NCBI GenBank assembly: GCA_964035545.1
Contig: OZ037768.1
Coordinates: 12,781,675 to 12,845,674, forward strand
DNA from: Bugula neritina
Lineage: Eukaryota; Animalia; Bryozoa
Length of the DNA stretch: 64,000 nt
Reading direction: 5' to 3'
A program made the position numbers and the translations under genes. The notes beneath the pieces are model-generated. The model was not told the origin of the DNA. It searched no databases and saw nothing but the letters and a program-made list of their open reading frames with translations. This document shows, piece after piece, positions 1 to 64,000 of the stretch. Position 1 is the first letter of the stretch; every line of letters begins with the position of its first letter.

Positions 1-6233
<6,233 letters not shown>

Positions 6234-8382
6234 CGTAGCCTAAAGAAAGATTTAGTGCTGGTCAACTATAAAGTAGTGTTTTTGTTCACATTAACCATGC
6301 TTTAATATGACCATTCTAAGGCTTTACTCTAGTATCTCTGTATCCTTCAAACTATCTCACAATTTTGGGTTTTAAAGTATCCCATAAACTGACAGTATTT
6401 CTAAAATATTTTGTAAAAGACTAATATTTTTATAAAGTTGTATTATTCAATTTTTCACTTTTTGCATAAATTTTTGATAACACCATACAACTATATTTTG
6501 TGTATAGTATAGAATTTAAAAGTTTTATATTGTAAATTATTTGGACAATGTTTTATGATCATTGAGAATCTCAGCATTTATTGCAATTGATTTTGCTAAC
6601 TGCTTTAATTCTTTAGTGATTTGCAAAGAATTATTACTTAATTACTCTAGTATGTTTGATAGTTTTAAAGTATACACCATATTTACACGAGAATCTTCAA
6701 AGCTCACTTTTATAAACTGTTTTGTCAAATAAAAATTATATAAGCATATTGTTTTTTGGAGATTTATTTTGTCAAAACAAATGCAGAGAAACGAACTTTC
6801 ACAAGCACCTATTATTTTTTGAAAAGCAGCAAAACAAGTGAGCTAAAAAAGTAATGCAAAATATGAAAGCTACAAAACACTATACCATTAGAGGTATAAA
6901 TATATGAAAAGCTAGCTGAGATAAATCTGATTCAGCAATAAACAAAACCTTAGAAGCTATTTCTTCTAACACTCTCAAAATAAACCTCAGCTACTTTGAC
7001 ACCCTACGTATTACATAGAGGTACCTATAGCGAGGTAGAATCTTGAGTAGGATATCTGCTTACAAACTAAAAGTACCTACAACATGGCGACCAAAACAAC
7101 CTGGCTTCATTACACACATTTGTTTCAACAGGGTGAGATAATTCCACATATTCAACTTGCATTACTTAATACTAGTTCTAAAGGTCTGATACATGTTTGA
7201 TAAACATGTAATGTTTAGTCTGATTGGTTTCCGAGTTATTTGGGTGTTGTCACATGACTCATAGATATTAACATGTACATTGGATCAGCTGCACTTAATA
7301 GACTCACAATCTTTTGTTAAAGTACAAACACAACCTAGACATTGGTGTTAAGTATCAATAGTCACTGGATACAGTATCATGATAATACAGTTTTTTCACT
7401 CATAGTTGACCTGGTTGATTTCTGTAACAAGCAATGGCCTGTGACCAAAGTGAATGGTAGGAGTGCTATCTGTCTCTGATCCAACAGAGAACAAGTTTAA
7501 GTCCAATTCTGGCACATAGAGCACATTATACATGGTGAAGAGTTTGAAATTGCTTACAAGTTACCTGCATGTTGAATTCCAAAATACTCACACTGATGGC
7601 AGCTGGTGTATATTTCATAGACTGGCATGTTGTGGAGTATATTATACTATGTATAGCTACAGTACATAATTATAGAGATTGACAACAGCTATAATAGAAT
7701 AATTTATTATTTTAGCTGAAATGTTATAGGAAGTCAAGATACAGGTTATGGACTCAATATGGGTAATCTCTCTGTTCATTCATTAAATTAAATATCTAAA
7801 ACAATACCAAGACAGCAAGCTGGTGACAAAAAGTTATGCAGCAAGCACCAAGGTGATATATGTCATCAATCAGTGAACAATAGCAGGCTAGGTTTTTGTT
7901 TGTAATTTACAACCTACAGCACTGGTTTTGTGTAGTTTGATTAGTATACATGCATTATATACTGCCATGTAAATAAATATACTATTGACTATGTTGCTGT
8001 AAAATAACAAACCTAAAGCTTAAAAGTTGAAACAGTTGACGGGTTACCTCCCTCTTGCAATAAGTTGCCAACGAGAGTGAAAATAAAGTAACTGATTACA
8101 TTTACTAATAGCTTTACTGCCCATAATGAAAATTCTGCTACCTACTTTGAAGTTATAATTGCTATATGTTGTTGATAATTTAAATAAATTAACATGTAGT
8201 ATTGAAAATTAAAGCAGGGCTAATTAATCAACAAATATTACGCAATCAAGCAGTTCACTACATTGAGCACTTGCTGCAGCATATTGTTTTGTATTTTCTG
8301 TACATAAACATCATACAAAACCAACAAATTTTGCAATATTGTCACTAGTGTAGAAGTTTGCTCCATGTGGCCAAACTTTAAC

Positions 8383-8860
8383 TCACACACACGCGCACAC
8401 ACACGCGCACACACACACACGCACACACACACACGCACACACACACGCACACACACACGCACACACACACGCACACACACACGCACACACACACACACGT
8501 ACACACACACGTACACACACACGTACACACACACGTACACACACACACGTACACACACACGTACACACACACGTACATACACACGTACATACACACGTAC
8601 ATACACACGTACATATATATACATTTTACACAAGAGTTAACATTTATGTATATAGCACATCTTACATTACAGTCAACACATGTATATACACATCCTACAC
8701 TACAGTTAACACATGTATATAACACATCTTACACTACAGCAAACACATGTATATACACAGCTTATGCTATAGTTAACACATGTATATACACAGGTTATGC
8801 TACAGTTAACACATGTATATACACAGCTTATGCTACAGTTAACACATGTATATACACATT
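8383..8860. repeat. (CA/CACG)n microsatellite followed by a ~33-bp minisatellite (gttaacacatgtatatacacagcttatgctaca)
   Basis: Directly visible. Confidence 0.9.
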
Positions 8861-8863
8861 TCA

Positions 8864-11800
8864 GAGGCGTTCCGTTGACACAGCTGCTAGAGATGCTCAT
8901 TATTTTTACCAACAGCCAAAACGATAGTAACTATTCCTTGTCTTTAGTAGAAAACTATTTGATAACAAGAAATAATTTAATTTCCATACCAACTTATGAA
9001 GAATGTATAAACGCAGAGGTTGAAATAAGCAACAAGGGGAACATTGTGATCCTAGCGGACGTACAAGATAAGAGCATTGATTCATCAACCTACTGCAGTT
9101 CTACTAACAAAACCTGCCACTTCCTCTTCATGTATGTTCCCCAAGGGCAGACCACTAGCAGAGCATTTTGTGCCAACAGCGCTACGGGTGTATATAGATG
9201 GCTCCCTAATCCCACTCAATGAAAGCATAGAGAATTGTGGGCTTCTGTGGGCAGATGGGAGCGTGGATTATGTAGATCAGATGAATGATGCCGAGACATG
9301 TGACCTTTATGACCTCATCACATACATCACGCTGACAGGAAGGAGTTAGACCGCTTTACAGTCTCGTTCTCGACCTGGAGCTCAAGGTATACTCAGTTAT
9401 GTAACTTATATGGTCCTTAGTTGAATTTAACACTCCTAAGTTTGGTGAAAGCTAATACTCTAATAGAATTTAACAGAACATATTGCTTTGGTGATGCAGT
9501 AGAAATGGCAATGCTGTTCTCTGGGTGAAGTCTAGCAACGTGACGTGTCACAAAAATTTAAAAGGGCAATATCTGATTTCTTTTTTACCCTTTTGGTACC
9601 TGAGAGGCAGGTGTAGTAATGGAGAAACTTAGAAAAGCCTGTGTTCTAGATTAAAAATGAAGCAAAGGAGGTTGTGTTGTCGTAAAACTTTTAACCCACA
9701 CCCCAAATTAGGAATTTATAATGAAATTAAAATACTTAAGCAATCTAAATATGTTCATTACTGCTTTTAAAAAGTATCTGAGTTATCTATCCACTCTTTA
9801 GCAGTTGATAAAGTATTGCTAAAAACTTTGCAATCTAGAATTAATCTTGGAACTCACTGATGTGTGGTTAATATAGCTATATTGTTACTATAATATATTC
9901 TACACAGTATTATGCAGTCATGACTTATATGACTTAAGCTAAAGCCTATGTAACTCTTCAGCTGCTGCATGAATAGCTTTATATGAGACTTTATCCTCTT
10001 CTTCAAGTATTTCTGATATAATTCTTACTTCCTTCGTATTCTCATTAAAATAGTATTTATGTACTCATGATGTATATACTCATCATATTTAAATCGTTTG
10101 AACTTTCTCCTGCTTCCTCAATTTATTCTAGCCAATCATTTACGGCAGCAACGACAGTTTTGGCAAATTTTTGATAAAAAGCTCTAACTGTCAAAAGTTT
10201 TGACAGATTTAACAACTTTCAAAAAATGCAGCTCTTATAAATTCTGTTGAGCTCTTGTGCTTTTCTAATTTCATTTCCAGCTGCTTTGGGACAGCCTGTG
10301 GTAACCAGCAGCAGATGTACAGTACTGCAGGCCTACTGTACTGTACGGTAGGCCTGCAGTACTGTACTGTAGGCCTGCAGTACTGTACAGTAGGCCTGCA
10401 GTACTGTACTGTAGGCCTGCAGTACAGTACTGTAGGCCTACAGTACAGTACTGTAGGCCTACAGTACAGTACTGTAGGCCTACAGTACAGTACTGTAGAC
10501 CTACAGTACAGTACTGTAGGCCTACAGTACTGTACGGTAGACCTACAGTACTGTACTATATATACACCTATATAATACCATATGACTGCTGTTTTCTAAT
10601 TCATTCCGAAGAACTAGTCTGATTTACAACCGTAACAGATATTGCCCAAGAGTTACTCAATAGCTTTTGCAGCTTTATTTCACTGTACATGTATTCAAAC
10701 TGCAGAAAACACACAGTAAAACTCAACCTTAAGCTATAGGATGTCATTAGTAAACAAGTGGCCTAAGAACAGCTAATGTATTGCAACAGCCAATGAAAGC
10801 AGTCGGAATTAATTAGACTAAAATTAGGATTTTTATTTGGTGACTTGAACAGCTTACAAATTGCGCAATAAAAATGAAACTAATAGTAGAAACAGCATGC
10901 TGAAAAATAAGAAATATCCCTGTTTTGCTTTTTAAAGTTACTAATGGTCAACTTTGTGATGGGATTTTACTATAAATGAAAAGCTATATCAATTATTGAT
11001 GACTTATAAGTTCTCCTATAGCTGTAGCAGTGTTGAGATGGTCTCCTGTTGGCTGTGCCGGTTGCTACTACACTCATGCATGCACGCAGACAGAGATTAT
11101 GTCTACTGAACTTCTGACAATCTTTCGCTAGCTGACTTTGTATATAGATGACTACTGTTATTACTCCTTAAACTATTCCAGACTGTATACATGTCATTGT
11201 CCTCTTGGAGTTAACTCTTTACTATCTATTATGGGGCATGTTATTGGAGCAAAAAACTTTGCTTTAGCAATTTGTAACGTATTGCTAGAAATTGCTGGAA
11301 CTCAATAATGTGTGGTGGTTAACAAAGCCTTATTCTTCTTATAATATCTTTTTTACACTTTATAAAAGTCTTTCGGCTTATATGCCATAAGCTAAAAGCT
11401 TTTCTAACTTTTGATAGTCAGTATTATTTATGCTGAGTGTGTACTACAATCTGCTATTTCGGCTGCTTTGAAACTCCTGATCATGCCATATACTGTGTTG
11501 AGACCAGAATTTCGTCAATTACCAAAACAACACATTGTTGGCTACATCTTGCATGTAGCTGCTGCAAAGAATGAAATCTACAAACACGCACTTTATTGTT
11601 ACAATTGCTTGAACAATATTTAACTTTACTATTGAGCAATTGAGAAATCTACCATTTAAAGTTGTTTATGAGATTTCATTGATTGGCCTTTGTACATACT
11701 TTCAGTAACAATTGTTTTCTATCCACCCCTTTTGTTAATGTTAATATTTGTATTTAATTTCGCAAGTCTATGTATATACTCTGTAGTGTAGAGATGATAA

Positions 11801-14400
11801 CTCCTCATGTTTCCGTATACTCTGTAGTCTAGAGATGATAACTCCTAATGTCTATGTATACTTCGTAGTGTAAATATGATGCCACTGTTTTTAATATTGG
11901 CTGCTATAGGGAGACTTTTGTGCATTGACCTTAGTGCAGGATCCACAGTAAATGTAACACTGCAGGTAATTCTAGTAACTGGATGCAACTGCATACAGGG
12001 TGCTTATAGTGTGCTTACAGTGTGCTTATAGTGTGCTTAAAACTAGTAGGTGCTCAATCTTTATAAACTTACAAGTTGCGGTAACTCTAAAACCCTCTGC
12101 CTAAATTACTGCAGATATAAACTGTTACATTATATTCCAACATCAAAGTATGATAGAAAACATTACTCAACCAAAAATTTATATACTTTTAGGTGCTGTT
12201 TGAGTAAATACAGTATTGAAACTGTATCTTAAAACAATATGTATAGTATCCCTTCTTACATACTAATACTGACTTTACACTTGAATGTAATTCTTTCAAG
12301 AAAGTACGATGCATAATAGCATAAAGTGGGCAACTCCAACATCTTTTTATAGATTGTGGGTCACACTGTCTATCTATATCTAAATGGAAATTACCAACAA
12401 GATTTTTTGCCAGAATCTTTCACTGACAACAGCACGATATACTCTGTTGGCGTGGGATCACGTGCCTTCAGGGGTTCCGTACATGACATACAGGTGTTAA
12501 ACATGACAGCTTCGATCAGGTAAAACTCACTTCAACTTCTATGTTAGACACAGGTTTATGTGTCATGTTGAGTAATGAAGAACTTTCTTGTAGCTTCAAC
12601 TCCATTTCCTACTACTACAGTCTAACTTTTTAATAAAAAATAAACACATCCTTCTTGTAACTTGCGTCTGTTCAAAACACACAAAACACCCAAACACAAA
12701 TAGGCCATATCCATTATAAGAACTAAATTAGAGTTTAATTCTGCAATTCTAGTCTCTGTATTCTACTTCCTGACCACATTAAACACTCGGCAGATGTGAT
12801 GCTAGTAGTGTTGAACTTGTGTAAATCACTTTCTGGGTGTTTTGATGGTCTGATGTAGTATCAGATTTTAAAATGGAAATAAAAAGTTTCTACAAATTTA
12901 TATCAATAAGCAATTGTTCTCTTAGAGTGAAATTTATGCAATGCAGAAAGGGTTGACACAAGCTCAGCACATCGTCAGACCCGAGTGTGAATGTCCAAGA
13001 TATTACTTCAACTCATTCAATCTGCTAAGCAAAGGCGCCGCTGGTGGCCCAGTTCCTGATGGCACATGTGGGGACGACTCCCATAGCTCTACTGCAGGCA
13101 GGTTTGTCGAATCAGATTCTAGTAACGGAAAGTACTCGGTGTTCACAACAGACGGATATAGATGTCTTCCCTGGTGGATGAGTTTGAAATAACCATAAGA
13201 CTACATCAGATTGTAACGGTGTGTTTATAGACTGTAGCAGTGTGTATATAGTCTACAGGCTTTAACAGTGTGTTATAGTTAACAGTCTGTAACAGTTTTT
13301 AGACGGTATACAGTCTGTAAATTTGTGTGTGGTTTCGTTTGTCTATTACTGAGGTATTGTGTGGAAGTTGGGTATCTGAATTATGTACTAAATAAATACA
13401 TATTTATATAACCTTGTATAATCACTTTTCTATAAGGTTACAAGCTAAATACATTTTTAAGAAAATTGCATTTTTTTAGTAAGAATAATGCTTATTTTGG
13501 TGTATGCAAAACAAATTTTTAATAAAAACATTAAAATTTCTTTTATTTATGTTTACAATAAAGTATTTTTAGTATCCTGGGTATTTTATGGCCTGCAGCC
13601 AATGGATCTAGAGGTAGAGGTGTATGAGGATGAGACGAGGCAAGTGGCTGTGTATGTTAGTGATGACTGCATGCAATACTATGGTACAAAAGCCTACGGT
13701 GTACAAGAACTATTTGATGTCACTAAAATTGGACACAGCACAAGCAACCAGCTGCCCGGTGGCAATCAGCCTCTCTGTAATTGACTAAGGATGGCATTTT
13801 TTCTGAGATTAGCAAGTACAAGCTGAAACATCTATCTTGTAATATTTTCATAAAAGTGTATCATGCAGCAGATTGCATGAAAAGTTTTCTTCTAGTTGTT
13901 ATGATTGTTTTCCAAGTTATTAAGTTTCAATGTAAATCGATGTTTTAGACATTCATAGTTTTGTCTTAAATTAATTCTTCAAAGCCGAAATTATAGGCAG
14001 TTTTTAAAGTTTGATTTCATAAGAAATGCTTTTGATTTTGCAGGCACTGGATGGTTCCGATTGTAATTGAATACATGCAGATATTCACAGTATGCCATCG
14101 AAATGAAAACAAACTCATCATAAGATTGAAAGGGTATTCTGGGAAAACTCCTGGAAGTCACTAAAATTGGTACAAACTAAGTCAACTGAGAATATTTGAG
14201 AGGTAGGAGATCTTGTGAGTTGACTTTAAACGCAAGTAGTTTTGCTTACATCTGCCTGTTGTTGTCATGACAACATAACTGTAGTGATATAGATATGGAG
14301 TTATGTGCTCTCTGTAAGCCAGACTGCAGGGGCAGAACTACACCATTATACCGGAGCCATTTACCATTGCAGCATACTATGACCTCTCCTCTAATATGAG
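8864..14400 (+). pseudogene. Degraded usherin/laminin-like gene remnant (LamG-like followed by laminin N-terminal-like exons)
   Basis: Exon-like pieces with AG/GT borders: 12353-12518 (VYLYLNG...FRGSVHDIQV), ~12926-13190 (EIYAMQKG...RPECECP, resembling the usherin LamG-LN junction) and ~13572-13780 (VYVSDDC). Stops and frameshifts occur in 8864-9387 and 14043-14200. Family assignment is by eye only. Confidence 0.4.
10316..10558. repeat. 21-bp self-complementary minisatellite (agtacagtactgtaggcctac)
   Basis: About 11 units built from the palindromes TACAGTACTGTA and GTAGGCCTAC. Confidence 0.92.
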
Positions 14401-14675
14401 GATATATATATGTAGCTGTGCTCTGAACATGTTACTATGCTATCCTAACTCTCATAGTTACTCTGCCACTAATTTACAAGTTAATTAGGAGTTACTGTCG
14501 GCTGTATGAGTAATCTCTCTCTGACATTCTCACTTCTCTGAGTGTTATGACCAGAGAAGGCTCAATGCAGGATTTACTTCTTATAACAATCAACACATAT
14601 ATAGAAAAATAGTATGGCTTTATATAAATTATTTTATAAGAATCATATTCAACCAAAATATAGTAATGCAACATA

Positions 14676-15222
14676 AGTAGTATAGGAAGCCACTTTTCAA
14701 CTAGTTTACATCGTCCGTAGAATTGTATAGGGCATTTTAAAATAGTTTACATCGTCCGTAGAATTGTATAGGGCATTTTAAAATAGTTTACATCGTCCGT
14801 AGAATTGTATAGGGCATTTTAAAATAGTTTACATCGCACTTGAGGAGGCATAGTCGTTTAGAAATAGTTTACAGTCTTTGTTAGATTCATAGCTACCAAG
14901 ACTGTCTCTGCATTTATTATAACGGTTTGGCATACTTTCTCAAGCCTTATTGATAATTGCATTGATATACTGTAATTTGCATGACATTGCATTATGTGGT
15001 TATGTAAGATGTTTTGTAAATAGTATTATTGTGCTGTTTTCCTTTATGTTATGAATAGACCTTATCTTTGTGGCTTTGCAAGCAACCAGTATGGTTAATG
15101 TAATAGTCATATTGAATCTTTATAAAGCTATTGTATATATCATCAGTCTTGAAGATGTTGAGTGTTCTAAATAGATATATACTATTGAACTTCCCATACA
15201 ATCCGATTACATACACTAATAC
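14676..15222 (+). repeat. Polinton left TIR (547 bp, cut by an LTR insertion), with a 41-bp x3 subterminal tandem repeat at 14702-14837
   Basis: Reverse complement of 39568-40130. Differences I could see: one substitution and a 16-bp deletion. Confidence 0.95.
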
Positions 15223-15798
15223 TGTAGTGAATTTTGCCAGTTCACTATTATTATGTGTGGGTCAACTTAAACAAAGCCACTGCACCAGGTTGTTTACGCT
15301 AAGATAACTTTATTATTTACACAAATACAAGAAGGTTATTTACTGCTAGCATGAATAGCAAACGATTACATAATTAGTGAGCTTTAATACACAACTACTC
15401 TAAATGAAGTCCCAAGCTGCTCTGCCGGCTAGCTACTCAGCGCACTGCAACTACGAGTAGCTAGCTCCACCTGCTATCAATTAGTGTGACTGTCCTGATT
15501 GGTGGTTACTAGTGGTGCCACTGCTGTCCATAGCTACAATCCGACAGGGTCGAACTCACAATATAATAAACCATATACACTGCGTTTCCATTATCGCATT
15601 ATGCGAATGGATTTTTTCATCCAGCTAATGGAAACAGTTACATCGGATGAAACCGCAACTATAAGGTAATGCAAACCACAAACCACAAATAATCCGTACG
15701 AAGCATTCATTCGCATTATGTGCAGTCATGGAAACGCAGTGATAGAGTGAACCTTTTCGATTAACACAATAATAATTGCACTACTAAAATCCATCACA
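15223..15798 (-). repeat. 3' LTR of Gypsy copy 1 (contains a MITE); PPT-like tract at 15799-15810
   Basis: 15223-15502 matches 22508-22787 with ~4 differences. The pre-LTR motif cttttcgat-purines-TGTGATGGATTTT parallels that of copy 2. Confidence 0.8.
15578..15741. mobile_element. MITE with CACTGCGTTTCCA TIRs and 3-bp TSD ATA (Harbinger- or CACTA-like)
   Basis: TIRs and ATA duplication visible. TIR resembles those of the MITEs at 59345 and 60943. Confidence 0.8.
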
Positions 15799-16549
15799 CT
15801 CGCCACACCTATCGAAAAGTACACTCTACGATTGATACTTGCATGACGACATAAAAAGGATATAAAATAAAATAAAATAAAAGATCAAAACAACAACAGG
15901 AATGAGAGAACACAAAATATGTATTCAAAATGATTTCCACATTGTAACACGATCGATCCGGGTCTGTCACAGGGTAGAGGGTCTCTCACCAAATAATGTA
16001 GGGTAGCATGAACTTAGTGAGAAGGGGAGGTACTGTTTCACACTCATCTAGTCGAAACCAAGCGATGGGGGTCGAGGAGTCCCCAGAAAAATCAAGCGTG
16101 GCAAAGGAATCTCTCCAAAGGGGGAGAGAAGGAAAGGGGGTTGGAGAGTACAAAGGAATCTCTCCAAAGGGGGGGGGGAGATGGGGGGGTTGACTGGTCT
16201 CTTTAATACCAACATCCACACTCATCGTCGTCGAATTCCCAAAAAGGAGGAAAGGAAAGGCTTCTTCATCTTGACTTCTATATTTACTTTTTACTTCATG
16301 CAGGAATCTTTAATATTACTTCTTCTTCTTATTATTCTTTTATACGGCTTTATTATTAGAGTGTAGCCACAGGAGAGAAAAGAGAGGAGCTACTCTGTCT
16401 ATACCGGAACGTAGTCGCCAGGAGAGGAGAGGGAAGAACTACTGTGTCAGTTGTCTCTGGCACTTCTGTTATGACGATCATCAGCACTGCTGTCATGTCG
16501 CTACAAGAGTCTAGTCAAGCAGCCAGCATCTAGTCGACAAATGAGATGA

Positions 16550-17055
16550 ATGATGTGACTGCGCTACGCCAGGAGAAGGAATTTGGCCCCGCCATTACAG
16601 TCTCACCTGCAACAGAATGCCAGCAACTGTTGAAGGGGTTTGCACTTGTCAGTACGACACCTCGACTGAGTCTTGCAATCACTAACCACTGATTAATAAT
16701 TAAATCATGTGGTCGACCGCCCCACTCAAGTCGTCAGTGAATCACCTGACTTGGGAAATCAACTTTATCGTTATGATAAAGCGAGACTGATTTAGGCTAC
16801 CAGCTTGAATTCTACTTAATTAATAGAATTATACTAGTAGACTTACCATAAGACAGCCCTGACTTTAGTCTGCTGCCCACTTAGGCTACGTAGTGCGCCA
16901 GCCTGCCAAGTACGTGCGTGCACGTTGGCAGTTGAATCAGAAAAGAACGCTTTTCGCAGTGAAAGTGATTGTATAATACCCCTTTCACTAGCGAGCTGAC
17001 TTCGCTCTTTTCTTACCCCCGGTGGTGTTTTGTATTACACCACTGGGGTAGGCAA
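16550..17055 (-). ncRNA. Densely structured RNA element in the 3' region of Gypsy copy 1 (function unknown)
   Basis: About 10 consecutive hairpins. G-U pairs on the minus strand become A-C mismatches on the plus strand. Confidence 0.55.
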
Positions 17056-17056
17056 C

Positions 17057-20000
17057 TCACAATTGCGTCTCCTTATATCTTGGAAATGCAACTCTCAATT
17101 GCTCGTCCCCCCAGATTTCTTTTATGATAGCTGATGGATGTTTTTCCACTGCATCACACAAGAAATCTTTTAAATAAGATGGAGGCGCCCTAGTGCGTTG
17201 CCTACGCTCCAACTGCACTGGGGAATTTGCTACGACTGGTGACTCTTCCATTCCACCACGGGTGATGTCGCCAGTACGGGGGGGGGGTCCACCAGTACGG
17301 GTGGCCCTCCCCTAGCTGCCTCTTCCTCATTATTTTGAGGAATTTCCATCTCATCCGGGACGATGGGCCTGTCGACCGGCTCCACAGGTGGTGGGGCCGG
17401 CTCTGACAGGTCTTCAGGTGTGTCGACCTCCTCTTCCTGGGGTGGAGGAGGTTGGGGCTGGTCGGCTGACGCATCAGCCGCCCCGTCCTGGTCTGGCAGT
17501 ATCTCCTCGATCTCTCGGTACGCCATGGGTCGCCCCCTCATAGGAGGGCGCCTAGCTGGCTCTAAGAGAGGAGGTGCTTGACCTGCCGCATCAGGACTTG
17601 CCCAGTGAGGTTTCAGCCGTGCCTCGTTCTGGATCGACACTTGTCCAGACCGTTCCACTTTATAGGTGTGATTTGGCATCACCTCAATTATGCAGTAGGG
17701 ACCTACGAACTTCGGCTGCAACTTGGCTGCCTGTCCGCGCCTGCGGCGATGACTGGTCATCCAGACCCAATCCCCCACCTTGTATAAAGGTGGATCGTCA
17801 GAGTCACCACTCCTGACCTGCCACTGCTGCTCACGTAGCACCTCGTGAGCCGTCCCCATGCATTTTACGAGCTTGTCCACGTAGTCGTGGACATTGCTCT
17901 CGGAAGTCGGAACATGATAGGTTACGTGCTCAGGAACCCTGATTTCTCTCCCCAGCATGAGAAAATTAGGGGTCTCCAGTGTACTGGAGTGAGGGGTACT
18001 ACGGTACGCTCGCATGATCTGCGGCAACACCAAGTCCCACTCTTCCTGGCTCCTACCGATAAGCAGGCTTTTCAGAGAGTCCCCTAGCATTCGGTTGTTC
18101 CGCTCCACAACCCCGTTCCCTTGCCGGTGATACGGGGTCGTCCGACTCTGGTTTACCCCCCACACTTTACAGAGATCGCTCATGTGTTGCGACTGAAACT
18201 GGGCGCCTTGGTCAGAGTGTATCTGCTCCGGCAAGCCGAAATAGCAGAACACCTGCTGATCCAAGGCTCTGGCCACCGAGGGGGCCGACGCATCTGGAAT
18301 AGCCAGTGCATCAGCCCACCGCGTGAAATGGTCAGTTAATACCAGTATCCAGTTATTACCTCTCGCTGTTGTGGGCATGGGGCCTACCAGATCGACAGCA
18401 ACCACCTGCCACGGACGGCCGGCATTGAGGCGACGCCTCCCTGCGGTCTCAGTGGGGCGGCCATGCTTGCTAGCTTGGCACACCTCGCACTTCCGCACCC
18501 GGAGTCGGACATCCCGGGTCATACCGGGCCAAAACCACTGGAGTTGAAGACACCTAGTCACCCGGCTAGCTCCTGCGTGAGCTTGCTTATGGGTGTCCCA
18601 GATCAACACCCGCCTCAGAGCTGACGGGCAGACTACCCTCTCTCGTTCACTGCGATTGGTGCCGGCTGCCAACGTGATCGTTAGCAGCCCATCGCTGTTG
18701 AACCTGAGGGAGTCCCAGCGGTCACAGAAGTACTTAAACTCAGTACTCTTCACTCGCTGTTCGGCCTCACTCGGCCGCCGTCCCTCCTTCTTGGCCCGGA
18801 CTAGGTCAGCTACCACTCCTGGTAGCGTAGCCTGGAGCCGACATAGCTCCCTGACGTTCCGAAGCAACGTGGGGTTTGCGTGAAGGTTGTTAACAGCTTC
18901 GTTAGGAGGTTCAGACAGGAGTTGCCCTTTCTCCCAGCTGTATACACCCGCTTTCCCCGACTGCGCTTTGACGTCCGAGCGAGGGGGTCCACCGTCCCTG
19001 CGCTCGAAATTCTGGCACTGCTTACACCCATCTGCCTGGCGGCGGCTGAGTTCATCTGCATTACCGTGTTTCTTATCGGGTCGATGCTCGATCCGATAAG
19101 AAAACTCTGCCAGGATCTCTAGCCAGCGCGCTACTTGGCTTGATGGTTCTGCCCGTCGACACAGCCATATCAGGGACGCATGATCCGTCCGAAGCCGGAA
19201 TGTGCGCCCATATAGATATGGTCTAAAGTGTTTGACCGCCTTGACTACTGCCAAGAGTTCCCTCCTGGTTGTACAGTGGTTCTTCTCAGGCGCCGACAGG
19301 GCCTTGCTATAGTAAGCCACCACCACCTCGCGACCATCTTGGACCTGCGATAGCACAGCCCCCACATTATGGTTACTGGCATCAGTATCCAAAATGTACT
19401 CCTTCGCAGGGTCAGGATACGCCAAGATGGGTGCTTCCACCAGGCGATCCTTCAGGTGGTCAAATGCCTTCTGCTCAGCCTGCGTCCACTGCCATCACAC
19501 CCCCTTTGCGGTCAGCCGATTTAAGGGCTGTGCAACTCCGGCGAAGTCTGGTATGTACTGACGATAGTACCCTACCAGCCCCAGGAATGCCCGCAATTCA
19601 GGGAGGTCGACAGGGACGGCCCAGTCCCTCACAGTCCGTACCTTCTCGGGGTCGGTGGCGACCCCGTCTCGACCAACTACATGGCCCAGGTACTTAACCT
19701 CGCGTTGCAGTAATGCACACTTCGAGGGCTTTAGCTTCAGGCTTGCAGCTCGGAGTCTGTCGAACACCTCCCTGAGTCGACTGACATGTGTGGCGAAGTC
19801 GGGGGAGATGACGATGACATCATCGAGATAGATGAGCAAGGTCTTCCAGTGCAGTCCACTCAGGACCTGCTCCATGAGTCGCTGGAAGGTGGCTGGTGCG
19901 GACGTAAGTCCGAATGGCAACACCTTCCATTTCCAGAGCCCATCCCGCGTTATAAACGCGGCCTTGTCCTGTGCTTCAGGACTCAGGGGCACCTGCCAAT

Positions 20001-21605
20001 ACCCGCTTAGCAAGTCCAACGTGCTGAAGAACTTGCTACCAGCTAAGGCATCGAGCGACTCATCGATCCTCAGGAGAGGGTAAGCGTCCTGGATGGTCAC
20101 GCTGTTCAGCCTGCGATAGTCAACGCAAAACCTCCAGCTACTATCCTTTTTCCGAACCAGGACGACTGGAGAACTCCAGGCCCCATGGCCTGGCTCAATC
20201 ATGTCCCGGTTCAGAAGGTCTTGCACCTGACGGCTCACTTCTCTCTCCTTCTCAGGACCTAACCGGCGGGTCGGCTGCCGAATTGGCGCCGTCTCCGCCG
20301 CCAGGGGTATCTCATGACGAACAGTCTTAGTCAGACCCATGTCATGGTCGCTGCAACTAAACACGTGCTTGTACTCAGAGAGTAGCCGCACCATCACCAG
20401 GCGTTCTCGCTTGCTCTCACAGCCATCACAGGCATCCTCGTACAACTCTGCTACGTGTTCAGGCACCGGCCCCCTGCCGTCTCTAGTGGGTACTCCCCAG
20501 GCGTCGTCCGCCGTTTCCAGCGCGGGCCCTACATCCTCCTCTTGCACGGAGTGGAACTTCCCTACTAGAGACCCAGCCGGTAATTCTACCGGCTCCGTGA
20601 AAGGGTTTACGCGCTGGACCAGGAACTCCCCCCGCTCATCCAGTCTATTCAGACTGTTAGCGAGCTGGACGCCCCCCAGTGCACCTTCCACCACTCCGAG
20701 CTCGGAGATTTCCCTACAGTTCACTCTGCAGCGAACTGTAGCCCGGGAGCGCCCAGGTACAGTTCAGCGCTGTACCACCTGCACTCCCCCCACCAAATCG
20801 GTCGACACAGGCCAGCTCACGCCCCGCCATCACTACTGCCGACTTGCTAAAGTCGATGTAGCACCTGTGTCGCTTCAGAAATGGCATGCCCAAGATGGCA
20901 TCCTCCTTGAGTTGACTGACGATGAAGGTCTCACTGATCGTCTGATCACGGACTCTACCAGTCAACTGGATTACCCCATAGAAGGGAATACACGACCCGT
21001 CCGCCAACGTGCCGTGCTCCCCTTCATATGGTTCTAGGCTAGCCCTATCCCTGGCACCGAGGGTGTCGAATAGACGTCGACTCAGTAGATTTGTGGTGCA
21101 CCCAGTATCCAACAGGAATGTGACAGCTTTGCCAGCAAGTTTGCCGGGGAGGAAATAGCTGCTTCCATATGGCTGAGCGCTCACTGAGCGATTTGTCTCT
21201 TGAGGCGACACCTCATGTGCATGGAGTTGGGGGATGCACCTGTGCTTTTCGGTTGCGAGGGGGTCGTCGACGTTGCATGGGCGGGCAGGGTACGTCTCGG
21301 TCTCGCTCACACACGGGTGGCCGAGTGAATTCTCGGACTGATGCTTGTGTGGGCAACCGAGGAAAATCCCTGTTGTGCTCCCACTCGTCGTTCACTCCCT
21401 CATCAAGCAAACCTTCAAAGCGGTTTTTGAGTGCCCAAGCCGGAGGTATTGGTGGGCCTTGCGGCCTACTCACTTTCCTTGGGGCTTGCCACTCTGGCGA
21501 AGGCGGCCTCCTCACTCGGTGGGGTGTGGGCCTTAGCCTCTGCCTTGGGGGGTTAAACTGGGGCCCACGGTAGGCGGAGGTTACCGTGGGCCGTCGCTGT
21601 TTAAC
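17057..21605 (-). pseudogene. pol: Gypsy pol (protease LLDTGC, RT YLDD, RNase H, integrase HHCC/DDE, GPY), disrupted
   Basis: ORFs 21213-21629, 20714-21310, 19495-20724, 17230-19440 and 17057-17251 are split by frameshifts and a TGA at 19495-19497. Closely similar to copy 2 pol. Confidence 0.93.
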
Positions 21606-22452
21606 CGCCTCCCACTGCCGCGGGGGCAACTTCGTATGAAGTGCCCACCACTACCACAGCCCCAGCATACGGGGCTGCGCCTGTCGTCGACAGCTACCGA
21701 CGACCTCCTGGGTCTCTCAGCTGTCGCCTGCTGGCGCAGTTGCTTGATCTCGGCTAACAGTTCTCGAATCAAGCTCGTGGTCAAGCTAGTAGATTTGTCT
21801 GCTGTTGCCGCTGCGACCTGTACAGCTGTCTTCGCTGGCGACGTCGACACGTCGTCTGCCCCAACCTGCTGTACTGTCGCACAGGTCGACTTGCACTGTC
21901 GGCTTGGAAATAGGCATTCCCAAGCCTTAGAGCTCTCTCCATAGTCTCAACTTCGGCCACCAGCAGATGCTGTTTCAGACCGAGGTTGTTAATAGACTGG
22001 AGGAATGCATCCAGTGCTAGGCTCTGTCGACTGTCGGCAGGCAAGTCGCTGTAAGCAACTTGTGCCAGTCGTTCGACTGCGGTAGCATGCTCTCGCAGAT
22101 TGGTTTTAGGATTTCTCCTAAGACTCTGCAGTTGCACGCGAGCATCTCGAGCGGTTAATCCAAACCGAGCTCGTAGTGCTTCAAATATGTCATCAACATT
22201 CTGGCTTATCCCATAGGGTTTAGCCGGCCCTGTCAGACATAACCGCAGCTGGATCAGAGTAACCCTGTTCGGCCATCCGCAGATGTCCGCCACATCACTA
22301 AACTCAGTGATGAATTGCTCCACATCTTCTTCCCCTGAGAAGATGGAAGCCCGCAAGTGGTACCTGTCCATAGGCAGCGCTGGGCCGCCTATGTGATCCT
22401 CCTCTACTGCTGCTGGCTCCTGTCTGGGCGCGTCGACGACTTCGTCGGCCAT
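21581..22452 (-). pseudogene. gag: Gypsy gag with CCHC knuckle (CWGCGSGGHFIRSC), one frameshift
   Basis: ORFs 21781-22452 and 21581-21850 are homologous to copy 2 gag. Confidence 0.9.
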
Positions 22453-22488
22453 CTTACTCCCTGGCTAGGAGCATTTGTATTAAGTGGA

Positions 22489-22506
22489 ATCCCACTGCTG
22501 CCACCA
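22489..22506 (-). promoter_or_regulatory. Primer-binding site, tRNA-Leu type (TGGTGGCAGCAGTGGGAT)
   Basis: Lies immediately inside the 5' LTR and is complementary to the 3' end of tRNA-Leu(AAG/TAG). Confidence 0.85.
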
Positions 22507-22507
22507 C

Positions 22508-23101
22508 TGTAGTGAATTTTGCCAGTTCACTATTATTATGTGTGGGTCAACTTAAACAAAGCCACTGCACCGGGTTGTTTACGCTAAGATAACTTTATTA
22601 TTTACACAAATACAAGAAGGTTATTTACTGCTAGCATGAATAGAAGACGATTACATAATTAGTGAGCTTTAATACACAACTACTCTAAATGAAGTCCCAA
22701 GCTGCTCTGCCGGCTAGCTACTCAGCGCACTGCAACTACGAGTAGCTAGCTCCACCTGCTATCAATTAGTGTGCCTGTCCTGATTGGCTAGCGTCAGTGG
22801 TGCCACTGTCGACTGTAAGATATTGTCGGATAACAGTCCACGCCGAGTCGTCTCTGTCGATACTAATTAACTCCATCACCATAAGCATAATCACTAGCAT
22901 CTGCTACTAAGCAGCTAACTGCCAGTGCATTAGTAGCTAGCAATACTTGTCCAGCCAAGTACAAGAGAGATTGTACGCATTCCAATTGTCAGCTATTATG
23001 ATAATTGATCTTTAATACTTATAGCCATTATGCCAAGCGTATAGAGAGCAAGCCATGAAGAGTTATCCTTTCGATAATAACATAATCTAAAATCCATTAC
23101 A
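22508..23101 (-). repeat. 5' LTR of Gypsy copy 1 (594 bp)
   Basis: TG...CA ends, adjacent PBS, ATAT flank. It interrupts the ATPase reading frame at 23101/23102. Confidence 0.85.
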
Positions 23102-23367
23102 ATATCATCAAATATGATTAGTTTTTTTATTGCTTTATCTGGTGTATCTACATCAATAATACCCTGATGGAATTCAACATTTGTTAGCTCATCATATAAT
23201 GGTTGCCATTCTTTGTAACAAATAACTATTTTTTCCATAGATGGTGAAACCATCGTTTGGTTATGCTCCAACAACTTTGCAACCCATTGAGACTTTCCAG
23301 CCATTGATGGTCCTGCAATTATAGCAGAGAACGGATGCTTTAATTGTAAGGTCATCATCAAGCTCAA
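23102..23367 (-). pseudogene. Polinton packaging ATPase (A32/FtsK-like), N-terminal half only
   Basis: HPF motif, Walker A GPSMAGKS, Walker B LIIFDD. Cut by the LTR directly after Walker B. Confidence 0.88.
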
Positions 23368-23526
23368 AATACAGAATGAGTAGATTTCATAATATGATTG
23401 ACTGATATATACAAAGAAAGTTGATGAATTCTATTTATTTACTTCAAACAACTGTGGGAAGTTTTCTGGATGTACAAGTAAGATCTTTATTTATAAAAAG
23501 ATAAAAAAAATATAAAATATATAACT

Positions 23527-26500
23527 CTATTTACCAAGCCCATATAATAAAAGTAAAAAGAAAACAGATTCTAAATGAGTAGGTAAAGTGGTCACATGAT
23601 CACTCATAACAATTCTTTTACCGTACATATAATTCAACCCTTTTCTATTTTGTGTGTATGTGAATATGCTATTACCTCTAACTCTGAATCCTTTATTTAC
23701 ACCTTGAGTTATATCCTGATTCATCAACACGTGCATATAGTCTTTTTCAGTTAATTTGTTGTGACGTTTGGATATACCTTTAGAACTTGATTTGGCCTGC
23801 TCACCAATACAGTAATAGCATTTGCTAGACAACGCGATTACTCCTTCACCTTTCCATTCCACGTGGAATTTTCCTACAGTTCTTGAGTCGTATTTAGCCG
23901 CCGATTTACAACAGTCATTAGGGCACCAACTTTGATTGTTAAACATGCAATGAAAAAAATCATTCTTATGCTTGTCACAACAATCCTTAGCGAACCATTT
24001 GTCGTACTGCATAAAAAAATCTCTTCTTTTTTCAACAGACACAGCTAAAAACAAATTAGGTTCAGAAAGTGAAAAATACATCGAGTCAGTATCAGATTCG
24101 ATAAGAGCAAACTTTTCAAATGGTATATATTCTAGAAGGAAATCATAATAAAATCTAAGCAGTAGCAACTTAGCATACTCTAGCACAAAGAAACCTATTT
24201 GAATAGGTACATCCAAAGCAATTCTAGCCTTTTCATTTTGTATTTCCACAATATCATCTCCTATCTCATCTAAGTGATGGAATCTCTTACTGTTCACTAC
24301 ATTTGCCATTTCTGCATCAGATGATTGAAGAAATGAGATATCCTTATGGTTCTCACGATTAACCAATGTTCGACCATATGCGCTATTCCCTGAAAGCAAA
24401 ATTAATAATATCTTTCAATTCTTTAACTACACTCAAAATATTTGACAATATGAGTAGATGTTCGTTTGATAAATTTAAAACTGAATTTTATTTGTGTAAA
24501 ATTTACTAACCCATCAACTTGGAAGAATCTGACATGAGTTTCTTCGAGGGATCTACATCTCCTTCACGTCTTGCTTGCATCACTTCCATTCCAAAAGCTT
24601 CAAAGCACTTTGTTGGATTATATTGTATAACTTGGTGAACTTTAGTAACTCTAAGCCCATGGTTTAGATACCATGCGAGCAATGGAGTTGCATATAACAT
24701 TTTGTGACCAAAGTAGCTGTTCAGCAACGTTTTCTGTGGAGATTTGAGTAACCCATTTGCTACTGCAAATTGTTCCATATGATGACCTACATCTTTCCTT
24801 TGCATATAAGCGTGTTTTGGAATTGGTTGAAACTCTGCGAATGCACTCTTTAGTTCATCAGATGTTTCTATATCACATTCAACCATACCAAATAGTTTTT
24901 CAGATTTGACTTCAGCTAGTATTTGATCTTCAGTTAGCTTATATCTTTTGTCAACCATATAATTCAATTCCTCACAAAATTTCTTTAGCAAAGGATTACG
25001 TGATTTCAGCTCAAGAAATTCACATTCCCATGAATGGTGTACTGTACACCCTATATCTTTTAGATACTTCAGGTTTTTGTAAGTTTGCAATTGATTTTCA
25101 AGATCTTTGACTCGATTAGTAAATCTCCCATTGGGTGAATAATCACACATGTGTGAATGGAAGTAACAACCGGAGAACTGGAGTACAACTGGACCATTAG
25201 GAGTATCAACATACCCATCTACTGGTATCTTTTTTCCACCAACTCGCTTCTCCACTCCATTAAACATGTGCTGAAATTCAATTTGCATTTCTTTCTCTTT
25301 ACATTTAATCCATTCAGTTGCTAGCTGACCATGGGTGTATCTTTTTTCAAGCTTAAATTCATTTTCCCTCTTTCTTCGAACATAAATTCCAGTTGGCATA
25401 TCACGCATTAGGTTTGACAAATACATTCCAGATATGTCTACTCCTAAACAAACCTTTGTGGTTTTAGCATTTTCTCCATAATATTCTGATTTGATTTTTG
25501 TAGTTTCTGCGTGTTGGTATCTGTGGAATATGATTGACATTCCACCTCTAATATTTTGCTTTACGAGATTATACAGATCTTTATCTTTTTCCCCATAAAG
25601 GAAAAGTTGCGCATTCTTTTGCTTGAGGTCAAATAATCATTTAATTGCCAAACCTGGCATTGAAAAAGCCATTTTAAAATCTAGATTTTTAGTTCGAAGA
25701 GACTCATTTTGTTTTTGTAAAGCTTTCACAAAACCTGTACAATCAGCATTGTTGTAGTAAATGAGTAGGTCTTTCAACGTTTTCATGTTATTTTCAACCC
25801 ATATTTTTCTACAGTAGTTGTAATCTTCTAAGCTTATTGTTTCTTTTTTCAGCTCACTGTAAAAGTCTTCACGGGATGGAAAATCTGTTTGCTTCAACAT
25901 TTCCATAGAAGTAAACTTTTCATAAATCCAGAAGAACTTCTTCGAATCTATCTCCATTGCCTTCAGGTAATCAGCGTAGCTAAACCCCGGTGCTAGGTAA
26001 TTTACAATGTCCAGAAAGCGTAACCTTTCCGTTTTGATGCGCATGTAGGAATTAGCTTTTTTTATTACAAAATCAATATAATGGTCTTGATCTAAAAGAT
26101 ACTTGAACAAATGCTTCTTAATCAATGGAATGTCATAAGATCCAGAGTTAAATCCAAAAACAAGCAAATCTGATATGTAGCTGTTGAGCTCTTCTTCAAG
26201 TTTATCAAAAAATTTTTCAAGCTGTTCAACGCTAGCATTGTCTCCGGCTTGTTCTTCAAGTGTTATTAGTTCATTTTTTTTCTGTTCAATCTGTGTGAAG
26301 ATTGATTTGTATCTCAACTTCAAACGTTGGTAGCACAAATCTGACAATTTCTCCAAGTATATCATCATTTGATGTACCACATCATACTCTGAATTGCTTT
26401 CATTCACAAAGCACACAGGTTCCGTAAAACCAGCAACATTACTAGCAATACTAATTGATGCTAGTCGATGTTTTGCTGTCCATTCTATTGTTTTAGTGTT

Positions 26501-28012
26501 GTTGGGTAAGTCAGTTTTGTCAAAGTACGCTTCACAATCCCAAACAGCAAAGTATGGATAATGCTTTCTGCTTTCATCAGTTGTTATTCTGTATTCGTTC
26601 AGCTTTTCAAATATTGTCTTTGAAGTAGTTGCAATACCGGATGGATACACAAACTTTGTAGCTGAAAAACATGACAACGAATGTCTCTTGATAGCATTTG
26701 CTGATTTCATTAACTTTGAGCAATATTCGCATCTGTATGATTTTGTATATAGTCTGATGTTTTTAATCCAAGAGAAATGATTTTCATACAAATGTAAATT
26801 TAAGTGTTCTTTAAAATTTGAAGTTGATCTGTAGTGTAGTTTTGCGATGGTTTCACAGGCTACTTCTTCCAAACAGTAAACATTAATAGATATTGTAAAA
26901 AGTCTCTCTATGCTTGGTAAATCATCTACTGTAACGCCTTGAAATTGATCTTCAGATATCTGTTTTGAGTCAACAAATTTCCGAAAACAATCTCTGGTGG
27001 ATGATTCTAAGGAATGTTTATTCCTCATCAGGCATAGGGCTCTAAAGATACATAGTTTATCAGTGTAAAGCCTTCCATTAGTATCTATATCAGCTGATAC
27101 AATAGCTTTGTTGTTTTTGATGTAGTCTGGGAGTAATACTGGACATCCAATTGGATGGTTGTATATCGGGTAAACATAAAAAGCTATGTTGGTGATCATG
27201 TGTATTGACCATGAAGTATCGGGTCTGTTTTGTGTAGCATACTCAATGGAATCTTTATCCGTTAACTGATCAATGAATTCTCTGAAATCTGCCAGTGTTT
27301 CAATGAGCACAGGCTTGTCTAGCAATCTATCTTTGTTAGCTGATGCATGGTAGTATCTCAACTTTTGTTCTGTGTTGTTAATTAGGATAAAACCTAAAGA
27401 AGCGCATTGACTTTGAATTTCATTTTTTGATCTTGATACAGTTTTATCATGTTGTTTCCTCCAATAGTATCGGATATATTATTGTTTTCAACTCTTATAT
27501 TGTAGATCTTTGTGTATCTACGAACTAAAGCATTATAGCTTTTTATTGCCGACCAGTTTTTTATTAATAGTGAATTCGTTTCTTTTTCTTTAGGACCATC
27601 ATATGGTATTGGAGAGTCTTCTTCATCAACAAAGGTCGTTCCAGTGTCAAGTTGTTTCTTTGTAACAACCTCACTTGATACAGGTCTCTACAATATATTT
27701 TTTAACCAAATGTAAATCTACCATTGAAATAAGTTTGCTATTTAATAGATTTTAGTCTCTCTAGTCAACATTTTTAAACATTCATGACAATGATCATGAT
27801 TCAATATGAGTATGTGTTATGGTGTGTCTTACCAAAGAACATTCATGGGATATATCATTGATCAACTGCTTGCATTGTTTACATCTCCTTTTATGTACGT
27901 TTCTATGTCTACTAAGACTTTGTCTGTGGGCGTATGACTTGTTGCATTCAGAACACGTGAATCTGTCTAAAGAAACAAGACATAATTTAAATAATTTACT
28001 TTCATCAACCAT
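23527..28012 (-). pseudogene. polB: Protein-primed family B DNA polymerase with three exons (28012-27833, 27687-24511, 24389-23527)
   Basis: N-terminal C2H2 finger, NWSAI, LRYYHAS, exonuclease motifs (WDCE, FGFNSGSYD, YYNNADC), IRGG, Vsr-like insert (VDGY...GCYFHSH), KLMG/NSAYG joined by splicing, DTDS, KCY. A 2-bp frameshift near 27403 and an in-frame TGA at 25637-25639. Confidence 0.9.
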
Positions 28013-28172
28013 GACAACTTATATTCAAAGTAATTATTTTGTTATAATATACTAAAGTATTCTTGTAGTTCGATATTATTATTATACACAACAAACTTTT
28101 ACTTCTTCTATTAACTTTTCTTTACAGTCATTAGGAGTAGTAAATTGTGAGCTAAAGTACTTTAGTTTATAT

Positions 28173-28730
28173 TGTAATGGATTTTCACCCTCTTTTAGTT
28201 TCGAAATAACAGCGTGCAACAGTATATTATAAATACTGTTGCGTATCATTCTTAATTCTGTAATTATAGTTAAGTAAGTTAGCTTGCTAATGCCTAAGTA
28301 TGGTAATTACTGTTAAAGCTCAACATAATGTAATTTTACTGAAATACGCATTCTGAAGTTATGTAATATTTCTTTTACTAATGTTGCTTCTTTTGTGTGT
28401 GTCCTTTGTTGCTGAGATCGGCATTTCGGTCTTCCGAAATGCCGATGTGCCGAAAATCGGCGTTTCGGCATTTCGGAGTCCCGAAATGCCGATATTCGGC
28501 ATTTCGGAACCCCGATCTCGGCAACAAAGGAATGTCTTTGTCTCGCTTGTATATAAAAGCCAGCGAGTTCCAGTGTAGTTCAGACTACTACTGGAGCTCG
28601 CTGGTAGTAGGACCACATAAGCTGTATTTGATGCTAATAAAGTTATCTTCATTCGTATTCAGAATACTTGGCTTATTCTCTCTAGAGCATGTAGGCACTA
28701 GTTGCATTCAAAACCCACAAGTTTACTACA
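28173..28730 (+). repeat. 5' LTR of copy 2, with TATA (28550-28559) and AATAAA (28636-28641)
   Basis: TGTAA...CTACA direct repeat. Confidence 0.96.
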
Positions 28731-28731
28731 T

Positions 28732-28749
28732 TGGTGGCAGCGGTGGGAT
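28732..28749 (+). promoter_or_regulatory. PBS, tRNA-Leu (TGGTGGCAGCGGTGGGAT)
   Basis: Complementary to the canonical tRNA-Leu 3' end ATCCCACCGCTGCCA-CCA. Confidence 0.88.
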
Positions 28750-28780
28750 TTTCGAATAACTAGTTGCCGAGCGGCACGCA

Positions 28781-29686
28781 ATGGCCCCAGGGGACACAGC
28801 GCCTGAGGCAGCAACACCACCAGCCCTCACTGTTGAGGCGCTGGTCACAGCCCTCCAGGGATTGCGGGGGCAAGGACAGGCATCACCTGGTGACAGGTAT
28901 CGCCTCCAGCCCCCGAATTTCGGAGGAGAAGGAGACGTAGAGCAATTCATCAGGGAGTTCCAGGATGTGGCCACCATCGCTGAATGGCCAGTACCGGTGC
29001 GCATCCTCCAACTTCGGGCCTGTCTGACCGGCCGGGCTAAGAGCTTCGCTCTTGGGCCTGATGAAGAGCACATCATGCGGGCTCTCAGAGCCCGGTTCGG
29101 CCTAACAACCGAAGAAGCAGCTGATCGTTTGCAGATCATGAGGAGGGACCGGAGGACTCCCCTGGAAGACCACGCAAACGAGGTAGAGCGCCTGGCTCAG
29201 GCTGCTTTCGATCACGCCACTGGCAATGACCGGAAGCGCCTCGTTTACAACGCGTTCTTCCGGAGCGTGAATCACCCGGACCTGCAGCGATACTGGCTGG
29301 CCGCCAAGGTCAACAGTATAGAGGAAGCGCTGGAAATGGGGAAGGCTTACTTCCAGGTGGAAGAGCCTAGGCGACCGAGCTATACAGCCCGCCAAGTGGT
29401 CGAGGAGCATGAGGAGACCACCCCACTTCCAACTCCACAGGTAGCAGCAGCTGCAACTAAATCACCCGAGCAGACGCAGCTCACCATGTTAATGGACATG
29501 ATGAAAGGCCTGCAGGCTACGGTGACGAAGTTGCAGAGCGAACAGGCGGATAGGCGGGCTCCCCGATCACGGGACAACCCTGTCCGCCCATCTCTGCTAA
29601 CCTGTTGGGGGTGCGGGGCGCAAGGGCACGTGAGGAGGCACTGCCCTAGAGGCCAAGGGCCTTTAAACACCCAAGGCTCACGGTAA
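28781..29686 (+). CDS. gag: Gag with CCHC zinc knuckle (CWGCGAQGHVRRHC)
   Basis: 301-aa ORF following the PBS. Confidence 0.93.
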   Translation: MAPGDTAPEAATPPALTVEALVTALQGLRGQGQASPGDRYRLQPPNFGGEGDVEQFIREFQDVATIAEWPVPVRILQLRACLTGRAKSFALGPDEEHIMRALRARFGLTTEEAADRLQIMRRDRRTPLEDHANEVERLAQAAFDHATGNDRKRLVYNAFFRSVNHPDLQRYWLAAKVNSIEEALEMGKAYFQVEEPRRPSYTARQVVEEHEETTPLPTPQVAAAATKSPEQTQLTMLMDMMKGLQATVTKLQSEQADRRAPRSRDNPVRPSLLTCWGCGAQGHVRRHCPRGQGPLNTQGSR

Positions 29687-29706
29687 CTTCCGCCAACCGT
29701 GGGCCT
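29662..29706 (+). promoter_or_regulatory. Predicted -1 programmed ribosomal frameshift signal (T TTA AAC plus 11-bp stem)
   Basis: The heptamer is in gag frame and the -1 frame is open into pol. Stem aggctcacggt/accgtgggcct. Equivalent signal in copy 1. Confidence 0.8.
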
Positions 29707-32700
29707 CACGCCAATCCCATCCGGGATAGGACTCAAAGAGGAGAAGAAGAGACCTCCACAGGGTCTGCCGATACCGAGTGGCAGAGGCCACGGAGACCTC
29801 GGAGACCGCAAGGTCTACCCGATCCTCCGGCCGTGTCACTCGAGACCCGGATGCAGCTAGAAGAAGCAGGATGGCAGGCACCTCGGAGATCTCGGAGGCC
29901 GCAAGGTCTACCCGATCCTCCAGCCTGGCCACTCCGTAACCGGTTCGCGGGGTTGCCCGAGGAGGTTGTGGAGAAGGATTCAGCTTACTCGCAAGAGTAC
30001 CCCAAGCTACCCTCCCGACCTCAGAAAACCCCCGTTGTCTCTAAGACGAAGAGGAGGCCCGCTGTGCGGACCCAAGTTGTGTCTCCCCCAGAGACTGACC
30101 GCTCCAGGAGCACCCAGCCGTATGGAAGCAGCTACTTCCTGCCCGGAAAGATTTCGGGTAAAGCTGCCACATTCCTACTGGATACTGGGTGCACTACCAA
30201 CCTGCTGAGTAGGCGTCTCTTTGACACTCTTGGTGCACGAGAGCGGGCGAGCCTCGAGCCGTATGAAGGTGCGCATGGTACGTTGGCGGACGGATCATGC
30301 ATTCCTTTCTACGGCGTCATTTCACTACCTGGACGCGTCCGTGATCAAGCAATTCACGAGACGTTCATAGTCAGCCAGCTGAAGGAGGACGCCATCCTGG
30401 GAATGCCGTTTCTGGAGAAACACCAGTGTCACATGGATTTCCAGAAGTCAGTGGTGGTGATGGCTGGGAAGGAGCTTGTCTGCGTCGACAAGTTCGGAAG
30501 GCCCTTGGTGGGCGGAGTCCAGGTAGTGCGGGACTGCACGGTTCCGGGGAGATCCCAGGCGACTCTTCGCTGCAGAGTCAACTGCAAGGGGATCGCCGGC
30601 CTGGGGGTGGTTGAGGGAACACACGGAGCGATCCGACTAGCAAACAGCCTGAATCGGCTAGATTGTCGGCAGGAGCTCCTCGTGCAGTGCATCAACCCCT
30701 TCACGGAACCTATCCGATTATCGGCTGGAGCGCTGGTGGGGAAGTACCACTCCATCCAGGAAGCGGATGTGGGTCCGGCACTGGAGACAGTGGCCGACAC
30801 CCAGGGTAAACCCCCTCACACCAGACGAGGAGCAGTCCCGGAGCATGTGGCTGACCTATACGATGGAGCGTGCGGAAACTGTACCAGTAGTACTGAACGC
30901 CAAGTACTGGCTCAACTACTTGCAGAGTACAGTGATGTCTTCAGTCGTGGCGATGAAGACATGGGGCTGACCAAGGTCATCTCCCACGAGATACCCCTGG
31001 CAGCCGGCACCACTCCCATCAGGCAGCCTACCCGGCGTCTAGGCCCGGAGAAGGAGAAGGAGGTGAGCCGACAGGTACAGGATCTTCTCGACCGGAATCT
31101 GATTGAGCCTGCCCACGGTGCGTGGAGCTCTCCAGTAGTCCTGGTCAAGAAGAAGGATGGTAGCTGGAGATTCTGCGTGGACTACCGCAGACTCAACAGC
31201 GTTACCATCCAGGACGCCTACCCTCTCCCACGGATAGATGAGTCTCTAGATGCCCTCGCGGGTAGCAAGTACTTCAGTACTTTGGATCTGCTTAGCGGGT
31301 ACTGGCAAGTACCCCTCAGTCCTGATGCCCAGGACAAAGCAGCATTCATCACTCGCGACGGGCTCTGGAAGTGGAAAGTACTGCCATTTGGACTAACGTC
31401 CGCTCCGGCAACTTTCCAACGGCTCATGGAGCAGGTCCTCAGTGGGTTACACTGGAAGACCCTCCTCATCTATCTAGACGACGTCATTGTCATTTCCCCA
31501 GACTTCTCGACTCATGTCAGTCGTCTGCGGGAGGTCTTTGACCGTCTCCGGGCAGCTGGACTGAAGCTGAAGCCCTCCAAGTGTGCACTCCTGCAGCCGG
31601 AAGTCACGTACCTTGGCCATGTGGTTGGCCGTGATGGGGTCGCTACCGACCCAGAGAAGGTACAGGCTGTGAAGGAGTGGACTGTCCCCCGTGACCTCCC
31701 TGAGTTGCGCGCGTTCCTGGGCCTAGTAGGGTACTACCGGCAGTACATACCTGGCTTCGCAGGAGTGGCTCAGCCGTTAAATCGGCTGACCGCAAAGGGG
31801 GTCCGGTGGCAGTGGACACAGGAGGAGCAGCAGGCATTTGACCACCTCAAGCAGCGGCTAATGGAGGCGCCAATTCTGGCGTATCCTGACCCAGCCCAAG
31901 AGTACATCCTGGACACTGACGCCAGCGACCACAGCGTGGGAGCTGTCCTGTCTCAAGTCCAGGGTGGAAGTGAGGTGGTCGTAGCTTACTACAGCAAGAC
32001 TCTCGCGGCCGCCGAGAAGAACTACTGCACCACTAGGAAGGAACTCCTAGCAGTAGTCAAGGCGGTCAAGCACTTTCGGCCATATCTGTATGGGAGAACG
32101 TTCCGTTTGCGAACAGACCATGCATCACTGATATGGCTGTGTAAACGTGCAGAGCCCTCGAGCCAGGTGGCTCGTTGGCTAGAGATTCTTGCCGAGTTCT
32201 CTTACCGGATAGAGCACCGTGCTGGCCGGAAGCACGGGAACGCCGACGGCATGAGCCGCCGGCCGGTAGGAGACTGTAAGCAGTGCCTGCACATTGAGAA
32301 GCGGGACGGGGGACCCGCTCGCCTTGACGTGGAAACAGAGTTAGGGGAGGGCGCCGTCTATCGGTGGGAGCACGGCCATCTTCGGACCGAAACCCACTCA
32401 GACGACGTCCAGGCGCTTCACGCCAACCCCACTCTATACCAGAATGTCAAGGAGCTGTGCCGACTCCAGGAGACGCTACCCGGTGCGGTAGCGGACATCT
32501 TCCGGGCCAAGAAGGAGGGCCGACGACCTAGCGAGGAACAGCAGCGGCAGGGAGACGTTGAGTTCCAACTCCTCTGTCGTCGCTGGGACGCCCTCAAGGT
32601 CAGTCCTGATGGCCTCCTGATGATAACGTTAGCAGCAGACAACCGTCAGCAGGAGAGGGACCGCGTCGTCTGTCCACGCGCCCTCCGACGGGAACTGATC

Positions 32701-34584
32701 TGGGACACCCATAAGCAGGCTCATTCTGGAGTCAGCCGGGTCATCAGGTGTCTGCGGCTGCGTTGGTATTGGCCCGGAATGACTCGGGACGTACGACTGC
32801 GGGTACGGCAATGCGAGGTCTGCCAAGCTAGTAAGCATGGCCGCCCCACGGAAACCACTGGTCGACGCCGGCTATACGCTGGTCGACCGTGGCAAGTAGT
32901 GGCGGTGGACCTCGTCGGGCCTATGCCGTTATCCGCCAGAGGGAACACCTGGATACTGGTGCTCACGGACCACTTCACCCGGTGGGCAGATGCTCTGGCT
33001 ATTCCAGACGCAACAGCCCCCACGGTGGCCCGGACCCTGGACCAACATGTGTTCTGTTACCTCGGTTTACCCGAGCAGATACATACGGACCAGGGTGCCC
33101 AGTTCCAGTCCCAGCTCATGGGAGACCTCTGCCGGATATGGGGGGTGAACCAGAGTCGGACCACCCCATATCACCCGCAAGGGAACGGAGTCGTCGAGCG
33201 GAACAACAGGATGTTGGGTGACGCCCTCAGGAGCCTGCTCCTTGGCCGAGGTCAGGAAGAATGGGACGTGGTGCTGCCGCAAATCATGCGGGCTTACCGC
33301 AGCACACCACACTCCGCCACGCAGGAGACCCCAAACTTCCTGATGCTAGGCCGAGAGACGCGGGTTCCGGAACACCTGACATACCATGTTCCTGCTCCCG
33401 AGTCACCGGTACACGAATATGTGGAGGGTCTGATAGACATCATGGGCAAAGCTCATGATGCACTGCGTACCCAGCAGTGGCAGACCCGCACAGAGGACTC
33501 GGAGGAGCCCCCGTTGTACCAGGTGGGAGACTGGGTCTGGATGGTGAGCTATCGTAGGCGACGCGGACAGTCGGCTAAGCTTCAGCCCAAGTTCGTCGGT
33601 CCCTACTGCGTGGTAGAGGTGCTGCCAAACCATACATACCGTGTGGAGCGCTCTGGACAGGTCTCAGTCCAGAGCGAGCAGCGCCTGAAGCCGTACCAGG
33701 CCAGCCCAGACGCGGTGGGTCAAGCCCCACCCCTCCTGGAGCCCCACCGCCAGCCCAGCCGTCGAGGACAGGCCACCCGCCCTCGAGAGGTGGAAATTGT
33801 GTTCCCCAGAGAGGCGGACCAGGAGCAAACCGCCCTGTTGGAGCAGCTGGAGCGACAACAGAGAGAGGAGCGGGAACAAGAACGACAGCAAGCCCTAGGA
33901 CCACCACCCCTCCAGGGGGAGGACACCCCCACCCGTGTTACGGGTGAAGGCGGGGACCCCCCTTCAGCGGTAGCTGAGGAGCCACCGGCACCAGCAGCGC
34001 CTATACAGCAGGAACGGAGTCAGAGGGCCAGAAGGCCCCCCAGATATCTGGCGGACTACCACGTGGGACACATGGAGATGTCCCCACAGAGGAGTGGTAC
34101 ACCCAGTACGGGTAAAAACTCCGAGCCTCAGTTGCAGAACAGCCCTGGCAGTACCGGACTTCTCCAAAAGCAATTACTCCCAGACCAGCACAGTCACCTG
34201 GACAACAGGTACCCAGCTCTTTCGGGTAATGTTGGTCGAGGTAGGTGGCGATACCCCATACCTATGACTGACTTGGACCCCCCTCCAGAAGAAGAAGATG
34301 AGGCCACGACCCTACTACCCACCCAGCTGATTGGAGATGGCGCTACCGCAGCCACCACCCAGCCTCTACGGGTAGCGCTGGCAAGACTGGGCAAGGAGCC
34401 TGGAGCACCAGGCGGCCAGATAGAAGAGAAGACCCAGCCGACCCACTCACAATTGCCCCGTCACGGGCAGAGTATGGCACTTCCTTACCGCGAGTGCGTC
34501 TTTGATAGTGCAATCCATGCCTGGTCCAGTATCCTTGACCAATGTACCGAAGAGATAGAAAGCCTGGTGCACCACCTCCAATGA
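29662..34584 (+). CDS. pol: Pol polyprotein (PR-RT-RNaseH-IN) with a long C-terminal extension
   Basis: Uninterrupted frame (ORF 29833-34584, open back to the slippery site) with DTG, YLDD, DAS, HHCC, DDE and GPY motifs. Confidence 0.95.
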   Translation, partial: FKHPRLTVTSANRGPHANPIRDRTQRGEEETSTGSADTEWQRPRRPRRPQGLPDPPAVSLETRMQLEEAGWQAPRRSRRPQGLPDPPAWPLRNRFAGLPEEVVEKDSAYSQEYPKLPSRPQKTPVVSKTKRRPAVRTQVVSPPETDRSRSTQPYGSSYFLPGKISGKAATFLLDTGCTTNLLSRRLFDTLGARERASLEPYEGAHGTLADGSCIPFYGVISLPGRVRDQAIHETFIVSQLKEDAILGMPFLEKHQCHMDFQKSVVVMAGKELVCVDKFGRPLVGGVQVVRDCTVPGRSQATLRCRVNCKGIAGLGVVEGTHGAIRLANSLNRLDCRQELLVQCINPFTEPIRLSAGALVGKYHSIQEADVGPALETVADTQGKPPHTRRGAVPEHVADLYDGACGNCTSSTERQVLAQLLAEYSDVFSRGDEDMGLTKVISHEIPLAAGTTPIRQPTRRLGPEKEKEVSRQVQDLLDRNLIEPAHGAWSSPVVLVKKKDGSWRFCVDYRRLNSVTIQDAYPLPRIDESLDALAGSKYFSTLDLLSGYWQVPLSPDAQDKAAFITRDGLWKWKVLPFGLTSAPATFQRLMEQVLSGLHWKTLLIYLDDVIVISPDFSTHVSRLREVFDRLRAAGLKLKPSKCALLQPEVTYLGHVVGRDGVATDPEKVQAVKEWTVPRDLPELRAFLGLVGYYRQYIPGFAGVAQPLNRLTAKGVRWQWTQEEQQAFDHLKQRLMEAPILAYPDPAQEYILDTDASDHSVGAVLSQVQGGSEVVVAYYSKTLAAAEKNYCTTRKELLAVVKAVKHFRPYLYGRTFRLRTDHASLIWLCKRAEPSSQVARWLEILAEFSYRIEHRAGRKHGNADGMSRRPVGDCKQCLHIEKRDGGPARLDVETELGEGAVYRWEHGHLRTETHSDDVQALHANPTLYQNVKELCRLQETLPGAVADIFRAKKEGRRPSEEQQRQGDVEFQLLCRRWDALKVSPDGLLMITLAADNRQQERDRVVCPRALRRELIWDTHKQAHSGVSRVIRCLRLRWYWPGMTRDVRLRVRQCEVCQASKHGRPTETTGRRRLYAGRPWQVVAVDLVGPMPLSARGNTWILVLTDHFTRWADALAIPDATAPTVARTLDQHVFCYLGLPEQIHTDQGAQFQSQLMGDLCRIWGVNQSRTTPYHPQGNGVVERNNRMLGDALRSLLLGRGQEEWDVVLPQIMRAYRSTPHSATQETPNFLMLGRETRVPEHLTYHVPAPESPVHEYVEGLIDIMGKAHDALRTQQWQTRTEDSEEPPLYQVGDWVWMVSYRRRRGQSAKLQPKFVGPYCVVEVLPNHTYRVERSGQVSVQSEQRLKPYQASPDAVGQAPPLLEPHRQPSRRGQATRPREVEIVFPREADQEQTALLEQLERQQREEREQERQQALGPPPLQGEDTPTRVTGEGGDPPSAVAEEPPAPAAPIQQERSQRARRPPRYLADYHVGHMEMSPQRSGTPSTGKNSEPQLQNSPGSTGLLQKQLLPDQHSHLDNRYPALSGNVGRGRWRYPIPMTDLDPPPEEEDEATTLLPTQLIGDGATAATTQPLRVALARLGKEPGAPGGQIEEKTQPTHSQLPRHGQSMALPYRECVFDSAIHAWSSILDQCTEEIESLVHHLQ

Positions 34585-34788
34585 CCAAACCGAACAATTA
34601 GGCATTAGCCGCCCGAACTGTATATATTATGGGTGCTACTACGATTGTTTATTGTGACACGCCTGATTAATCATAATACTTTTTCTGTTAACCACATATT
34701 TTCTACTGTTGTGTTTTATTTTTGACCTGTTTGTACAAACACCTTGTCTCTGTTATCGAAAAGGGGATGCTTTTCGATGGGGGGAGAA

Positions 34789-35346
34789 TGTAATGGATTT
34801 TCACCCTCTTTTAGTTTCGAAATAACAGCGTGCAACAGTATATTATAAATACTGTTGCGTATCATTCTTAATTCTGTAATTATAGTTAAGTAAGTTAGCT
34901 TGCTAATGCCTAAGTATGGTAATTACTGTTAAAGCTCAACATAATGTAATTTTACTGAAATACGCATTCTGAAGTTATGTAATATTTCTTTTACTAATGT
35001 TGCTTCTTTTGTGTGTGTCCTTTGTTGCTGAGATCGGCATTTCGGTCTTCCGAAATGCCGATGTGCCGAAAATCGGCGTTTCGGCATTTCGGAGTCCCGA
35101 AATGCCGATATTCGGCATTTCAGAACCCCGATCTCGGCAACAAAGGAATGTCTTTGTCTCGCTTGTGTATAAAAGCCAGCGAGTTCCAGTGTAGTTCAGA
35201 CTACTACTGGAGCTCGCTGGTAGTAGGACCACATAAGCTGTATTTGATGCTAATAAAGTTATCTTCATTCGTATTCAGAATACTTGGCTTATTCTCTCTA
35301 GAGCATGTAGGCACTAGTTGCATTCAAAACCCACAAGTTTACTACA
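34789..35346 (+). repeat. 3' LTR of copy 2
   Basis: Near-identical to 28173-28730. Confidence 0.96.
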
Positions 35347-35417
35347 ATATTACATTTCATTAGCCTGGTATTTTAGCATTTTCAGCAAATAAATTTTTTT
35401 AAGCAGCTGATTGGTAG

Positions 35418-35910
35418 TAATTGAGAAGAGCACATTAGTTTGTGTTACATTTCATTAGTAATCTCAGCATTTTAGTGAATAACTTTTCTCATAAGAATGA
35501 TCAGTTTTTTTTATTTACATTGAACAGTTATTTCATTTGTTAGCATTTCTTCATGATAATTGAGAAGAGCACATTAGTTTGTGTTACATTTCATTAGTAA
35601 TCTCAGCATTTTTAGTGAACAATTTTTCTCATAAAAATAATCAGATTTTTTATTTACATTGAACAGTTATTTCATTTGTTAGCATTTCTTCATGATAATT
35701 GAGAAGAGCACATTAGTTTGTGTTACATTTCATTAGTAATCTCAGCATTTTTAGTGAATAACTTTTCTCATAAGAATGATCAGTTTTGTTTTATTCATAT
35801 TATTGAACATATATTTCATTTTTATTATTTGGCAACATTTCTCAATAGTAATTGAGAACAGTACATTAGTTTGTGTTACATTTCATTAGTAATCTCAGCA
35901 TTTTTAAGTG
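35418..35910. repeat. ~139-bp tandem repeat (~3.5 copies) inside the Polinton
   Basis: taattgagaagagcacattagtttgtgttacatttcattag recurs at ~35418, 35557, 35696 and 35849. Confidence 0.88.
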
Positions 35911-36070
35911 ATTAAACTTTTTAACACAAATATCACTTTTTCCAAAAAAAAGTTAACAGACAGCAGCGTATTGAGTATACAAAAGTATAGATACAGTATT
36001 AGCTTTGTAAACACATGTAAAATGTTAGCTATTATAATGGTTAATGTAACTCATAACAATATTGAAAAAA

Positions 36071-37597
36071 TTAAAGAAATTTCAGATTTGGTTTATTGAC
36101 TTTGAAATACCCTTTCTCATTAGGACCAAGATCCTCTAACTGAATTTCGCAGATGTTTAAGGCCCAAACATATTCGTTGCCATACATTTTTATAGGCCCA
36201 GACCTTAACACTGCCGTGAGCCTCATGCACATTTTCTCTAGTTCTTCTGCCGGCAACAAAACTGGCTTTCCGTTAACTCGAGCATTAACACACGCTTTGT
36301 CTTCCATATTTCTAACTACATCTACATAACAGCCCACGAGTGAGCTGTTCTCATTTTTACCGTGAAACCTAATGTTCTTATCAAAAATTTGAGAAGCATA
36401 ATTTTTCAAATTTTCTAATACCCTACTTTTTTTTATATACAAGCATGGGCCGCCTTTTGGAACTGTCGATTTGTAACATTTGAGTTCACCGACGAACTCC
36501 GAAGATCTAACATAAAAATGTTTCTCATGGTTGTATGTCAAAACTATCCTATCCCCCTCCCTATAAAAAGCCAGTTTTGTTGCCTCAAATGATGTTTCAT
36601 CTTTTAGGTAATGTTGCTTACCATCATCGATCCTGAAACAAAATAAATAGTCTATCAAAACATTATTTAGGGAGTAATTTTTACAATACAATAAAATGAA
36701 AAGTGTTATATCTGTGCTAATATAATGAAATAATGTAGGTGAAGATATAATACTTACTTTGCATGGTCTTTTTCATTTTCGTTTTGAGGGTTTTGAGATT
36801 GTGCAGTGGTTTCAGTTTCTCTATAATTCAAGATATATAATTTATTATGACTTGAAAAATAAGTATTATGAACCAAATGTTAAATTTTGTGGTAGATTTA
36901 ATGTTGTAAGCAGATACCAAGATTTCTAACAAACTTACTTGTCAGGAAGTGTGTGATCTTCTGTCACTTTAGGAGCTTTTAGTTTTTCCTTATTACTTTC
37001 ACCATCGCTAAAAAAATATTTATTTATTAGCCAAATAACTATCCCTATATATAAAAAGTAAAATGTGTCTATTATCTTAAATTATTTAATAATCAGTTAA
37101 ATAATGCTGTATGTAACTTACTTTTTTCGTTTCCTTGAGGGTTTTTTTTCTTTTTCAGCGAGCTTCTTTGTATCCGCTAATTCTTTTTCAAGTAGTTTTA
37201 TTCTTGCAAGAGGGCTGAAATTAGATAAGCATATATTTTTTTTTCAACTATACTTATGGCAGGAAAACTATAGATGTGCTATGAGCCTACTAATTTTCAT
37301 TTTCGCATGAAAATGTTGTTGATAATAAGGTTCAATTCTAGATTATTTTTTAATATGATGTACAAAAAAAAGAAAAATACCTTGCAAGCAGAGTAAAATT
37401 ACCTAAGAATAAATATATTTTTAACTACATTTAGCATAAATACTATATAGGAGATGAAACGTCAGCCTAATAGTTTTTTTTAGCATGAAAAAATTATAGA
37501 TATGTGAAAATTAAGATAAATGTTTAAATTCAAAGTAAAAATAAATTAAAATATTAATAATATATAAAACTTACTCTGTTGTAGAAGTTGTAGCCAT
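36071..37597 (-). CDS. Intact five-exon Polinton gene, 269 aa, unknown function (possible OB-fold ssDNA-binding protein). Exons 37597-37575, 37214-37122, 37007-36939, 36820-36758, 36632-36071
   Basis: Four GTAAGT...AG introns, all phase 2, give one open 810-nt frame: a charged/basic N-terminus plus a globular C-terminal domain. Confidence 0.78.
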
Positions 37598-37649
37598 GAT
37601 GAGATATCTGTGAAGGTGTACCAGGAGAACTTTACTGATGAGATTGAGA

Positions 37650-38670
37650 TTTGACCAAGTTTTTATATTAGTAGATGATGTTCTTATAAGCGATGCCTCT
37701 AACCTATACCACTATAGAGCTATGATTGAGACTCTGTTGAGTTATAGCAATGAAGCCAAAGAATCCCAGTTAACTATGGGGTTATTCTCAAAAGATACAG
37801 CATCTGCAATGGATAACTTTGAAAATGATAATAAAGGATTAGTTAGCAGAAGAGCGTTTACTGCTGGAAGTAATACTGTTCAACTTATGGGTAAACTTCA
37901 CTCTGACATATTTTTCCAAAACCGGTATCTACTAAATGGAATTGATGTCAAGCTCAAACTTGTGAGAAACTCAAATAAACTTGTATTGATGGCTGCTGCT
38001 AACTCACAATATAAGTTGAAAATTGCTCACGCATCTATGTTCATCAGAAGAGTGAAGGTGAACAATGGAATTCAATTGAGACATATTGAAATGATGGAAA
38101 AACAATTAAAACCAGCAATCTATCCAATACGAAGGGTAGCAATGAAAACTTTTAGTATTGCGACAGGATCATTATCATGCAAGGAAGAAAATTTGTTCAA
38201 TGGAGTTCTACCCAAAAGTATAGTCATTGGATTGGTAGATGCTCAAAGTTTTGAGGGTGCCTACAATCTTAATTCATTCAACTTTAAACATAAAACTCTG
38301 AAATACTGTAGCTTATTAATTGATGGAAAAAATGATACCACAAAAACCTCAAGTCAGTGATTTTGAAAAAAATACAACACTCAGAAACTATTTTATGTTA
38401 CTGGAAAGCACTGGAAAATCATTTAATGATGCTGGAATTGGGATAGATAGATCAGAATATAATAATGGCTACTCGTTATTAGCTTTCGATTTAACCCCTA
38501 ACCTCCAAGAGGATGGTTGCTATCACCTTATAAAAAAGGGGAATGCTAGATTAGAGTTAAAGTTTGACGTGCCTTTGAACACACCAGTCAATGTTATAGT
38601 GTACGCTGAGTTTGACTCCGCCATCAAAGTGGATAAAAACAGGGCTGTAATGACAAACTTTTACATATAA
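37650..38670 (+). pseudogene. Polinton major capsid protein (double jelly-roll), N-terminally deleted, with a +1 frameshift in the A-run near 38326
   Basis: YHYRAMIETLLSYS..AKESQL, GKLHSDIFFQNRYLLNG, FNF, GYSLLAFDLTP and IVYAEF motifs typical of Polinton MCP. Confidence 0.88.
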
Positions 38671-39212
38671 TGGATAGCAAACAAATCTACAGGATATTAA
38701 AGGCAGATAGAGCTGTTGAAGAATTAAACTTTTTAGGAGTCTTTCCTATAGACCTAATACCAATGTCTGCTCAAAGGTTTCCATGTTGTATGGTTATAAA
38801 TACGAAACCACACGATCACCCTGGAGAGCATTGGGTGGCAGTTGTGAAAACAGAAGATAGAAAAGGAATATTTTTTGACAGTTATGGTGTACCACCGTAT
38901 AACCTACCTGAGATTGGAGATGTGCTAAATAACTGTAATGAATGGACATTTGATGATATTCCGCTGCAATCCCTTTATAGTACAGTGTGTGGTCAATACG
39001 TTATATTCTTCTTAACTCATATTGCAAGGGGTTTGAGTCTAGAAAAAATATCTTACTTGTTGAATGATAATGGCGATAGATTAGCTAATGATGCTATGAT
39101 ATTTAATTATATTCGAGAAAAGTATAGTAATACAAATGTTGGTACAGATAAACTTGAAATTATTGACTTTCCATTTTTACTAAACCAAGTTGCTTCTTCA
39201 GTGAATATTTAA
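38670..39212 (+). CDS. Adenain-type cysteine maturation protease
   Basis: NT..H..PGEHWVA, FFDSYG, LQ...STVCGQY. TAATG overlap with the MCP stop codon. Confidence 0.92.
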   Translation: MDSKQIYRILKADRAVEELNFLGVFPIDLIPMSAQRFPCCMVINTKPHDHPGEHWVAVVKTEDRKGIFFDSYGVPPYNLPEIGDVLNNCNEWTFDDIPLQSLYSTVCGQYVIFFLTHIARGLSLEKISYLLNDNGDRLANDAMIFNYIREKYSNTNVGTDKLEIIDFPFLLNQVASSVNI

Positions 39213-39567
39213 CACTATCATATTCGTATTGACATCTATATAAGCTAGAATTCTATTATTCATTACTGTCACACAAAAAACACTTTCTTTTTTTTCACAC
39301 TAGTTAATACTATTTAATTCTTAATGTTGTAGTATATATTCTTATTTTTACTTGGTCATAGTGAATAATTATAATAAAGATATGTTAACCATTCAACAAG
39401 CGGTATTAGTACGCATCATACATATGATTTTTTTTGCAATATTTGAAAGTAGTACTTACCAGCATACTGTATCAATCCCACAGTGAAAAACGTTATCAGC
39501 AACTGAATAATACGGTGTTCATTTAACTCTCTCTGCAATCATTTGGTAATCGCTAGGTGAGGGTAAT

Positions 39568-40130
39568 GTATTAGTGTATGTAATCGGATTGTATGGGAAG
39601 TTCAATAGTATATATCTATTTAGAACACTCAACTAATCGCAGCAAACGCATCTTCAAGACTGATGATATATACAATAGCTTTATAAAGATTCAATATGAC
39701 TATTACATTAACCATACTGGTTGCTTGCAAAGCCACAAAGATAAGGTCTATTCATAACATAAAGGAAAACAGCACAATAATACTATTTACAAAACATCTT
39801 ACATAACCACATAATGCAATGTCATGCAAATTACAGTATATCAATGCAATTATCAATAAGGCTTGAGAAAGTATGCCAAACCGTTATAATAAATGCAGAG
39901 ACAGTCTTGGTAGCTATGAATCTAACAAAGACTGTAAACTATTTCTAAACGACTATGCCTCCTCAAGTGCGATGTAAACTATTTTAAAATGCCCTATACA
40001 ATTCTACGGACGATGTAAACTATTTTAAAATGCCCTATACAATTCTACGGACGATGTAAACTATTTTAAAATGCCCTATACAATTCTACTGACGATGTAA
40101 ACTAGTTGAAAAGTGGCTTCCTATACTACT
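39568..40130 (-). repeat. Polinton right TIR (matched part, 563 bp)
   Basis: Inverted copy of 14676-15222. Confidence 0.95.
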
Positions 40131-41543
40131 AACATATAATTTTAATGTATAATAAGGTATCTGTTATATACTAGCTTAGTTCTGCGTGTCAACAGAGCAG
40201 ATTAAATTAAAGCTCCCTGCTGACCGTCACCTTTGCTCTGTACTCTGATACTTGTTAGATTTCTATAGGAACTCTTCAGTTGACTATACTGGGGAAAGAT
40301 AACTCCCTTCTAACACATGAGCCCGTGTTCTATTGTCTCCAGTTTTACAACTTGTGTATTTAGAGTTGTCCTCTACTGAACTTTTGCAGCTTTGGGCTAA
40401 TGTATAGCTGCTGGAAGAAGAACCTAGTTGACAGACTGACATTCGCTGGTATCTCCGCCTTCTTTGACAGACACTAGAGTGAGGAGCTTGTTTCTGCTGT
40501 CCAATCAGATAGAGTTCACTTCTACTCAAGACAAGCTACTTGCAGCATTCCCAAAGACTATGCAAGTTCGTCCGGTTACGTCACTGATGCGTATCTAGAT
40601 GATGAGAAAAGAGAAATAGTTGACACAGAGAATGGGTACTTCATACCCCTAGCAAGTGACGCTATAGCAAGTGATGACCTGTGTGGCGCTATGGTAGCAG
40701 CCTCTGGGACTAGGCATTGTACATTATCTGGTTATTTTTATTCAGAAAAGAACGAGTTGCTTTTTTTGTAGAACTGAGTTAGCGCTTATAACCTGTCTTT
40801 TGTACTTCATAATTCTTCAACCGATGTTCAATTTATTACTTGGTATATCTACTTCTGTAAGCATAATTATAATTATTTTTCAGTAAATGGCTTGTTTATA
40901 AAATATTAGCCATAAGATCGTATTGTCAATTATAAAAATCGGTTTTCGACAACCATTCGCTTCTTCCAGAAAATTTGAAGCTAAAATTATTTTTACCAAA
41001 TTTTGCCATAATCTCAATATAATTAAGTGAATAAATATTAACTGAAACAGCAGAACCTGTTTTGTTATGTATTAAATAAGCATGTATTTGTCTTCATATT
41101 TCACTGTCACAGTCGAAGCTTCATAAGGTACAAGCAACTTCCATACTGCACATGTTTAGTAGGACGATGGCGTCACCCTCACCCAAGATCCGGGGCAGAA
41201 CTGACTGCTCTAAGGTTATTAGTTGAGTTGGAATATCACACATGATGGCTAAACGGAAGAATATTGTCCTAACAATAAGAAAGAGATTGGTTTTCTTAGA
41301 TCTTAGTTCCACTTGAATAGATTTATCAGCATTGCGGGCATTCAGCCACCTGCCCACAACTTGAGACCAGCATACTGGTGGATTTGAGGTAATATTTAGG
41401 AATCATTGCTATTTGTGTTTGAGACATATAAGACACACTCACTGAGCTCTAACTTGAAGGTGGTGCGCAACATATATTGAGAGAGAGAGCAATGTAGTCA
41501 AGGAAAGACAATTCCCTGCATACTCACTTACTATACTCTGTTA

Positions 41544-41874
41544 GCCTAGGGCCACACGGTGCGTATTTTCGCATGCGAAAATTGAAATCACAAGTAGCAA
41601 AGGTGTCCACTGTGCGCGTTGAGAAAACCTTCGCACTTGTCGCTCTGCGTTTTCAACGCAAGTGCGAATCGTCACTGTCGTCGTCACCTAATTGGCTGGT
41701 AGCTATTCAGCGAGCCCAATTTCTTTATTTAGTGCTATATTCCAGTAAATTGCGTTTTATTGATTTAAAAATGAAAGCTTTATTTATCACGCATCACTGA
41801 CGCTACAGTGGACACCTTTGCTACGCGCGATTTTAATTTTCGCATGCGAAAATACGCACAGTGTGGCCCTAGGC
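41544..41874. mobile_element. PIF/Harbinger-type MITE
   Basis: ~70-bp imperfect TIRs starting GCCTAGGGCCACAC; TSD TTA. Confidence 0.88.
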
Positions 41875-44837
41875 TTACTATAAACAGCTGATCGTTGAGG
41901 GAGTTAATTCACTCAAATGCAAAACATGTTTTTCTGACACTCCATCTAGTTATTTGAGTAATTTCATCAACTTGATATTATTTTTTTATATAATTATGAA
42001 GAAAAGTGAACTCAGTGACCCCATTCCTGCAACTCAACACTTTAACTTGAAATATTCCAGAAATGTTCAAAACAAGTTGAGACACATGTTCCAGGGACTG
42101 ATTAGTAACCATTCAACTTATTTCCTCATAAAGAAAGTATTTCACCTTATGTAAGACTTACTTTGACACAAGAGTTCTATTATCTGTTAAATATTCTGTC
42201 CCTGCTGCAGCTATTTATATGGGAGTTGGTGAAAATTTATATACACTGTGTATATTACAAGCAGTTATGTATCTGCACTGCCTGCTCCATAGGCTACTCT
42301 CAGCATATAACTCATTTCTGTGTGGCAGTAAGAAAAGCTGAAATGCTTGTCCGTTGGTTAATATTTACCAGGTAGCTGACAAATTCTCATCACAAACATC
42401 AACAAAGAATGAGTAGTTTAGAATTTTTGAACGATCGTATAGATAAAAACCTCGTCTACTACACGGCAAGGTATGATGACGTTGAAGTGATTAATCACAG
42501 AGTAGTTGCAGCCCAATTGATAACACGGAACGTTCCGGAGTAATTAATTTGAAAAATGTACTACAAAATACTTATGTAACGATAAAATCATTAGATGCAT
42601 GAGCGTGACTTTGCCTGTACCTATGTGACAATATGTTGCAGAGGTAAGTATATAGTACAGATGCAGTAAGTACATCAACAGTGAGGGAATTATTCAGCTT
42701 GTTTTTACTCGGAGCAGTAAATTCCAGTGCAACACTGAACTATGTGTTTACTTGTGTTTAAAACCTAGAATCATGGACTGCTGATGAACATGCCTCCCTT
42801 ATTAGTTGAGAACTGAGACAATACAAGGTACTGAGGCTAAATATACATAACTGAGGCTATATTAGCTGTGAATGTAGGACTATATGTGTGTAGTGTTACA
42901 CTACTTGCCTTCTTTATTTGTGATCACTGAGTGATGTAGTGTCCAATTGCCATTTTCTAATTTTACAAAAATGTCTTATCTAAACTCGGTTACAATAAAA
43001 ACAGCTGCATTTTACTCGAAGGTAGTTTATAATAAGATATATACTACTACTTGTAATGACAGAACTCAGTTTACCACGATCTCATAGCTTCAGTTCCCAA
43101 ATACGTTTCCTCATGTCAATCTACATGCCTTCAGTTGCTGTGGAGTTTATCATCTTTCAACTACAGATTTAACACTGCAATATATGATGCCATCTCTAAT
43201 TCTATTCTTAATTATAACCAATCTATTCTTATAACAATAGTGGGAAAGCCGTGACGTCACCAGCTATTGCAGTAAACAAACAAGTTAATGTAGATGCACC
43301 AACAATAGCTATTAACTTATTTGTTAATCATCAAACAGTACGACTTGTTTACAATAGACTATAATTATATAGCAATGTCTGCCGCAGCTGCAATGTGATA
43401 GGCTATACGTCTGTCACGTGATAGGCTATCAGTCTGCAACATAAGAGACCAGGTGGTGGTCGTTTCATCAACCTGATCTGTTTACTAGAGAATGAATCAC
43501 TTGAATACTCTGTATTGTCTAAAGAGACACTCGGCTGTATTGTGATATAGTATAGAAGGGTTTAGTGCAGTTTCTTCAAATAGCTTAAGTTCCATTAAAA
43601 CTTTGGAACACATGGAGCTTCAAACTCAAGTCCTAGACCAAAAGTTATAACTCAAAATTCTACAACTTTGCATATAACTGAAAGAAATGATGAAACAGTA
43701 TCATTATATAGAAAATGTATAATTATATAGAAAGTGCATATGATATATATAGAAGCATAACATACAGATACATGACATAATTATAGGAAATATTCTTATA
43801 TATATGACCGTCAATATACTGCAAGTGTTTATAGCTGCTGTGTATGCTACACCAACATAACCAGTTTTAACCTTCTTCCAGTCTGCATTCATCTTGATGA
43901 GAAATTATATTGTTTGTATTATCTTTATTATATTATTTTTGAAAAATACAAGTTTTAAATAGAAAATGCAAGTAACTACCAGTTGCTACAGCACTGTATC
44001 AAATATTAGCATGTTCTGTATTATTTCAGTGAAAATGTTAACTTAGACAAAGTGATATTTAAGGAGTCTCAGAAACTTAGTCTATTTCATAGCCTGCGGT
44101 AATGTTATAGTAAGAGGGACTATCTGGTGGTGTTTTATAAAAGGGGGGGGGGTAAACAGCGTACCAATAATACTATTCAAGGTATAACAGAGCAGCACTG
44201 CGTCACTATTGAGTAGAGCAGCTGTTTACAAACTCTGCAAAATAGTCAACACAACATCCTGTTGAGAAGTAAATCACTTGTTTACTCTCCAAGTGCTGGT
44301 GTTTACTATTGCTATTCCATAGTATTGAGTCTTTGAAATTCAACTCTAGTTGACAATCACACAAATATTTTTCCAACTGATGAATAAAGGGGCACTTCGG
44401 TGCTGGGGTATCCCTTACCCCTTGATTGTTTCTCGTGTTGCATTAATACCTCTATTCTATTCGTAAGGCCATGCAACTTCAATACACTCGGTGATCTGTT
44501 GTTGTAATATACCCAGCCAATCACATTGACGAATCAAATGACCTAAGTTCTTGAGGCTATGCGGTAAATGTTTGAGCACTTAATAGGACACCCAATCAAT
44601 CAACTCAATTTGACGTATAATTTTAATAAGTTTTCGCAACAATAAAGTTCTAATTGGGGAATGTGATTGATGTCACTGGAGTAACTCGAGTTGTATATAA
44701 GTTATGGGAAGTCAACTTCGCTTCAATCTGTACTCTACTACAACGAATAGCAGCACGTTACTTTATTGCTTGTTGAAGCATTCCACATTTTCATTAAATA
44801 TTCAATTAACTTACTAGCGTGAACACTTGAGGAAAAC

Positions 44838-46479
44838 ATGGGGAACCTATCGGACAAAGATCACAGCGAACTAAGCTGTGGCAGCCATTTTGATTCAGAA
44901 GGTAACTTTGATACTATCGACAGAGACTTCAAGTATGAAGGGTTTTCTAAGGCTAGCAGACGCTCTCCACAAAACTCGCCAAATGTCAAGGCCAGGAAGA
45001 GCAGCCGGAGAAAGTCAATTGGCCGATCTCCTTCGGGGCGCAGGAGGGCGTCCTTCAAAGTCAAACAGTCAGTCAGAAACCGACTCGCCCGACAGAACTC
45101 CAGTGTGAAGAGCGTCGAGAGAAAGTCCAGCTCAGTGGCTCTCATCGCTGACATGGAGGTTAAGGTCGATGGGAAAGTTGCCAAGTAAGCAGACGTTATA
45201 CGCTTTCTATAGCAGTCTATGCTCTTTATAGATATTAAGTCTTATCCTGCTTTCTGAAAACATTTGCATGACTAATACTATAGTGAGATGGTTTTAGAAA
45301 AATCAGTTGGGGAATCAATCAACAATTTTAGTAATAATCTGCAAAAATCTGATCAAATCAATTTTGTGAGTAATTGCAACTGTTTTAGAAAAATATGTCG
45401 TATTTGAAATCATTATTCACTGTGAGTTTAAAATGAACCAATCATATGCATAGAATAATGTTGCATGTTATTACTATGCACTGCCCAAGTAATCTGTCAT
45501 ATACTTGTCATATATATGTCATATTCCTGACATTGTGCTGCAAATTGTCATAAATAAATCATGCCCTTCTTGCGCTAGTAACACCAAGTGCTGTCTGCAA
45601 GAATGTTGAAATGTTGCAGCCAAGGATCATAACTTATTTATGATCCATCATCTGGTTACTATATTTTTATTGCTATATTGAATTTATGTTTAAATTTGAA
45701 TTAAATTCAGCAATTTGAGTAGAATTTTCAAGCTGCCAGTCATGGCTCATAAATTCAATGATTCTAGGAATGTTACCAATCGGCATGTCATAATGAAGTT
45801 TCAAAGTTTGTAGCATGCTTCTAATTACTGTGTTTACTCCAGACTGGTGCTGAGGAACAGCGTGCTAAGAAGAAGAGCTCAGGCTACAAAAGCCGGACCA
45901 AACAGCAGTTCTGTTGAGTCACGGAAAGTGCCGGAAGCCGAGTCAGCAGCCAGCCCTCTGCGATCACCTCGAGAGAGAAAGCCTCGACACAACGTGCCAA
46001 AAGACTCGCTAAAAATCCACTCGGCGGAGCATCTGCGACAGTCGAGTTTAGAGAAGAGGGCGTCTTGTGAGGCAGCCAGTTCTCCCAGCAGCGTTCCAGT
46101 GGATCCAGTGACAGAAGAGAAACTTTCTGCTAAGTCAGTAGCCAATGAGCTGTCTTCACAGAGATTTCATGCAACACCAATAGCTAATCAGCTTCCTTCT
46201 AAATATTTTTATCCAAGTAACACTCCACTAAACCGCCTCAGTGATTTTGATGGCACCCACACATATAGAGATGATGCCGTACACAACTACACAAACAACA
46301 ACAATAATAACACTAAGAGAGAGTTTACCAAACCTACTAGAGTTGCTGAGAGTCGGTATATGTGTAGACTTAGTACCAACACTCCAGGCAATATTACTAG
46401 TAGACTCAGTACCAACACTTCAGACAATATTACTAGTAGACTTGGTAAACTGGTTGTTTCTCCCATCACAGATGTCTAA
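44838..46479 (+). CDS. Unknown Ser/Arg-rich low-complexity protein (exons 44838-45184 and 45843-46444/46479)
   Basis: Two GC-richer ORFs joined in frame by a phase-2 GT-AG intron. No recognisable domain; 3' end uncertain. Confidence 0.6.
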
Positions 46480-47405
46480 CCCTATTTTCTTTCATTGTTA
46501 TTTACATATACTATATATATTTATATATTATATATACATGTAAAGCACTATTTCTACGAGCTAGTCAAGCTACTCAGGTTCCATTGTATTATAAACGTTG
46601 TCATGTGACAATAACATTGCTTCACTTAGTCTTTCATCTGATATTATATTATATACTCAAATACTATTTCATTGTCTTCAATTTATTTAAATATAGTACC
46701 ATTTCCTTATAACATCTATATTTAAAGAAGTATTATGTGATGTAGAAGAGAAATATTACACAATAAAGTTACATACTATCTACTATATACTACGTAATAT
46801 ACTATAATATACTAGCATATTGAGCTAGCAGTGATGATTAACTCACTATACACTCATTGAGGTTATTAAGTCCATCAAAGGGCTGATTGTTCACTATATA
46901 CACAAACAGCAGAGCAATTGATAAAAGCTGACTTCCATCAACTAATTATAACCACCCTGATGTGGTAACATTGTCATCCTGTATTTAGAGAAACAATAAT
47001 AATTAATAGCAAATGACAAGCTGTGCCAGTAACACTAACACTTGTGGTTTAGTTAGTCACATTTTATTCACTGCATGACTAATACCGACTATGATATCAT
47101 CAATGTAGCATTAGTTCTAAAAAGTCTTCCAAGCTATGATGTGGCACTTGAGTTATGAAGATAAGAGCAGAGGCTATAACTTGACTTGCGGTCTCAAGTG
47201 AGACTTGGGATTGAATAGTATAGCCCAAAAAATCGATTTGTTAAAGTAAACAGCTGCAGTGTACAGAAGTTTATCCGTTGATGTTCTTTTCTGCAGGGAA
47301 ATTATGAGAGCTAAAAGTTAGAAAAAGACGAGGGCACATATAATATGTATAAGCTCATATGGTGCAAGTATAGTATATATAAGCAAATGTATAGGGGACA
47401 CATAT

Positions 47406-47550
<145 letters not shown>

Positions 47551-49336
47551 TCTCATTTTGGTTTGCAGTTGATTAGTAAATGATTCAAACCTGATGTTGG
47601 TTAGTAGGTTGTATATTTCAGTTTCAAAGTGGACTAATAAACCCCACCAAATCCAACATATAAAACACAAAACTCCTCCAGCATATAAAAGTCAACATAT
47701 GGAAAAACTCCCACTCAGTAATAAATTGGTTTGAAAACATCAAGAACAAAAGCAGTAAGTCATTTATTACTTTTGACATATGCAATTTCTACCCATCAAT
47801 AACCGAAGACCTCCTTTACAAAGCCCTTTCCTTTGCGTCACACTTTACCAGCATACCAACTGAACACCAGGAAATAATTTTACACTCTAAAAAGTCCATT
47901 CTTATCTCCAATGGTGAGCAATGGACAAAAAAACACGACAGTAATTTTGATGTCACTATGGGAAGTTATGACGGCGCCGAAACCTGCCAACTAATTGGAA
48001 TATATTTGCTTAATCTATTAACTACTGAAATGAATATAGAATGTAATTTAGGCCTGTATAGAGATGATGGACTCATAGTTTGCGAAGGAACACCTAGACA
48101 CATAGAACAGAACAAAAAACAAATTTGCAACTTTTTTAGAAAATTTAATCTCTCAATCACAATAGAAGCCAATAAGAAAGTTGTAAACTTTCTAGATGTA
48201 ACATTCAACTTGACTAACCAATCCTATAAACCCTATACAAAACCTGGAAACACTATCCTCTACGTTCACAAACAAAGCGACCACCCACCTGCAGTATTGA
48301 AAAACATACCAGAAAATATAAATAGAAGACTTAGCTCACTATCCTCCAATGAAGAAGAGTTTAAAACCACCATACAACCGTACCAAGAAGCACTATCAAA
48401 CAGTGGATATGACTATAAATTAAAATATAACCCGACACCTAAATCCAACAACAATAATAGAAATAGAAATAGAAACATATTGTGGTACAACCCACCTTTT
48501 AGTTCAACAGTAAAAACCAAAATAGGGAAGAAATTTCTTCAAATCATCGACAAATGCTTTCCACCATCCAACCAACTAAGTAAAATTTTCAATAGGAAAA
48601 CTATGAAAATTAGCTATTCATGCATGCCCAACATGAAAAATATTATTGATGGCTCGAACCATCACAAACTTAAAACCGCACACACCCCTACTACCGCTAC
48701 TAAACTAAATAACTCACGCAATGTAACTGCAAACAACCTTCCCACTGTCCACTAAATGGTAAATGCTTATACAAAGACGTAATATACCAAGCAACTGTAA
48801 CAAGACATGACAATAATTCCAGCCATTCATACATAGGACTCTGTTCGACTACCTTCAAAACCAGATTCAATAACCACAAAGCCTCTTTCCTACATGCAGA
48901 TAAAGCTAACAGCACGCAACTCAGCAGACACATCTGGAATTTAAAAGACAACAAAACGAAATTCAGCTTAAAATGGAATATTTTAAAGATTTGCAAATCA
49001 TACTCAAACCTAACCAATAGATGTAATTTATGCAACTATGAGAAGTATATAATTTTAAAACAACCGGAATTATCTTCCCTCAACAAACGAAAAGAGCTTT
49101 CCACCACGTGTAGACATAAACGCAAATTTTTACTTGCGCACTTAACAGACGCTAGTTAAAACATTCCAGCGTAGTAATACACTAACAATACTAATTTCAA
49201 AACAAAATCACTCAAGCGTACACACAACGACCTGATGATCGTAGCTCGCACTACGTGAAACAATATTGTAGTCAATAGAATGAAGATCTAAGTTTATTTT
49301 TCTATCCAAAATTGTATTAGTACCAAAAAAAAAAAA
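47551..49336 (+). mobile_element. 5'-truncated Penelope-like retroelement (RT plus C-terminal GIY-YIG) with an inverted 5' fragment
   Basis: FDI..FYPSI, MGSYDGAE, GLYRDDG, FLDV, then CNC..CPL..KCL, VIY..YIG and C..C..EK. Frameshift near 48710, stop at 49158. 47551-47640 encodes upstream PLE sequence on the minus strand. Confidence 0.9.
49229..49273 (+). ncRNA. Minimal type I hammerhead ribozyme (Penelope-associated)
   Basis: gac-CTGATGA-tcgtag(ctcgca)ctacgt-GAAA-caatattg-TA-gtc, with a palindromic stem III and GUA cleavage triplet. Confidence 0.82.
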
Positions 49337-49647
49337 ATATATATATATATATATTTATAATTATTATTCACAGAGAAAAACAGTAGACAGACTGAGCTTA
49401 TAATATTGTGCTACTAAAAGGGGGGGCTGCAGGGCTAAATGTCTATGTGTTTACGTAATTGAGTGTTCATGGGATTTCGGGCAGCAATGCATATAGCTAT
49501 GCTGATCTAAGTAGCCTACAAGCTGCTATGTCAACCTGTGTTTTGCTACATGGACTTACTACACTAAAACATTCATTAACTATAAGTCCAAATGCAATTA
49601 AACATATTATTCGCACTCAAAAAACATTTTTTCTTAAACATATACAT

Positions 49648-51331
49648 CAGTGGTTCCCAACCTTTTTTATACCATTTCCTCTTTTATAAATGTTGACTAT
49701 TAATTTCCCCCCTTTGGAAAGGTAAAAACTTAAGTTGTGACTGGCGGAATGATAATATAGGATACAGTGCAATATATTATATTTGAATATAATATAATTA
49801 TCATAATGGTTATATTATCGTTACTATTATGTTATATATACGTGGAAAACATGGAACTGCTCAATAAATAATGTTATGGCTGCAGCTGATGCTTTTGCAC
49901 CAGATGGCTTAAGTCTGCCTCTGTTTTTGACCAGGTCCATCTTAAGTCACTCTGCAGGTCAGGGCAGTTTCTCTTCTCTTCGACTTGATGATCGAATCCT
50001 ATTTCACACAGATAGGTGGTGCTGGATGGCACCAAAACTCTGCATTGTCAGCTATATGTGTGGGGAGAGAGTTTGCTTGTTAAAACCCAGAATGATTTTA
50101 AGTAAAAATGGCACAATTCCAGAGAAGTAGGTTATAAGAATGACACAGTAATGCTAAATTTTCCCAAATTCAAACCTGAAACTCTCCACCCCCAATTCTT
50201 AAAACTCAAACCCCTACTCTCAAACTTGAACCCCAAATTAAACCCCCTTCAAATACAGACCTAAAGTAATCACCTCGAACCCCACCACGAAACTTCAACT
50301 CCCCAATATTGAAAATGTGCCACTTTTACCTACTTTTCCATATGTGCTATTACTAATTATTACCTGAGGCTGTGGCAATACATCAATTAGAGAGGATTTC
50401 AAATCATTCTTCTTTGCTGGATTGTGAACCAATTCAATAAAATCCTCCTGTATTCCACTAGAATCTTTTAACAGGGTTTTGCCATGGGCAAAGTTGAGAC
50501 TCCAGCTTTTCCTTTTTGAGAGGTATTTTAGGGAAACACAGTTAAAACTCCATTAAGAGTTTAAAGAGATGCCCAGAAGCTTTTTGAAAAATGATCTAGA
50601 GCAGGTGGTGTCCGGTCAAAATTTTGAGGTAAAAATGTCACATGCAGCTAGTAATGGCACAAATAAAAGATTAAGTGAAAATGGTACATTTTCAATATTG
50701 GGATTGAAGATTTGGGGGTTTAGGAGGAAGGGGATTTGAATTTCGTTTTGGATTTGAGAACAGTTAACACCAGTGTGCCGTTTTCACCTGCTTTTCCATA
50801 TGCGCCATTTTTACCTATAATCGGAACATATTCTTCTCCTACAATATTTTTGATATAGACACCACAACTTTAGTGCAACTTTGAAAACTTTGATGCTGCT
50901 ATGAAAAGCAATGATATGATATTGAACTCCTGTACTTTTAGGTTCGGATTATTTAGTGTAGCTAATAATAATATTATATTCAATAACTATATGCAGTATA
51001 CAGTTCATAGTGATTGGCTTGCATAGCTGCTAAAAGTTGGCCTGTTGATTTTTGCAAATTTTTGACTTCTATCCAAAGTAGCATAAGGAGAAGTTACCGT
51101 AGACTGGTAGAGCCATTAATAAACACGTTCATGTAGAAGTGGAGATTGCAGAATATGGTTTAGTTAAATAGATCAAATAAGATGGATGTTTAAATAGAAA
51201 TACATGTACATGTAACTTGCAAGAGCTTGAAAAGTTTTCAAAAAACTACGTGGATTTTTTAAAGTCCAAATCCCCTCCATAAAACGCCCGAATTCCCCCT
51301 AGGGGGAATTCCCCCAGGTTGGGAACCTCTG
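49648..51331. mobile_element. Non-autonomous hAT (Charlie-like) transposon
   Basis: TIRs CAGTGGTTCCCAACCT / AGGTTGGGAACCTCTG; 8-bp TSD ATATACAT. Confidence 0.9.
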
Positions 51332-51754
51332 ATATACATTGATCAACATTAATAGCGTTATTTCCATTACAACGGGAAACATTAAAAAGCGGAAGCAGTT
51401 ACAATAATAGATCCGCACCAAATAATTCGTCCACGCTTTGAAAATACAAAATAAAAATCTAAAACTTTTAGATTTTTGTTTTGTATTTTAGTAAAAGGCT
51501 ACAAGTCAAACTGATTATTAAATATAGCGACTGTTAGCAATTCTGCAAGCCTTGCGTAGTTATATCGATACAGCAAATGTAATTGCTATCTCTATAAGTA
51601 TGTATAACTGGTAAATTACTACCTAGTAGTAGTAATTAGTTTTCTACTAGACTGAGACTACGTCGTCGTCTACGGGAACTCTAACAGTAACACCAACAGT
51701 AACTCTACAGTCTGAGTCTACTCTCACCTTCAGTATCAGTATGAGTATCTAGTA

Positions 51755-52130
51755 CGAGTAGTATTACTACGACTACTACTACTACTAGTAGTAGTAGTAG
51801 TACACTAGTAGTAGTAGTACTAGAGTAGTACTAGTAGTAGTACAGTAGTACTAGTAGTAGTACTAGTAAGAGTAAGACAGTAGTACTGTAGTAGTAGTAA
51901 TACTAGTACTGTAGTGTACTAGTAGTAGTACTACTACAAGTAGTGCCGCTGTTACTGCTACTAGTACTACTAATACTCACAGTCACTGTACTAATACAGT
52001 AATACTAATAGTAATAGTAATACTACTTTTACTGCTAATAGTAATACTAATAGTAATAGTAATACTACTAGTACTACGTCTACTACAAGACCAAGTAGTA
52101 GTGCTAGTAGCACTAGTAGAATACTAGTAC
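51755..52130. repeat. Degenerate (TAG/TAC)n low-complexity tract (continues at 54075-54200)
   Basis: Directly visible on both sides of the LINE. Confidence 0.85.
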
Positions 52131-54070
52131 TTACTTGACTTACTTGAAGATGCAATCACGTTAGACCACTATATTAGTGTAAGCGACGTGCCTCGTTTGG
52201 TGAACAGAATTATTAAATGTAGTTAATACTTTTATCGCATAAGTGCAGTTCTGTTTTAAGACTTTGGTGCCAGTACAGGGCCTTATGAGTCCTGTCTGTG
52301 AGCAGCATTTGATGTTATTTTCATATCACGTATTGTTCTGGGTAGGAAGCTGGCATGAAATAGTGAGGTGTTAGTTCTAAAAGTGGTGGGCATGCCATTT
52401 GACTGGGACCTGGTGGTAACTGATGTAGTGGGCTGATCGATGAGGTGTTCATACGACTTTGAGAGTGAAGGATGATATTCCTCTTTGGCCAGGATCCGCA
52501 TCAAGAGACTAAGTCGTAGGTCTTTGCGCCTGTTTTGCAGGGGGGTTAATCCAAGCCTAGATCTTGCCTCATCTGAGCCAACCCTGCCTTTAATACCTGC
52601 CACAAATCTCACAGCCTGCTCTTGCACTTGCTCAATATCTACTACAGCCTTCTTGGAGCTCGGGTCCCACACAGCAGCAGCATATTCTAGGTGAGGACGA
52701 CACAGGGCTTTGTATGCTATTAACTTCGCCTTTTCTGGTGCCCAATACAGTGCCCTTTTAATCATCCCGAGTTGTCGTTTTGCTGTGAGTAATTTCTGCT
52801 GGATATGCATGTCAAACTTCAGGTCTGATTGTATTGTGACACCAAGATACAACGCGTGGTCAACAACTGCGAGAGTCTGGCCTCCAAGTGAATAGTTATG
52901 TGTGAATTTTTTGTTACTAAAGATGATGATCTTGCTTTTTTTCACATTGAAAGACATACCCATCCTACATGCCCAGGAGTCCAAAGAGTTCAGGTTGTGC
53001 TGAAAACGGGCTGTGTCCTGCTGGCTTGTGATGGTCTGGTACATTAAGGTGTCGTCTGCAAATAGGGCGACTGGGCAATCTACCTCGTTTGGAAGGTCAT
53101 TGATAAATATCAGGAAAAGCACAGGCCCGAGAACTGATCCCTGAGGTACCCCTGACGAAACTGGGAGACTGCTTGACACCTTACCATTAAGTATCACCCG
53201 CTGGGACCTATCAGTAAGGAAGTTATGTATCCAGTGAAGTATATGTGTGTCAATTGTTCCGATCCTGGAGATTTTTTCCATTAGAAGTGCATGCGGCACT
53301 TTGTCAAAGGCTTTTGTGAAGTCAAGCACCGCAGCATGAGTGCTCAAGCCTTTATCTGCCGCACTGAGAATATCATGCATGGTGGCACAGAGTTGTGTCT
53401 CATATGATAGCCCTTTTCTAAAGCCGTGCTGTCTGCTGTGGAGGAAACCATCTATTTTCTCTAGTAAAATACCAAGAACAATGTGCTCTAGTAGCTTACA
53501 TGGAATGCTAGTTAGGGAGATTGGCCTATAGTTATTGGCAGAGCTCCTGTCACCACTCTTGAAGATAGGGGTGACATTGGCAGATTTCCAACTGTCAGGG
53601 AGTTCACCATGCTGTAGGGACTTGTTATAGATCTGGGTCAGGCATTCTGCAGTCAGATGTGTATCAATTGTAAGGTCAGCTTTACGTAGTTGGTCTGGCC
53701 CTGGAGCTTTCCCATTTTTAAGGCCTGCCAGTAGCTTCTTCACTCCCTCGATTTCAATATGGGTGGTGGGTTCATTAGCATGTGTCTTTGGTAGCTTTTG
53801 AAGCTGGTGTCCACTGTTGAATTGCTTGTGAAAGTGGTTATTTAGGATATCTGCACACTCCACGGCATCATCTGTGGACGAGTTGTTTGGCTTGGTTAGA
53901 CGAATGAGCTGTTTACTAGTTCGCGTACCCTTTAGGTGTTTGTAAAATGGTCTGCAGTTGCCTTCAGCCAGAGGTTTGCATATGCGTGACTCCAAATATG
54001 CCTTCTTGTGCTGTCGCATATTTTTCTTTGCCTGCTTTCTGTACTGCGCATATAACTTATGATCAAAAGG
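52129..54070 (-). mobile_element. 5'-truncated non-LTR retrotransposon (CR1/L2-like group) with an open RT region
   Basis: ORF 52283-54019 contains NYRPISLT, QHGFR, DF.KAFD, GVPQGSVLGP, LFADD and YLGV. Short 3' UTR and (AAGT)n-like tail. Confidence 0.9.
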
Positions 54071-54403
54071 GTGTTGGTGTTAGTGTTGCTGCTACTACTA
54101 CTACTACTACTATTACTAGGCTACTACTAGTACTAGTACTAATACTAGTAATACTACTAGTAATAATAGTATTAGTATTAATATTATAATTACTACTAAC
54201 CCACTTGAACTAAGCTTTAAATTTAATTCTACTATTTCAATTTGTAATAATAATATTTTATTTTTCGAAAATTATGATTTTATTTATTGTTTATAAATAT
54301 AAATAGCAGTCCGGTAATGAAGTATCATTACATGATGATGATAATTTTGATATGCTGTGATAATTGCTTAAAACTTGAATTATGTTAAATAACCCCCCCC
54401 CCC

Positions 54404-54468
54404 TCTGGAATTGAAACCCGAGACTTCTGGCTTGCAAGCAAGTGTGCTAACCATTACACCACGAGGAC
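54404..54468 (-). mobile_element. tRNA-derived SINE head or tRNA pseudogene
   Basis: GTCCTCGTGGTGTAATGGTTAGCAC...GGGTTTCAATTCC contains A and B boxes. Imperfect cloverleaf followed by a G-run. Confidence 0.55.
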
Positions 54469-56187
54469 CACTGGGTAAACTCATCACTACAAACTATTAG
54501 TATTATAGTGACATCAATAGTGATTATTTTAAAAACCGGCGTTAAACTGAATGAAAAAAAAGAAGAAATAATCAATAGTATTAGTAACACTACATGTAAG
54601 TATAATTCTATAGCTAATGGGCTCTAGTGCTGTAGTAGTATTACAATATGTAATTGAATATGAATATCATATTCATTGTACGTTTACACTTGTCCGATCA
54701 ATAATCATAATGAGTTTATTGACAGTACACAAGAAAAGAATCAAACTTATAAAAAAATTCCTCTTCCGAAGAGTTGACAATACTTAAAACAATGGGCAAT
54801 ACTAATACTGGCACCTTATCAACCTTATTTATTTTAATTTCTGTAGTTAAGCCTGATCTTTTCGACGACAGTTTTTTCTGTGTTATTAGACTTAACGCAC
54901 ATGAAAATGTTTCTCCCCTGTTAAAAGATGTACCTTTAATGATTTTTAGACTCTTAGGTTATTTTTGGTTTATTTTTCTTTTAAATTCGACCTAGCTTTG
55001 CCTATGTATCTCTTAAAGCAGCAAACCGTCCTCAGTTTTCCTATACTATTATCATATACTTAGCAATCACTGTCTTTAAGTAACTCTCAGCAATTATATT
55101 TTTGTCATGTACTAAGCAATTATAGTTTTATAGTCAATTATATATATTTTATTTAACCTTTAATTTATTTAAGTGCCTAACAAAAATATTTATATTATGT
55201 AATGTATAGTAAGTTGTACTAGGGTTTAGTATTTAGCAAATTATTTATTAAAGAGTCGTGTATGTAAAGTTGTGAGAAGCATTGTCTTAATTTCATTAAG
55301 CAAAATATCTCTTGATTTAGATATTAACAAAATTTATTGCAACCTCTATATCTTCAGATGGCTTGGTTACTATTGTACTAGTATAAGTATATTGCTATGT
55401 AATAGTGATACGAGAGGGGCCCACAACGAACATTTTTTATTTTAGCTGAAGTTAATAAGTTGTTGTACCCTGTGAAAATGTTAAAGAATACATAGAAAAT
55501 ATTTTTTCTAGAAAATTATTTACGAGTCAGAAGGCAAAATTTTACAATTAAATGTTAAAATTAACATAAATAGTACCCAAGTCAAATGGTATCGAATAGT
55601 TCAGAAGTCGGTGAATTCTGATGAGATCACATATTGAACCGATGTGACCTTGAAGTAAACAATACACGATATATAAACAAAGTGATACTGAATAAGTAAT
55701 GTATACAGTTAACTTACAGAATTATTGCCCTCTTGTAAGCTACGTTTACTAGTGAGTTTTAGATGAAGATATAATAAGTTACAATGATCTCCACCTGAAG
55801 ATCAGCAAAATATTGTAAGAAGTATGGACAAAAACACAAACATAAAATACTTGATTGACATCAAATTTTGACAAAGAAGTAACATAGATAACAAACATCA
55901 TTCAAGAATTATTTCAAACAAGTCTGATATCAAAACACGTGTAGTCTAAAATGAACTCTGCATAGTGATTCTTGGGTGATATGTGCTGCAAATTACACTT
56001 TGAAGATAATAATATTGTAAGTAAAATTGTAGAAAAGATGCAGCATAAACAGTAATATATAGCCTATGCATTTTAGTCATTGACAAAGATTCTGGTGGGT
56101 TTTCACAAATGCTACTGCTGCTCTTCACAAATGAGAATTTTAATTTAAATGAATGAAATACATTCCTATTTTATTGGCTAGGTCTGA

Positions 56188-59100
56188 ATGGCTGAGGTTG
56201 CCGTAGAAAAAGTGGTGTGTGGATTCTGTTTACTTGAAGAAGGCTTAGAAAATCCCAAGTGTCTACCATGTGGTCATATACACTGTTTACTATGCCTTAC
56301 TCATAATGTTGATGTGAATGACATGATCAGGTGTCCCTGGTGTAGGTGAGATAATTTTTGTTATTGTTTTGGAATATAGATGATAATGTATAATTGTATG
56401 ACAGCTAGAAACACATTTACATTAGATTCTATCATATATATTTTAGCTAATAACAAAACATTGCATAGTCATTATAAAACAAATAGAATTCCTGCTTAAT
56501 GAGTTTAAGCACCATTTATATTTCTAACAATTATAAAAAGGTATCTAGTGCCACTCTTTTGTAATGTATTCAGAATGATCATTTCAGAAGTTTTATTCAG
56601 CCTATGTGTTGTTCTTCAGGGAAGTATTTGACGTTAGTGTAGAAAGCCTGCCTTCTGCTGATGTAGAGGACAACTCCGTATCATGTGCCGTCTGCACAAA
56701 GAAAGGGATAGAGAAAGTACCAGCAGTGACCTACTGCACTGTTTGCAGTAAACTCTTTTGTAGAAAACATGATGAGGTAATTTCTTCCCATAACTCTTTG
56801 TTAAATCAGTTGATGACTGTTTTTTTTGTGGTTTCTCAGCTTTTCCATGTGACTGTCACAATTGCTATAAATTCACTTTAATGTGAAATGCTTTTATGGG
56901 CAAATAGAAGAGAATCCCGAGCCACATTTTTTGCTTGAGTTTCATGATATTGCTTAAGTAATCTTACAGGTTTATTGAACGAAAACTGCTGATGTTTAAA
57001 ATGATATCAGAGAAAACAAATTCATGTTTTTAGTTTACTTCATAAACTTTTATTACCCCATATACTTGTAATTGAAAAATAACTGCAAGTTTTTAAATGC
57101 AAAGTAGCACTAACATTTAATGGACCCTCTTTTTTACAATATACCAAGACTGATTAGTGAGTTTATTAAGATAAAATTAGGCAATAGACTGTTTTTTAGT
57201 TATTAACTGATTATAATTTATTCATGCTTATCACAGTCAGTATGTAGTAATGCATATTATGAGTTTATTCTACTTTATTAAACTAGTAAACTGCATTAGT
57301 TTGTGCCTGGATATGACAGGATATTCTGAGTGCCAACCTTCAGAATAAGACAATATTTTCACCCTCTGTTCCATTGCGCATAGTTGAGTTATATTTTTCA
57401 GTAAATATGTACTCTGTTATATTCAGTCACATGATGACACCAGTGATGACCACCAGAAGATGACAATATCTGACTACAGAATACAAGCCAAGAGACTGCA
57501 GAAAAGAATTTGTCCTAAACACACAGCATACCCTTACATAATTGGATGTGAAGTCTGTGTTCAGCTGTTCTGTGTGCAGTGTGTATCTCAGACTAACTTG
57601 TGTATTGGAGGTAACTACTGTTATCATATCTTTTCAAACCATTACTCTAAAGCTCATTATTTGTGTTGAAGTTAGTTAGGTTTAGCAGACTATAGTGTCT
57701 GTCAATGCTCCCTGCTAGCCCTTAATTTTAGAAGCTCAACTTATGTTATGGTTTACATATAAAAGCAAAACTATTGAATACAAGTTATAGGTTCTTTAGT
57801 TCTATACTTTTGGCCCCAAACAAACTATCACAATACTCAGAAATATGTATTAATCAAGTCAGGTCTTTATAGCTGAGTCTTTTCATTTACATTATCATTG
57901 TGCGGTGTTGTGATTACCAGCTCTTCCCATCACCCAGAGTCTTTTTATTCACATGTGTGTGCGTGCGTGCGTGTGTGAGTAGTGTTTGTGTCTTTTAATT
58001 TTATCTGATATGCATTTGGTAAGTATAGTGTAAATGTAGAGAGCAATATTTTAGAGTGTGTAAAACTCGCTCTCCTGTAACAGGACAACTTGTGCGTGCT
58101 AAGCAAATTAGAATTGTGTCATGTTTATGCACTAGAAGTCATCTGCTCTCATAAACTTGAGATATTGACAATGTTAGTTAGAATTAGTAAGTATCAGGTT
58201 CTCACATACACAAATTGATCAGTTGAAGAAGGCTTTTACTCATCTTGTTACCTTTATCTAATAAAGAGGTGATTCCACAACCTAAACGCATGGTAAAAAT
58301 AGTGCTAGATGGCATAGGAGTTTGTTAGTTCAATAAAGTGCATATAATTTCCAGCAAAAATGCAATTGGATTGAATGATAAGTAATAATGTTTTCATTGT
58401 TATTCAAGCTAATCTTGGTATACATATGATTACATCACTGTGATGTAGATTCAGAACATAAGATGGTTAGTCTAGATGAACTTATCAGACAGTTGACAAA
58501 CATAGAAGAACTGATAACTACTGAAGGTAGGACATCTGATCTCTTCAAACAGATATCTAAGGCTATATCTGACTTTGATTCTGAGACTGAAGACTTGCTG
58601 AGTATTCTTCATACACAGCGCGATGAACAGGTGAGATTCTGAAGAACACAGGCTACTCTGATATGTTTTCATAGTTCTGCAACACATTATTCACTAGTAA
58701 AAGTCTAAGAAACTGCAACTAATTCTTTTCACAGTGATTATTATATTATACAACCAGACAAAGTGTCAAAGGTGACAAGTAATAATCTAGTTAAGAGATC
58801 TAAATTTATTTTATTTTTGTGTCTACCTTCAGATTACCAACTTTTGATATCAGAAGTTAAAATTGAAAATAATTTAGGGTAAGATGAAGTTTATTTTAAT
58901 ATACAATATAATATACAATATATAATTGATTATTAGATCATAATTGATAAAGTTAGGATTGTTGATTTTGTACTACGATTGTTTTTATAGACTTGAGGCT
59001 GTTTTTATATCTTTACATTGTAATTTGAAATGTATTCATAAACTCTTGCCTCATTTTTATATAAGGTAGAAGAAGAATGATTTCAACTGACTTGTGTTAG

Positions 59101-62100
59101 GCGTTTGATTTTTGCAGAAGTCCTAATTTTGAATTGCCCGATTAGATTTTAAACGTTACAAGCAAGTGTATGTAGAACTAAAGCTAATAGTTTTACTCTG
59201 TTTTTTGCTCCACTAAATGTGTTAAAACCCTCCAATAGAGGCTTTTCACAAGTCCCTCTGGGGACATTTGTAGTTTGAAGTTGTCTCCTCCCTAAAAATT
59301 CTAACACAGCTAATCTGCTGTCTCATTCACTTGCAGTGCTCTAACACCGGCTTTCCATGGACCGATCTCAGCGAGATCGATCCATGGAAAGACGTCAAAG
59401 ATCGATCTCAGTCGATCTGAGCTGGTCGGTCTGTGGAGCTCGAACTCAGATCGATCTCATGTCAATAAGACCATGGAAAGACGCCAGATCGATCTGAGAA
59501 GTAGAAAAAGACTGCGCGCTACAATGCTGTCTGCTAATAAAAATGATAACTTATTGATAATTACTAAGCAAAGTATTAAATAATTATGATAGCCACCTTT
59601 TTAGATGCCAAAACTTTGACTTTCAGTACAATGATTAAGAAAACTCAATTATATGCAGTAGAAGGTTGAAAAAAATGGGAGAATTTAAATTGAATTTTAA
59701 TGACTATTAAAACTTAGTTTCATTAGCTATTTTCTTTGTAATTTTAAGCCTAACAGTCCTGTAAGTTTATTAATAATCTGCAAGACAGCCATTAATTTTA
59801 TATAAGCTGTCAAGCTAAAAAATTAAAATCAATTATTTTAAATTGGCCAAATTATCATACACTGAAAGCTTTGCTGCGTATAGTTTATAGCTGGGATTAA
59901 ATTTTAGACTACGACCATCTTGTTTTCAACAGTAGTAGCTTTAATCACTCAAATAGGTGAACAAATTATACTTTTAAAGTATCCTTCACTTAAGAGGAGG
60001 CAACTTCGCGAGATCGATCTGACACTCTCATGGAAAAACGATCGATCTGAGCACATTTCTCAGATCGATCTCAGCGAGATCGATCTGAGATCGGTACATG
60101 GAAAGCCCGTGTAAGACTGTGTTAACAGCAGATTTTGACCAAAGAGTTGAAAGGTCAACAGCTATAAATTAAATATGACAGCTAGCATAACAAATGATTG
60201 ATGGGACTTATATCATAGTTGTCAATTCAGCTTGCTCATGCAGTAACCAAAACCACAAACATGCTTTGAAGTATTTTTTTCAAGATTTTTGAAGAAATAA
60301 AATTTTTCTGGAACTGCTAATCTGTGTGCTTATGTCAAAATATTAATCTCAAAACAAATAAAACTCGTACTAGCAATAGTCTTCATACAAACCTTAAATT
60401 TCTACTGATTTTATGTGCTTGTTCTATATATATCATGAAGACTACATTGCGCCCGTCTGGGAGGAGACAACTTCAAAATACAAATGTCCCCAGAGAGACT
60501 TGTGAAAAGCCTTTATTTATTGAACCAATATTGTCCTATTTTGTCTTGCAGTGTCTGGACATGTTCACTATAGGTTTTACAGAAAAATTGTGTTTTAGTT
60601 GACTGAAGTGAGACTAAAGTATGAGAGACTAGAGAAGGAATTCTTAGCTAGCAGAAGGAAGACTAAAGAGGAATTGAACAGATACATGGAGAGAGAAGTT
60701 GGAACTGTTTTCTCTGAATTGAGTAACAATGGAATGAAGATAGAAGCTCAACTTAGACAGAACAACCAGGCATGTAGACTTCAGTTATCATAGCAATAGC
60801 TATTAATTGAATCAATAAATATAAATAATAATGAAAACTAAAAATTATTTTTGACAATCTGTACTTAAACACATTTAGTCTTTGTAAATTTATTATTTTA
60901 TTTTTATGCCACATCAGTTGGTAGACCACACATGTTGACATTCACCGGCTTTCCATGTACCGATCTCAGATCGATCTCGCTGAGATCGATCTGAGCATAC
61001 CTCTCAGATCGATCGTTTTTCCATGAGAAGTGTCAGATCGATCTCACGGAGTTGCCTCCTCTTAAGTGAAGAGTACTTTAATAGTATAATTTGTTCACAA
61101 ATCTGGATGATTAAAGCTGCTGAGGTTAAAAAACAAGATTGTTGATGTCTAAAAATTAATGGTGCTTGTAAACAATACGCAACAAAGCTTTTAGTGTAAC
61201 GTAATATAGCCAATTTAAGATAATCACTTTTAATTTTTTAGCTCAACAGCTTAAATAAAATTAATAGCTATCTTGCAGATTATTCATAAACTTACAGGAT
61301 TGTTAAGCTTGAAATTACGCAGCAAATAACTAATGAAAGTAAGTTTTACTAGTCATTTAAATTCAATTTAAATGCTCCAATTTTTTGTAATTTCTATGGA
61401 CTATAATTTTATATAATTGAGTTTTTTTAATCATAGTACTGAAAGTCAAAGTTTTGGCATCCGAAAATGTGGCTATCGTAATTATTAAGTAATTTGCTTA
61501 GTAATTATCAATAAGTTGTCATTTTTATCAGCAGACAACATTTTAGCGAACAGTCTTTTTCTACTTCTCAGATCGATCTGGAGTCTTTCCATGGATCGAT
61601 CTCACTGAGATCGATCTGAGTTCGAGCTCTACAGACCGACCAGCTCAGAACGACTGAGATCGATCTTTGACATCTTTCCATGGATCGATCTCGCTGAGAT
61701 CGGTACATGGAAAGCCGGTGATTGTGCTCCAGATGGTGAATCTGGCATATTGACCTACTAAGTGCATTTTTTTAATGATTTGTAGGCGGATCTGGTTGAA
61801 GGATTCGCAGAGATTAAGGACAGAATACAGGAACTGATTTCTGTTGAGGTTCCTAGACTAGAGCTATGTGATGTCATGTCTTTAAAGGTCAAAGGTTAGT
61901 ATACTAAACTAGAGCTGTGTCATGTCTCTAAAGGTCAAAGGTTAGTATACTAAACTAGAGCTGTGTCATGTCTCTAAAGGTCAAAGGTTAGTATACTAAA
62001 CTAGAGCCGTGTGATTCATGAAATGTTGGTTATGTTGCTTTTTTCAAAGTATCCATTACGCTTGGGATAAGCACTTTGAGACTATAATTATTCTTATGTT

Positions 62101-63325
62101 GATGTTAGAGCAACATGCACTTGTTTATGGAGTAATAATATGAAATGTTATACTGACAGTATAACTAAGGTAGTGTATATTGGCATCATTTTACCCTCAC
62201 AGACACAGTGTTGGAGATTTTCAATGTCTCCCTTACAGGCTCTGTTTAAACTTTTGTGATATCAGATTGCAATTTGTAGAAGAGAAGAGAGAAATAGAAG
62301 TAGACTTGGTTCCTGCAGCAGACATGATTATTAGTTTAGATCAAGGAGTGACAACTTTTAATCTTCCGGAATCTCTCAAACTCTTACAGTCTGTTGATGT
62401 GTCTAATAGCTGTTATTCTGCCTTTAAATATGAGGGTCACACCTATGTAGGGCTGGATAAAGGTGGAGGAATACACAAAATTGACGAGAGTTTCGGTATT
62501 CCGAAGTCTTTTATTTCTATCACTAACAATGTAAATGGAGTCACAGTGCATAAGAATAAGCTGTATGCTGCACAGTATATCAGCAGCACTAACTGGGTGG
62601 TACATGTGTATGATCTTACTGGGAAACAGGTGACCAGCTGGTCTCACCATGATAGTAGTGATCGTTTGAATAAGCTTGCTATTGTTGATGATCAGGTTAT
62701 TGTCCCTGATAGACACAGTAAAAGACTTACAATCTACTCTCTTACTGGGGAAGTAATTAAACATGTCTCCTGCCCTCTACTCAGTAGTGACGTTGTAGCA
62801 ATATGCGCCTTATATATTTAGTTCTTTAGGAGTGCGGACCGTTACGAAAAAGCTGTAACGGTCCGCAACCAAAAGTAGCTGAATATAATTAGGAAAAAAC
62901 ATGGGAAATGAAGCAAAATTAAAAAGAGCTTTGATTATTTAGGTGTATTTATTGGTATTTTACTAGTTTTGGCCAAAAAACCCATGTCCATTAGCAGTTG
63001 AATTGCGAGAAATATCTAAAAACTGAAAATATCCAGTGCGTACTAGTTTAAGTAAAATGACCCATAATTGAATATAATGTTGTTAGATCGTGACTAAAAT
63101 ATATTCAAACAATATGTAGCCTCAAGTATGTTTTCCTTCAATTTCTGGATATATATTATATTTAGGCTACAGTGAACTTGTTATAATGTAGGTAGACAGA
63201 TGTCTATGCTAGAAGACGCAACTGTTAGGAGTGATTGTAGTTTACTTGATCTCCATGTGTATAAAGACATGTTGATTGTACCCAGATCTGATGAGAAGAA
63301 AGTTCTATTCTACCAACTCAACTAA
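56188..63325 (+). CDS. TRIM-like RING-B-box-B-box-coiled-coil plus NHL-like beta-propeller gene, possibly disrupted at the 3' end. Exons 56188-56345, 56620-56776, 57427-57610, 58449-58630, 60599-60769, 61786-61894, ~62280-62810, 63192-63325
   Basis: C3HC4 RING (CGFC..LPCGHIHC..C..CPWC), two B-boxes, helical exons and propeller repeats (YDLTGK, YSLTGE). Junction phases are compatible up to ~62280; the propeller exon runs into a stop at 62821. Confidence 0.75.
59234..60517. mobile_element. MITE with ~55-bp TIRs (AATAGAGGCTTTTCACAAG...) hosting a nested MITE
   Basis: 59234-59292 is inverted at 60459-60517. TSD not resolved. Confidence 0.72.
59345..60111. mobile_element. Harbinger-like MITE copy A (GATCGATC-rich subterminal repeats)
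   Basis: TIR CACCGGCTTTCCATG; TSD TAA. Confidence 0.88.
60943..61720. mobile_element. Harbinger-like MITE copy B, inverted relative to copy A
   Basis: Same TIR, TSD ATT; internal sequence is a diverged reverse complement of copy A. Confidence 0.88.
61858..62010 (+). repeat. ~46-bp tandem triplication of an exon-end/donor junction
   Basis: ctagagctgtgtcatgtctctaaaggtcaaagGTTAGTatactaaa x3. Confidence 0.88.
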
Positions 63326-64000
63326 ACAGGTATTATGTATATAGTAGGAGTTATGTCCCTCCTATGACATTTTGGAATCAAATGTAGTCCATGCTTCAGA
63401 CTTGTTAGTTATATTATATCAAGTAGTGACAACCTCAGAACTTTCCCACTCTCAAAAATCAAACACACTTGGAAAGCAAGACTATGTGGAAATGTTGGAA
63501 AAACTGTTAAGTGATAGCATAGGATAACACTGTTTTGACTCATTGAATTCGCAATTCATTTACTGTGACATCACACAGAAGAACTAGTTCAGTTTTTCTC
63601 TGCTTCCATTTTTGTCCAATTCAACTTAACCTTTTTGTCAGGTATGTTTATCCTGCCAAACTCATTTCTTATCTTTCGGTTTATTCCCCAAGCCTTGGTT
63701 TATATTACTAGTTGTGATATATCATAAGCAACTAGTAATACTATTTAGAATAATTATTATTTATTTCTTTAAAGTTGTCTCCTCACTTCTTTTTTTTTTC
63801 ATCACAGGAAAAGAAGTAGTTACCGCAGCAGAGGCATCTAGTTATTTACAAAGTGACATGTGAATAAAGACAGTTGATTGGTCAGTTCTCCTGACCTAGT
63901 AACACTGGTTGGTTATGTACATTACCATCTCATTCAAACATTCATTATTGTAGGGTTTTTGATATTATCTATCATACAGGACTGGTGACTCCGTAGTAGC

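What the first reader, a model, noticed from the sequence alone, without database searches (positions are those of the whole stretch)
16550..17055. ~500-nt hairpin-packed RNA directly downstream of pol, in the position where env would sit
Seen: back-to-back stems at about 17014-17050, 16939-17013 (enclosing 16958-16989), 16904-16930, 16808-16830, 16756-16793, 16727-16753, 16686-16714, 16640-16678, 16610-16632 and 16556-16602. In at least four stems the imperfect pairs are G-U on the minus (element sense) strand but A-C on the plus strand, which points to RNA-level selection. The block starts right after the pol stop and ends at an AUG (16595, gtaATGG). I recognise no known motif in it, and I saw no equivalent in copy 2. 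Inference: an IRES-like element for a third ORF, a packaging/export signal, or an undescribed structured RNA.
Basis: partly seen in the sequence, partly recalled or inferred. Interest (0 to 1): 0.78.

Follow-up and report, generated by a model that had tools for sequence, protein, structure and literature searches.

The report
Conserved RNA fold after Gypsy pol
Right after the last gene of a decayed Gypsy-type jumping gene lies a stretch predicted to fold into about ten RNA hairpins, kept in related copies while the neighbouring DNA is replaced; it matches no catalogued RNA family and is likely a signal that helps the element's full-length RNA survive and leave the nucleus.

Summary
The block is real. 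It sits in the 3' non-coding tail of a broken Ty3/Gypsy LTR retrotransposon (minus strand), 7 nt after the pol-frame TGA (17059-17057). It folds far better than shuffles (z -8.1 sense, -7.1 antisense). A related contig from another sample aligns over 16568-17150 at about 90% while the next 247 nt are replaced. More distant contigs keep only a core, 16760-17013, whose ends match helix ends. The 37 listed variable sites avoid paired positions on the sense strand (p about 0.004-0.005), less so on the antisense strand (p 0.07-0.11). True covariation could not be tested, because the variants are unphased. G-U asymmetry alone is not significant. No Rfam, ribozyme, ENE or sense-strand CTE motif was found. 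The IRES/third-ORF idea is not supported: AUG 16595 opens 21 codons and no downstream protein has homologues. Both Gypsy copies also fold better than chance along gag-pol, so the block is the peak of an element-wide trend. Best reading: a cis-acting post-transcriptional element, like MusD MTE or the avian DR in position and size (0.45). The scan noted similar post-pol modules on other DNA; none matched by sequence.

The parts
16550..17050 (-). Structured 3'-UTR block, about ten hairpins, starting 7 nt after the pol-frame stop
   Evidence: z -8.06; helices
16760..17013 (-). Conserved core (254 nt), from the first base of the long 17013/16939 stem to the end of the 16782/16762 hairpin
   Evidence: Contigs at about 83% identity align only here (records 3, 4, 11/17, 22); z -6.5 sense vs -3.2 antisense
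16834..16858 (-). 25-nt stretch with no listed variant; holds a U1-type 5' splice-site heptamer GGUAAGU (16847-16841); its antisense strand holds AAGACA (16850-16855)
   Evidence: (40 best rows of 105 shown)
16939..17013 (-). 75-nt stem with internal loop (11-bp and 15-bp helices, P 0.94-0.99)
16797..16840 (-). 17-bp hairpin, P 0.97; two G-U pairs of the window copy are Watson-Crick in many relatives
16658..16739 (-). 30-bp interrupted stem, P 0.91
   Evidence: variant at 16718 keeps its pair
17052..17205 (-). Further helices inside the last pol codons, covering the stop codon (17102-17082/17072-17052; 17168-17145/17138-17113; alternative 17205-17181/17072-17048)
17057..17059 (-). TGA ending the frame that carries the integrase C-terminal RxRxxPxYL motif
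16530..16595 (-). AUG 16595 with a 21-codon frame; not a credible ORF3
16184..16320 (-). Second conserved island of the 3' UTR, unstructured, bounded by two AUUAAA hexamers (16314, 16207)
15799..15810 (-). Degenerate polypurine-tract-like stretch before the 3' LTR
   Evidence: compared with copy 2
15223..15798 (-). 3' LTR (TGTGATGG...CTACA) with a MITE-like insert at 15578-15741
17230..22452 (-). gag (CCHC) and pol (PR-RT-RH-IN, Ty3/Gypsy order), broken by stops and frameshifts
22489..22506 (-). Primer-binding site (tRNA-Leu type by recall, not tested)
22508..23101 (-). 5' LTR; last 304 nt are 96.7% identical to the 3' LTR, the upstream part differs

Best explanation
The block is a family-conserved stretch in the 3' untranslated tail of a Ty3/Gypsy retrotransposon that is predicted to fold on the element's own RNA strand and likely acts as a cis-acting post-transcriptional element, binding host RNA-processing factors so that the unspliced genomic RNA is stabilised and exported from the nucleus. 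Shown: its position between the pol stop and the 3' LTR, folding beyond chance, conservation above the neighbouring UTR, variable sites avoiding sense-strand pairs, no downstream ORF, no catalogued RNA family. Inferred: that it is transcribed and folds this way in cells; that the single-stranded and invariant parts (25-nt stretch with GGUAAGU, internal loop of the 75-nt stem) are the binding sites; that the job is export or stability and not packaging. About 0.85 that it is a selected RNA structure, about 0.5 that its job is of this kind.
For: Folding z -8.06; tile 16800-17049 is the strongest of 29 tiles along the element, 53% below shuffles. One related contig (X4 record 16, 1298 nt; same sample as X3 record 10) aligns at 16568-17150 with 55 other letters and 12 gaps, then replaces 247 and 264 nt of flanking UTR with unrelated letters. 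More distant contigs align only within 16760-17014, with 43-246 unaligned letters beyond (records 4, 11/17, 22). Mean pairing probability at 37 variable sites is 0.50-0.51 vs 0.67-0.68 for the core: p 0.004-0.005, 2 of 253 circular shifts; antisense p 0.07-0.11, 22-29 of 253. Variable sites fall in 10 of 114 firm pairs vs 18 of 75 open sites, Fisher p 0.006; antisense p 0.51. The core folds better on sense (z -6.5 vs -3.2). Precedent by position and size: MusD MTE, about 400 nt of multiple stem-loops next to the 3' LTR (PMC4588558, part 1 of 2 read); ALV/RSV DR (PMC9143442 passages); SERV-K MER11 element, a complex stem-loop CTE without an obvious NXF1 motif (PMC11379458 passages).
Against: No function was measured and position is the only link to export. 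No two-sided compensatory change could be shown, because variants are unphased and only 40 of 105 rows were shown. Of 10 variants at firm pairs, 4 keep and 6 break the pair when taken singly. The NXF1-binding AAGACA motif (PMC4174252 passages) is on the antisense strand only. Both Gypsy copies fold 10-12% better than synonymous-codon shuffles along pol, so part of the signal is element-wide. Copy 2, a related element with intact ORFs and 99.6% identical LTRs, lacks the block. G-U asymmetry is not significant. Support comes from at most 3 samples of 2 studies, one of which may be the window's source.
Confidence: 0.45

Rival explanations
1. It is a packaging, dimerisation or reverse-transcription signal recognised by the element's own Gag or RT.
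For: Same structural and conservation evidence. The avian DR also aids packaging (PMC9143442 passage). Two loops carry the self-complementary hexamer UAAUUA (16702, 16822), the only 6-nt loop-loop match found.
Against: Those loops are A/U-only and variable in relatives (16815, 16820). Copy 2, with related Gag and Pol, lacks the block. Packaging signals are usually 5' (recalled).
Confidence: 0.15
2. It has no specific job and is the non-coding continuation of an element-wide tendency to fold (genome-scale ordered RNA structure), for example to resist host RNA surveillance.
For: 12 of 21 gag-pol tiles of copy 1 have sense z below -2. Copy 2 pol is 12.3% below dinucleotide and 11.6% below synonymous-codon shuffles, while a LINE RT in the same window is not (-6.0% and -0.4%).
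Against: The next 500 nt of the same UTR are unstructured (z +1.8) and replaced in a relative, whereas the core keeps primary sequence with helix-aligned ends and an invariant stretch. General folding needs no fixed sequence.
Confidence: 0.15
3. The core presents a real or decoy 5' splice site (GGUAAGU) to U1 snRNP, to control splicing or to steer polyadenylation past the A(A/U)UAAA hexamers downstream, like the RSV NRS.
For: The heptamer lies in the stretch with no listed variant. It appears in 100 of 3000 core shuffles. The UTR has 3 poly(A) hexamers vs 0.7 expected, 24 of 1000 shuffles. NRS precedent: PMC9143442 passage.
Against: Post hoc motif. Its two G are predicted paired (unpaired P under 0.1). 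The hexamer count ignores local A-richness. No joint starting at this site among the 15 shown of 49 and none, though these contigs are DNA or of unknown kind.
Confidence: 0.1
4. It is a self-cleaving ribozyme or a precursor of small RNAs.
For: Two interrupted stems of 75 and 82 nt resemble pre-miRNA in size. One CUGANGA heptamer at 16737.
Against: No Rfam hit. No GAAA within 80 nt of the heptamer; recalled HDV-like, twister and pistol descriptors give 0 hits on both strands. No Pol III B-box in the sense scan. No tRNA.
Confidence: 0.07
5. It is an IRES driving a third ORF from AUG 16595.
For: An AUG lies inside the last stem of the block. Drosophila gypsy has IRESs (PMC4276936 passage).
Against: 21 codons only. 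The AUG frame read with X at stops finds 0 of 1.84 billion proteins at E 0.001. The 107-aa frame 15989-16309 finds none among proteins of 58-188 aa. Downstream DNA is replaced in a relative, with length changes of 40 and 32 nt. The conserved core ends 165 nt before the AUG.
Confidence: 0.05

Closest known systems
MusD transport element (MTE) of the mouse MusD retrotransposon (PMC4588558, part 1 of 2 read)
   Same: [quoted passage not shown]
   Different: MusD is a type-D retroviral relative in mice; this is Ty3/Gypsy in an invertebrate. MTE needs a kissing loop and a pseudoknot; only A/U 5-6-mer loop matches were found here. No sequence comparison was possible and export was not tested.
MPMV CTE and avian DR (PMC9143442, PMC4174252, passages)
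   Same: Structured cis element in the 3' UTR of the unspliced RNA
   Different: CTE is a single hairpin with AAGACA loops; here AAGACA is antisense only, and the block has about ten helices.
ENE of Arabidopsis Evade/Copia93 (PMC12501189, passages)
   Same: Structured stabilising element in an LTR retrotransposon 3' UTR
   Different: ENE needs a U-rich internal loop; the internal loops here are purine-rich.
RSV negative regulator of splicing and RSV stability element (PMC9143442, passages)
   Same: Decoy-like 5' splice-site heptamer; element starting just after a stop codon ahead of a long 3' UTR
   Different: Both lie in or just after gag; RSE is CU-rich, which this block is not (C 22%, U 27%).

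Membership tests
Ty3/Gypsy LTR retrotransposon (host element) | LTRs, PBS, gag, pol in order PR-RT-RH-IN | tested here: met
RNA transport element (MTE/RTE/DR class) | Structured RNA between pol and 3' LTR on the sense strand | tested here: met
RNA transport element (MTE/RTE/DR class) | Promotes export or expression of unspliced RNA | not testable with these tools
   needs a reporter assay
MusD MTE | Kissing loop and pseudoknot | tested here: inconclusive
   one search found only A/U-rich 5-6-nt loop matches in one fold of one sequence
MPMV-type CTE | AAGACA loop on the sense strand | tested here: not met
   in the block it occurs on the antisense strand only
ENE | U-rich internal loop flanked by helices | tested here: not met
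   internal loops; no Rfam hit
IRES with downstream ORF | A conserved ORF after the structure | tested here: not met
   the third frame and the antisense 104-aa frame were scanned at most by Pfam
Known self-cleaving ribozymes | Catalytic-core sequence and fold | tested here: not met
   Rfam; recalled descriptors
RSV NRS-like decoy splice site | U1-type 5' splice-site sequence | tested here: met
   GGUAAGU at 16847-16841, chance 3%
RSV NRS-like decoy splice site | U1 binding with effect on splicing or polyadenylation | not testable with these tools
   no RNA reads held
Conserved structured RNA family | Significant covariation | tested here: inconclusive
   only unphased variants; no relatives could be fetched as loci

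The most novel reading that the evidence does not exclude
The 254-nt core is an undescribed RNA module carried by many Gypsy subfamilies of this animal. It is an export/processing element of an invertebrate Ty3/Gypsy lineage that uses a decoy U1 site in a folded scaffold, on a genome that is itself ordered end to end like persistent RNA viruses.
Probability: 0.25. Interest if true: 0.72.

Novelty: new variant of a known kind. Interest (0 to 1): 0.43.

Why it matters
How env-less animal Ty3/Gypsy elements get unspliced RNA past host nuclear retention is poorly known. The invertebrate example my searches returned, C. elegans Cer1, uses a protein (PMC10309623, title, abstract start and passages). 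A compact module with sharp conservation ends gives a directly testable RNA candidate and possibly a new Rfam-type family. The element-wide folding excess in both Gypsy copies is a second testable trait.

Tried and rejected
No whole genome is held, so copies could not be mined. Relatives as loci: none in viral contigs (the 120 loci of the 14-nt pattern give at most 39-nt matches, chance); none in metagenome contigs (0; 3 loci at 27-36% identity, not examined further); none in genome contigs (0; 1 locus, unlike outside the pattern). Close integrase relatives exist as proteins (144 hits, up to about 89% identity) but without DNA context. No RNA holder listed; this says nothing on expression. X6 has no cover over 15883-16491; not used as evidence. 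Rfam: nothing near a gathering score. ARAGORN: 0. The one-sequence covariance model finds only itself; next are a palindromic satellite (24 bits) and noise. TGTAATGG at 16599 as an LTR start: rejected; that base differs in relatives and the real 3' LTR starts at 15798. Stop-codon read-through at TGA 17059: a hairpin follows, but the frame closes 22 codons later. A Watson-Crick-only strand test had too few mismatches (2 G-U vs 0 A-C in the block; about even in gag-pol). Helix 16878-16872/16857-16851 is kept by both listed variants in it but depends on the fold window (P 0.13 in the core-only fold vs about 0.8). Literature: searches listed no paper describing such an element in an animal Ty3/Gypsy 3' UTR or genome-scale folding of such elements; the library lacks most subscription papers and I judged from listings. 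No supplements were read.

Full report
Setting. The finding lies in a Ty3/Gypsy LTR retrotransposon on the minus strand. It has a 5' LTR at 23101-22508, a primer-binding site, gag from 22452, pol with PR-RT-RH-IN domains broken by stops and frameshifts, and a 3' LTR at 15798-15223 with a MITE-like insert. The LTRs share their last 304 nt at 96.7% but differ upstream. The flanks are not a clean target duplication and come from different parts of a surrounding Polinton-like element (gene names recalled from the translations). The copy is therefore probably a chimera of two related insertions (inference). The window's long pol ORF stops at 17232-17230. The integrase RxRxxPxYL motif, also present in copy 2, lies in another frame ending at TGA 17059-17057. 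The block begins 7 nt later and fills the first 500 nt of a 1.25-kb non-coding tail.

Is the fold real? 16550-17055 folds at z -8.06 on the sense strand and -7.08 on the antisense strand, 0 of 100 shuffles each. Six of 11 intervals are firm in the ensemble and two are displaced by a 30-bp stem. Structure continues into the last pol codons, while the next 500 nt of UTR are unstructured (z +1.8). Of 56 scanned 506-nt windows outside the two Gypsy elements, only a palindromic satellite reaches z -6. Against uniqueness, both Gypsy copies fold better than chance along gag-pol: 12 of 21 tiles in copy 1 have sense z below -2, and copy 2 pol is 11.6% below synonymous-codon shuffles, against -0.4% for a LINE RT. 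The block is the highest of 29 tiles in copy 1 (53%). The G-U argument points the right way but is weak alone (p 0.18-0.48).

Relatives. No genome is held and the three collections gave no relatives. Public contigs of four runs (at most 3 samples, 2 studies) could be laid on the region. One 1298-nt contig aligns at 16568-17150 with 55 other letters and 12 gaps, then at 16320-16184 and 15919-15796; the two intervening stretches are replaced by 207 and 232 unrelated letters. More distant contigs (about 83-89%) align only inside 16760-17014. The 16760 end is seen with long unaligned flanks in two independent contigs and the 17013/17014 end in two, among 32 pieces shown with 4530 not shown. One search shows the same ends more often, but its stretch ended within 20 nt of them, so I do not count it. 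These ends coincide with the outer pair of the 75-nt stem and the end of the 16782/16762 hairpin. The core folds with a clear sense preference (z -6.5 vs -3.2).

Variation against structure. One search listed its 40 best-supported differences of 105, at 37 sites. These sites are less paired than the core average on the sense strand (0.50-0.51 vs 0.67-0.68; p 0.004-0.005; 2 of 253 circular shifts) and less clearly so on the antisense strand (p 0.07-0.11). Firm pairs hold 10 of 114 and open sites 18 of 75 (p 0.006; antisense p 0.51). Taken singly, 4 of the 10 variants at firm pairs keep pairing and 6 break it; some are at helix ends, and partners may be among the hidden rows. One keeper and one breaker are CpG transitions. 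The data are unphased, so compensatory change is neither shown nor excluded. No variant is listed in 16834-16858, which carries GGUAAGU (3% chance in shuffles, post hoc).

What it is not. No Rfam family, tRNA, recalled ribozyme core, ENE loop or sense-strand AAGACA. No copy in element 2, whose pol runs to about 200 nt from its LTR. No third ORF: AUG 16595 gives 21 codons and the longest AUG frame in the tail has 79. The AUG frame read with X at stops and the 107-aa frame have no homologues, although integrase relatives are plentiful in the collection searched.

Mechanism. [quoted passage not shown] Tested elements of this position and size are post-transcriptional: MusD MTE (PMC4588558, part 1 of 2 read), CTE and avian DR (PMC9143442 passages), SERV-K MER11 (PMC11379458 passages) and Evade ENE (PMC12501189 passages). 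I commit to export or stabilisation through host factors at 0.45. Packaging (0.15), generic folding (0.15), U1 decoy (0.10), ribozyme or small RNA (0.07) and IRES (0.05) follow. It works like an MTE-class element by inference; it is not filed as a member, since the CTE and ENE motifs fail and function is untested.

Novelty. Four paper searches listed no description of such an element in animal Ty3/Gypsy. Earlier notes of this scan report similar post-pol modules in other genomes; none matched by sequence, and they are unchecked. The kind is known from retroviruses and plant Copia; this fold and lineage appear new. Verdict: real, new variant of a known kind, interest 0.43.

Noticed in passing
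window 17230-22549 (-) and 28760-34584 (+): Both Gypsy copies fold better than dinucleotide and synonymous-codon shuffles along gag-pol (about 10-19%), unlike a LINE RT in the same window; resembles genome-scale ordered RNA structure.
   Followed up: partly
window 14676-40130: Polinton-like element with terminal inverted repeats (14676-15222 and 39568-40130, 97%) and DNA polymerase B-, ATPase-, capsid- and protease-like frames (names recalled from translations), holding both Gypsy insertions.
   Followed up: partly
window 28173-35346 (+): Young Gypsy copy with 99.6% identical LTRs, ATAT target duplication, intact gag and a 1644-aa pol frame with about 180 extra residues after the RxRxxPxYL motif; its LTRs contain an internal inverted repeat (z about -7 to -11).
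   Followed up: partly
window 16850-16855 (+): The NXF1-binding hexamer AAGACA lies antisense within the invariant stretch; probably chance, relevant only if an antisense RNA exists.
   Followed up: partly
window 16184-16320: Second conserved but unstructured UTR island bounded by two AUUAAA hexamers; overlapped by open frames on both strands (15986-16309 minus, 16052-16366 plus); the plus frame was scanned only by Pfam.
   Followed up: partly
window 15578-15741: 164-nt MITE-like inverted repeat inside the 3' LTR, very high depth in all four runs laid.
   Followed up: no
window 10317-10560: Palindromic satellite of about 21-nt units, z -24.
   Followed up: no
window 1-1331: 15-nt-period tandem repeat, C/A-rich, possibly a Thr/Ala/Pro-rich coding repeat.
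   Followed up: no
window 47664-48755 (+) and 52283-54079 (-): Two further reverse-transcriptase frames, Penelope-like and LINE-like by recall.
   Followed up: no
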